Below, in pieces: positions 1 to 64,000 of a stretch of DNA of 64,000 bases (its first letter is position 1; each line of letters opens with the position of its first letter). The stretch is taken from the IMG/VR virus record IMGVR_UViG_3300027770_003399, positions 32,001-96,000 of that record. The stretch is one strand, 5' to 3'. The stretch is from a virus. The notes under the pieces were generated by a model that did no database searches, was not told where the DNA came from, and saw only the letters and a list, made by a program, of their open reading frames with translations. The position numbers were made by a program, and so were the translations under genes.

Positions 1-378
1 GGTACTCTTAAAGTTTTCCCTATTCTTATCGGCGGATGGGGCCACCCGCCCACCGTAGCCTTGATCAGCCTGATCGAGCAAGAAATAGACCGAATGTTTT
101 CCATCAACTACTAGAAAGTTTACAATGTCCCTCCCGTATACCATTGCAATTGTTAAAAGTATCAACTCTAAAAAGAAATGAATAAAATGAAAAATCGAAG
201 AAAAGTATCGAATTATGAGAAAGCCCAAGCCCTAATGGAAGAGGCCACCCGTATAGGTATGAACAAAAAGATAACCTATCAAAAATGCCTCTGCCCCATT
301 TGTATCGAAGCTCGGAGCAAGCCCCACAGTGTTAAAGTTGTAATAGAGTCTTGAGTTTAGTATCAATAGAAAAAAGGT

Positions 379-588
379 ATGTATATGAATATGTTTGAAG
401 TTGTTGGGTATCTGGCGATTGTTTGGTTGCTCGGTTGTATAGTTTTCCTTCCGTGTTATGCTATCGTATGGTATTTTGTTAGTATGAAAAATAATAAGAT
501 ACCGATGAGTAGTGATAGCGTGTGGGTTAATGGTGTTAATATTCACCATGATACCAATGGTAACATCTCTAGTTTTGCAAAAGATTAG
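379..588 (+). CDS. small putative membrane protein
   Basis: ORF track; one hydrophobic stretch (VVGYLAIVWLLGCIVFLPCYAIVWYFV). Confidence 0.4.
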   Translation: MYMNMFEVVGYLAIVWLLGCIVFLPCYAIVWYFVSMKNNKIPMSSDSVWVNGVNIHHDTNGNISSFAKD

Positions 589-645
589 ATATGCTACCTA
601 CGGGGGGATAGTGTACAAATGCTACCCCCCTGAGATACTAGGTCT

Positions 646-850
646 TAAACCCTTACAGCGTAAGGACTTACGACAAGCGGGGGCCCGCCCGAAAGTTGTA
701 AGTTGTTTGGTAGCAACGACTTAGGGCGAATGACCAGTGCAAATACCGTGCCAAACTTTGTGTAAAAGATTTATTTTGTTTTGGCATGAGAAATTATTCC
801 GAGAAATTTCTTTTTTAGCTATTGCAAAGGGTTAGAATAGTCGATATAAT
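646..850 (+). repeat. paired-palindrome/promoter element copy 1
   Basis: Palindrome A 646-670, palindrome B 699-723, TTGCAA 822-827, 17-bp spacer, TATAAT 845-850. Confidence 0.95.
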
Positions 851-894
851 ACTTAGAGAAGAAGAAAAGAAGAAAAAGAAAAAAGGAAAAGAAA

Positions 895-1125
895 ATGGAT
901 ATGGATAAAGATAGCATCGAAATGGAACTTAAATACAGAGGGTATTCTCTCGTTCCCAGACTTGCGGGAAATGATCCTCACCTCAAAGCGGAGAATCTTA
1001 GGTGGAGAGTAACTTCCAATCATATCGATTGGGATTGGGATTTTAAGACTCTGGAAGAAGTGGTAGAGTTTATCGGTAAGGAAAAACAAATATTCAAACA
1101 GGTATGTCGCAGGTTATCAAAATAA
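895..1125 (+). CDS. hypothetical early protein
   Basis: ORF directly after the element-1 promoter and a purine-rich leader. Confidence 0.6.
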   Translation: MDMDKDSIEMELKYRGYSLVPRLAGNDPHLKAENLRWRVTSNHIDWDWDFKTLEEVVEFIGKEKQIFKQVCRRLSK

Positions 1126-1130
1126 GGAGA

Positions 1131-1421
1131 ATGATTATGAATGATGGTATTGCAAAAAAGATGGGTGACCGGGGTTTCTTCCACATGATGGAAAAGATGA
1201 TGGTTAATGTTGATGGTGTTGTGCAAGAAGTTGTATGTCATGGTACATTTAACGATCAACTAATGTTAAGTTCATCCGATTGGTATGGTATCAAAATGGT
1301 TGATATTGATAAAATCAGATGTCGGCCTTATCATCCTAGCTTTGAGAGTATTGTTGATGGTGAGTCGGATCAAGACTATTACAACTATATCGACGCGATT
1401 GATCAGGCTTTTCGTGATTGA
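1131..1421 (+). CDS. hypothetical protein, paralog of 1759-2163
   Basis: AAGGAG RBS before ATG 1131; 47/71 aa identical to the next cassette's ORF by manual alignment. Confidence 0.75.
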   Translation: MIMNDGIAKKMGDRGFFHMMEKMMVNVDGVVQEVVCHGTFNDQLMLSSSDWYGIKMVDIDKIRCRPYHPSFESIVDGESDQDYYNYIDAIDQAFRD

Positions 1422-1504
1422 GCACAAACACTACCCCCTGTATGAGGGGGACACTCTTGTGGGGGGATAGTGTACAAACGCTACCCCCCTGAGACACTAG
1501 ATCT

Positions 1505-1708
1505 TAAACCCTTACAGCGTAAGGACTTACGATTTTGGGGCGGGCCCCCGCAAGCTGTAAGTTCTTTGATACCAACGACTTAGAGCAAGCGTCCAGAGCA
1601 AATGGTGTGCCAAACTTTGTACAAAAGATTTATTTTGTTTTGGCATGAGAAATTATTCCGATAAATTTCTTTTTAGCTATTGCAAAAGCTGAGAATGGAC
1701 GATATAGT
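1505..1708 (+). repeat. paired-palindrome/promoter element copy 2
   Basis: A 1505-1529, B 1558-1582, TTGCAA 1680-1685, 17 bp, TATAGT 1703-1708. Confidence 0.95.
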
Positions 1709-1758
1709 GCTTAGAGAGTAACAAGAGAAGAAAACGAAAATAAGAAAAGAGAAAAAAG

Positions 1759-2163
1759 ATGACAAAGAACAACGACGGTCTTGCAAAAAAGTTCGGTGAT
1801 GTGGGTTTCTTCCACATGTTGGAAAGAATGATGGTCACGATTGAGGGCGAGAAAGAGCAGGTTGTGTGCCACGGCACGTTCGGAAGCCAGTTGCTTCTGA
1901 GTTCTCAAAAATGGGATGGAATCAAGATGGTCGATGTCGATAGCATTGTCTGTCGCCCTTTTCATCCGGTCTTCACCAGCATTATGCTGGGAGATCAAAG
2001 CAAGGAAAATCTTCTGGAATACTGGCATTGGGTCGGTCTGCCTCAAGACCATCTCTATGTCGATTGGGACGTGATGTATTTGAGCGAAATGGAAGCGATC
2101 TGTATGGACGGACTACAAGAGGAGGACTACCCTCTTAATTGCGAAGCTGATTGGGGGAAGTAA
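1759..2163 (+). CDS. hypothetical protein, paralog of 1131-1421
   Basis: Shared GFFHM, VVCHGTF, GIKMVD and CRPxHP blocks. Confidence 0.75.
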   Translation: MTKNNDGLAKKFGDVGFFHMLERMMVTIEGEKEQVVCHGTFGSQLLLSSQKWDGIKMVDVDSIVCRPFHPVFTSIMLGDQSKENLLEYWHWVGLPQDHLYVDWDVMYLSEMEAICMDGLQEEDYPLNCEADWGK

Positions 2164-2364
2164 ACCCTTACAGCGTAAGAACTTAGAGCAAGCAGGGGCC
2201 CGCCCGAAAGTTGTAAGTTGTTTGATACCAACGACTTAGAGCAAACGCCCAGAGCAAATACCGTGCCAAACTTTGTACAAAAGAATTATTTTTATTTGGC
2301 ATGAGAAATTATTCCGATAAATTTCTTTTTTCCTATTGCAAAAGAATAGAATGGTCGATATAAT
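2161..2364 (+). repeat. paired-palindrome/promoter element copy 3
   Basis: A 2161-2185, B 2214-2238, TTGCAA 2336-2341, 17 bp, TATAAT 2359-2364. Confidence 0.95.
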
Positions 2365-2403
2365 GCTTAGAGAAGAAGAAATCACCACAACGGAGAGAAA
2401 AAC

Positions 2404-2622
2404 ATGTCACATTACGAAAACGACGATTATGAGTGTGCAGACGATCCTTTTTGTCCTCCTGCTTTCCCCATCTCTGATGAGTCGGACTATATGCCCGGCT
2501 ATGATGACGGAGCATATGATGCTGACGAGGTTGACGAAGATGAGTCTGACTATATGCCCGGATGGGATGATGGCGAATGGGATGATCATGAGAGTCTGTG
2601 CGGCGAAGAGGATTTCGCCTAG
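2404..2622 (+). CDS. small, extremely acidic protein
   Basis: 72 aa, D/E-rich, internal duplication DESDYMPG(Y/W)DDG; follows the element-3 promoter. Confidence 0.6.
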   Translation: MSHYENDDYECADDPFCPPAFPISDESDYMPGYDDGAYDADEVDEDESDYMPGWDDGEWDDHESLCGEEDFA

Positions 2623-2690
2623 TACCTGTGGGGGGATAGTGTACAAACGCTACCCCCCTATGAGGGTATGCCATTACCCAGGTATGCTTA

Positions 2691-2743
2691 TAGTCTCACC
2701 AAATCCACGGAGATTGACTAAATTGGCTATAGTCAGCGAGAAT
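2691..2743. repeat. hairpin-TAGTCAGCGAG repeat family, single copy
   Basis: Near-identical to the 64-bp unit at 6860-7045. Confidence 0.85.
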
Positions 2744-2768
2744 CACCCCCCCACAACATACTAGATCT

Positions 2769-2970
2769 TAAACCCTTACCCCGTAAGGAGTTACGAAAAG
2801 CTTTCGCCCGCCCGAAAGTTGTAAGTTGTTTGGTAGCAACGACTTAGAGCAAGCGTCCTGTGCAAATACTGTGCCAAACTTTCTCAAAAGAATTATTTTA
2901 TTTGGCATGGTAAATTATTTCCCGAATTTCTTTTTTTCCTATTGCAAAATCATAGGATGGTCGATATAAT
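2769..2970 (+). repeat. paired-palindrome/promoter element copy 4
   Basis: A 2769-2793, B 2822-2846, TTGCAA 2942-2947, 17 bp, TATAAT 2965-2970. Confidence 0.95.
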
Positions 2971-2997
2971 CTTTAGAGAAAAGAAAAGAGAAAAAAG

Positions 2998-3333
2998 ATG
3001 AACAAGATGGTAAGAAAAGCGAAACGATTGGCTCGCAAATGTTTTCTAGGGATCGCTATTCCCACCCTTAAAAAATCAGTCGATGGTGGTTGGGTCGAGT
3101 GTGAAAAAGTTTGGAAGTTTAACCGAATTTCTTTATTGTCTCCACCTACCAAAAAGACGAGTAAAAAGCAACTGGTAAACCCAGCAGCAGACTTGGCCTT
3201 TGTAAAAGCTGGTCGTCCCGGAAGCAAGGAACGAATGGAATCATATAAGCTTCAATACGAAGCTATTGAGGAGAAAGATGAATATGGCATGACTATTATT
3301 CCTGAAGGAAATATGTCGTTGTTTGCTGAATAG
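2998..3333 (+). CDS. hypothetical basic protein
   Basis: ORF after the element-4 promoter. Confidence 0.55.
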   Translation: MNKMVRKAKRLARKCFLGIAIPTLKKSVDGGWVECEKVWKFNRISLLSPPTKKTSKKQLVNPAADLAFVKAGRPGSKERMESYKLQYEAIEEKDEYGMTIIPEGNMSLFAE

Positions 3334-3382
3334 GGTATTGACAAGAAAATAATTTAAGGTATAACGGAAACAAGGAGAAATT

Positions 3383-3679
3383 ATGATGACAAAAGATGAG
3401 CTAGTACAGGTTGAGAGCTATAATGGTTGGAAAAATTATGAGACTTGGAATGTTTCCCTCTGGATAGTGAATGATGAGAGGTACTATAACATTGCCAAAA
3501 AAACACGAGATTATACATATTTTTTATATGCTCTTGAGAGGGAGTATCATCTACAGCCCTCATGGCACTGCGGATTACCGAACGGGCTTATCAAGAACAC
3601 AACTCCTGACGGTGTTTCTTGGATCGACCGTAGAATTGATGTTGGTGCGATCAATAAGATGCTAGGAGAATTGGCATAA
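3383..3679 (+). CDS. conserved phage hypothetical protein (NGWxNYETWNVxLW type)
   Basis: Own TTGACA(3338)-TATAAC(3360) promoter, AAGGAG RBS; motif recalled from phage hypotheticals. Confidence 0.7.
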   Translation: MMTKDELVQVESYNGWKNYETWNVSLWIVNDERYYNIAKKTRDYTYFLYALEREYHLQPSWHCGLPNGLIKNTTPDGVSWIDRRIDVGAINKMLGELA

Positions 3680-3837
3680 TGACTTATAAAGAATTGCTCG
3701 ATAGGTTACAAGAACTTGATCAAGAAAAGTTAAGTGGGCCTGTTAAGGTGTGGAATGATAATGATAGTCAATATATGGAACTGTTGACTTTCAACGATAT
3801 AGAAGTTTTTTGGGCCAGTTTTCCGACCATATTTTAG
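3679..3837 (+). CDS. small hypothetical protein (52 aa, below the ORF-track cutoff)
   Basis: ATG overlaps the upstream stop (TAATG); open frame to TAG 3835-3837. Confidence 0.45.
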   Translation: MTYKELLDRLQELDQEKLSGPVKVWNDNDSQYMELLTFNDIEVFWASFPTIF

Positions 3838-4119
3838 GGGAAATAGTATGATGATGGAAGTATATCTAGGTATTGTTTTTGTAACGTCTTTAATTGGGGC
3901 GTTTGGTATTGGTGTTACTGGTACTCTCTTGTATGTTATTTATAAGGAGGATAAGATTGGATATTGATAATATTGAAAATCTTTATGAGATGGAAGATAG
4001 TCTCTATCGTAATGTTGAAATGGAATGTCCTGAATATCTGGTAGGTGATAACTTGTGTGATTATAATTCAGAAACAGACAGTTATCATTATAAGTATTGA
4101 TTTATTATACTACCACCCG

Positions 4120-4324
4120 TAAACCCTTTGGTCGTAAGAACTTAGGGCAAGCGGGGGCCCGCCCGGAAGTTGTAAGTTCTTTGGCAGCAACGACTTAGAG
4201 CGAATGCCCCGTGCAAATACTGTGCCAAACTTTGTACAAAAGATTTATTTTGTTTTGGCATGAGAAATTATTCCGAGAAATTTCTTTTTTAGCTATTGCA
4301 AAAGATTAGAAGTGTCGATATAAT
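4120..4324 (+). repeat. paired-palindrome/promoter element copy 5
   Basis: A 4120-4144, B 4173-4197, TTGCAA 4296-4301, 17 bp, TATAAT 4319-4324. Confidence 0.95.
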
Positions 4325-4366
4325 ACATGGAGAAGAAGAAAACAAGAAAAGGAAAAGGAAAAGAAA

Positions 4367-4756
4367 ATGTACGATCTACAAAAAGCGGTCAGAGAAAAAG
4401 AGAGAGCAATGAAAGCACTAGAATATGCACAAAACGAATTCGAGATTTGTGAGGCTCAGTTGGAAAGTGTGCTAAAAGACATGAAGAAAAATTGGATAGC
4501 GGCGGAGAAAAAATGGGCGAGTAGTGTTCTGAATCTCGTAGAGGCTCGCAAAGCTGCCAGTGCTGCGGCTCTTGTGCGAAGCGTCGGAATCCCAATAGTA
4601 ACGTCTCAAAGCGTTAAAGATTGGCAGCAAGAGGTAATAGAAACTAGGAACGATGTTGCAAGAGAACACAATGCCTACCTATTGGCCTGCGAATGTGCGG
4701 GGGTTGTCCGAGAGGGCAAAATCAATGAGGGAACGGGTCTTGCTTTATTGTCCTGA
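4367..4756 (+). CDS. hypothetical coiled-coil protein
   Basis: Helical heptad-like composition; follows the element-5 promoter. Confidence 0.6.
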   Translation: MYDLQKAVREKERAMKALEYAQNEFEICEAQLESVLKDMKKNWIAAEKKWASSVLNLVEARKAASAAALVRSVGIPIVTSQSVKDWQQEVIETRNDVAREHNAYLLACECAGVVREGKINEGTGLALLS

Positions 4757-4800
4757 GTCTAAAGAGTTGTAATTAAAGAAAAAGAAAAGAGAAAAAGAAA

Positions 4801-5208
4801 ATGAAACTAGAAACATACGAAGCAGCAATAGCAGCGATTGAGAAAACTCGAAACAAAGTATCCAAGAGAGTGTCGGCCAATACTACCCTCTACAAAATTG
4901 TGGCTGTGGATGGTACGGTAACTGTGGGAGTAAAACTCTATGATACATTTGTGGTCATCATGCACCCGGATCATTCGGTATTATTTTCGGGAGGTTATAA
5001 AACCAGCACTACAAAAAAGAGAATCAATAACTATAGCTTGTGTTCGATATTTCAAAAAGACTTTGAATGGTTTGTGAAAGATGGTACCCCTTTTGAGGAG
5101 GGGATCGTAGTAGATCGTGGGGGGGCATTGCTATCTTTGACTCCTCAGAGTTTAGAGTGTGCATCATTTATACTCCCGCCCCTAACTCCTTTGGTCATAG
5201 GAACTTAG
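4801..5208 (+). CDS. conserved phage hypothetical protein
   Basis: GGYKTSTTKKRIN motif recalled from phage hypotheticals; 3' end reads into element copy 6. Confidence 0.65.
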   Translation: MKLETYEAAIAAIEKTRNKVSKRVSANTTLYKIVAVDGTVTVGVKLYDTFVVIMHPDHSVLFSGGYKTSTTKKRINNYSLCSIFQKDFEWFVKDGTPFEEGIVVDRGGALLSLTPQSLECASFILPPLTPLVIGT

Positions 5209-5351
5209 GGCAAGCGGGCCCCCGCCCGGAAGTTGTAAGTTGTTTGATACCAACGACTTAGAGCGAATACCCAGTGCAAATGGTGTGCCAAAAAAATATT
5301 TTAATAAATTTCTTTTTAGCTATTGCAAAAGAATAGAAGAGACGATATAAT
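5183..5351 (+). repeat. paired-palindrome/promoter element copy 6 (short variant)
   Basis: A 5183-5207, B 5236-5260, TTGCAA 5323-5328, 17 bp, TATAAT 5346-5351. Confidence 0.95.
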
Positions 5352-5391
5352 ACGTAGAGAAGAAGAAATCACACCACAGGGAGAGAAAAAC

Positions 5392-5661
5392 GTGTTCAAT
5401 ACGCCATATGCTTTGTCGGATCGTACAACTCGGACGATTACCGCAGTGGACATGATCGAGTTTAGTGGGCTGTCCACTAGCGGTAGTAAATTCAAAATAG
5501 TCACTAAACTTGAGGATGCCCAGCGTTGGGTCAACGGAGAGTTCATTCAAAATTGTTTCCCTTATCTCAATGCTGATGAGCGTGAAATTCTGATGACGGG
5601 AATCGACGCTCAGACTTGGGAAACCATGTTAGTAGGAATGCAGGAGGAAGAGGAAGTATGA
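5392..5661 (+). CDS. conserved phage hypothetical protein (FPYLxADEREILMTGI type)
   Basis: GTG start after a GGGAG RBS; the ORF-track start at 5323 lies inside the promoter. Confidence 0.65.
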   Translation: MFNTPYALSDRTTRTITAVDMIEFSGLSTSGSKFKIVTKLEDAQRWVNGEFIQNCFPYLNADEREILMTGIDAQTWETMLVGMQEEEEV

Positions 5662-5704
5662 ATACCGATACCTAATTGCAAAAGAACAGAAGAGATGATA
5701 TAAT

Positions 5705-5825
5705 ACATATATTCCGGTACCATCCCGAATACGGGTGGTGGAGCGAATTAACGCCACGGCGCTACACCCGTGTCTTATCACTAATCAGGTAAGATCGCTG
5801 AATTAACAGCCGGACACCGCACACA
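5705..5825 (+). ncRNA. candidate structured ncRNA 1
   Basis: Non-coding tract after TTGCAA(5676)-17-TATAAT(5699); nested stems TCCGG/CCGGA, CGGGTG/CACCCG, TCTTA/TAAGA, GCTG/CAGC; 3' motif shared with 6848-6862. Confidence 0.45.
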
Positions 5826-5849
5826 GAGGAAAAGAAAAAAGGAAAAAAA

Positions 5850-6482
5850 ATGAAACCGCTCACCGAACGACAAACTGCTATCTACGAATTCATTCGAGAG
5901 AAGATTCAGTCTCGCGGATATGGTCCGACCATCAGGGAAATCGGTGATGCTTTCCAAATTCATTCACTCAATGGAGTGATATGCCACCTAAAAGCTCTGG
6001 AGAAAAAGGGGTGGATTACACGTGGAAAGAAAATGTCAAGAGCAATCCAACTCCTTGGTGAGCCACCGATGGTATATACGACTCAGCATAAAGTTGCTGT
6101 TGCCATGATTGAATCGACGTATGAAGCCTATAAAGACTGGAAAAGTCATGATAAGGAATATTTGACCGACGAATTAAATAACTATAATGACAACATTCCA
6201 GTATGGCGAGATATGGATGATAACACCAAGTGCGCAGCGATTGAATACGTATACAACAAGCGTGATACTATTGAGCTTCATTCTGATATTGTTGAATCTT
6301 GGGTACAAGCAACAGCGTATTTTATGTTATATAATTTTTGTAGTGATATTACAAATGGAGAAGAGCCAGATTTGGAAATGTTTTTTGATGATCTGGATTT
6401 TATGTTGGACGAAGAAATTCTCAACGATAGTGATGTTCAAAAGATAATGGGAATAAGTTCAGATTTTACAAAAAAGTTCTAA
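5850..6482 (+). CDS. LexA-type winged-HTH DNA-binding domain fused to an unrelated acidic C-terminal domain
   Basis: LTERQ..IYEFI...I..RGYGPTIREIG..F.I.S.NGV..HLKALEKKG.I.R....SRAI matches the LexA N-terminal domain; no S24 peptidase motifs follow. Confidence 0.85.
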   Translation: MKPLTERQTAIYEFIREKIQSRGYGPTIREIGDAFQIHSLNGVICHLKALEKKGWITRGKKMSRAIQLLGEPPMVYTTQHKVAVAMIESTYEAYKDWKSHDKEYLTDELNNYNDNIPVWRDMDDNTKCAAIEYVYNKRDTIELHSDIVESWVQATAYFMLYNFCSDITNGEEPDLEMFFDDLDFMLDEEILNDSDVQKIMGISSDFTKKF

Positions 6483-6511
6483 TGAAACTACGCTCCTCTT
6501 TCTTCTCTCCG

Positions 6512-6680
6512 TAAACCCTTTGATCGTAAGAACTTAGGGCGAGCGGGGGCCCGCCCGAAAGTTGTAAGTCCTTTGATAGCAACGACTTAGAGCAAACACC
6601 CAGAGCAAATACTGTGCCAAAAAAATATTTTAATAAATTTCTTTTTCCCTATTGCAAAAGAACAGAAGAGACGATATAAT
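6512..6680 (+). repeat. paired-palindrome/promoter element copy 7 (short variant)
   Basis: A 6512-6536, B 6565-6589, TTGCAA 6652-6657, 17 bp, TATAAT 6675-6680. Confidence 0.95.
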
Positions 6681-6684
6681 ACAT

Positions 6685-6862
6685 ACATAGGCCAGTAACT
6701 GCGAGAGGGAAGCAGGGCGACGAGATTAAAAAATCTCTAAGGACCAGTGCCGTGGGCAGTTCCAGTATTGATGCTTTCGAGCAGGGAGAAATTTCCCTAG
6801 ATACTGATTATAGAACCGGATCGTAAATGGTTCGCTGGTAACAATACAACAGCCGGATACCG
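6685..6862 (+). ncRNA. candidate structured ncRNA 2
   Basis: No ORF after a consensus promoter; stems CTGC/GCAG, GAGATT/AATCTC, TGCC/GGCA, CAGTAT/ATACTG, TGCT-TTCG-AGCA, AGGGA/TCCCT, GAACC/GGTTC, GCTG/CAGC. Confidence 0.55.
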
Positions 6863-7045
6863 TTTAGTCTCACCAAATCCACGGGGATTGGCTAAATTGG
6901 CTATAGTCAGCGAGAATGCGGGGCCGTTTAGTCTCACCAAATCCACGGGGATTGGCTAAATTGGCTATAGTCAGCGAGAATGCGGGGCCGTTTAGTCTCA
7001 CCAAATCCACGGGGATTGGCTAAATTGGTTATAGTCAGCGAGAAT
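6860..7045. repeat. tandem repeat, about 2.9 x 64 bp (hairpin-TAGTCAGCGAG family)
   Basis: Units start at 6860, 6924 and 6988 and are almost identical. Confidence 0.95.
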
Positions 7046-7066
7046 CCCCCCGAACATACTAGATCT

Positions 7067-7247
7067 TAAACCCTTACCACGTAAGGACTTACGAAAAGCT
7101 TTCGCCCGCCCGGAAGTTGTAAGTTCTTTGATACCAACGACTTAGGGCGAACTCGCTGTGCAAATACTGTGCCAAACTTTGTACAAAAGATTTTCACAAT
7201 AATTCATGCTAGAGCCTATTGACAACCGATAATAGGTATGGTATAAC
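7067..7247 (+). repeat. paired-palindrome/promoter element copy 8
   Basis: A 7067-7091, B 7120-7144, TTGACA 7219-7224, 17 bp, TATAAC 7242-7247. Confidence 0.95.
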
Positions 7248-7272
7248 GATGGAAAGAGAAAGAGGAGAAAGA

Positions 7273-7479
7273 ATGTTCCCAACAAAATTTATGGATCACT
7301 CGGCCTACATGAAGAAGGTCAAACGAATGACTCAGGCTGAATTGGAATATACCATCAAAGATTGTAAAGAGGTATTGGCCGTGTGGGTTGACCACCCCAA
7401 TTGTGGGTACTATTCAGATGAGATATGTTACTGTTCGACGGAACTACACAGAAGGAAAGTAAAGGCCCAAAATGTATAA
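7273..7479 (+). CDS. hypothetical protein
   Basis: AGGAG RBS before ATG 7273; the track start 7219 is the -35 box. Confidence 0.6.
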   Translation: MFPTKFMDHSAYMKKVKRMTQAELEYTIKDCKEVLAVWVDHPNCGYYSDEICYCSTELHRRKVKAQNV

Positions 7480-7864
7480 AGTAAGATTTCACCTCGGTGC
7501 TGGTAAACATTACAAGCATTGGCAGATTCGGTCGGAATGCGGAGTGTCGTATTACTGGCCTATCGAGGTTCAACTCTTTTTGTTTAACTGTGTGCTAAAA
7601 AGCAATAAGAAGAAAGCATACAAGGTATATGCTGAACAGGTGCGTGACGTGTGTGGTTGGGTCGAGTGTGACAATGTTAAAGTCGAAGATATGACTTTTG
7701 CATATGAGCCTATTACAGTGGAGGGATTGCCAAGGATCACATATGATCCGAAGGTAACGCCGTATTGGAAGATCGAGGGAGATAGCGATAATTATGAAAT
7801 GTTAAGAGTACAAAGAGTAGTATCAAATGGTAATAAATTATTTATGAGAGAGAGCTATGTATGA
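7472..7864 (+). CDS. hypothetical protein
   Basis: ORF track; overlaps the upstream stop. Confidence 0.6.
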   Translation: MYKVRFHLGAGKHYKHWQIRSECGVSYYWPIEVQLFLFNCVLKSNKKKAYKVYAEQVRDVCGWVECDNVKVEDMTFAYEPITVEGLPRITYDPKVTPYWKIEGDSDNYEMLRVQRVVSNGNKLFMRESYV

Positions 7865-7936
7865 TCCCGTAGCTCAAATGGATAGAGCAACAACCTTCTA
7901 AGTTGTGGGTTGCAAGTTCAAGTCTTGCCGGGGTTA
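7863..7936 (+). tRNA. tRNA-Arg(TCT)
   Basis: Cloverleaf; anticodon arm ACAAC-CTTCTAA-GTTGT; TTCAAGT T-loop; no encoded CCA. Confidence 0.93.
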
Positions 7937-8009
7937 TTGACAAAGTGTTTTTTTGTGGTAAAATGTCGTAGTGTTCTAAGTTGTTCGATTGTTCAAAGGG
8001 AGAGTTTTT

Positions 8010-8402
8010 ATGAGTAGTATGGAATTGGCTTATGTTGTTGGTGTTTTTAGTTTGACCTCTGGCCTTATTGGTGGGTTGGTCGCTATGTATCTGAATGGGA
8101 CTTATATTCCTCTGAAGGAAGCCCATCCCGGTGATGTTGTGAATTTTGTTTATCTCCAACCTGCTGCTGGACAACCCGAAAGGTATCTGGCTAAAGTTGT
8201 TGGAGTAAGTAAGTTGACGCAAGAACAAATTGCTCGACTTGATAAGAAAAGTTATTATCGATCTAAGGATGTTGCTTTCAAGAGAACAGAGCACCTTATC
8301 AAATGTGTTATGAAAGACGGTACGTTGAGAAATTTCTATGCGGAACGAACAGTAGATTGTAAAAAAGTCCCGTTCGGAGGAATTTTCCACAAAGTATCTT
8401 GA
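8010..8402 (+). CDS. hypothetical protein with an N-terminal membrane anchor
   Basis: GGGAG RBS; hydrophobic N-terminus. Confidence 0.6.
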   Translation: MSSMELAYVVGVFSLTSGLIGGLVAMYLNGTYIPLKEAHPGDVVNFVYLQPAAGQPERYLAKVVGVSKLTQEQIARLDKKSYYRSKDVAFKRTEHLIKCVMKDGTLRNFYAERTVDCKKVPFGGIFHKVS

Positions 8403-8416
8403 TACTCCCTGCCTCG

Positions 8417-8554
8417 CAAACCCTCTGTGCGTAAGCACTTAGGGCGAGCGGGCCCCCGCCCGGAAGTTGCAAGTTCTTATGGGGTAAGACTTTGCATCAT
8501 ATTATTTTTTCCTAAAGATTTCCTCTTGACAAGTCGATTTATATCGTATACAAT
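8417..8554 (+). repeat. paired-palindrome/promoter element copy 9 (degenerate)
   Basis: A 8417-8441, B 8470-8494, TTGACA 8526-8531, 17 bp, TACAAT 8549-8554. Confidence 0.85.
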
Positions 8555-8580
8555 AATCAGACACAAAGGGAGAAAATCTA

Positions 8581-9291
8581 ATGCAGTCAAGTAAGGGAAA
8601 TGATAAACTCGGAACGGGTTGTAGAGTTGTTAGCAGAGCGGTTGGTGATAGCTGCCCGCCAACGTGCGATTTTCTAGGCATAGATTGTTATGCTGAGGGT
8701 ACCGAGCGAATTTTTAAGGCTTCGCGAGCGGTGGGCTTGCGAAATATGATCACCGAAGCGGGCAAAATCCGAAGTTTGATTCTTACCACTATCGAAGAAA
8801 AAAGATCATTACGCTGGCACGAACGTGGCGACCTGCTGAAAAACGGGCAACTAGACTTGGAATATATCGGCAATATTGTAAAGGCTTGTGAAAGTATTCT
8901 AGCCGACGGTATCGCATTACCTCATATGTGGATGTATTCTCATGTTTATGATAGCCGTGTTGTTGATATGCTAGGAAAGTATATTGTACTGTATGCTAGT
9001 ATCCACAATAAAGAGCATAAAGAGCAAGCTATAAAAGCGGGGTATACTCTATTCGCATGGTGTGATACCTTAAAAGTTTATAGTCCCAAAAAGCCTCGCG
9101 GCAAAAAAGCCGTGGAATGGAAAAAAGCTCTTCCTAAGCTGGCCATAATTGACGGTGACAAATATGTTACCTGCCCAGAAATGCGACGGGGTCGAGAGGA
9201 GGGTGGGGTAACTTGCACCGGGACAAAAGATTCGATACCATGTAATTTGTGTGTTAAGGGCTTGGCGAATGTTTTATTTTTGAACCACTAA
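8581..9291 (+). CDS. GP88-like Cys-rich phage protein
   Basis: CPPTC...CYA, RWHERGD and a C-terminal CP...TC...C..C, as in GP88-family proteins. Confidence 0.7.
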   Translation: MQSSKGNDKLGTGCRVVSRAVGDSCPPTCDFLGIDCYAEGTERIFKASRAVGLRNMITEAGKIRSLILTTIEEKRSLRWHERGDLLKNGQLDLEYIGNIVKACESILADGIALPHMWMYSHVYDSRVVDMLGKYIVLYASIHNKEHKEQAIKAGYTLFAWCDTLKVYSPKKPRGKKAVEWKKALPKLAIIDGDKYVTCPEMRRGREEGGVTCTGTKDSIPCNLCVKGLANVLFLNH

Positions 9292-9469
9292 AAGAAAGAG
9301 TGTCTATGAATTATAGTATTGAAACGTCTGAAAGTATACAGGAAGATATACTTACTTGTATTGAGGGGTTTTCTGTCAAGGGGAAGATTACAGATATTGA
9401 ACGGCTGAATGATGCTTTATGTCAGATTATTGTAGACAGAAGGAAGTTATTAAATAAAGGAACTTTGTA

Positions 9470-9808
9470 ATGGGAAAATACTATGTTACTTGTGGAACAT
9501 TGGAAGTTATAGTTCAGGCAGATAATCCCCAACATGCAGTTTGTACTGCATTAGACCAAGCAAATAAAAATGACGAATTAGATGATGGTATAGTTGTAGA
9601 TGAAAGAGGTTTTAGGTATCTTGATCCAGTAAAGGTAGCTAGAAACGAAGCTCCGCCAATGTCTGATGTAGTAAAATGGTTATGGGAAAATGATAATATA
9701 GAAAAATCGGAAAATGTTATGTTCTTTGTACCACAACATTATTTTAGCTTGGAAAATTTTATGGAAGTTATGGGTGATGATGATGATGATGATTTTGAAG
9801 ATGAATAA
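9470..9808 (+). CDS. hypothetical protein with an acidic tail
   Basis: ORF track; AAGGA RBS. Confidence 0.55.
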   Translation: MGKYYVTCGTLEVIVQADNPQHAVCTALDQANKNDELDDGIVVDERGFRYLDPVKVARNEAPPMSDVVKWLWENDNIEKSENVMFFVPQHYFSLENFMEVMGDDDDDDFEDE

Positions 9809-9821
9809 ATAGTGGTGGCCC

Positions 9822-10013
9822 TAAGTCCTTTGTGCTTAAACACTTAGGACAAACGGGCGGGGCCCCGAAATTTGTAAGTTCTTTAGTACCAACGACTTAC
9901 GACTCTTAAAATATTTTTATTTTTTCTAAAAGAATTATTGTTATTTGGCACGGGAAATTATTCCGAAAAATTTCTAAACTAGGGCTTGCATTAAGTCGAT
10001 GATATGGTAGAAT
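9822..10013 (+). repeat. paired-palindrome/promoter element copy 10
   Basis: A 9822-9846, B 9875-9899, TTGCAT 9986-9991, TAGAAT 10008-10013. Confidence 0.9.
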
Positions 10014-10063
10014 CATGTTATGGGAACGAATGACGGTAAACACTTTTTGAAAGGGATGATGCT

Positions 10064-11008
10064 ATGAGTCATGCAGTAGAGACGATGTTTTTTGTTCGAG
10101 AGACCCCTTGGCACGGGCTTGGGGTAAAGTTGGAGGAAGCACCGACTGTGTCGGAAGCGATTGTCGCTGCTGGTCTCGATTGGACTGTAGGGTTGAAAGA
10201 CCTGTTCACCGCCGAAGGTCAACCAGTTCCAGCAAAGGCGACGTATCGTGAGACGGACGGGTCTATTCTGGGTGTTGTTGGCCCACGGTATAGCCCGCTC
10301 CAAAATGCTTCGGCATTTGACTGGTTTCAGCCTTTTATCGACTCCGGCGAAGTATCGTTGCATACTGCCGGTAGTTTGAACGAGGGTTGCAAGGTATGGG
10401 TGTTGGCCGAGTTAAATCGTGAAAAGTCCGAGATCGTGAAGGGTGACGAGATTGCAAAGTTTGTACTCTTGTCAAATTCTCACGATGGTACGACCGCGAT
10501 TAGGGTCGGGTATACCCCGATCAGGGTGGTATGTGCAAACACGATGGCGATGGCCCATAGTTGCAAGGAATCTAAGCTGTTGCGTGTTCGACATACAAAG
10601 TCGAGTGCTCAAAAGCTCGAAGATATACGAGGCATTATGAATAACATAAACGCCGAGTTCGAGGCAACTGCGGAACAGTACAAATATCTTGCAAGCAAGA
10701 TGTTCAATAGTGCTGACCTTCTTAAGTATGTTAAGATCATTCTGGACATTGAATTGTCTACTCCGAGTTCTGAGATTAAAACCAGAACAAAGAATATCAT
10801 GAATGATATACTATCAAGGGTCGAGGGGCCAAAGCAAACGATGGCGGGTGTTAATGGTACATGGTGGGCCGCTTATAATGGGGTTAATGAGTACCTCAAT
10901 TATGAGAAGGGTCGAAGTGCTAATAACAGACTGGACTCGTTGTGGTTCGGGCTGAATGCTAACAGTAACAAAAGAGCTTTTGATACTGCACTAGCACTGG
11001 CTAGCTAA
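10064..11008 (+). CDS. DUF932 / TIGR03299-type phage-plasmid protein
   Basis: MSHAVETM...PWHGLG, F.PLQN..AF, ETAGSL-like HTAGSL..G..VW and NSHDG....R...TPIRVVC.NT motifs. Confidence 0.9.
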   Translation: MSHAVETMFFVRETPWHGLGVKLEEAPTVSEAIVAAGLDWTVGLKDLFTAEGQPVPAKATYRETDGSILGVVGPRYSPLQNASAFDWFQPFIDSGEVSLHTAGSLNEGCKVWVLAELNREKSEIVKGDEIAKFVLLSNSHDGTTAIRVGYTPIRVVCANTMAMAHSCKESKLLRVRHTKSSAQKLEDIRGIMNNINAEFEATAEQYKYLASKMFNSADLLKYVKIILDIELSTPSSEIKTRTKNIMNDILSRVEGPKQTMAGVNGTWWAAYNGVNEYLNYEKGRSANNRLDSLWFGLNANSNKRAFDTALALAS

Positions 11009-11013
11009 TTCGA

Positions 11014-11087
11014 GGGGGTGTAGCTCAACTGGTTAGAGCGTCGGCTTGTCACGCCGAAGGTTGCGGGTTCGAGTCCCGTCACTCCCG
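11014..11087 (+). tRNA. tRNA-Asp(GTC)
   Basis: Cloverleaf; TCGGC-TTGTCAC-GCCGA anticodon arm; TTCGAGT T-loop; no CCA. Confidence 0.95.
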
Positions 11088-11112
11088 CTTAATTTCACAA
11101 AACCGAGAGTCG

Positions 11113-11253
11113 TAAACCCTTACCACCAAAGGACTTACGATTTTCGGGCGGGGGCAAAATTTTTGTAAGTTGTTGTGGGATAAGGACTTATGAAAATTAT
11201 CTCAATTTCTTCAGACTTAGGCTCTTGACATTTGCTCTAAGTGTCGATATACT
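11113..11253 (+). repeat. paired-palindrome/promoter element copy 11
   Basis: A 11113-11137, B 11166-11190, TTGACA 11225-11230, 17 bp, TATACT 11248-11253. Confidence 0.9.
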
Positions 11254-11463
11254 AGTAATGGAAGTTGTTGGTGTGTATGGGTTTAGGAAGATTTCTAAAA
11301 TGACTTATGGAAAGGGGATCGGTCGTAAGTCTAAATCTTACAAAATTAAATATCTAATCTTACCCATCTTAACATATCGAGATCAAGTCTCATAACAGGC
11401 CACTCTACCCGGCCACAAATTTTAACCATAGTCAGGATTTTTCAGAGGCCCCTTTTGTTATTG

Positions 11464-11520
11464 CTAATCCCCCCGGATTGGTGGGCTTGGTGATAGTCAG
11501 CGAGATTCGTAGACCCTTTT
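11464..11520. repeat. hairpin-TAGTCAGCGAG family, single copy
   Basis: AATCC-CCCC-GGATT, then TAGTCAGCGAG at 11494. Confidence 0.85.
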
Positions 11521-11538
11521 ATTTTAAGGAATTATTAA

Positions 11539-11886
11539 ATGAATGATCTTGGAAAGAGACTGTCAGCTAAAGAGATGGACATACTGTTGGATCGACTCTC
11601 GATGGGAGAAAATATCAGCGAGTCGATAGAGAGGGATGTCGATCAGGAGGCGGAGAGTCTATATAATCTTATAAAAGATACAAGAAGGCTCCCACCGCAC
11701 CTAACAGAATCGAGTAAAGAGATTCTATTAAATGCAATAGAATGTTCTACGGTCTGTGATATGTATGGAAAGGCCAATAGGCGGGTGGTATTTAGTTTAG
11801 TAGATAAAATGGTAGCTGCTGGGATTGATGATCATATTTATATCCCTAATTATGGTCGGAGGCCGTGTCCATTCGGCTGTTCCTGA
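11539..11886 (+). CDS. hypothetical protein
   Basis: ORF track; AAGGA RBS. Confidence 0.55.
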   Translation: MNDLGKRLSAKEMDILLDRLSMGENISESIERDVDQEAESLYNLIKDTRRLPPHLTESSKEILLNAIECSTVCDMYGKANRRVVFSLVDKMVAAGIDDHIYIPNYGRRPCPFGCS

Positions 11887-11950
11887 ATGTGATCTTCCTG
11901 CTACACAAAACCACCTTTAGGACTTACCAACATGACATATTGTATTTCCT

Positions 11951-12000
11951 TATCTATCAAGATTGCTGGCCTTGATGATAGTCAGCGAGATTCGTGGCCC
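11951..12000. repeat. hairpin-TAGTCAGCGAG family, single copy
   Basis: ATCT-ATCA-AGAT, then TAGTCAGCGAG at 11979. Confidence 0.8.
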
Positions 12001-12137
12001 TCTTCAGATCGAACTTGTGACTCAATCTTACAAGTTGGCCCCACAAAATAAATTAAAGTGGGTCTTGACAAGTGTCGATGAGTATGGTATATTGGGATTG
12101 TGGATAAAAATTTATTATGCAAAGGAAAGGTTTAGAT

Positions 12138-12311
12138 ATGTCTAATAGTGCTGTTTTTACTTTGAGTGGTGGTCTTCTGGATGTTGTTAGTATTCCTAAG
12201 GGTATGGAAGTTATTGTAAGGGATTATGATCAGGATGAGGTTGACCCAGAACTCTTGTGTATTGATAAAGATGGTGGGAGATATATTGAGATTGTATATG
12301 ATGGGGAATGA
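12138..12311 (+). CDS. small hypothetical protein
   Basis: Follows a TTGACA(12065)-17-TATATT promoter; AGG RBS. Confidence 0.55.
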   Translation: MSNSAVFTLSGGLLDVVSIPKGMEVIVRDYDQDEVDPELLCIDKDGGRYIEIVYDGE

Positions 12312-12353
12312 TAGTTGTATAATAAATTGGTCTAATAATTAAATTAAAGGGGA

Positions 12354-12737
12354 ATGATTATGGGAATGGGTGCTAGTCCTTGCTCTGGTTGGGTTATTGG
12401 TTATAATGATCTTAAAAAGATTTGTCCAAAAGAAGTAGACCTTGTCGAAGGCGATGAGGAATTTGAGGATTGGGGTGAGGTATCTAGGGCATTTGAGTTC
12501 GATGAATTACCCGATAGTATTAAAAAATCTGTAGAAGATTTGGTTGGGAAATTCGGAATAAATACCAACCTAACCCTAAGTCTGGGGTTCTATGATGAAG
12601 AGGGTGGAGATAGATATGATCAGGTAGACTCTCACGAAGGCTGCGTCTTCTTTGTTGATGGGATGGTTTCGCTAACGCCCGCTGGGAAGAAGTTCAAGGA
12701 TGTTGTAAGAGAGCGACTTTGGACACAATATGGATAA
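12354..12737 (+). CDS. hypothetical acidic protein
   Basis: ORF track; GGGGA RBS. Confidence 0.6.
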   Translation: MIMGMGASPCSGWVIGYNDLKKICPKEVDLVEGDEEFEDWGEVSRAFEFDELPDSIKKSVEDLVGKFGINTNLTLSLGFYDEEGGDRYDQVDSHEGCVFFVDGMVSLTPAGKKFKDVVRERLWTQYG

Positions 12738-12917
12738 ATTTAAGGGGGATTATAATAAGGATGATAATTATATTATATTTACTTCTCAATATCTCAAGGA
12801 GTTAGGTGAGTGTTGTGGTGGTCAGTGTGAGAATTGTCCTTATAATCCTAAATATAAAATAGGATGTAAAACTATAAAAAATGATAAAAAGACGTAAGTC
12901 CCCCCTTGTTTTTACAC

Positions 12918-13692
12918 ATGACAACCATTACAATATCTATTGATGCAGGAGATAGTAGTCAGGAAGATATAAGGGACTATATGGAAGAATTAGCTTCTAG
13001 TATCAATATAAAAAATATTATGGGGGATTATAAATCCTTCTGGCAATTAAAAGATTATAAAATAACTAATGGGGAGGATACTCTTATTCATATATATCCT
13101 GATTATAATTTATGATTACAATTCCCCTGTCTACTAATTTGGATGGTCAGAGTTTATTAAAGTCTATTCAAGAACTTATTAACCTGCATAATAAAGATGG
13201 TAATGATATATCCCAACATGTTTTGGTAATAGAGGTTAAACCAACTGTTGATGTTGATCCTGAGTTTGGGAAACAAATGAAGGTAGCCAAACAAGTTATG
13301 TTAGAAGATCAAGAATCTCTAAGGAGGATGGGTCTATGAATGGGGAAATATTATCTGGGTCTTGGGTAAATAATTTAGATCATTTTACTGAATTAAATAT
13401 TAGAATACATGAGTTGGAAAAGGCTATTAGAAGTCATCAGAAGAATTTTAATGATCTTTATAATATTGCCATGTCTTCACGTTTTGTATTCCTTAATGAC
13501 CCGACTAATTTAGATATTAATAAAACTTTATGGGCTAGTGTAGATGATTCTGTCTGCAACCTATATGAGCCTCGCAATCCGTCGAAAAATGATTTTTACC
13601 CGGCACAGCGGCCTAATTTTAATGAAAAGGAGGTTATCGCTGACGATCTGATCCAGCGGTATACCAACTCCTTGAACGAACTCTCGAAATGA
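12918..13692 (+). CDS. three coupled hypothetical ORFs (12918-13115, 13112-13339, 13336-13692)
   Basis: ATGA start/stop overlaps. Confidence 0.55.
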
Positions 13693-13842
13693 ACGAACCC
13701 GATCCACTGATGGGAGAGTAAGAGATGATCGACGACCCTAAGCCCCGATTGTATGAGAATTAATCTATATTTCGTCTGTTTTCTCATATGATTGGGGAGG
13801 CTACTGTACCATTTAGTTGCAACCGACCAAATGGTCAACAAT

Positions 13843-14065
13843 TAGTCAGAGAATTTAGTAGACCCTTTTGTTTTTCCTAATGCGCCCAGATAGGCGGTCT
13901 TGGTGATAGTCAGCGAGTTTGGTAGACCCTTTTGTTTTTGCTAATCCACCGGGATTGGTAGTCTTGGTGATAGTCAGCGAGTTTAGTAGGCCCGTTTAAA
14001 AGGTGGGAGACTGTCTTGCCCTATCTACCAAGATTGGTTTCTGTGGTGATAGTCAGCGAGATTTG
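13843..14065. repeat. degenerate tandem cluster of the hairpin-TAGTCAGCGAG family
   Basis: TAGTCAG at 13843, 13907, 13971 (64-bp period) and 14050. Confidence 0.85.
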
Positions 14066-14604
14066 AAGTTTAATTTAGTATTATATTAGGCAAGGAGGCC
14101 ACATGAAAGTTCATACGGTACTATTAGTTTTTCTAATACTGGGAATCATATTAGTTTTATTTATAGAATATAATAGTGTAGGATTAGTGGGATCAACCTT
14201 TATAGAAACATCATTATAATTATATGGTGCAGGTAAGAAATTAACATGGGGAATAATTAATATTATATTTATGAATAATCATCATCACCTTAAATTCACC
14301 GACTGTTTATTTTTGACCCTTTTATTATGGGTGGGGTTTGGTACATTATATATTAGTAGTAAATATACTGTTGTTCTATTTGATACTGGTATGAATTGGT
14401 ATAGTAGAGCCTTGATTCAGAGTTTATATGAAAATGATTTAATAATTGGGGATACTAATGATTGACCATAATAATTATTATTAAAAAACCCCTTGACTTA
14501 TTACTTTCCCCACTGTATAATATATAAGATAGACTACCCATATTGACCAGTATAGATTTGGGAATATTTAATCCTATATTTATTTTATAGAAAGACTTAT
14601 AATT

Positions 14605-14760
14605 ATGGCTTGCAACAAGAAAATCCCTTGTAACAAAGATAAAAAGAGTGGTGCAGATAAAAAGGTTTGTAAAAAATCATGTAAGAAAGTTTGTGATAAA
14701 AATAAATCCCCCACTAATTTCTTTACCAGAGTGAAAAATTGGATATTGGGTATAAATTAA
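14605..14760 (+). CDS. Lys/Cys-rich miniprotein (51 aa, below the track cutoff)
   Basis: MACNKKIPCNKDKKSGADKKVCKKSCKKVCDKNKSPTNFFTRVKNWILGIN; open frame to TAA 14758-14760. Confidence 0.55.
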   Translation: MACNKKIPCNKDKKSGADKKVCKKSCKKVCDKNKSPTNFFTRVKNWILGIN

Positions 14761-15373
14761 CCATGACTATAAATAATCCTCAAAAAGAACAAAATACTAT
14801 CAATAGTCTCATATTTGTGGTACTAATCACTATAGGTTCTATGATTCTAATAGAAATATTAGTTCCAAACTTAAATAATTTTATATATAACCCCACTATT
14901 TCCCATACTACAATTCTAGATCATCCTGATTCCCCTGAATAATAATACTTTATGAACCTGAATATTGATTATATTAACTTAATTTCTCCTTATTTTAAGA
15001 CCCCGTGATAGATTATAGGGAAGAATGAGGAATACTAGGGGCAAAATAATAGTGATAATAATGGTCTTATAGTATCTAGGAAAAAATGGGTCAATAGGTA
15101 TCTTTAGTGTTATGTATGGTATTGGTAATAATAGTAATAAATAGCTTAATATATGTATAAAAATGTCTTATTGACCGTTAAAGAAATCAACCTTTTGAGT
15201 GGTATTTTAGACCAATATATTAGTCAAAATAGTTCAAATAAAAGTATACAATTAACCAACTTGACCATATTATCAAACACTTTAAATAGAGTTATTGATT
15301 ACAAAAAACCACCCATTATCTCCTAATCAGAATCTAATCAAATCATAATCAACCTATAATAATAAAGAATCAA

Positions 15374-16012
15374 ATGCCTCATAAAGATAAAGAAGAACGA
15401 AGAGAATACAAAAAAAAATACAATAAAAAATATCGTTTAGAACATATAGAAGAAAAAGAAGAACGAAGAGAATACAATAAAAAATATTATTTACAACATA
15501 AGGACAGAATAAGCACAACCACTAAAGAATATCGTTTAGAACATAAGGGTGAGAGGAAACCATATCAAAAAAAATGGTATTCAGAACATAAAGAAGAAAA
15601 AAGGGCTACAAACCGAAAATGGCGAAAAAATAAACATGATAACGATCCAATATATAAAAGAGTACATAATATAAAAAGTATATTTAAATACATACTCCTC
15701 AAGATAATAACAAATGGTAATATTACAGATAGGAATGATAGTCAGTGTTTGAAATATTTTGGAACTACTGTTGATGGGTTCAAAAAACATATTGAAAGTC
15801 AGTTTACCGACACTATGAGTTGGTACAATCATGGACAGATTTACAATCCTGATGCGTGGCAACTTGACCACATTATACGAATAGGAAGTTTTGACTTTAC
15901 TATTGAAGAAAACTTTACCAAAGCATTTCACTATACTAATACTCAGCCATTAATGTCGTCGGATCACCTAGAAAAAAGTAATAAAGAAAAAGGGGAAAAA
16001 TATGATAAATAA
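15374..16012 (+). CDS. HNH-like endonuclease with a repeated basic N-terminal helix
   Basis: YNKKY.L(E/Q)H repeats; WQLDHII...FHYTNTQPL...H..KSNK beta-beta-alpha-Me-like C-terminus. Confidence 0.75.
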   Translation: MPHKDKEERREYKKKYNKKYRLEHIEEKEERREYNKKYYLQHKDRISTTTKEYRLEHKGERKPYQKKWYSEHKEEKRATNRKWRKNKHDNDPIYKRVHNIKSIFKYILLKIITNGNITDRNDSQCLKYFGTTVDGFKKHIESQFTDTMSWYNHGQIYNPDAWQLDHIIRIGSFDFTIEENFTKAFHYTNTQPLMSSDHLEKSNKEKGEKYDK

Positions 16013-16565
16013 TGCTACAGAAATTTCTAACAACGAAGTAATAATCTTTGATGTTCCACAAATAGATTTTGAGTTACTAGAAACTAATGCTAAAAAAGCA
16101 GCAATTGGGGGAAAGTCTCAAATTAGAAGAAATGAAAATAGAAAACAGTATCTATACGAAGATCAATTAGTGGGGCAAATAGCCAATTATGCAGCATCGG
16201 TGGTTTTAACAAAATCTTCAGGGGGATATAAAGAGGCTAGGGAAATAGCTAATAATAATCCTTATAAGGGAGATGATGGGGTGGATATTATAGGATTGTC
16301 TAATGTGGATGTTAAGGGGAGTTTAATGAGATATTCTTCTGATCCATTAAGTTATAGACTTCTTGTGAGGCCAAGAGAACGACATGAAAATTGGATTTAT
16401 GTATTATGCTTGGTGCCGAAGGATATGAAAAGGTGTTATGTGGTTGGGTGGATTAAAGACGAGGACTTGCCAGCAAAAACTTATGAGGGGCCAATTGAAT
16501 CTCTACATGGGGCTTTTGTGGTTCCTGCGAAAAAATTAGAAAAAATGTCGGATTTCCCGATATAA
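16002..16565 (+). CDS. hypothetical protein, possible PD-(D/E)xK nuclease fold
   Basis: GDDGVDI...VDVK motif. Confidence 0.5.
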   Translation: MINNATEISNNEVIIFDVPQIDFELLETNAKKAAIGGKSQIRRNENRKQYLYEDQLVGQIANYAASVVLTKSSGGYKEAREIANNNPYKGDDGVDIIGLSNVDVKGSLMRYSSDPLSYRLLVRPRERHENWIYVLCLVPKDMKRCYVVGWIKDEDLPAKTYEGPIESLHGAFVVPAKKLEKMSDFPI

Positions 16566-16599
16566 TAAATCTATTACTATCGAAAGAATCGAACTATAT

Positions 16600-17289
16600 A
16601 TGAAAAAAGATATTATTCTTGTAGAAAATTTTTATAATGAGCCTCATAAAATAAGAGACTACGCTCTAAATGAATTAAAAACTAATAATTATTTACCGTA
16701 TGGATCACCTAGTTGGTATGCTTCTAAGTTCAAAGAATGGAACGAATGTCCATTTAAATCTTCTGAATCCTTAATAAATAGACTGAACGATATAGTTGAC
16801 GAAGAAATTGATTTAGACTTTTGGCGACAAGGCTATCCGGCTCATGGAAGTAGGGAAGACTCAATAAGAAATAATAATAAGAGTTGTAAATGGAACTGCA
16901 CCTTTCATATTAAACCTTTAACGGGACAAAAATTGGGCCAAGGAGTCCACAACCATGTAACAGACACTTGGAACTCCGTTGAAGAAAACGGATGGGTGGG
17001 ATTAATATACTTAAATCCAGATGCTCCAATTTATTCTGGCCTGTCTCTTTGGAACAATATAAATCAAGAAAAAAATTATGATTGGATGACCTCAGAAGAC
17101 AACTGGAGTCTCATAGATTCTTTAGGGGCTGTATTTAATAGATTAATATTATGCAGAGGCAGCAGGCCGCACAGTGGAGCGGATGGATTTTCTAATACTT
17201 TTGAAGAAGGACGATTGTATCAAACCTTTTTCTTTAAAACAAAACCTTCTACTGCTAAGGTTTATCAGTCGGTATCTATAAATACATAA
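16600..17289 (+). CDS. 2OG-Fe(II) oxygenase-like protein (DUF6445 type)
   Basis: IIxVENFYxEP, HxHxD, GLIYLNPDAP..SG, FNRL.L....PH and RLYQTFF motifs. Confidence 0.8.
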   Translation: MKKDIILVENFYNEPHKIRDYALNELKTNNYLPYGSPSWYASKFKEWNECPFKSSESLINRLNDIVDEEIDLDFWRQGYPAHGSREDSIRNNNKSCKWNCTFHIKPLTGQKLGQGVHNHVTDTWNSVEENGWVGLIYLNPDAPIYSGLSLWNNINQEKNYDWMTSEDNWSLIDSLGAVFNRLILCRGSRPHSGADGFSNTFEEGRLYQTFFFKTKPSTAKVYQSVSINT

Positions 17290-17393
17290 TGAAATGGATT
17301 ATCAGAAAAAATGTCGGATTTCCCTAAATTCTAGTTGACAAGCAGTCGATATGTGGTATGATGATGGTCTATCAATAATTAAGGAACATATCT

Positions 17394-19324
17394 ATGAAAC
17401 ATCCAACAAATAAAGAAAAGATAAAAAGGTACGAAGACTTATTCCATGCTATTAATCTCGCTATTGTAGGTTGTAATAATGATCTTATAAATATTTATAT
17501 TGGACAAATTGATAGCTGGAGTTATGCTCACAGAATTGGTAATGGACAATTATCTGAAAGTAAACAGAAAAGAATAATAACAAATGCTTTTTACAGATTA
17601 GGAGAAACTGATACTTATGATGAACATGAATAGTGACAATGTGGGAGATTTATTCTCTTACTATAAGGACTATCTGGATAGATTAGAAGATAATAATATT
17701 ATCAATAATACAACTGATCATCCTTTGAACTTTATGACTTGGTGGGAGGAAGTATACTATCCATTGACTCTGGGTGGGTGAATTTCTTGTTGTTAGGGGT
17801 TTTAAATTGATTTGTGGGGCAAAATACTATTATTTTAAATAAGGGTTAAAAATGAAAAAGAATGACGATCTGGGAATTATCAGTGTTGGATCATCGGTTA
17901 ATCTAACTGGTGATGTTATGGGGGTTATTATTAGTATTAATATTAAATATAACAATCATATTACTTATGAGTGTTCGTGGTGGAATGGACGGAATCACGA
18001 AACAAAATGGTTTGAAGAATTTGAGTTGACAAAAGCTGTTGGACAGGATAAAACAACGATAGGATTTTTGTGAAATATAGGAATATCTTAATAAGAATAA
18101 TTATCGTGATCCTATGTTTTATTGTGGGATATATTATTGGCAACTGCTTATAAGAACAATCAGGGATTAGAAAGAGACATTGACAGAATTTGTATTTTCT
18201 GTATAATCATACAGACGATCCGAGGAAAAATCAAGATCGAAAAAGAAAGTTTATATTCGGGTAGAATATATATTAGTAACTATTTATAAGGAGATTTAAA
18301 ATGGGAGATAAGCTGTATACTGCTACTAGACTGCATTTCGAGGCGAAGCAATCAGAGGCTATTGCTACGTTAGACGTTTATTTTAATAAAGCCGCTGGAA
18401 TAGGTGAGCATTCTGACTTGTTGACGGAGATCATCAAATGGACTGATATTTTAGCAGCATCTAGTGACGCATTAGAGAGACTAGCCACTTATTTCAATAC
18501 TGATGGCAGTGCAAAATGAATCGCTGAGAGAACATACGTCTTCTTTAAAAACAAGATTTTTGTGATCATGCTATTGACAAAGCTGTGGCATTGTGGTAAA
18601 ATCAGTAAACAAGGAGAAAAAGAGATGTTTTATTTTACAGATGGCGGTGTTCGGGGCAGTTGTGAACATAAACACAAGACTGTAGAGACGGCCCAAAGAT
18701 GTTTAGACTCTGATCATATCGGTTGTCACTATCAGGGTGGGTATTCGGATCGATCTATCTATTCTCAAGATGGTGATAGAGTAGAGTTAATTGGTTATGG
18801 AGCAGATGACGAATGAAAGAATTTCTAATAGTAAATGCTAACACCAATCAGATATTGGGCAATGAAAATAGTAGAGACAAAGCATTAGATTTTGTCAACG
18901 CGATTTTGCTCAAGTCTGATCTAGAGCGTGTCGATATAGTGGTATATGAAGCAACACCTCTCATGTGGAATCCCCATAGGAAAAAAGTGTATGCTAACTA
19001 CCAATAGGGTGTATTATGAAGGAGTTTTGGAAAATGACCGCTCAGATTTTGTATGTGGTGTTAAGTATCTGTTGTCTATATTATGCTGATTTTTTACACA
19101 AGAATATAAAACCTGCCGAGTCCCCACCAGCAAACATAGAAAAAAAAGATTTTATTCCTTCATGGGAATACTATTGGGCCGCTTACGACAAAAACAATAA
19201 CAAAACCTACTACTATTATAACGGATTATGGTATGACAAGCCAACACAAATACGACAATATCCAAATCAAGATCAAAAAGTTCTGGGAACAGCGAACTGG
19301 ACACAATCCACATATCTCAGGTAG
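17394..19324 (+). CDS. run of small hypothetical ORFs (17394-17633, 17852-18073, 18301-18519, 18625-18816, 18813-19007, 19016-19324)
   Basis: ORF track; individual RBSs and TTGACA promoters at 17335 and about 18575. Confidence 0.55.
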
Positions 19325-19707
19325 TGGACAACACAATTCTATCCCTAAAAAAGAACGCACAAGGGCAGAATCTAAGAAGGAATCGATAAATGAATGGAAC
19401 GGTATTTGAAATATTTCTCTTGATCGCTCTGGTTTGTGGTATCATAAGCGTTCTTATTAAGAGATATTCTTAATTCTTAAAAATATTTTTCTGAAATATT
19501 CACCTATTGACAAGCGTTGTTTGGTCTGGTAGAATACTATCATGGAGATAAAAATGCCATTTGAGTTCAGCGAAGTCCTTGAAGATAGCTTGGAAGAGTT
19601 TGTTTATGAGGGTTCTAGTTTTTCTTTTTCTAAAGAAGAAGAATCGGACTATTCAGAATGGCTTAACTATTACAAGGATCAGGCAATAGACTTTATAGAT
19701 TGATAAA

Positions 19708-20280
19708 ATGTCTAATAAACTACTACCTATTGAAGATTGGCGTAAGACCGATAGCGGCGAGTATATTGCTGCTACCGATCATACTGGAACAATCCTTAAT
19801 CATCGTAGCAGAAATAAGATCATAGATAAGGCTGTTTGTGAACTTGCTCCAATAGTACATAGGTTTGAAAGTATTGTCTGTTGTGGAACAAGTGGTCTAA
19901 TGGTTGTGCCACAAATAGCGGAAAGACTAAGAAAGAATATAGTTGTAATTCGTAAAGGAACTGAAAATTGTTATTCTGACTTTATGATTGAGGGGCCACA
20001 GCCAAGAAGATTTATTATTGTGGATGATTTAATCTGTTCTGGAAATACTATCAAACATATATTATCTCAAATTAGTATAGAATATAATACAAATGTTTGC
20101 TATCCTGTTGGGATATATTGCTATCTTCCTGAACATTGTTACTATGGATCGTCTTCGCTTGCTTATTACGATAATCCAGACGCTGCGGCAATGAATTTCC
20201 ACAGGAAGTATAAGTTTCATTATCTAAATAGTTATGGAATAAATAAATTGCTAGGATTACCAGCTATTAAAAATGTTTAG
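19708..20280 (+). CDS. type I phosphoribosyltransferase domain protein
   Basis: PRPP-binding loop FIIVDDLICSGNT; SG.......A...RK motif. Confidence 0.85.
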   Translation: MSNKLLPIEDWRKTDSGEYIAATDHTGTILNHRSRNKIIDKAVCELAPIVHRFESIVCCGTSGLMVVPQIAERLRKNIVVIRKGTENCYSDFMIEGPQPRRFIIVDDLICSGNTIKHILSQISIEYNTNVCYPVGIYCYLPEHCYYGSSSLAYYDNPDAAAMNFHRKYKFHYLNSYGINKLLGLPAIKNV

Positions 20281-21267
20281 TTTTCAAGAAATAAAAAAGT
20301 GGGCAAAGCAACAAGGATACAACACCATTAAAGAAGAGGATGGGTATTACTGGACTAAAAATAATAATATAGAATCTAGTGGGGTATCTAAGAGTGTTAG
20401 TAAACTAGCTAGAGATATTTTTAATCATATAACAAACAACAAATGGATTGATTATCAGGCCGAGTATTTGAAGACTATTACAAAAGAGATCGATTTTAAA
20501 TCTTTACAAGGATACCAATAATGTCATCATTTAAATCATTCTGCGAAACATTAGAAAATAGTGTTGGGGAAAGTAAAGTAGACGACAATCTTCATATAAT
20601 CAGAAAGATGTATGATAAATATGCGACTGCTGAACAAGTGTTGCTTAGACTAGCTAAAGAAGATACATCATTACTTGTTGAGAATTGTGCTACTGTAGAG
20701 TATGAGAGTTTATTTACTCTAAATATTAATGATAAGGTGATGGTTGGGAAAGATTGTGGTAAAGTTGAATCTGTCTTATCTTCGGGTTATAATATAAAGT
20801 TAGATAATGGAGCAAAATATTATTTAGCCTCTGTGAAAGTTCATATCTAAATTATGTGTAATCATTCTTATCTATTGGAGAGGCCCAATGACTCTTATTA
20901 ATATAACATTAATATTATTTGCTATATATATGACTATGGGTTTGCTACTATTGGTTATTATGCTATGTGTAATGATCTATGTTGTTTATGAAATTAATCG
21001 GAAACATATTATCCCCACCAAATTAAAGGAGAAAAAATGTCTAAAAACAAATATTCAGTAACCGCACAAGGAAAACTAATCAATCCCGGTTTGGATAATA
21101 AAGATTTAGACGGACAAACAATACTTCTGTATGATGATATTATAGCAGATACTATGGAGGAAGCAGAAGCTACTTTTAAAAAACTATTTGGATCAACCCA
21201 TGAAATTATTAGGGTTTATTCTGTTCATCTTATTACGAATGATAAAAAACTAGCAAAGGTAGCATAA
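20273..21267 (+). CDS. hypothetical ORFs (20273-20521, 20521-20850, 21037-21267)
   Basis: ORF track; overlapping start/stop codons. Confidence 0.55.
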
Positions 21268-21693
21268 ATGAGAGTAATAGCAATCCTTGTTTTATTGTTT
21301 TGTCTTTTCTCTTTTTTAGAAAATAACAAAGCATCAGAATATGATGATGTATTTGACGCTGCTAAAAATACCAAAGGGATCGTACTATTATATTTTACTG
21401 ATGAAAGTTGTTCTTGGTGTTATAAATTAAAGCCTATATTTAAAACCCCAGAAGTACAAAAGATTATAAGTAAATACTTCTTTGTAGAAATAGACATAAC
21501 AGATAATCCAGAATTATATAGTTTTTATAAGATTTCCTCTATACCAGCTTATATGTTGGTGGACGGTAACAAAAAGATTATTATTAGAGGAATGGGATAC
21601 AAGGACAAAACAAATTTTATAAATTGGTTACAAACTTATAAGAAAGAGGATACTAATGTCAGGAAAAGGATCAAATCCGCGACCAGTAAATAA
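21268..21693 (+). CDS. thioredoxin-fold protein with a signal peptide
   Basis: LLYFTDESCSWCYKL (CxxC); IPAYML cis-Pro region; hydrophobic N-terminus. Confidence 0.85.
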   Translation: MRVIAILVLLFCLFSFLENNKASEYDDVFDAAKNTKGIVLLYFTDESCSWCYKLKPIFKTPEVQKIISKYFFVEIDITDNPELYSFYKISSIPAYMLVDGNKKIIIRGMGYKDKTNFINWLQTYKKEDTNVRKRIKSATSK

Positions 21694-22210
21694 GAAACTC
21701 TATGATACTAATTATGAGCAGATATTTGGCAAAAAGACTAAAATAAAAACCAAACCCAAAAAACCTGCTGAATGGGATGCTGAAGATGTTGCTACAGCAG
21801 AATCTAGAGAAAATGAACCTAGTACAATATGGATAACACAAGATAACGATCAAACAGAAAGATAATAATGAGTAAGCCCCTGATTATTATAACTGGATTA
21901 ATTTATCTCTATGTTGCTGTGGAGCAATGGTACAATGGAAACAATGCTATGTGTTTAGCTTATGTAGGATATAGTTTTAGCAATGTTGGATTATATTTTT
22001 TAGCTCATTAGGAGAATAAATGAAACAACAACAAATAGTTATATTGAAAATTAGTTATGAAGACAAAAATAATCCTCCATCTTCTTGGCATTGGCCCACA
22101 ATAATAGGATGCGAAGATAATTGTGTAGAAATTATGAATTATGGGGGCGTGGAAGAAATTCCTGAAGTGGCCTCTTGACAATGCCGATATTCATGGTACA
22201 ATTGTGTTTT

Positions 22211-22282
22211 TGCGGGATAGCATAATGGTAATGCACCAAACTGTTAATTTGCAAGATATAAGTTCGACTCTTATTCCCGCAG
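22211..22282 (+). tRNA. tRNA-Asn(GTT)
   Basis: Cloverleaf; acceptor TGCGGGA/TCCCGCA; loop CTGTTAA; one C-C mismatch in the anticodon stem; own promoter at about 22175. Confidence 0.88.
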
Positions 22283-22310
22283 TTGTTCTCCCTCTTAAAA
22301 GGATAAATCG

Positions 22311-23228
22311 ATGAGTTATGGTATCTGTTGTATAGTATTGTCTTTAGCCGATCAAGACCCGCCAGTCAAATTTCAGACCATGACATATAAAAGATTTTCC
22401 TCATTAGAAATTAGTGAGGCTCTTAATATTTTAGGTGGTAGAATTTTAAATAATATGAATGTTACTTTCGAGTGCATTAAGTTTTGTTTTCAGAATAATT
22501 ATACCTATCGGATTAGTAGTGATCTATTTCCAATTATGACTTATGACAGAGCAAATATTGAGTTGGGCGATCTTCCTCAATATGATGAGATTTTATCTGC
22601 TATGAGTAAGATTAAAGATTTTGTTACAGCTAATCCAACAAGGGTAAGTTGTCATCCTAGTGAATTTAATGTATTGGCATCTTTTAATAGTGTTGCAGTA
22701 GAGAAAACTATTAAGGAATTAAATTATTATAGTTGGTTTATGGACAAGATCGGTTGTTCACCTGATTATAACTCACCTATGAATATTCATATCCATTCAA
22801 ATGCGGGTGAGAGATCAGAAGTTATTGAGAGATTTATGATTAATTATAATAGATTAGATACTAATTGTAGGAATAGATTGGTTATTGAGAATGATGACAA
22901 GTTGAATTGTTGGAGCGTTAATAGGCTAATCAAATACTTGACCCCTGTTCATAATATACCTATCACATTCGACTACCTGCACCATAAATGTCATCCAGAT
23001 GGACTAACGGAACAAGAAGCATTTGAAATATGTGTAGATACTTGGGGACAATACAAGCCACTATTTCATTATAGTGAGAGTAGAATTCTTGGAGATAATC
23101 CTAGAGCACATGCTGATTATCTAACGTCTTTACCAGACACATACGGGGTGGATGTTGATATTGATCTAGAATTAAAGATGAAAGATAAATGTTTTGAATT
23201 TTTACCAGCAGGAGTAGTATTACAATGA
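22311..23228 (+). CDS. uvsE: UV DNA damage endonuclease (UVDE family)
   Basis: YRISSDLFP, RVSCHPSEFNVL, NIHI, RLVIENDD, FDYLHH, FHYSES, HADY and ELKMKD motifs. Confidence 0.95.
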   Translation: MSYGICCIVLSLADQDPPVKFQTMTYKRFSSLEISEALNILGGRILNNMNVTFECIKFCFQNNYTYRISSDLFPIMTYDRANIELGDLPQYDEILSAMSKIKDFVTANPTRVSCHPSEFNVLASFNSVAVEKTIKELNYYSWFMDKIGCSPDYNSPMNIHIHSNAGERSEVIERFMINYNRLDTNCRNRLVIENDDKLNCWSVNRLIKYLTPVHNIPITFDYLHHKCHPDGLTEQEAFEICVDTWGQYKPLFHYSESRILGDNPRAHADYLTSLPDTYGVDVDIDLELKMKDKCFEFLPAGVVLQ

Positions 23229-23767
23229 ATAAATGTGGTTGTCAAGGACGGTGTTCTTGTGGTAGAGGCTATTCTGGATACCCTCATGTATGGGAAAAGA
23301 ATGACCCTTGGGACAAGACTTTAGATAATATTCCAAAAAATAAACAGATTGAATATGATGCCTATGGACAATATTCCAATTCTGATCCTGATGATTTATT
23401 CTTTAAGGGAACCAAACGAACTAAGCCAGTACCTATTCCATTAAAAGCTGTTGATGACTCTTGGAAATTAGATTATGAAAGAGAACTGAAAGACCCAATC
23501 AAAATTGTTTTTCCTCGATCAGCAGCAGAAGAGGCAGCAGAAAAGGCAGCAAAAGAGACAACATCTGTTGGGCCTGTTTCGATCTTAACTCTAAAAGGAG
23601 TTATCGCTGTTGACGTTAAAGTCGAATCGTTGAATGATTTGGTTATAGATAGTAAAATTTTCAAAATCAAAAGAGCTATACAAGAAAAACTATCTGAAAT
23701 CAAAGAGATTGATATTACTACAAACATTAGCATTGATCTTGTGGATTTGAAACAAACTATTACATAA
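23225..23767 (+). CDS. hypothetical protein
   Basis: ORF track. Confidence 0.55.
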   Translation: MNKCGCQGRCSCGRGYSGYPHVWEKNDPWDKTLDNIPKNKQIEYDAYGQYSNSDPDDLFFKGTKRTKPVPIPLKAVDDSWKLDYERELKDPIKIVFPRSAAEEAAEKAAKETTSVGPVSILTLKGVIAVDVKVESLNDLVIDSKIFKIKRAIQEKLSEIKEIDITTNISIDLVDLKQTIT

Positions 23768-23768
23768 C

Positions 23769-24227
23769 ATGAAGATTATAGATAAGTCTTTAAAAATAGC
23801 TTATGGATTATTCAAGCCTAATCCTTATCAGAGAAGGTATCATTTCGCTATAGCTTTCGATGGGAAAAAACCAATAGGTATTGGACAAAATAATCCTATT
23901 AAAATGAATGCTAAAGCTAAGATGATTGGGGACTTATTTAATATACAAACATATATTGAGTTTCCTTTTCTCCATGCTGAAGTTAATCTATTATGTAATT
24001 TATGGAATGAATACGAGAATATTGATCCATCATGGAAAGTTGTGGTATTGAGAATCAATCGCCCCGGTAAACTTATGATGAGTAAACCCTGCAATAATTG
24101 TGAAAAAATTCTATCTAAGGTTAATTTAAAAAAAATTATTTGGAGTGGAGAAAATGGAGTATTCTGTCAAAGAAGTAAGGATTCTTTCTCAAGTTTGGTC
24201 TTGACAAACCCGAATATAGAGGTATGA
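23769..24227 (+). CDS. cytidine/dCMP deaminase-like zinc protein
   Basis: HAE ... SKPCNNC zinc-binding motifs. Confidence 0.85.
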   Translation: MKIIDKSLKIAYGLFKPNPYQRRYHFAIAFDGKKPIGIGQNNPIKMNAKAKMIGDLFNIQTYIEFPFLHAEVNLLCNLWNEYENIDPSWKVVVLRINRPGKLMMSKPCNNCEKILSKVNLKKIIWSGENGVFCQRSKDSFSSLVLTNPNIEV

Positions 24228-24268
24228 TTAAGACTGATTGAGGAATGACAGAAACTAGGAGATAGAAT

Positions 24269-25813
24269 ATGACGGTTTCAGAATTGATTCTGGCTCTGGA
24301 AAATTGCGATTGCGTAGACAAGGACAACACAGAGGTGTTGTTCGATCATCGCGGAAAACTTTCTTTTTTAAGTCCAGATGTTCGGTACGATTTGAGTTGT
24401 GCTACTACAACTCTATTTTTTGAAAGCAAACTCTCAAAAGAAGATTATGCGAGGTACACATGAGATTATTCTGCTCATACTGTAGAGACGATGTTGATTC
24501 AGAAAGATATGATTTCTTGACAGAGCAAAATAGACCTATCGTATGCAAAGGATGTTCCACAGAAGGAAAAGCTATGGGATTTATGGACTATGGGCATAAA
24601 ACAGCCCCACAATTAGTGATGGTTCCTAGCAATGCCAAAGAAACTATCCGCATTTTACATAGGGCGAACAGAAGAGCCAGATAAATTTTATAAGACCACT
24701 TGACAAGCGATGATGCTCAAGATATACTAAGAGAGATGAGACATAAACCTTCTGGAGAATAGATCATGGGAAAAGGACAAAAACAGTGCGATAAATGTTT
24801 GACGCTAACTGGCCCAAGAGCATTTTGTTGCCCTTCTTGCAAGACTCCCTTTATTTTTAAGGTAAAATCAAAAGAAACAAAAACTACTAAGATTTTGCGT
24901 AATATTGATTGGAAAACTCTGGTATGTGGAGATAGAATAAAGGTAAATGGTGGGCCATACTATATTGGTAAAGACGGTGATTATATTCCTATGGGATACA
25001 GAGGAAAGTTTAGAGTAGAAAAAGTAGAGTTCAATGGGATTCATGCTTATGGAATAGATAAGCATACAGGATATGCTTTTATCTGGATGGGTAAAGATAT
25101 GAAAGATAAGGAGACGAATGTAAATAGGACTGCCCATAAAATAATCAAGTTTAAACTAAAGGAAAACGGTGGTGTATGAATCGAAAAGAAGTTATTGATA
25201 AATTGGAAGATCACAGGGATGCTATCATAGCACATATGAAAGGCATTACAGATATTCTAAAGAACTCAGCACCAAAGCAACACACAAGAGCATACTCAAT
25301 TTGGATTCCCCAAATAATCACAGCATTAACAAGAAATACTAAGTGGCTACCTAGAGGAGACTATTGTATGCAAGATACTTTGGACGATCTCAGAGAAGTT
25401 TCCACCAAAAACAGTGGCAGTTTGTATAAAGTTGTTGGGGTTGAAAAATGACAAAAAAATCATATGTAATTACTCACTTTGATAGCTTTGCAATAGACAT
25501 TAGAAAAGCAGTTGCTGATGCTCTTGTACACAGTAAATTTCCAGATGGTGAAAACACGACAATAGACCTTGATAGTTATATGACAATACATCAAGTTAAA
25601 GACATTATTAGAAATAATGCTCTAGAAGTTACTGATGATGATTGTCCTGTTGTTGATCTAAAAGGTATGGATAATGCTTGGACACAGATTGATACTGGAC
25701 TCTATAATGCGACACTGTCTAAACTAGCAGCTAGTGGACATATTGAATGTGGCTGGGATGAAAGTACAAATAATATGATGTTTTGGCCCAAAGAAAAAAA
25801 AGAAGAAAAATAA
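24269..25813 (+). CDS. hypothetical ORFs including two zinc-ribbon proteins (24269-24463, 24460-24684, 24766-25179, 25176-25451, 25448-25813)
   Basis: CxxC pairs in 24460 and 24766; TTGACA promoters at about 24201 and 24700. Confidence 0.6.
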
Positions 25814-25861
25814 TTAAAGGACTTGACAAGGTCTGATCGAACAGGTAGAATAGATACATAT

Positions 25862-25937
25862 GGGGCGTAAGGTAAGCCGGTTGCATCCGTCACTCTTATA
25901 AGGTGATCATAGGTACGTTCAACTCGTACACGCCCTA
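25862..25937 (+). tRNA. tRNA-Ile(TAT)
   Basis: Acceptor GGGGCGT/ACGCCCT; anticodon arm TCACT-CTTATAA-GGTGA; T arm GTACG-TTCAACT-CGTAC; promoter at about 25823. Confidence 0.8.
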
Positions 25938-25998
25938 TTTTATAGTTTTAGTGTATTCTTTTTTATATAGAAGATTACTTATTTTAAAAGGACATACC

Positions 25999-27243
25999 AT
26001 GAATCGTAGACATTTTCTAAGCCATGTTGCTGGAACAGCAGCAGTAGCAGCACCAATCTCTAATTTTGCAAATTCTATTTTAGCAAATGTTGCTGATCTT
26101 CGCAAAAGACACAAATCCGCTATTCTATTGTGGATGGGTGGTGGGCCAAGCACTATTGATCTATGGGATTTAAAATCTGGTACTCCTACAGCAGGCCAAT
26201 TTAAAAGCATCTCAACCAGTGCTGATGGAGTATCTATCTGTGAACACCTGCCTCTAATGTCCAAGCAGATGCACCACATGAGCATCGTGAGAAGCATGAG
26301 CACTAGAGAAGCCGATCATATGCGTGGAAGATATTATATGCACACAGGATATGTTCCAACTCCTAGTATTGATCATCCTAGTTATGGCAGCGTTATTTCT
26401 CACGAATTAATGGCATCTATTCCAGAACTAGAAATCCCTTCATTCGTTAGTGTTGGTGGAGGCAGTGTCGGCCCCGGCTTTTTAGGCATGGGCTATTCTC
26501 CATTTGTTGTAGATTCTAATGGAAACATTAGAGATTTAGATATGGGAATAGATAATGAAAGAGTTATGCAGAGGCTACAAATGCTATCTGCTATAGAGAA
26601 TAAATTTATTGCTGAAAATAGGGGAGGTGGAGCTTCTGATCATCTGAAAATTGTTGATAGAACAGTAAAGCTAATGACAAGTAAACAGATGGATGCTTTT
26701 AAAGTAAGCAAAGAACCAAAAGAGATGCTTGAAAAATATGGTAATACTGGTTTTGGAAAAGGTTGCTTGATGGCTAGGAGACTCGTTGAAATCGGAGTTC
26801 CTTTCATCGAAGTAGATTTAGGAGGATGGGATAATCATACTGATATTTTTAAAACACTAGAAAATCAAAAACTCCCAGAATTAGACAAAGCTATGAGTGC
26901 TTTAGTAAGTGATCTAAATGATAGGGGTCTATTAGAAGATACTGCCATTATTTGGATGGGGGAATTTGGTAGAACTCCCAATATCAATGCTAACGGAGGA
27001 CGAGATCACTGGGCAAAGAGTTGGAGTGTTGTTGTTGGTGGGGCAGGATTTAAGGGTGGGCTAGTGGTTGGAGAAACTAGCGAAGATGGCAAGGATGTTA
27101 TATCAGAGCCATATTCTTCACAGGATTTAATGGCTAGTGTTATAAAATCTCTTGGAATTTCTCTTGAAACTACTTTTACTTCTAAGAGTGGTAGACCTAT
27201 GAAGATTGCTAATTCTGGCAAAATTATAAAAGAATTATTCTAA
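25999..27243 (+). CDS. DUF1501 family protein with a Tat-like leader
   Basis: MNRRHFL leader; LWMGGGPS..D.WD.K, GGWDNH and GEFGRTP.IN..GGRDHW motifs. Confidence 0.93.
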   Translation: MNRRHFLSHVAGTAAVAAPISNFANSILANVADLRKRHKSAILLWMGGGPSTIDLWDLKSGTPTAGQFKSISTSADGVSICEHLPLMSKQMHHMSIVRSMSTREADHMRGRYYMHTGYVPTPSIDHPSYGSVISHELMASIPELEIPSFVSVGGGSVGPGFLGMGYSPFVVDSNGNIRDLDMGIDNERVMQRLQMLSAIENKFIAENRGGGASDHLKIVDRTVKLMTSKQMDAFKVSKEPKEMLEKYGNTGFGKGCLMARRLVEIGVPFIEVDLGGWDNHTDIFKTLENQKLPELDKAMSALVSDLNDRGLLEDTAIIWMGEFGRTPNINANGGRDHWAKSWSVVVGGAGFKGGLVVGETSEDGKDVISEPYSSQDLMASVIKSLGISLETTFTSKSGRPMKIANSGKIIKELF

Positions 27244-27348
27244 AAAACTAAAGTTTAGAAACCCATCAATCCGATACTTGACAAGACGATTGATCTGTGG
27301 TAGAATGAGTTCTAGGAATAGAAGCATAGAAAAATTTGGAGAAGTATA

Positions 27349-28677
27349 ATGATCTTGGTCAATGCAAAAGCCTTGGACACAAAAGCCTTGTTGAGAGACT
27401 TGAATAATCTGTGCGTGGAACTACAATCCACAAGCAGCAGCAATGATAAGATTGCTATTCTTAAAAAACACCTAGTGACTAACTATCATAGTCAAGATTT
27501 AATTAAACTTGTTAGATATATTTATCATCCCACATATCAATTTTATGTGACCAGTGATAATCTGGTAAAGAAAAACCACCTAACAGGTTCCTCTTATGTT
27601 GACATATTTGACTTGTTGGACGATCTCAGAACAAGAAAGATTACTGGTCACGATGCTATTGGAGCAATTAATACTTTTGTCTCTAATTTCCCATCATACG
27701 CAGACCTTATCCACTGCATCATAGACAAAGACCTAAAGACTAGAGCGGGAGATAAGATTATCAATAAGGTTATTCCTGATCTTATTCCTATCTTTGAAGT
27801 TGCTCTTGCTGCTAGTTATGAAGATGCTAAGGTGGATTTTGCCGACAGGTGGTATTCATCTCAGAAAATGGACGGGGCGAGATGTATCGTAGTGGTTGAC
27901 GACAAAGGAAAAACAACTACTTTTTCAAGACAAGGCAAAATCTTTGAAACTCTTGGCTTGGTACAAGAAGCTATTGAGTCTCTAGGTTTAAAAGATGTTG
28001 TATTTGATGGGGAAATTTGTTTACTAGATTTTCAGGGCAAAGAGAGTTTTCAGGGAATAATGAAGTTGATAAGAAAGAAAGACTTTACTATTTCAAATCC
28101 TGTGTTTAAAATATTTGATCTATTGTCTTCCAAAGAGTTCTATGATAGAGTAGGTTCAAGAAGTTTAAGTGTAAGACTATCCAATCTTAATGATATTTTA
28201 TCTAAAAATGATAATCCAACACTAACTATTCTGACCCAAACTCTGATTAAAGATCAAAAACATTTTGAATATTTGATCCAAGAATCAGTAGAAAATAAGT
28301 GGGAGGGTCTTATTCTAAGGAAAGATGCTGGATATAAGGGGAAAAGGAGCAAAGATTTACTCAAGCAAAAATCTTTCTTTGATGATGAATACCAGATTAT
28401 GGATACAGAGATGGGTAAATTTAGGTATCTTAAAGAGGGTAAAGAATATGAAGAAACTATGCTATCTAGTATAATTATTCATCACAAGGGGAATTCGGTT
28501 GGGGTAGGTTCTGGGTTTACTGTGGATCAAAGACAAGAATTTTATAAAAACCCAAAAAAGATTCTGGGTAAGATTGCTACTATCCAATATTTTGAAGAAA
28601 CTAAAAATCAAAATGGGGGAATTTCTTTGAGGTTTCCAACATTTAAATATTTGCACGGTGAAGAAAGAGACACATAA
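27349..28677 (+). CDS. ATP-dependent DNA ligase
   Basis: SQKMDGARC (KxDG), FDGEI, FKIFD, WEGLILRK, LLKQK and SLRFP motifs. Confidence 0.95.
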   Translation: MILVNAKALDTKALLRDLNNLCVELQSTSSSNDKIAILKKHLVTNYHSQDLIKLVRYIYHPTYQFYVTSDNLVKKNHLTGSSYVDIFDLLDDLRTRKITGHDAIGAINTFVSNFPSYADLIHCIIDKDLKTRAGDKIINKVIPDLIPIFEVALAASYEDAKVDFADRWYSSQKMDGARCIVVVDDKGKTTTFSRQGKIFETLGLVQEAIESLGLKDVVFDGEICLLDFQGKESFQGIMKLIRKKDFTISNPVFKIFDLLSSKEFYDRVGSRSLSVRLSNLNDILSKNDNPTLTILTQTLIKDQKHFEYLIQESVENKWEGLILRKDAGYKGKRSKDLLKQKSFFDDEYQIMDTEMGKFRYLKEGKEYEETMLSSIIIHHKGNSVGVGSGFTVDQRQEFYKNPKKILGKIATIQYFEETKNQNGGISLRFPTFKYLHGEERDT

Positions 28678-28688
28678 TAAGTAGCCGC

Positions 28689-28942
28689 CAATTTTTCCAA
28701 ACAACATTTGATCTCTGAAATAATTTAAAACGTCATTCCAAAAGAATTTAAACCGTCATTATTTTTTGAGATTATATTTACTCTATCAGAATTTACGAAG
28801 TCATTCCACAAGAATTTATCACTTCATTCTGATAGAGTTAAAATATTTTCGTTTTTGTTAGTAAGAGTATAAGAATTTAGCCGGTCATTCCAAAAGAATT
28901 TACCGCCCCATTCTAAACTTTTGCTAACAAAGACGAGAATAT
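28689..28942 (+). ncRNA. three-hairpin guide-like RNA cassette, copy 1
   Basis: Hairpins 28711-28772, 28781-28837 and 28843-28942; each reads long stem-GAAT-[TTA N5 TC]-ATTC-CA(A/C)A-A-GAAT-[TTA N5 (T/C)C]-ATT(C)-stem. Confidence 0.8.
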
Positions 28943-28957
28943 ATTTTGGAAAGGCAC

Positions 28958-28986
28958 TTGACAAGATTATAGGGTTGATGTAAAAT
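28958..28986 (+). promoter_or_regulatory. sigma70-type promoter of the IS110/TasR-like gene
   Basis: TTGACA-17 bp-(TG)TAAAAT. Confidence 0.75.
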
Positions 28987-29059
28987 ACGAAAAGATACAA
29001 TGGCTCAACAGCGTTTAAGTTTTCCGTTTAAAGTTCTAAAAGGAGATAGTATATAAGTT

Positions 29060-38698: not shown

Positions 38699-38797
38699 CA
38701 AGCCGATAATACCTGATAGAATGATAGGACGAAGCAAGATTATGGTTATCTCTCGATAACCGCTTGCAAGATTGGTAGAACTCTTGGAGGACTAGAT

Positions 38798-39079
38798 ATG
38801 TCAGAGGTTACTTCGGTTGATAAGACTACTCGGATTCGTTGTGAGGACGAGAAGTTTCTGGAAGCTGTTTTTTCTAGCAAAACATATGCTGAAATTGCAG
38901 TAAAGACGGGGCAGAAGGTTGCTAGCACAATGGCTAGATATGCTCGTACTAAGGCTTCTTTGATTGCTCAGGGCATTGATTTGCCAGCGATGGAACGAGC
39001 AAAGCCTGTAAAGACAGTAAATAAGAATGAGAACATGGCTGATATTGTTCGCAGGCTTAGAGAAGCTCATAACGGATGA
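38798..39079 (+). CDS. small HTH-like protein
   Basis: TYAEIAVKTG..VASTMARY; promoter at about 38696. Confidence 0.6.
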   Translation: MSEVTSVDKTTRIRCEDEKFLEAVFSSKTYAEIAVKTGQKVASTMARYARTKASLIAQGIDLPAMERAKPVKTVNKNENMADIVRRLREAHNG

Positions 39080-39190
39080 TGTACTTTTGTTAGTAAGGGT
39101 CTACCTTTTTGGGCTTTTACTTATAACAAAGTAGTACCTCAAGAACACAGCATGGGCTTCATCTGTGCTGTGTCTTGAGGAACTATACGG

Positions 39191-39274
39191 GCCTTTGTGA
39201 TGAAATTGGCAACCATAGCGGACTTAAAATCCGCTGCTCGTAAGAGCTTGTGGGTTCGAGTCCCACCGAAGGCA
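39191..39274 (+). tRNA. tRNA-Leu(TAA)
   Basis: GCGGA-CTTAAAA-TCCGC; long variable arm; TTCGAGT T-loop; no CCA. Confidence 0.95.
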
Positions 39275-39276
39275 CT

Positions 39277-40204
39277 ATGATAAACTCAACAAATAGATTC
39301 TACAAGGGCATTTGCTCAAATTCTGGAAATGAATCTTCTAATTTTGACCATTTTTATATTTTGACAGTAAGAGATATAAATGATTATTCTGGGGGCCATA
39401 TAGTAGAGACTGTAAAGAATACAGAAGATTATTTTGATGATGATGGAATGATTGGTAGTCCCTATTATATTATTTATGGTCATTTTAAGAGTAATTTTGC
39501 TACTACGTCTCTTTATATTATGGAAACTGAATTTTTATATCAAGCTATTAATATTGTTGAAACCATAACTGGAAATGATATAAAAGAGAACTACTAGAAA
39601 AAAGAATAGGTGTATAAATAGATTATTCTTTCTCTATTAGGGAGTATATTATGACTAAAGATATTAATCACGTTATTCAAGAAATAGCTAAACAAGACAA
39701 ACAACTTCATAATATACAGAGTATAGATACTTCCTTATCTAAAGATATGTCTATCTTGAAAAAAGATGTATCTGATCTTAAAAAGTATGTCAAAACACTA
39801 GAACATAAAATAGATGCTGTTCTAGAGATCATGGTCGAATTTAGAGACGCTGTAGAAATGGCTCAAGACGATGCTGAATCATCAGAGAATCCAGATTGGA
39901 CTCCTTATAACGATGAGGAATACGATAGAGAAGAAGAAGACGAAGACGAAGATGAGGCATTTTAAATATGGAGAGCTTAGTTATTCTAGTCACTATTTTA
40001 GTCTTAATTGTTCTTTTAGTAGGCCCACTAGCTTTAATTATGTCTTATATTAAGATCATTCCAGATATAATTATATGGGTCATGGGATTAATTTCTATCT
40101 CTATTGGGGCATATTGGTTTATTCTGCCGATTCCTTTTATCGTAAAACTCCCAGCGTTGCTTGCAATTTTGTTAGGAATATTCGCAGTAAAGAAAAGGTC
40201 TTGA
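39277..40204 (+). CDS. hypothetical ORFs (39277-39597, 39651-39965 coiled-coil/acidic, 39968-40204 membrane)
   Basis: ORF track, with the first start moved out of the tRNA. Confidence 0.55.
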
Positions 40205-40268
40205 CAAGTCGATAAGACTATGGTAGAATGGGTGAATCATAGGACAGGAAACCTTTTTGGAGAAATAG

Positions 40269-42893
40269 ATGAAACTCGCAGATCGTACAGTTGAAACGCA
40301 CTCATCCGGCATTACTAGCTCTTCTGGGTTCAATATCGCCCAAACTAGTAAAATGTTTAAAATCCTATCTGATTCTCTGTATTCGGATAAGATCATGGCT
40401 GTGATTAGAGAAATATCTACTAATGCTCAGGATGCTCATATTGAGAGTGGAAACAAAAAACCTTTTGTTGTTCATTTGCCGAACGTAACAGAACCCGAAT
40501 TCTCTGTAAGAGACTACGGCACTGGTCTAAGTAAGAGAGATATGGAGGAGTTGTATACAACATATGGTGCTTCTAGCAAGAATGATAGTAATGATTATGT
40601 GGGATGCCTTGGTCTGGGCAGCAAGTCTCCCTTTGCGTATAGTAATAGTTTTACTACGACATCTTATTTTAATGGTAAAAAATATACTTATGTTGCGTCC
40701 ATAGACGAAACAGGTATTCCATCATTAAATCTATTTAATGTTGCAGATACATCGGAAGCTAATGGTCTACAAATTAGTTTTGCTGTTAAAACAGCAGACT
40801 TCGATGCTTTTTCTAATAAAGCAAAGAGGGTATATCATTATTTTAAGAATAAACCATTGGTAATTGGTGGTTCTCCCTTGAATGGATTTGAAAATCACAA
40901 ATATAGCAAAGAAGAGATAATCACTAGTGGGATCAACTGGAAAGTATTAAAAATCTCCAGCTATTCCAACGATGATTTTCCTTCTCAAAATAATAGAGTA
41001 GACAGTAGTCTGGTAGCTATTATGGGAGATGTTGCTTATCCGGTAAATATTAATATGATTACTGGGTCAGTGAAAGAAGAAGATTCTGTATCGGACAAGT
41101 GGACTAATTCTTGGGGATCACAGAAGAAGAAAAATATTCATAACTGGTCATCTTTTCTCAGCGAGATTGATAAGGGGTCTTTCTGTCTAGAAATAAATTT
41201 TAATATTGGCGAACTAGAAATGGATGTTTCTAGAGAATCCCTCCAGTATACTAAAGCTGTTATCAAAACTATCAAAGACAAGGTGGAAGAAGCCTATCTG
41301 TCTATGAGAAAACAGGCCACTAAGGATATTTCAGAATCTAAAACAAAAATCGAGGCTATGAGAAAATACTATAGTCTTGAACAAATCGGTAAAGGCTGGA
41401 ATGTTGGGGCCACATGGACTGATTCTCATGGGGTTGCACATAAAATAGAAGACAAAGATATTGTCTATAAGATAGAACCTAACAAGAATCTACTTGTGTT
41501 TAATTATAAATCCCCATCATATAGAAGTAAAAGATTAGTTTGTCCAACAGATAGGATTCATGTCGAGACAATAAATGGAGTAGGATACTACGCATCAAAA
41601 GCAAAATCTAAGGTAGTATTCTTTTATCGTGATGTTAAAAGTTTGGATCAGGCTCAATCTATAGTTACAAGATATTGTAATCAGAATACCTGTTTTGCAT
41701 ACCTACTATCAGATAGGGATCATGCCAAATCTCTTGAGGGATTTGACACTCTTGTAGAAGATGTTGGAAAGGAAAATATCCTTCCTGTTAGTGATTATAA
41801 AAATCTTATGAAGAATACTTCATCAAGATCAAGATCAGGTGGTTCTAGTGGACAGGGGCAGATTAGCAAGGATGATATATTTATTCTGTGTTGTTCTGAC
41901 CCGAATAAGGAATTGGCTGGAATATCGGCCAAACTTAATAATTCCAATTCTTTGAGTGAGATAGATGATGATTATCTATTTGACATAAAGAAGAAAAATA
42001 AAGATATGATCTATATTCCAATTGATAGATATTCTTCGATACTTGGATATAATGATATTTCTCTTGTGAAATTAGCAATATCTCATCTTTCGTTAAAGGT
42101 AGATGTTTTCTGCATCAAGAATAGTTCAGTAAATATATACAGGAAGCAGGGATATAAACTTGTAGACTTTAACGATTATGTTAATCAGCTAGTGTCTGAT
42201 ATGAAAAAAGAATATAAAGAAGAAATGAGTTATCTGCCAATTGTTGAAAAAGAAACAAAAGAAGTCTCTATGACTTATAATAAGAAAGATAGTAGTCAAT
42301 ATGAATGTTGTGTACACATGCTCAATATTTTTGGGCTAGATTATAGTAAATTTATTTCTGATAAAAATCTAGTAAGAAGTATCGATCAATTCCTGATAAA
42401 AAACTTTTTTGCAGCAGTTGTGGTGAGCGATACTATTACAACAGACAGATTTAAAAGAGAAGAGTACATGACTCACATAGAGGGATTATTTAAAAAATAT
42501 AATATTTCCACTATTCATAATTTGCCAGAGAGAATAATTTCTTGTTATCAACTAAGCATTAAAATTTTAGCTTTGTACAACGATCTAACAAGACAAGAGA
42601 CGCACAAATCTTTTGTTGAGGCTAAATCAACCTGCATATTAGACACTTTTGACGAAATAGCAAAAAATATTAATATTGTGCTTGACAAGAACCCTCTGAT
42701 CGAGTATATTTGTAGTATGACAAGTGTGTCTCACAACCTGACGGGATTGCAGAAATCAAATGATCCAATAGAATCTCTTCAGGCTGCTCGATCAGTGAGC
42801 AAATATCGTTATCTTTATTATAAACAAAGAGTTCCTAAGATCAAAAACAATAGTCAGTTTCGTGTTCAAGTTGCCCGTGGTATCAATTCTTAG
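40269..42893 (+). CDS. rIIA: rIIA-like protein (HSP90-type ATPase N-terminus)
   Basis: LYSDKIMAVIREISTNA.DAH, FSVRDYGTGL, Y.ASSK..SND..G..GLGSKSPFAY; adjacent to an rIIB-like gene. Confidence 0.9.
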   Translation: MKLADRTVETHSSGITSSSGFNIAQTSKMFKILSDSLYSDKIMAVIREISTNAQDAHIESGNKKPFVVHLPNVTEPEFSVRDYGTGLSKRDMEELYTTYGASSKNDSNDYVGCLGLGSKSPFAYSNSFTTTSYFNGKKYTYVASIDETGIPSLNLFNVADTSEANGLQISFAVKTADFDAFSNKAKRVYHYFKNKPLVIGGSPLNGFENHKYSKEEIITSGINWKVLKISSYSNDDFPSQNNRVDSSLVAIMGDVAYPVNINMITGSVKEEDSVSDKWTNSWGSQKKKNIHNWSSFLSEIDKGSFCLEINFNIGELEMDVSRESLQYTKAVIKTIKDKVEEAYLSMRKQATKDISESKTKIEAMRKYYSLEQIGKGWNVGATWTDSHGVAHKIEDKDIVYKIEPNKNLLVFNYKSPSYRSKRLVCPTDRIHVETINGVGYYASKAKSKVVFFYRDVKSLDQAQSIVTRYCNQNTCFAYLLSDRDHAKSLEGFDTLVEDVGKENILPVSDYKNLMKNTSSRSRSGGSSGQGQISKDDIFILCCSDPNKELAGISAKLNNSNSLSEIDDDYLFDIKKKNKDMIYIPIDRYSSILGYNDISLVKLAISHLSLKVDVFCIKNSSVNIYRKQGYKLVDFNDYVNQLVSDMKKEYKEEMSYLPIVEKETKEVSMTYNKKDSSQYECCVHMLNIFGLDYSKFISDKNLVRSIDQFLIKNFFAAVVVSDTITTDRFKREEYMTHIEGLFKKYNISTIHNLPERIISCYQLSIKILALYNDLTRQETHKSFVEAKSTCILDTFDEIAKNINIVLDKNPLIEYICSMTSVSHNLTGLQKSNDPIESLQAARSVSKYRYLYYKQRVPKIKNNSQFRVQVARGINS

Positions 42894-42908
42894 TCATAGG
42901 AGAATGAG

Positions 42909-43772
42909 ATGAGCGTTCCTTTTTTGTGGGTGGATGGTAATCTTACGTTGATTTTAAATAATAAGACTTATCAGGTGTTGCCTGATCATGTCAACTATAG
43001 GATTATTCTTGAGAATCTAAAGGATAGTTCAGCAGAAGACCTTGAGGCTCTTGTGGATATTCAAAAGTGCATGGAAGTATATACAGATGGTGCTGTTGAA
43101 ATCAAGCAGGGTAAAGTGTTTTACTCTGGGGAAGAGGTTCATGGTGCTATCAGTAAGAGGATTCTGGAGTTTATGAGCAAGGGACTACCTTTTGAGCCTC
43201 TGGTAAAGTTCTTGGATAATCTTATGGAGAATCCAAGTATGCAGAGTCAGAAGGAACTGTATGATTTCTTGGAACATAAATCCCTCCCTATTACAGAAGA
43301 CGGTTGTTTTCTTGCTTACAAGGCTGTTAGAAAAGACTATATGGATAAATATAGTGGGAAATTTGATAACAAGGTGGGATCAGTAGTCAGTATGATTAGA
43401 GCGAAAGTAGACGACAATCGCTCTGTAGGATGTTCTGCTGGTCTTCATGTTGGGGCTTTAGATTATGTTTGTGGATATGGTTCTTTAGAAGCTGGAGACA
43501 AGATCGTTATAGTTAAGATCAATCCGAAGGATGCTGTTAGTGTACCCACAGATAGTAATCATCAAAAACTTCGTACTTGCTCTTATGAAGTTGTTGGTGA
43601 ATATGAAGGAGAGCTATTGAAGCCTTTGTATTCTTCAGAGTACGATTCTGAGGACGAGGATGAAGATGACTATGATACTTCAGAGTATGATTGGAGTTGG
43701 AAAGACGAAGAAGACGAAGAGGACGAAGATGATGACGATGTAGAAGACTACGACAATAACCAGTACCTGTGA
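42909..43772 (+). CDS. rIIB: rIIB-like protein
   Basis: FLDNLMENPS, ELYDFL, LPITEDGCFLAYKAV, CSAGLHVG, VKINPKDAVSVP, KLRTC.YEV. Confidence 0.92.
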   Translation: MSVPFLWVDGNLTLILNNKTYQVLPDHVNYRIILENLKDSSAEDLEALVDIQKCMEVYTDGAVEIKQGKVFYSGEEVHGAISKRILEFMSKGLPFEPLVKFLDNLMENPSMQSQKELYDFLEHKSLPITEDGCFLAYKAVRKDYMDKYSGKFDNKVGSVVSMIRAKVDDNRSVGCSAGLHVGALDYVCGYGSLEAGDKIVIVKINPKDAVSVPTDSNHQKLRTCSYEVVGEYEGELLKPLYSSEYDSEDEDEDDYDTSEYDWSWKDEEDEEDEDDDDVEDYDNNQYL

Positions 43773-43780
43773 GATAACCA

Positions 43781-44772
43781 ATGAGTCAAGAGCCAGATAA
43801 AAAACCAGAAGATAAATATTCATTTAAAATTGATGTAGATATGTATAAAAATCTATCAAAAACATTAAAATCTCTCTGGAAAGAAATTGGTTCTTCATCA
43901 CAATGTGTTTCTTTTCCTATAACTAATATGTTCTCGTATACGGGGGAAGTAAAAGCTCCCCTGTATATGGGGAACAATCAGTATGGAGATGGTATTTATA
44001 AAACAATATTTGAGCCGTTTAGACATGAATATATTAACCATCTACAAAAACATGCTGGATACTTTGTTAGCCAGCCCAGCTACTATAAAGGAATGTTTGA
44101 CATACTTAATTAAGACCCATATGAAAACATATTTTATAGTATTAACTGACAATTACCACAGATTTGATACTTATGAACAAACTCGTATTTTTTGTTCACA
44201 GAGTGTAGACAAAGGAGTATTTCCAAAACATATAAAAGAGTATTATTCACAATCCCACAATCTAATTACTGAATATATGGTTCAATCAGATGTTAGATTA
44301 ATAGTGACTAAATATCACGAAGGAGTCAGCGATGAAGTCAGAATGGTATAAAATTAATGATCTGAAAACCTTCATAAAGCATACTAGGTTCATGGTCTTT
44401 GAAACATTTGGAGACGGTAATAACAGAGCGAATGATGATTTTACTGAATTAATGTCAAACCAAAAACTCAAAGATAAAAAAGAAATGGAAAGGCTCCTTC
44501 CTGCTAAAGAGACAATTCAAATAATCACGGCTGGAATAAAAAAACGATTATCAAAAGATGGAGAGGTAGAATTTACAGTAACGAATAAGGCATTTAAGAA
44601 AATGTTGGAAGAGCTAAATGCTAGAATGGTTAGTAACATACTTGCGAAATTATCATCAGAAGGACTAATAGAAACTGCTTTTGATAGTGAAAAAAATGAT
44701 TTTGTATTTTGGGTAAGTGAAAAAGGAAATAGTCATGTTGAAGAAGAAAGTCCAGAGCCAGAAACCGATTGA
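43781..44772 (+). CDS. hypothetical ORFs (43781-44113, 44121-44351, 44332-44772)
   Basis: ORF track; operon-like packing. Confidence 0.55.
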
Positions 44773-45271
44773 GCATGATATTCATTTAAAATATAAGTGT
44801 CCAACCTGCGATCAACATCATTGGTTAGCTTTTAGAGAAGCTAAAACAAAAAATTTCAAGGTTGTTTGTGATTGCAATACTGTTTTTAAAGTCAAAAGAA
44901 TCTCTGCTTTTAAAATTAAGTATCAGCTAGAAAACAAATCTTTTGAAATAGAAAAGACCAAGAACGAGATCGCTCCTCCAATAGTAGCTGCCACAGTAGT
45001 AGCTCCAATAGTAGTTGCCCCGGTAGTAGCTCCAATAGTAGTTCCTCCAGTAGTAGCTCCAATAGTAGTTCCTACAATAGTAGCTCCTCCAGTAGTAGCC
45101 CCACCCCAGATTCCATTAGAGTTATTGAATAAAGCATGTAAACTTTTTATAACTTATGGATTTACACAGAAAGAATCGATATTGCTGTTAAAGTCTAGTT
45201 ATGAGAAAAATCCAGTAGATGACTATTCTAGTTTAATAAAAAACACCTTGGAACTAATTAAGAGAAAATAA
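44735..45271 (+). CDS. Zn-ribbon + Pro/Val linker + RuvA C-terminal-like domain
   Basis: CPTC and CDC; 45-aa APxVV repeat; C-terminal helices resembling RuvA domain III; directly upstream of ruvB. Confidence 0.6.
   Translation: MLKKKVQSQKPIEHDIHLKYKCPTCDQHHWLAFREAKTKNFKVVCDCNTVFKVKRISAFKIKYQLENKSFEIEKTKNEIAPPIVAATVVAPIVVAPVVAPIVVPPVVAPIVVPTIVAPPVVAPPQIPLELLNKACKLFITYGFTQKESILLLKSSYEKNPVDDYSSLIKNTLELIKRK
44972..45106 (+). repeat. degenerate 15-bp-period coding repeat
   Basis: Recurrent (A)TAGTAG(C/T)T units encoding APPIVAATVVAPIVV... Confidence 0.85.
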
Positions 45272-45273
45272 AG

Positions 45274-46167
45274 ATGACATTCAGACCAACTAAATTTGAG
45301 GATATTGTAGGACAATCAGATGTTATTAATCGTCTAAAAATCAGCACTCATGGTTTTAAAAGTGGGGAGTCATCATCCATGCCTCATCTTTTAATAGACG
45401 GCCCACCGGGGTTAGGAAAGACCACCCTAGCCTGTGCAATAGCTAATGAGTTAGGAGTTCCTATTCTTGTTGCCAATGGAGCAAATCTAAGAAGTATTAA
45501 AAATATAATTCCTTATCTATTGGGAATATCTTCTAAAACAGTTTTATTTATAGATGAAATTCATAGACTAACAAAAATAGTCGAAGAGTTTCTGTATCCT
45601 GTTATGGAAGATTTTATTGTTAATATTAGTACCGATGGAAATTTAGAGAAGATCGATATTCCACAATTTACTCTTATAGGAGCAACAACTAGTGGGGGAA
45701 GTTTAAGTCAACCTTTTTATGATAGATTTCAAATGAAAGAGCATCTTTCTTTTTATACCCCAGATGAGCTAGCTAAACTAGCAGGATCGAATAGTCAGAG
45801 GCTTGGTATGGCCCTTGACGATGAAGAACTATTGGAAATAGCAAAAAGGAGCAAGGGAACCCCTAGAATTCTTAACGCTAGATTACAGTGGTACAAAAGT
45901 TGCGTCTCTTATCACAAAGATAAAAAAATGACGGTTGACGAAATATTTGATAGCCAAGGAATTGACAGTATGGGATTAGATATTTATGATAGAATGTATA
46001 TAGGCATATTAAAAAAACACAGGGGAACTCATCTTGGACTAAAAAGTATCTCAACATTAACAGGAATTGCTGTTGAGACAATAGAAAATAGTATCGAGCC
46101 ATATTTAGTAAGGTCTGGTTTTGTACTGAGAACACAAAAGGGTAGAACTTGCGGTAACATAGATTAG
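45274..46167 (+). CDS. ruvB: Holliday junction branch-migration ATPase
   Basis: RP..F...VGQ, GPPGLGKTTLA, LFIDEIHRL, YPVMEDF, FTLIGATT, GTPR, IEPYL, RT..GR. Confidence 0.95.
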   Translation: MTFRPTKFEDIVGQSDVINRLKISTHGFKSGESSSMPHLLIDGPPGLGKTTLACAIANELGVPILVANGANLRSIKNIIPYLLGISSKTVLFIDEIHRLTKIVEEFLYPVMEDFIVNISTDGNLEKIDIPQFTLIGATTSGGSLSQPFYDRFQMKEHLSFYTPDELAKLAGSNSQRLGMALDDEELLEIAKRSKGTPRILNARLQWYKSCVSYHKDKKMTVDEIFDSQGIDSMGLDIYDRMYIGILKKHRGTHLGLKSISTLTGIAVETIENSIEPYLVRSGFVLRTQKGRTCGNID

Positions 46168-46274
46168 AAAATATGTCTTTATGTATGGAGAATTAACATA
46201 AACTTGATTTTTATTTCTTGGCAAATACTATTATTACAGTGTCCTTTCTCAAAATACTCTACACGAACTATAAA

Positions 46275-47165
46275 ATGAATAAAGACTCATCTCTACTTGC
46301 TAGTTTGATTAAAAACTCTTGGGTATCTAAAGATATAAATATTGAGTATTATGAAAATCCTTATCGTCATCTCATTATCGATAATTTGTTTTCTAAGGAA
46401 GTATATTCCAATATTTGTGAACAGATACCGATATTAATATCTCAAACAGTGGCGTATAAAGATACTCCCGGTGCTACGAGCGACTATGCTGGTTATATAA
46501 AAGGAATAAGCGAAGACTATAAAGACACCCTTGGTATTGGAGCTTTCTTGTCTTTAGAGCTAAAGAATTTTTTATCAAACATCTTTGAAGTGGAAACCAA
46601 TCAATACGTTGCCACATCTGCGCATTGGCATGGTGCTCCTTCCAAATCGGGCCATATACATAGAGACTCTAACATTTGTTCTTTTTTAAGCTCAGATAAA
46701 CAGATAAGTATGTCTGGAGGATGCGTATACACAGATGATTCTGATAAAAACCCAGATACTATAAAAGTAATTAGGTCTATAGCCATGTTATACTATGCTA
46801 ATAATCCAGGGAAGATAGACGATTATGTTGGTGGTTCTACTGGAATTTATGATGGTTATCAAGGCAAGTTAATCAAAGAAGTCAAAGCTCTTAACAACAG
46901 ACTATTGGTTTTTGAAGTATGTCCAAATAGCTATCATGCTTTTATCGGAGCTAATTTTGACAGGTCTGCCTTAGTCCAGTGGTATCATTGTAGTCCAGCT
47001 TATTTTATTCATAGGAATCTATTTCAAATAAAAAAAGATTATAAAATAGATGGTAGAACACATGAGGGTTGGGGAACTTCTGGTAGTAAATGGAATATTG
47101 AAAATGATCCAGAATATAGTAAGTATTTTGGAGAAAGTAAATTAAGGGACATACTTCTAGGATAA
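46275..47165 (+). CDS. 2OG-Fe(II) oxygenase
   Basis: PYRHLIIDNLF, IHRD, MLYY.N, NRLLVF...SYH motifs. Confidence 0.8.
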   Translation: MNKDSSLLASLIKNSWVSKDINIEYYENPYRHLIIDNLFSKEVYSNICEQIPILISQTVAYKDTPGATSDYAGYIKGISEDYKDTLGIGAFLSLELKNFLSNIFEVETNQYVATSAHWHGAPSKSGHIHRDSNICSFLSSDKQISMSGGCVYTDDSDKNPDTIKVIRSIAMLYYANNPGKIDDYVGGSTGIYDGYQGKLIKEVKALNNRLLVFEVCPNSYHAFIGANFDRSALVQWYHCSPAYFIHRNLFQIKKDYKIDGRTHEGWGTSGSKWNIENDPEYSKYFGESKLRDILLG

Positions 47166-47172
47166 GAAACAA

Positions 47173-47787
47173 ATGATAAAAATACTGGTTTTAGGAGGAA
47201 CTCAATTCATAGGTAGGGATTTAGTGGAAACCCTAATGATAAATGAGAACTATTCTTTATCCTTAGCCAATAGGGGAATTTCTAATACTAACTTATTTAA
47301 TAATTTATGCAAACTAAATATAGACAGAAATAATAAAGAAACATGCTCCAAACTAATTGATAGTGAATATGATATAGTTATAGACTTTTCCTGCTACACA
47401 CAGACACAGTTCACTAACACTATCCCTTATTTAAGACACAAAAAATATATTTATATTTCAACATCAGCAACAAGATTTCCCGAGCAGATAAGAAAAAACT
47501 ATAAAAATGATCCCTACTACTCCTATTACATCAATAAAATAGAAGCAGAAGAGTATGTGGTAAATAATATAAAAAACTGCGTCATATTAAGACCTCCTGT
47601 TGTGTACGGAGAAAATGATTACACTGGAAGATTTTATACAAAAGATGGTATATTTTATTGGAAAAATGATAATAGAAAAGCTGGTATTAGTTCTGAAACT
47701 ATTTATGTCAAAGATATAACTAGAACTATTATACAGAACCTCTTCTTGGGCGATGATTATACAGATGCCGTAATAATTGATCTATAA
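47173..47787 (+). CDS. NAD-dependent epimerase/reductase (SDR-like)
   Basis: GGTQFIG, YIYIST, YYINK..AE, LRPPVVYG. Confidence 0.85.
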   Translation: MIKILVLGGTQFIGRDLVETLMINENYSLSLANRGISNTNLFNNLCKLNIDRNNKETCSKLIDSEYDIVIDFSCYTQTQFTNTIPYLRHKKYIYISTSATRFPEQIRKNYKNDPYYSYYINKIEAEEYVVNNIKNCVILRPPVVYGENDYTGRFYTKDGIFYWKNDNRKAGISSETIYVKDITRTIIQNLFLGDDYTDAVIIDL

Positions 47788-47807
47788 AAAACAGACTATT
47801 TAATAAT

Positions 47808-48116
47808 ATGTTCTTTAATAAAAATATTCGATTTGCCATAAGATCACCCAAGTGGCAGACTGTTCGTAAAAATCATCTTATTTTAAATCCTATCTGTGCT
47901 GCTTGTGGAAAATCTAAGAAATTAGAAGTTCATCATATAGTCCCAGTACATATAGACCCCTCTAAAGAATTAGACCCCGACAACCTTATGACCTTGTGTG
48001 CTGATCCTTGCCACATTCTATTTGGTCATTTAATGGATTTTAAGAGTTGGAATAGTGGTGTAAATGAAGATTGTAAAGAATATTATCAAAAGATATTAGA
48101 TAGGCCATATAAATAA
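47808..48116 (+). CDS. HNH endonuclease
   Basis: CAACG...EVHHI.P...DPDNLMTLC..CH...H. Confidence 0.9.
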   Translation: MFFNKNIRFAIRSPKWQTVRKNHLILNPICAACGKSKKLEVHHIVPVHIDPSKELDPDNLMTLCADPCHILFGHLMDFKSWNSGVNEDCKEYYQKILDRPYK

Positions 48117-48125
48117 GGAGAAGCT

Positions 48126-49463
48126 ATGTTTTCTATTTTTGGGGAACAATATGGCATCTGTAATAAGCTAGGTAGAAGAGATTTTCTATCAATAGGTGGA
48201 TTATCTTTTGGTCTGGGTGGATTATCTTTGCCACAAATATTAAAAGCTCAAGAGTCTTCTGGTAAAAAACACAAATCTTTAATCAATATATTTTTAGCTG
48301 GTGGGCCACCTCATCAAGACTTATGGGATTTAAAGCCAGATGCTCCGTCTGAAATTAGGGGAGAATTTGATCCCATCAAAACTAATGTTGGTGGAATTGA
48401 AATTTGTGAAGTTTTTCCACAGTTAGCTCAACGAATGGACAAGTGTGCTATCATACGATCTATCATTGGTTGTCATGGAGATCATGCTGCTTTTCAATGT
48501 ATGTCTGGTTGGACTCCTGATAATCTAAAAAGTATTGGAGGAAGACCCTCTATCGGAGCAACAGTCTCACGAATCCAAGGGTCTGTTGATCCATCTGTTC
48601 CAGCATATGTTGGTTTAGCAGATAAGACCGATCACATGCCTTGGTCTGATGCTGGAGGAGCGGGGTTTTTAGGAACATCTCACGGGGCATTTAAACCAGA
48701 TGGGCCAGGATTACAGAATATGATATTAAAAGATTTAACTTTGGATAGAATACGAAATAGAAAAGACTTGTTAGCTAGTATAGACAATTTAAAAAGGGCG
48801 ATGGATTCTAATGGGTCTATGAAAGGGATGGATTCATTTAGTCAAAAGGCTTTTGATGTTTTATCTGGTAGTAAATTATTAACAGCATTAGATTTGTCAA
48901 AAGAAGACCCTAATGTATTGTCTGCTTATGGAGATGGAAAACCTTATAATTATCAATATGATGGAGCGCCCACTTGTAATGACCATCTTTTAATGGCTAG
49001 AAGATTAATTGAAGCAGGAGTGCGGGTGGTGAGTCTTAGCTATGGTCGATGGGATAGTCATGGTAGTAATTTTGATTTGGTCAGAGATCATGGGTCAAAA
49101 TTAGACCAATCTCTTAGTGCTTTAATAGATGATCTTAGTACCAGAGGAATGTTAGATGATGTAACTATTATAGTTTGGGGAGAATTTGGTAGAACGCCAA
49201 AAATAAACAAAGATGCTGGACGAGATCATTGGCCTCAAGTAAACTCAGCATTATTGGTTGGAGGAGGAATGAAAACGGGACAGGTTATCGGTTCCACCAA
49301 TAGACTAGGGGAATATGCTGTTGATAGACCAGTTCATGTTCAAGAAATATTTGCAACCCTCTATCATAATCTTGGCATAGACACATCACAACAAACAATA
49401 GTAGATACAACTGGAAGACCCCAATATCTTGTTGAGCACCCTTATCTTAAAGAATTAGTCTAA
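48126..49463 (+). CDS. DUF1501 family protein with a Tat-like motif
   Basis: GRRDFL; FLAGGPPHQDLWDLKP; WDSH; GEFGRTPKIN..GRDHWP. Confidence 0.93.
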   Translation: MFSIFGEQYGICNKLGRRDFLSIGGLSFGLGGLSLPQILKAQESSGKKHKSLINIFLAGGPPHQDLWDLKPDAPSEIRGEFDPIKTNVGGIEICEVFPQLAQRMDKCAIIRSIIGCHGDHAAFQCMSGWTPDNLKSIGGRPSIGATVSRIQGSVDPSVPAYVGLADKTDHMPWSDAGGAGFLGTSHGAFKPDGPGLQNMILKDLTLDRIRNRKDLLASIDNLKRAMDSNGSMKGMDSFSQKAFDVLSGSKLLTALDLSKEDPNVLSAYGDGKPYNYQYDGAPTCNDHLLMARRLIEAGVRVVSLSYGRWDSHGSNFDLVRDHGSKLDQSLSALIDDLSTRGMLDDVTIIVWGEFGRTPKINKDAGRDHWPQVNSALLVGGGMKTGQVIGSTNRLGEYAVDRPVHVQEIFATLYHNLGIDTSQQTIVDTTGRPQYLVEHPYLKELV

Positions 49464-51349
49464 TGAATATTGAAAAAGACGATCAGGCTTTTATAGTTAG
49501 TTTTTTATCTCACTGTTGTATATTACTAACTTTATCATTAATTCCTATCATTAATGAAAGAATAGCCCCAACTATTCAAATAGTATCTTATCCAGTACAA
49601 GAAATAATAATACCAGAATCAGTAGACATAGAGGACATTAATACTTTTAGTGAAGAAGAAACGATATTAAGTAATGAGGAAGCTGGAGAAGAAAGTCTAC
49701 AGATAAATGAAGAGAACTTAGAAATAGAGCTTCAGTCTGTTGAAACAGTGGAGGATTTTGGCGACACAATATCCAATGAGGATTTGATGGAGCTTTCTGG
49801 GTCGTCAAATGAGTCCAATATCGGCAACTCTGGCGTTGCTGTTAGTGGAGTTGGTAGTGCTGTTGATCGGTTGTCCAGAGAGATTGTGAGCAATGCTAAT
49901 GATCGTCCAGTGGTTGTATTTTGGTTATTTGATGCTTCAGTCAGCCTTTTTAAACAGAGGGCGGATATAGCCTCTAGATTTGAAAAGGTGTTGACGGAAA
50001 TAGAGCTTTCTAAAAATCAAAATCAACAGATAAATCACATAGTCAGCAGTTTTGGGGGAGTCCTTAGAACCATTACTTCTGCCCCAACCTCTGATAAAGA
50101 CCAGCTAATAAAAGATATTCTGTCTATCGGACTTGATGAGTCTGGAATAGAGAATGTTTTTGGGTCGATTCAAGAACTAATAATATCTCATAAAAATCTT
50201 CTTAAAAAGAATAAATCAAGAATGATGGTAATATGTTTTACTGATGAGGTTGGTGATGATCAAAATAAATTAGAACCCCTTATTGTATCTGCCAAACAAA
50301 CAGGTTGCATGATTTATGTTGTTGGAGTTCCATCTCCATTTGGTGTTGCAAAGAGTGAATTAAAATATGTTGATCCTGATGAAAAGTATGACCAAACAGA
50401 AAAATGGGTACAAATTCAACAAGGGCCAGAGTCTTTTGTTAAAATGACCCTCAACATGAAAAGTTTAGATATAGACAATATATTAATAGATAGTGGGTTT
50501 GGGTCATATTCATTATCAAGATTGTGTCAAAATACTGGTGGACTATACTTTGCTCTTCATCCTAATAGAAATAGTAGTCATAAAATATCTAAAAAGGATA
50601 TTGATCCACTATCTTCTGGTATTCAATACTTTTTTGATCCCAACATAATGTTTAATTATAAGCCAGATTATAGATCAATAGACCAACAAACTAAAGAAAT
50701 ATTATCTAATAAAACAAAATTAGCTCTTATAAATGCTTGTAGAATTGAAGATGGGATAAATATCTCTGGTAATCAAGTTTTGAAATTTGATGCTAGAACC
50801 ATAGAATCTTTCTTAAAGTCTTTAAATAAGGCTCAACAATTTTCTGCTAAACTAGACCCTAAAATAGCTCAGGTATTTTCTATTCTTCAAAACGGAGAAG
50901 CGACTAGGGGTTCGGTAAAAGAAAAGGTGTGGGGGGCGAGTTTTGATCTTGCTATGGGGCGAATTTATGCTGCTAAATGTAGAAATGAATCATACAATCT
51001 TTTATTAGCAGAAGCTAAGTTGGGAATGAAAACAGAGAGACAGGAGTCTAATCAGTGGGAACTGGTACATACTGAAGAGTCGATAAAAGGAAATAGCTCG
51101 GTGGAGAAATCTTTTAAATTAGCTAAAATGTATCTAAACAGAGTAGTCAGCGAAAATCCTGGAACCCCTTGGGCATTAGTAGCTAGCGAGGAATTGAAAA
51201 CTCCTATGGGATATAAGTGGATGGAAGGATATTTAGAACCAGATATAATGAAGATGAATGATAATGGTAACAATATCCCGAAACCTCCAAAAGATGATGA
51301 AAAAAAGATGTTGTCTCCAAAAATGCAGAGAAATGTTAGCAAGATTTGA
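49463..51349 (+). CDS. membrane-anchored vWA domain protein
   Basis: N-terminal TM; acidic linker; WLFDASVSL (MIDAS-like), FTDE, YVVGV; C-terminal PGTPWAL.A..EL..P.G resembles Planctomycete vWA proteins. Confidence 0.75.
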   Translation: MNIEKDDQAFIVSFLSHCCILLTLSLIPIINERIAPTIQIVSYPVQEIIIPESVDIEDINTFSEEETILSNEEAGEESLQINEENLEIELQSVETVEDFGDTISNEDLMELSGSSNESNIGNSGVAVSGVGSAVDRLSREIVSNANDRPVVVFWLFDASVSLFKQRADIASRFEKVLTEIELSKNQNQQINHIVSSFGGVLRTITSAPTSDKDQLIKDILSIGLDESGIENVFGSIQELIISHKNLLKKNKSRMMVICFTDEVGDDQNKLEPLIVSAKQTGCMIYVVGVPSPFGVAKSELKYVDPDEKYDQTEKWVQIQQGPESFVKMTLNMKSLDIDNILIDSGFGSYSLSRLCQNTGGLYFALHPNRNSSHKISKKDIDPLSSGIQYFFDPNIMFNYKPDYRSIDQQTKEILSNKTKLALINACRIEDGINISGNQVLKFDARTIESFLKSLNKAQQFSAKLDPKIAQVFSILQNGEATRGSVKEKVWGASFDLAMGRIYAAKCRNESYNLLLAEAKLGMKTERQESNQWELVHTEESIKGNSSVEKSFKLAKMYLNRVVSENPGTPWALVASEELKTPMGYKWMEGYLEPDIMKMNDNGNNIPKPPKDDEKKMLSPKMQRNVSKI

Positions 51350-51560
51350 TTTAAACTCTTATTCGATAAAGGATTAATAATGCCTATTGTTCTTGCACTA
51401 TTTGCTATCGGTATCTATCTGACTTGTATCAGGGTTTATGATTGGTGGAATGGATACGGGGATTTGTTTTGATTAATATAGTAATTTTATTAGCGGCAGG
51501 AAAGTTTCCTCTAATATATCTTTTAACAGCAGGATGATAATATCCAAGTAAGCAATAGTA

Positions 51561-52103
51561 TTATTTTACAACCTTAATAAAAAAAGAAGGACATCCATCA
51601 TCAGCTATACATACTACCTCTTGATTTAACTGTTTACAAAAAGCAGATACTGCTTCTTTAACTCCATAATGGTAGTCATGCCCCATAATTATTCCACCAT
51701 TTTTTGTCTTATAATATGAATAAAACAAATCATTACAAACCGCTTGGATTGTGTGATCACCATCTATATAGACAGCGTCAAAAAAATTATTCTCACAGCT
51801 TTTTAAAAATGCTACTGATGGAGATCTAATGACATCAACATTATTGTAGTACTTATATTTTTGATACAACCCCAAATAAATCTCTTCCATGTTTTGTATT
51901 TCATAATGGTTGTTTCCATCTTTGTCGCCAGACCCGTAAGTTCCCTGCCAAATATCTACTAAATACAAATGTGACGGTTGAGCTTTTTCAAGAATCTCTT
52001 TTGCAAAATCTCCAACAAAAACCCCTATCTCCAGGAAACTACAATGTTTTGGGATAATTTCAAGCAAGTCAGATCTTGTTTTATAGTGTGTGATTTTATT
52101 CAT
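51561..52103 (-). CDS. class I SAM methyltransferase (Methyltransf_24 type)
   Basis: LEIGVFVG, LVDIW, FDAVYIDGDH, GGIIMGHDY; paralog of 31337-31945. Confidence 0.88.
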   Translation of the reverse strand: MNKITHYKTRSDLLEIIPKHCSFLEIGVFVGDFAKEILEKAQPSHLYLVDIWQGTYGSGDKDGNNHYEIQNMEEIYLGLYQKYKYYNNVDVIRSPSVAFLKSCENNFFDAVYIDGDHTIQAVCNDLFYSYYKTKNGGIIMGHDYHYGVKEAVSAFCKQLNQEVVCIADDGCPSFFIKVVK

Positions 52104-52108
52104 TTTTT

Positions 52109-52894
52109 CTAGTATTTATAATATCTGGGTAACACTTTTCTATTTTTATTATTCATTTGATCATTAATATTCTGGATTTGGCCACCGATATAATTCTTCG
52201 GGTAAAACATAATAGAAGATAGAAAGTCCCCAAATATATTGTCTACCTCAGTCTTAAATGGTGGATATATTTTACTTTTTATAGACTCTATAGATAATAT
52301 AGATTGATCATTTCTATGATACTTACACTCTGACTGATCTCCATCTGGATTCTTTATAGATGGTTGTGGCCCACTAATCGATTCCTCTAAACAGAGAGAA
52401 AGAACTCTGTTCAAAAAATCTGTATTTTTTATTGTTTTTTTATAAGACTGAAAACCCGCCCATATTTGTGGAGTGTCTAAAAAAGATTCCCCTGCTAGTT
52501 TTTCTATACATTTTTTAGTAGTCCAGTTTTTGATCAAGAACTGGTCTTCGGGATATCTTAATAACAATGAGTCCATAAAGCAAAAGTCTTCTATATCAGA
52601 CAGACTGCCATTTATTTTATTCGCAGAATCTGTATATATCACGATTTCTGCATCATTTAAACTATCTAGAATAGCCCAGTACTTATAAGCAAATAAGAAT
52701 GGTTTATTTAAATTTTCTATATTTTCTGGAATTGTTTTTATAGAAATAAAATCTGCCACATTACGAGATACCGGCTTATCTCCAAATAAATAAATGGTAT
52801 GCTTTATATCTTTATTCTTTTCAAAAGAGTTTTGAAAACACTCGATAGCTTTATCAAAGAAAATATTATTACAGCATGTTATTAAGCTTATCAT
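52109..52894 (-). CDS. glycosyltransferase-like protein
   Basis: YKYWAI, YTDS (DxD-like), QIWAG, YHRNDQSILS. Confidence 0.6.
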   Translation of the reverse strand: MISLITCCNNIFFDKAIECFQNSFEKNKDIKHTIYLFGDKPVSRNVADFISIKTIPENIENLNKPFLFAYKYWAILDSLNDAEIVIYTDSANKINGSLSDIEDFCFMDSLLLRYPEDQFLIKNWTTKKCIEKLAGESFLDTPQIWAGFQSYKKTIKNTDFLNRVLSLCLEESISGPQPSIKNPDGDQSECKYHRNDQSILSIESIKSKIYPPFKTEVDNIFGDFLSSIMFYPKNYIGGQIQNINDQMNNKNRKVLPRYYKY

Positions 52895-52943
52895 AAGTAT
52901 TTTTTGTCTTTAAAATTTGATGATATAAATATGTTGTATAAGT

Positions 52944-53603
52944 TTAAGAAGAATTTTTAGTCATCTCTTGCATCCTAGCAAGAAAGTCTTCGTCAGACTC
53001 CTCTACTTCTGGAATTACATCTACTGATTCTGGAATCTTGGGAATATCAGGACTATCTATCAAAGACTTAATTTTATTCATAAACTCAGAATCATCTTCG
53101 ATATCTAAGTCATTGCTCATTTTATTCATTTCCTTAACTTCTGACAAAGAAATATTTTTTCTATTTGTAAAGTAATTACTTCCATATGACACATATACTT
53201 CCGACCCCTTTGAGATATCTTGGGTGGCTACAACATCTGCTATAGAAGAATCGTAATAAAAATTCCACTCTGTATTTGGACTATCTTGATGATTATAGAT
53301 CATGCCATAACCCAAAACCATCCAGAACACGCCTCCGTGAGCGTTATATTCTTTGTCTGGATTTGTTTCAGCAGAACATCCGCAATTTGATTCTTTATAA
53401 CAATATTTTCTAAGTTGGGGATCATGAATATAGTTTGATCTCCAATCCAATCTAACCATTGGACATCTCTCTATTAGTTGTCCACTAGCTATATTATTTG
53501 TTGCTATTACTCCAATTCCCTCTATTTCAGAGTAACCTACAACTATATCCTCTGACTTAAAGTATTGATTTTTTTCACCGGCTATTGGTTTTGGAAGTAT
53601 CAT
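52944..53603 (-). CDS. SET domain protein
   Basis: SEIEGIGVIAT..I..G, YNHQDSPN, ATQDI.KG.EV.VSYG..YF. Confidence 0.9.
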   Translation of the reverse strand: MILPKPIAGEKNQYFKSEDIVVGYSEIEGIGVIATNNIASGQLIERCPMVRLDWRSNYIHDPQLRKYCYKESNCGCSAETNPDKEYNAHGGVFWMVLGYGMIYNHQDSPNTEWNFYYDSSIADVVATQDISKGSEVYVSYGSNYFTNRKNISLSEVKEMNKMSNDLDIEDDSEFMNKIKSLIDSPDIPKIPESVDVIPEVEESDEDFLARMQEMTKNSS

Positions 53604-53654
53604 GAGATAATGTGTCCTTTTTATTATAATAAGTTAAATATGTTTTGTTTAGAT

Positions 53655-54497
53655 CTACCAGTAGCATCCACCCTCCAACAATTCTGGTCTCTCTGGAATT
53701 TCATGATACATTGGTCTTATCCATGATTGAGTACCATACCAATCTTTGTGATGAAACATATCATCCCATCTCTTTCCTCGTATGCCAAATAATAATTGAG
53801 TCCCGCCTCCAGTATGTATGCATGATTTTCCCATAGCTTTAATAAATCTACAAACCTCTAGCGAATATCCTCCAGCTCCGACGACAGCACAATCAAATTC
53901 TGCTTTAAGAATCTCTTCTTTTAATATTTCTATTTTAGTTTGCCAATCTATTGGAGATAGTCCCGTAAGAGCCTCTGAATATCCTACTCCTATCACTACA
54001 CAGCTTCCTATTTTAGCTCCGGGCCAAATTTCAGAATATCTATTAACTTGTTGCCCAATAGTATCTTTTAGTTGGGAAACACATAGTACTCTCTTGTCCC
54101 CAAGACGATAATGCCATCCATCTTCTCCATGATCAAAAGGCTCTATCTGTGAAAAAGAATGTAAAAGTCTTCCGGTTCCCACAGAATCAATAACATATGA
54201 GTCCCCATAATCTTTGCACCAAGGCAGGACATAATCCAGATCTTTTACCGCCAAGAGATAGTTATCGAGCCAGCAAATTAGGCTCTGCTCATTCTTACAA
54301 TATATTCCAGCATTTATATATAGCATATCCTCAACCATGCGTTTTGGAATGCCCGATTTAAGATACTCAGCACAGTGCGAAGCCTCAACACTTCCTAACT
54401 TACCAATAGAAATTGGGAGGTTACTATCTGGGATCAAAAAGGGGCCTAATTTATTTAGATATGCTTCGCTCATATTTTTTCCTAGGAAGATACACAA
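53655..54497 (-). CDS. polysaccharide-locus hypothetical protein (possibly GT-D-like)
   Basis: FDCAVVGAGGY...IK.MGK..IH.GG..QLLFGIRGKRW. Confidence 0.6.
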   Translation of the reverse strand: MCIFLGKNMSEAYLNKLGPFLIPDSNLPISIGKLGSVEASHCAEYLKSGIPKRMVEDMLYINAGIYCKNEQSLICWLDNYLLAVKDLDYVLPWCKDYGDSYVIDSVGTGRLLHSFSQIEPFDHGEDGWHYRLGDKRVLCVSQLKDTIGQQVNRYSEIWPGAKIGSCVVIGVGYSEALTGLSPIDWQTKIEILKEEILKAEFDCAVVGAGGYSLEVCRFIKAMGKSCIHTGGGTQLLFGIRGKRWDDMFHHKDWYGTQSWIRPMYHEIPERPELLEGGCYW

Positions 54498-54652
54498 TCC
54501 TTAATATAATAGAACAGAACAAGCATATTGTCAATAAAATAAAATCTGAATAATTAATACTAGAATAGCTCTCTTTATTACCATAAAACCAGAAACAGGC
54601 AATGCTTCTACGAAGGTGTATAATATAGAGCTTTATTATAAGGAGCATATTT

Positions 54653-55435
54653 ATGAAAATTTTTTTATCCTTTATTTTATATTTTATAATAACAACTTGC
54701 TTATTAGCTGGAACAATACGACAAGATACGTCAGACTCTAAGTACCTAGAGTATGGTAAAAAATATATTTCTGTTGTTAAAATAAGCGGATATATGAATA
54801 TTGTCCATAATTCTACCATGTCTGTTTTTGAGACGATAGAGAAGGTGGAGACAATAGCTTCTGGATCAGCAGTAGTAATAGATCCTCATTGGATATTAAC
54901 TGCTGCGCATGTAGTTACCGACTCAAATAATCATTTTTTTTATATAGGATCTAAAAAATATACTGTAGACGACATTATAGTTCATCCGTCTTATGATAAA
55001 AATAGCAAGATGACTTTTGCAGATATCGCTCTATGTTACGTCAAAGAAGAGATAGATCTTTCTTTTTATCCTCTTTTATACGACAAAGACGACGAAGTCG
55101 GGAAACTGTGTGGACTATGTGGGTATGGGTCAACAGGATCAGCATCTATGGGGGCTGTCAAGAGCGATGAAAGAAAAAGAGCAGGAAGCAATAAAGTATC
55201 TCTTATGACTGATGATCTTTTGTTCTGCGATATGAGCCGTAGGAATCCCACAGAGCTGGAGTTTTTAATATCTCATGGTGATAGCGGGGGTGGTTTATTT
55301 ATAAATGGAAAACTAGCGGGTATTCACTCTTTTGTGTCTGCCTCAGATAAAAAAGCGGATTCTAGTTATGGAGATCAGAGTGGGCATACTAGGATTTCAA
55401 CATATAAAAGATGGATTGACTTTATTGTTAAGTAG
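54653..55435 (+). CDS. secreted trypsin-like serine protease (S1)
   Basis: Signal peptide; WILTAAHV, DIAL, GDSGG catalytic triad. Confidence 0.92.
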   Translation: MKIFLSFILYFIITTCLLAGTIRQDTSDSKYLEYGKKYISVVKISGYMNIVHNSTMSVFETIEKVETIASGSAVVIDPHWILTAAHVVTDSNNHFFYIGSKKYTVDDIIVHPSYDKNSKMTFADIALCYVKEEIDLSFYPLLYDKDDEVGKLCGLCGYGSTGSASMGAVKSDERKRAGSNKVSLMTDDLLFCDMSRRNPTELEFLISHGDSGGGLFINGKLAGIHSFVSASDKKADSSYGDQSGHTRISTYKRWIDFIVK

Positions 55436-55514
55436 TTCTAATAGCTAGTCTATCTCTTGTTGGGTGTATAATAATGGGTCTATCTATTGTTTTTTATATA
55501 CTGGTTTATTTTAA

Positions 55515-55826
55515 ATGAGCAACATAACAATATTATTAGTAAGTGTTGGATATGTATCAATATATTTTATAGGATTTATAATGGGTAGATTGAATACTTT
55601 ATCTGGAAATATGTTCAATAATGACAATAATATGGTTAAAACTACTAGCTTTTTAAATAGAACGAAGGAGAAGCAGCAGGAGATTATTATAGATACAAAA
55701 AAGTATGTTACAGAAATAAAAACCGATCAATTAATAAAAAGTTTTACAGATTTGGGCGATACAACAGTTAATCAGGATACTATTGCTGGATCAGTTTCTA
55801 AATTAAATCAATTAAAAAAGGGGTGA
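55515..55826 (+). CDS. single-TM hypothetical protein
   Basis: ORF track; N-terminal TM. Confidence 0.55.
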   Translation: MSNITILLVSVGYVSIYFIGFIMGRLNTLSGNMFNNDNNMVKTTSFLNRTKEKQQEIIIDTKKYVTEIKTDQLIKSFTDLGDTTVNQDTIAGSVSKLNQLKKG

Positions 55827-55829
55827 TTT

Positions 55830-56831
55830 ATGGCAAAGGGGTTAGATGTTGGAACGTCATATATTGTTTTATCTAATGAGATTAATAATACTATAGAATA
55901 TAAAGATTTTAGAGATGCCTTTTATATTATCAGGCCATCAACTCCTGTTGCGACTAAAATGATAGAGAAGGGGTTGGCCGGTAAGATTTTCGTCAAAGAT
56001 ATAGATGGGTCATTTATAATACTGGGTAATGATGCTATAGAAAAAGCCATAGAAAGAAATGATAGTGCTAAAAGACCCATGTATAAGGGAGTAGTCTCTG
56101 CAAAAGAGAAAGATGCTAGAAAAATATTATCATTTATTTTAAAAGAGGTTGTAGGAAAAGCAGATGAGCCTAATGAAAAATTAGTGTTCTGTATACCTGC
56201 TCAACCGATAGATCAACAAGACGATGATTTTGATGTTGGCTATCATGAAGATGTTATTAAATCTGTATTAGCAGAATGTGGATATGCTGCTAGAAGTATC
56301 AATGAAGCTGAAGCTCTATGTTATTCAGAATTAGAGAATGATGATTATACGGGTCTTAGCTTGTCTTGGGGTGCTGGCATGGTAAATATATGCATAATGC
56401 TTAATGGAGAGCCAACTGTGATGTTCTCTACTACAAAAAGTGGAGATTGGATAGATAGAATGAGTGCTATCGCAACAGGGGAGCCTGATAGTGTTGTGCA
56501 AGCAGAAAAGGAGCACGGAAGTTTTATTATTGGACAAGACAACCCAAACCAAGTACTAGCTGCTGTTTCAGCATATTACGAAAGACTAATAGACTATACC
56601 ACTAAACAACTAACAGCATCCTTATTACATCATAAGTCTTTGCCGAAGTTCAAAAATCCACTACCTATTGTTGTAGCAGGAGGAACATCTCAAGCAGCAG
56701 GGTTTATAGAAGAATTTGAGAAAAAATTAAAAGAAAATAATTTCCCTCTGGTAATACAACAGGTCAGACACGCAAAAGATCCTCTTCATGCTGTTTCTAG
56801 GGGGTGCTTAATAGCATCTAAAGTTTTATGA
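55830..56831 (+). CDS. actin-fold ATPase (FtsA/MreB/Hsp70 superfamily)
   Basis: GLDVGTS (phosphate 1), INEAEA (connect 1), SWGAGMVN (phosphate 2), VVAGGTS (adenosine), AVSRG (connect 2). Confidence 0.85.
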   Translation: MAKGLDVGTSYIVLSNEINNTIEYKDFRDAFYIIRPSTPVATKMIEKGLAGKIFVKDIDGSFIILGNDAIEKAIERNDSAKRPMYKGVVSAKEKDARKILSFILKEVVGKADEPNEKLVFCIPAQPIDQQDDDFDVGYHEDVIKSVLAECGYAARSINEAEALCYSELENDDYTGLSLSWGAGMVNICIMLNGEPTVMFSTTKSGDWIDRMSAIATGEPDSVVQAEKEHGSFIIGQDNPNQVLAAVSAYYERLIDYTTKQLTASLLHHKSLPKFKNPLPIVVAGGTSQAAGFIEEFEKKLKENNFPLVIQQVRHAKDPLHAVSRGCLIASKVL

Positions 56832-57772
56832 TATTTTTTAATAAAAAGAATAAAAAAGGACAAGTCTCTCTTCTTCCTCATACCAGAACAGAGGTATATG
56901 GATTAGATCCATCTTCTACACAAATGATTGGATGGGAAATAAAAAAATTAAACATAGATAGACAATGGACATACTCAGAAGGAAAGGGTGTCGTTGTTGC
57001 CGTAATCGATACTGGTTGTGATTTACAGCATGTTGATATAAAAAATAATCTATTGAAGGGAATAAATCTTTTAGACAATTCTAAAGATCCACAGGACGAC
57101 AATGGTCATGGAAGTCATGTTTGTGGAATGATAGCTGCCGAAAATAATGGTTTGGGCATGGTTGGTGTTGCTCCACAAGTAAAAATTTTACCTGTTAAAG
57201 CTCTAAACTCAAAAGGAGATGGCTCTTTACAGGATGTTATTAATGGAATCATCTGGTCAGCAGATGCTGGAGCAGATTTCATTACTATGTCATTAGGGAC
57301 GAGCAATACTTCGGATGGTCTTGAGAAGGCAATAGCTTATGCCTCTTTAAAAGGCTCTGTCGTTTTTGCTGCTGCTGGTAATAGTGGAGAAAAGACAGAA
57401 ATATTGTATCCTGCAAGATATAAAAATGTTATATCTATAGGAGCAATAGATGAGCATTTAAATAGGACTTCCTTTACTTGCAGTGGAGAAGACTTAGATT
57501 TTTTATCTCCCGGACACAATGTTTTTAGTATAGCTCCTAATAATGGCTATGCGATAATGAGTGGAACGAGTATGAGCAATCCGTTTGCTGTTGGGTGTGC
57601 TTGCCTATTACTATCTCATAACAGGCAGCATAAAAGATTTTCTTTGAGAAGCGCTCAAGATTACATAGATGTTTTGAGCAAGGTCTGTATTGATATTCCT
57701 GAAGAAAAATATAGGTCTAGGAAGTATCAGGGAAACGGTATTATTAAACTAGATTTTACAAAGTTAATATAG
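56828..57772 (+). CDS. subtilisin-like S8 peptidase
   Basis: VAVIDTG, HGSHVCG, AAAGN, SGTSMSNP. Confidence 0.93.
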   Translation: MIFFNKKNKKGQVSLLPHTRTEVYGLDPSSTQMIGWEIKKLNIDRQWTYSEGKGVVVAVIDTGCDLQHVDIKNNLLKGINLLDNSKDPQDDNGHGSHVCGMIAAENNGLGMVGVAPQVKILPVKALNSKGDGSLQDVINGIIWSADAGADFITMSLGTSNTSDGLEKAIAYASLKGSVVFAAAGNSGEKTEILYPARYKNVISIGAIDEHLNRTSFTCSGEDLDFLSPGHNVFSIAPNNGYAIMSGTSMSNPFAVGCACLLLSHNRQHKRFSLRSAQDYIDVLSKVCIDIPEEKYRSRKYQGNGIIKLDFTKLI

Positions 57773-58744
57773 ATCAAGATCAATTTGTATCAAATTTTTA
57801 CCAAGATTATTAATATCTTTACCTTGGTTATGTCTATGAAAAAGATATCCTGATTCCACGCTAAGATAATATCCTAGATTTGGATGGTCAGTATTCTCTA
57901 TTTCTATAAACATATTGGAATATTGTGGGTGCCGATTTATAAAACTATGAAGAGTCCCTATGTCTCCATTAAAATTTTGTAAGAGAATAGTGCTTTCTCT
58001 GATATGGTGAGTACTAGAATATAGTTGCTCCAAATATTCATAGAAAGAGTCTTCATCTTTGGACAATAACTGCCAAATAGAATTGTGATAGTTTCCAGTT
58101 ATCCATTCAGAATAATCTATCTTTCCAAAGCTGGGTTGCATAGTAGAGACAAAATCTTTTCCGTGATGAACTATCTGAGCATTTGTTACAAAAGAATTAA
58201 AGCCCCTATATGTCATATGGGGCAAGATATCATCTATAGCCATTCTGTCATTAGAGTAATGAAAATTATTTAAAATATATTCACGGGCTCTCCTATTGAT
58301 CAGATAACCCCAAGCTCCAGTAGACTTAAAATTTTTAGATAAGTGAGGAGATATTGGAATACATTTTTTTTTACCATTAAATCCAAGAAGTATAATGTCC
58401 CACTCAATAGAATTTATATGATCAAATAAAATGGGTAGATACTCGCTTATAGGAGCTGTCTTGGAATTATTTAAAACAAATACTTCTGGATATATCTGAA
58501 AATCATCCTCTACAACCAGAATAGTTTCAAGATTTTTATCCAAACTATCAGAAAAAACTTTAAGATGGCTAACAGTTGGGGAAGATTGAGGAATATCGGT
58601 ATTTTTTATTGCTACAGAATTGGTGAGTCCCTCTATATTAAAGGTCTTAATCTGATCATTAATATTATTTAGCCTGTCTGTGGATTCTGGAAGGCTTATG
58701 AAGAATCCCTTATCGGCAATTATAGTTCCATTAATTGATATCAT
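57764..58744 (-). CDS. glycosyltransferase family 25-like
   Basis: ISLPESTDR, SHL, ILVVEDD, WDIILLG, GAWGYLI, AIDD. Confidence 0.8.
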   Translation of the reverse strand: MISINGTIIADKGFFISLPESTDRLNNINDQIKTFNIEGLTNSVAIKNTDIPQSSPTVSHLKVFSDSLDKNLETILVVEDDFQIYPEVFVLNNSKTAPISEYLPILFDHINSIEWDIILLGFNGKKKCIPISPHLSKNFKSTGAWGYLINRRAREYILNNFHYSNDRMAIDDILPHMTYRGFNSFVTNAQIVHHGKDFVSTMQPSFGKIDYSEWITGNYHNSIWQLLSKDEDSFYEYLEQLYSSTHHIRESTILLQNFNGDIGTLHSFINRHPQYSNMFIEIENTDHPNLGYYLSVESGYLFHRHNQGKDINNLGKNLIQIDLDLY

Positions 58745-59402
58745 TTTTCCCTATCAAAAAATTTAATGATTCTCTGTGTCTATAATTTGCTTCGTCGGCA
58801 CCATTGAACGGCCAATTTCTGCTGGCTGTTGGATCAGACACAACATAGTTATGCTCAAAGATTTGAGAGTCTATATATTTATGCTTATTTAATATTTTTG
58901 AAACATTCATATATTCATTGTCGCAGTAAATAGACTTATAGCTAGGATGATATATGTAGTTGAATCTACTATAGTATAGTTTAGTCATAACGCACCCTAT
59001 GTCTAGTCTTTCTTCCCAAGATGGGTTCATATAGTGCAAGCACCCGTCCATATCAGGATGGTATAGCTTCATATCTGAAACTATTCTTTCATCATAACTA
59101 TCTCGAATAGGATATAGGTCGTCAGCAGCTAATATTAGAATATCAAAGATTAAATCAGCAGAGATGTCTGAGTTAATCGCTTCTATTTTATTATTATGAT
59201 CCCCATAAAAATACTGGAGGTAATTCTTGTGTTGCTCAAGATATTCTTTAGCTTCGGCAGAATTCATCTCCTCGTCATCTTTGTCAAATGAACAAATAAA
59301 AGAAATATTATGATTATTAGATTTTTTCTCTATGTATCTATTTAGAGAAAACTTGAATTTGTCGAGTCGTCCTCTGGATGGAAACTTAATAAGTATATTC
59401 AT
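58731..59402 (-). CDS. GT-A fold glycosyltransferase
   Basis: FPSRGR, KIEAIN, LAADD, YCDNE. Confidence 0.75.
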   Translation of the reverse strand: MNILIKFPSRGRLDKFKFSLNRYIEKKSNNHNISFICSFDKDDEEMNSAEAKEYLEQHKNYLQYFYGDHNNKIEAINSDISADLIFDILILAADDLYPIRDSYDERIVSDMKLYHPDMDGCLHYMNPSWEERLDIGCVMTKLYYSRFNYIYHPSYKSIYCDNEYMNVSKILNKHKYIDSQIFEHNYVVSDPTASRNWPFNGADEANYRHRESLNFLIGKNDIN

Positions 59403-59408
59403 ATAAAA

Positions 59409-60062
59409 TTACAGTAATGAGTAGTGATCAAATCTTTTATTGTTTTCATCGAATATCTCTCCAACAAAATGCCTGTCTTCCATGTCTGTTGGGAATTTTT
59501 TAGAAAAAGATTCTGTACTTCCATATGAGTCATGAATAAAACAAGTGTCTAGAATCTTTCCATATACGCGTTCTCTTAAAAAAGTCTGATCAACTTGCCA
59601 GTAATCCCCAGATGGAAAATCCTGAAGAGTAATTCCTATTCTATCTAGTATTTGATTTCTTGCTCCCCACATACCCCCAAGTATAGCAGTATTATGGAAT
59701 GGGTGGTCTCTCATTATATGAAAATCTTTGTCAGAAGCAAGCCATTCGTCGACAGCAAGTTTTTCTCTTTGGTTTAATCTTGAATCACAATCTCTAAATA
59801 TAACAACATCATTTTGTGCTTCAAGACCAGCGTAGAATCTCCAAAACATACCGCTCCAATCTCCATCATTATCCATAAGGATTACTTCACAATTGGGTAT
59901 AGATTTAAGATTATTGATTATTTCACCCGTAACACTTTTACCACAATAAAACCTTGATACCCAACCTGAATAAATCTCATTTGTTAATTCTGCATTCCTT
60001 ATTGCACCAATTGTATAAATTGGCTTATTTCCCCACAAACTAAATGATATTATTTTACTCAT
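59409..60062 (-). CDS. glycosyltransferase-like protein
   Basis: ISFSLWG, GMFWRF, FRDCDSR, HIMRDHP.H, LGGMWG, DQ.FL. Confidence 0.65.
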   Translation of the reverse strand: MSKIISFSLWGNKPIYTIGAIRNAELTNEIYSGWVSRFYCGKSVTGEIINNLKSIPNCEVILMDNDGDWSGMFWRFYAGLEAQNDVVIFRDCDSRLNQREKLAVDEWLASDKDFHIMRDHPFHNTAILGGMWGARNQILDRIGITLQDFPSGDYWQVDQTFLRERVYGKILDTCFIHDSYGSTESFSKKFPTDMEDRHFVGEIFDENNKRFDHYSLL

Positions 60063-60065
60063 AAA

Positions 60066-64000: not shown

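Follow-up and report, generated by a model that had tools for sequence, protein, structure and literature searches.

A paired-palindrome DNA element, probably a protein-docking site, upstream of early promoters in uncultured phages

Pairs of 25-bp palindromes, always 53 bp apart, recur between the early genes of this phage genome, raising the question of what they do there and why their geometry is kept so strictly. A sequence-only reading had proposed cooperative double binding sites for a dimer of dimers, acting in cassette shuffling, early-region silencing, or DNA entry or organisation near a genome end. We consider it likely that they are protein-docking elements acting on early transcription units. 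The fuller account, in which a 78-bp element acting at the DNA level is bound by a bending protein of the host, of the IHF/HU type, and controls or insulates early promoters, is probable as a whole, and the naming of a host IHF/HU-type protein as the putative binder is tentative.

Anatomy and distribution of the unit

The 122,120-bp record contains 15 pairs, all with an offset of exactly 53 bp. Eleven are in the window (the whole 64,000-nt stretch analysed, whose position 1 is genome position 32001) and lie exactly where the sequence-only reading had placed them (Table 1); the other four, starting at genome positions 28587, 29845, 30431 and 31515, extend the array upstream of the window, beyond what that reading covered. 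No pair was found past window position 11190, as had been noted, and the 15 are confined to one block of ca. 15 kb (genome 28.6–43.2 kb), the remainder of the record being without any. The unit is formed by two 25-bp palindromes, pal1 and pal2, flanking a 28-bp linker (78 bp in total), and the GC-rich linker centre already reported is present in every copy. Ten of the window pairs fit the consensus TAAGTnnTT-N7-AAnnACTTA with 0–3 mismatches per palindrome, the pair at 8417/8470 being the most degenerate. Allowing up to three mismatches, the window holds 29 matches, versus 13.7 ± 3.7 in shuffled sequences; 20 of the 29 form pairs, and the other nine are at chance level. The 7-bp centres of the palindromes vary among the 15 copies (e.g., TGGTAGC, TGATACC, TGGCAGC, ACAGCGT and TGGTCGT). 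All units share one orientation, and each is situated between the end of the preceding gene and the next sigma70-type promoter of the + strand, at 0–30 nt from the gene end except where a hairpin or a 64-nt repeat intervenes.

Table 1. Units, promoters and sigma54-type motifs in the window (window coordinates)
Feature	Position	Strand	Remarks
Double-palindrome unit	646..723	+	pal1 646-670, linker 671-698, pal2 699-723
Double-palindrome unit	1505..1582	+	linker core inverted relative to most copies
Double-palindrome unit	2161..2238	+	first TAA is the stop codon of ORF 1759-2163
Double-palindrome unit	2769..2846	+	linker variant CTTTCG..CGAAAG
Double-palindrome unit	4120..4197	+	
Double-palindrome unit	5183..5260	+	pal1 degenerate, overlapped by the 3′ end of ORF 4801-5208
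Double-palindrome unit	6512..6589	+	
Double-palindrome unit	7067..7144	+	preceded by three tandem 64-nt repeats
Degenerate double-palindrome unit	8417..8494	+	4 mismatches per palindrome, spacing still 53
Double-palindrome unit	9822..9899	+	upstream of DUF932 gene; linker core inverted
Last double-palindrome unit	11113..11190	+	25 nt past tRNA-Asp
Sigma70-type promoter	822..850	+	TTGCAA-17-TATAAT; served by unit 646
Sigma70-type promoter	1680-1708	+	equivalent
Sigma70-type promoter	2336-2364	+	equivalent
Sigma70-type promoter	2942-2970	+	equivalent
Sigma70-type promoter	4296-4324	+	equivalent
Sigma70-type promoter	5323-5351	+	equivalent
Sigma70-type promoter	6652-6680	+	equivalent
Sigma70-type promoter	7219-7247	+	equivalent
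Sigma70-type promoter	8526-8554	+	equivalent
Sigma70-type promoter	9986-10013	+	equivalent
Sigma70-type promoter	11225-11253	+	equivalent
Sigma54-type -24/-12 motif	739..753	-	TGGCAC-N5-TTGC; 15 bp right of pal2, pointing into the unit
Sigma54-type motif	1598-1612	-	
Sigma54-type motif	2254-2268	-	
Sigma54-type motif	2862-2876	-	
Sigma54-type motif	4213-4227	-	
Sigma54-type motif	5276-5290	-	
Sigma54-type motif	6605-6619	-	
Sigma54-type motif	7160-7174	-	

The 78-bp unit is present in more than 100 uncultured phage contigs, including 77 of the 118 fetched by the single-palindrome pattern and 11 of the 12 fetched only through their DUF932 protein. The unit upstream of the DUF932 gene occupies the orthologous position in 11/12 relatives. 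The element was seen on phage-like contigs only, isolate chromosomes being without it, and each of ten other mapped records has, as here, one single array. The spacing is constant within each genome, yet lineages differ, with values from 41 to 58 bp; variable spacing in related phages was an outcome that the sequence-only reading had named as refuting it, and it is borne out in half, between lineages but not within genomes. A universal rule of five helical turns on the same face, as suggested by the 53 bp of this genome, thus fails; that spacings of 41–58 bp do not hold both sites on one face also counts against the docking-element reading.

The element is polar, with four half-sites that differ consistently and a linker with the position-specific consensus GGrCaAg..GGCsGGCC..TTyGaCG. 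The promoter-proximal palindrome is strong, and the distal one is weaker and stands at a length-constrained distance. Within the palindromes, TAA at positions 1–3 and TTA at 23–25 are conserved in nearly 100 % of cases and T8, T9, A17 and A18 in at least 94 %, forming TT and AA steps 9 bp apart. Element-bearing genomes have as few as 13–21 ORFs in common with this genome, and one of them carries an unrelated virion module. The element, for which we found no description in the literature searched, is conserved better than almost any protein of these phages, and it could serve as a practical marker by which to locate early regions and the borders of cassettes on phage contigs from metagenomes.

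Origin of the dyad symmetry and register with the promoter

A palindrome can be conserved as a DNA site or as the stem of a hairpin, and the mirror positions of the repeats distinguish between the two. Among 520 distinct palindromes, pairing between the free mirror positions does not depart from chance, and G-T combinations are no commoner than A-C. Similarly, in 95 oriented units the pairing cells amounted to 66.7 %, against 67.1 % in shuffles, with a covariation score of 0.134 versus 0.135. Individual copies are predicted to fold differently as RNA, their z-scores being modest (-0.5 to -2.2), and terminator-like sites in window positions 1–14500 numbered 10, for 10.6 expected; in the same interval no intrinsic terminators (GC-rich hairpin plus U-tract) were found systematically at the elements. 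The dyad symmetry stems from conserved half-sites and not from base pairing. The lack of covariation, in the palindromes and in the linker alike, together with the inconsistent folds and the absence of terminator enrichment, indicates that the palindromes are sequence-specific DNA sites. This sustains the core of the proposal of cooperative double binding sites, in that they are putative protein sites specified by sequence, and the strong and weak pair at a constrained distance fits paired or cooperative occupancy.

Promoters of the type TTGCAA/TTGACA-16/17-TATAAT are found downstream of 14 of the 15 units, and some promoters, such as that at 5676-5704, have no element. The gaps between unit and -35 box are 31, 34, 62, 62, 74, 86, 95 or 97–98 bp, in agreement with the range of 31–98 bp given earlier. 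From this range it had been concluded that spacing to the promoter is not conserved; distances do vary, yet they roughly fit the helical register of the relatives, where the gaps from pal2 to the -35 box cluster at 20, 30–31, 41 and 52–53 bp. With similar spacers collapsed into 74 clusters, the register of the relatives gave R 0.65 (p ~1e-10) with a best period of 11.1–11.2 bp, and the observed value was reached by 0 of 2000 random sets, although even after clustering these statistics overstate independence, because the copies are related by descent within and between genomes. The seven gap classes of this genome deviate by -1.7 to +3.3 bp from that register (R ~0.66); this genome tests the register weakly, since most units are 95–98 bp away from the -35 box and further conserved motifs intervene. 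A role in early-gene control, one of the functions first proposed, fits this promoter register; if correct, the element would constitute a compact, portable promoter module tunable by spacing classes and by register steps of ~11 bp.

Candidate binding proteins

The published IHF consensus (PMC1874591) has WATCAA near the centre, TTR 4 bp on, and a pair of AA steps at a distance of 9 bp. Mirrored about its W, it yields a pattern of 25 bp that can be overlaid on the palindrome, whose layout is TAA-N4-TTGA-N3-TCAA-N4-TTA. This symmetrised-IHF layout makes a DNA-bending protein of the IHF/HU type the foremost candidate for the binder. No Bac_DNA_binding (IHF/HU, DNABII) gene was found in this record or in eight other element-bearing records; considering also the few shared ORFs and the unrelated virion module, the constant partner is more likely a host protein. 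The half-sites TCAA-N4-TTA and the flexible TT/AA steps, set 9 bp from each other around the centre, are as in IHF sites, and the TTR feature is present as well. The element also lies 55–110 bp upstream of a strong phage promoter, as in IHF-assisted promoters, with the helical-phase dependence expected for a bend. IHF acts upstream of one such strong promoter, lambda pL (Giladi et al., 1998, as listed in PMC1784095).

Nevertheless, canonical IHF sites are asymmetric with a 5′ A-tract, whereas the palindromes are symmetric and have none; they also differ in their fixed pairing round a GC-rich spacer and in extra conserved GT/AC positions, which here fall outside the E. coli IHF consensus. The WATC part is mostly missing in the spacing class of this genome: pal2 reads TA(C/G)CAACGACTTA, one mismatch from the WATCAA part, and in pal1 the match is limited to the AA and TTA parts. 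The full consensus occurs in 17 of 36 palindromes of other spacing classes, against 11 of 288 in the 52/53-bp class; the latter, to which this genome belongs, is not enriched for it. Separately, a fixed strong and weak pair suggests cooperative binding of an oligomer, which is atypical of IHF and speaks against it as the binder.

In the docking-element reading, each 25-bp palindrome would be a dyad site for a dimeric protein, putatively a host-supplied DNA-bending protein of the IHF/HU type. The stronger proximal palindrome would be kept in helical register with the -35 box, and the bend might bring the upstream DNA, made up of the GC-rich linker and the weaker distal palindrome, closer to RNA polymerase or turn it away, and so tune the promoter with whichever sign the transcriptional effect may have. 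The bound complex, just past the preceding stop codon, may in addition serve as an insulating mark at the boundary between units. Uncultured freshwater and marine phages of a large, abundant group would then control their host-takeover genes through a modular element of DNA architecture, and naming the binding protein would also indicate the host range of the group. A parallel is TF1, an HU-family DNA-bending protein that has preferred sites near the early promoters of Bacillus phage SPO1 and modulates early transcription. TF1 is phage-encoded and needs hydroxymethyluracil DNA; the nine element-bearing records, in contrast, are without a DNABII gene.

The units could instead be operators bound by a dimer-of-dimers regulator that the phage itself encodes and either makes early or brings in with the virion; occupying the strong and weak palindromes cooperatively, it would shut off or time early promoters, which corresponds to the early-region silencing first proposed. 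Strong and weak sites with a lineage-specific linker length suggest co-evolution with a bridging protein, the element is confined to phage DNA, and the promoter register suits repression as well as activation. However, none of the phage DNA-binding proteins follows the distribution of the element. Five complete relatives lack the LexA-like early gene (window 5850-6482), and only six genes are common to five element-bearing genomes (Gmd, a GT4 glycosyltransferase, Ogg-HhH-like, DUF5754-like, rIIA and rIIB); the DUF5754-like domain also occurs in phages without the element, and G025, a 100 % complete record with seven units in the fetched stretch, has no Ogg-like gene. We thus regard a phage regulator as unlikely, if worth keeping in view.

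Sigma54-type motifs, cassette turnover and other repeat systems

The sequence TGGCAC-N5-TTGC has 12 copies in the genome (four of them upstream of the window), all on the minus strand at 15 bp from pal2, and none elsewhere; 12/15 units carry it and 3/15 do not. With the predicted sigma54 transcript start at the pal2 edge, leftward sigma54 transcripts would run antisense to the early gene before the element, and the element might serve as their leader, as a downstream enhancer or as a roadblock. The same geometry, with an inward motif 9–19 bp from the edge, is seen in ~18 of 140 oriented elements of relatives, but ~85 % of these elements are without it. Enhancers are usually upstream of sigma54 promoters: the UAS consists of ATPase dyad sites ~80–150 bp upstream of the -24/-12 promoter, whereas here the element is downstream of the motif, and no enhancer-binding ATPase (PF00158) was found in the record. 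An RNA leader is also at odds with the absence of covariation and of a consistent fold. Lying between the element and the sigma70 promoter, the motif resembles an optional inserted module, and we judge a primary sigma54 role very unlikely. A bolder combination, itself quite improbable, is that the unit is a self-contained boundary device in which two sharp protein-induced bends around a stiff GC clamp would topologically isolate the cassette and set the geometry of the next promoter. Coupled here to a back-to-back sigma54 promoter firing into the unit, it could let host sigma54 silence early genes by antisense transcription or collision, as a sigma70/sigma54 bidirectional switch repeated 12 times. 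The link makes the use of host sigma54 by a lytic phage directly testable.

Hairpins at 3′ ends of RNA or in single-stranded DNA (a terminator, processing site or stabiliser, similar to REP/BIME elements or to the stem-loops of PeSL cassettes) might be expected from units that directly follow stop codons, from palindromes able to fold, and from the short linker hairpins of some lineages (e.g., GACCCC-TTCG-GGGTC in the 58-bp class). This is extremely unlikely given the mirror-pair, fold and terminator results above; moreover, among Rfam families tRNA alone was matched, and no Y1 transposase (PF01797) was found in the record.

Equally hard to credit is that the units bind nothing and are mere linker homology by which cassettes recombine, a purely PeSL-type role, or signals for DNA entry or packaging at a genome end. 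The array is indeed the more plastic region, sharing 8 of 31 genes with relative G004, against 71 of 159 for the rest of the genome, and 3 of 31 against 47 of 159 with G005, and it contains paralogous adjacent cassettes (family D8). However, position-specific conservation, polarity, exact linker length and promoter register are kept in genomes that share almost no genes. The genome-end role first proposed is contradicted by the array being internal here and at the record end in only two of the ten other records; those two record ends may be arbitrary.

Site-specific recombination sites mobilising cassettes (tyrosine-recombinase core or attC-like) can be practically dismissed: the inverted 9-bp arms about a 7-bp centre, the cassette-like gene units and the cargo, patchily shared and reordered among relatives, recall such sites, but Phage_integrase (PF00589) is absent from this record, where the sequence-only reading had suggested looking for it, and from five complete relatives, resolvase (PF00239) and Y1 transposase were not found in the record, the differing 7-bp centres are incompatible with strand exchange between copies, and rigid doublets keep orthologous positions and their phase to promoters. 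The missing recombinase, the variable centres and the internal array leave both the recombinase-site and genome-end readings unsupported. Of the cassette shuffling proposed earlier, the turnover around the units is real and looks like a by-product of homologous recombination: element and promoter, being repeated ~15 times, would act as homology for duplication, loss and shuffling of cassettes. Shuffling via the repeats would be a side effect, not site-specific recombination.

Among known systems, the promoter-early stem-loop (PeSL) cassettes of T4-type phages (Arbiol et al., 2010, PMC2839356; Comeau et al., 2014, PMC4122927) are likewise repeated composite non-coding modules between small, mostly orphan early genes of a plastic region, with a strong sigma70-type promoter that has an AT-rich upstream part, and with cargo that is shuffled, gained and lost between relatives. 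In this genome the array genes are less shared than the rest, and the promoter component of PeSL is present. The stem-loop terminator that defines its upstream part is not; a separate G6...C6 (polyG...polyC) hairpin lies just upstream of only 5 of the 15 units, and what is conserved instead is two dyad sites, rigidly paired and not covarying, that are joined by a GC-rich linker and phased helically to the promoter. The virion genes of these phages are not T4-like.

REP/BIME elements are hairpin-forming repeats of enterobacterial chromosomes associated with RAYT transposases, and some BIMEs bind IHF. They share with the units the paired imperfect palindromes, the defined linker, the extragenic position after genes and the high copy number, and differ from them in that the units show no covariation, have no Y1 transposase, occur in a phage setting only and are tied to promoters.

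Extent and setting of the paired palindromes

A search of the window for TAAGTnnTT-N7-AAnnACTTA, allowing up to three mismatches, returned 29 palindromes, against 13.7 ± 3.7 in shuffled sequences. Twenty of these form ten pairs with an offset of exactly 53 bp, and an eleventh pair is degenerate, with four mismatches in each palindrome. Each 78-bp unit comprises a distal palindrome (pal1), a 28-bp linker and a promoter-proximal palindrome (pal2). The sequence-only reading had located these pairs and their offset correctly, but the array it described was cut by the edge of the window and lacked four pairs situated 5′ of it. The source record (122,120 bp, linear, 86 % complete) contains 15 pairs in total, all in the same orientation, between 28.6 and 43.2 kb of the genome, and no further pair elsewhere in its sequence. 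The coordinates of the units and of neighbouring features are collected in the table.

The unit is the left portion of a ca. 250-bp repeat and starts 0–30 nt past the end of the preceding plus-strand gene or tRNA where nothing intervenes, the distance being greater if a G6...C6 hairpin or 64-nt repeat separates the two. The first TAA of unit 2161 is the stop codon of the preceding gene, and unit 11113 comes after tRNA-Asp. Two tRNA genes are found inside the array as separate cassettes, which run directly into a promoter or a double-palindrome unit, and in several relatives units are likewise placed after tRNA 3′ ends. The G6...C6 hairpins (GGGGGGATAGTGTACAAACGCTACCCCCC), none of which is followed by a T-run, are directly 5′ of several units and resemble the polyG/polyC stem-loops of the promoter-early stem-loop (PeSL) cassettes of T4-type phages. 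A second repeat family, composed of 64-nt units with a small hairpin (CCAATCC...GGATTGG type) and then GATAGTCAGCGAGA, runs on past the end of the array.

Coordinates of the paired palindromes and of features in and around the array
Feature	Position	Strand	Numbering
Paired palindromes (starts of pal1/pal2)	646/699, 1505/1558, 2161/2214, 2769/2822, 4120/4173, 5183/5236, 6512/6565, 7067/7120, 9822/9875, 11113/11166		window
Degenerate pair	8417/8470		window
Pairs 5′ of the window	28587, 29845, 30431, 31515		genome
Sigma54-type motifs (predicted)	739-753, 1598-1612, 2254-2268, 2862-2876	-	window
Sigma54-type motifs (predicted)	5276-5290, 4213-4227, 6605-6619, 7160-7174	-	window
Sigma54-type motifs (predicted)	4 more 5′ of the window		
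Two dyads between sigma54-type motif and -35	757-811; equivalents e.g. 1616-1670, 4231-4285		window
G6...C6 hairpins	602-630, 1461-1489, 2630-2658; 3 units 5′ of the window		window
64-nt repeats	2686-2749, 6860-7051 (three tandem copies), 11450-11513, 11926-12010, 13863-14070		window
tRNA-Arg (TCT)	7862-7937		window
tRNA-Asp (GTC)	11014-11088		window
Element-less promoter copy and GC-rich leader of the LexA-like gene	5676-5849		window
LexA-like early gene	5850-6482		window
Cassette with promoter but no ORF	6512-6860 (promoter and GC-rich, structured-looking part 6652-6860)		window
Paralogous cassette genes	1104-1421, 1759-2163		window
Small ORF with internal repeat	2476-2592		window
Ogg-HhH-like gene	30449-31195		window
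DUF5754-like gene	36020-36547		window

An exact-pattern scan of IMG/VR gave 118 stretches among the matches listed, 77 of which contain paired units whose linker is GC-rich, amounting to at least 77 contigs and at least 281 units. A second sample of 12 contigs, picked only through their DUF932 protein (66–74 % identity) and not through the DNA motif, contained arrays in 11 cases, on the gene strand and including an orthologously placed unit 5′ of DUF932; compared with these relatives, there are ca. 55 extra bp between element and promoter here. The spacing, which had been taken as an invariant 53 bp, is indeed constant within each contig (occasionally ±1) but depends on the lineage, being 41, 42, 46–53 or 58 bp, with 53 bp as the commonest value. 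Since no indels occur across the 15 diverged linkers of this genome, linker length is under selection within each genome.

Ten other records were mapped over their whole or near-whole length (112–233 kb, eight of them 95–100 % complete), and each has one array of 6–20 kb. The array is internal here and in eight of the ten, which speaks against the proposed location near a genome end; in the other two (relatives G005 and G008) it is at a record end that may be arbitrary. In a scan of 185,579 species genomes, real units appeared only on short contigs of 35–48 % GC, mis-binned into MAGs from many unrelated phyla, and isolate chromosomes contained none; therefore, the element is phage-specific. 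No cultured relative was found: the large terminase subunit shares no more than 26 % identity with that of any GenBank phage, and neither a megablast of the region nor DUF7227 gave a match among GenBank phages.

Element-bearing genomes have almost no genes in common. The ORFs shared with this genome number 126 in relative G004, 76 in G005, 21 in G008 and 13 in G007; the capsid, portal and terminase genes are 66–85 % identical to those of G004, and have no detectable counterpart in G005. The genomes are mosaic, the 76 common ORFs of G005 coming from early and replication regions.

Half-site symmetry and promoter register

With units oriented by their downstream promoter, the consensus of the 53-bp class is TAA(A/G)(T/C)CCTT-N7-AAGGACTTA for pal1, GGrCaAg-nn-cGGCsGGCC-nn-TTyGaCG for the linker and TAAGTsCTT-N7-AACGACTTA for pal2, which is the best match of the two palindromes. 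The weakest half-site is consistently the outer distal one, reading TAAACCCTT in 11 of the 15 units here. The GC core of the linker, GGCGGGCC or GGCCCGCC, is found in both orientations (flipped in this genome at 1505, 9822 and 11113), and matches to the core words among relatives occur in the two orientations at ca. 52:19. Flipping is expected because pal1 and pal2 are mutual inverted repeats, allowing exchange between them, and the presence of the core in either orientation suggests that the linker acts largely as a symmetric or compositional spacer.

The possibility that the palindromes fold as hairpins in RNA or single-stranded DNA was rejected on the basis of the lack of covariation, inconsistent folds, a terminator scan and an Rfam search. 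Among 520 distinct palindromes from relatives, pairing at the free mirror positions (6/20, 7/19, 10/16 and 12/14) was not above that of shuffled partners, and G-T was no commoner than A-C; the linker has position-specific conservation and no mirror covariation. When 95 promoter-oriented units were aligned under a three-hairpin model, 66.7 % of cells were paired, versus 67.1 % in shuffles, with a covariation score of 0.134 versus 0.135. RNA folds of both strands of three units differed from copy to copy (z-scores -0.5 to -2.2), 10 terminator-like sites were observed against 10.6 expected, and Rfam identified tRNAs and no other family. The lack of covariation, the inconsistent folds and the number of terminators at expectation therefore indicate that the symmetry arises from conserved half-sites. 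Such symmetry is the probable signature of a dimeric DNA-binding protein.

The unit is followed by a sigma70-type promoter (TTGCAA or TTGACA, 16–17 bp, TATAAT-like), with gaps from unit to -35 box of 31, 34, 62, 62, 74, 86, 95 or 97–98 bp in this genome. Among relatives, 143 of the 281 units are flanked on one side, and not on the other, by a top-5 % sigma70 promoter pointing away from the unit, and the gaps from pal2 to the -35 box are quantised at 19–21, 29–31, 40–42, 52–53, ca. 62 and ca. 73 bp. After collapsing similar spacers into 74 clusters, the Rayleigh R for gaps of up to 60 bp was 0.65 (p ~1e-10), the copies being related by descent, so that their independence is limited; the best register period was 11.1–11.2 bp, and none of 2,000 random sets reached the observed value. 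The other spacing classes offer few data (gaps of 9, 18–20 and 47–50 bp), but these show a similar register; pal2 thus seems to be the palindrome phased to the promoter, whereas the phase of pal1 varies by class. The seven gap classes of this genome deviate by -1.7 to +3.3 bp from the register of the relatives, taking an 11-bp period. The earlier view of an unconserved spacing to the promoter thus holds for its length, but not for its helical phase.

In many relatives (e.g., contigs L010, L017 and L020) the motif GCCGATA(A/C)T comes immediately 3′ of the -35 box, inside the promoter spacer; promoters in the window read GxCGATATAAT, with CGATA adjoining the -10 box. A possible role of the CGATA-type motif is that of a second recognition element of early promoters. 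There is also an element-less promoter copy, followed by the ca. 130-nt GC-rich leader of the LexA-like gene, and one cassette with a promoter but no ORF, whose GC-rich part had no Rfam match.

Candidate binding proteins and proposed mechanism

The IHF consensus mirrored about its W reads YAA-N4-TTGAT-W-ATCAA-N4-TTR (25 bp), and the palindrome consensus TAA-GTCs-TTGA-NNN-TCAA-sGAC-TTA superimposes on it with zero offset. The most conserved palindrome positions are the TT/AA steps (8–9 and 17–18) and the terminal TAA/TTA; in the lambda H′ complex, one of the two kinks falls at the AA of WATCAA. The IHF consensus has WATCAA near the site centre and TTR four bp further 3′, and the two AA steps of the site, nine bp apart, are the points of proline intercalation (PMC1874591). 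In the 41–50 and 58-bp classes the palindrome centre is often nTA, resulting in a perfect TATCAA-N4-TTA; the full IHF consensus is present in 17 of the 36 palindromes of these classes. The WATC part is not enriched in the 52/53 class (11 matches in 288 palindromes); in this genome, pal2 has one mismatch to the IHF consensus and pal1 fits its AA and TTA parts only.

With no Bac_DNA_binding gene in this record or in eight other element-bearing records, few genes in common and inconsistent phage candidates, a host protein of the IHF/HU type would thus be the simplest constant partner; alternatively, the binder may be an unrecognised phage protein. Only six genes are common to five element-bearing genomes (this one and four others), coding for a GDP-mannose dehydratase, a GT4 glycosyltransferase, an Ogg-HhH-like protein, a DUF5754-like protein, rIIA and rIIB. 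The Ogg-HhH-like protein (PF22175) has 344 metagenomic cluster representatives and zero matches in 50,697 GenBank phage records; among the 12 most complete element-bearing records (83–100 % complete), its gene occurs in 10 (41–75 % identity) and is missing from G025 (100 % complete, with 7 units in its fetched stretch) and G019 (89 %). The gene is a marker of the phage group, but its product was rejected as binder, since its presence tracks the element imperfectly and common descent confounds the association. The LexA-like early protein carries a winged-helix DNA-binding domain of the LexA type (PF01726, E = 2e-21) without a peptidase domain, and C-terminal homologues in several relatives, but was discarded because the DNA-binding domain is absent from five complete relatives. 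The DUF5754-like protein (175 aa; AlphaFold model poor, pLDDT 54) has more than 8,000 metagenomic cluster representatives, the best 120 of which show 61–93 % identity over their full length; its C-terminal domain, also present in Pelagibacter, Roseobacter and Flavobacterium phages and in a Nitrosopumilaceae virus, is widespread in element-less phages such as Kyanoviridae phage C48C1, which led to its rejection as binder. A phage-encoded IHF or HU was dismissed, none being present in the nine element-bearing records.

With a host protein of the IHF/HU type as candidate, a dimer would bend the DNA at pal2, which is ca. 68 + 11n bp 5′ of the transcription start; pal1, the weaker palindrome located another 53 bp 5′, would be occupied as well. 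Bending at pal2 would determine how the upstream DNA runs with respect to RNA polymerase, in the manner of IHF at lambda pL (Giladi 1998, cited in PMC1784095). Being directly 3′ of the previous stop codon, the complex would delimit the transcription unit; as linker length varies with lineage, the phase between pal1 and pal2 would be lineage-specific. The anatomy and statistics of the element are observed; protein binding, DNA bending and the direction of the effect on transcription are inferred.

In 12 of the 15 units, pal2 is followed after 15 bp by GCAA-N5-GTGCCA, which on the minus strand reads TGGCAC-N5-TTGC, a predicted consensus sigma54 -24/-12 promoter. These are the only sigma54-type motifs in the 122-kb record; they are back-to-back with the sigma70 promoter and aimed into the element and the preceding gene, and the same geometry is seen in ca. 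18 of 140 oriented elements from relatives. Assuming the usual -12 spacing, the predicted start would be ca. 3 nt outside pal2 and transcripts would enter the element. A gene for an enhancer-binding ATPase was not found in the record. The interval from the sigma54-type motif to the -35 box contains two further dyads, CTTTGTACAAAG and AGAAATT-N9-AATTTCT beside a TTTGGCAT/C box. Both dyads are missing from the short units 5183 and 6512, and they may be operators, for instance for the LexA-like protein.

Recombination and cassette shuffling

The suggested resemblance to tyrosine-recombinase core sites was not borne out: no tyrosine recombinase was found in this record or in five complete relatives, and the 7-bp palindrome centres differ between copies. 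Neither a serine recombinase (resolvase) nor a Y1 transposase was found in this record, and a role as recombinase site was rejected. The order of the backbone (5323, LexA-like, 7472, DUF7227, 9470, DUF932) is kept among relatives, whereas ORFs 7219, 7989 and 19016–19409 change place, and neighbouring cassettes are paralogous (family D8). Array genes are less often in common with relatives than other genes (8/31 vs 71/159 for G004, and 3/31 vs 47/159 for G005). This reshuffling of cargo fits a by-product of homologous exchange of the PeSL type, by which cassettes are shuffled (PMC2839356, PMC4122927). The two paralogous cassette genes listed in the table show 79 % identity over their first 77 nt, and an acidic repeat of 63 nt is found inside the small ORF.
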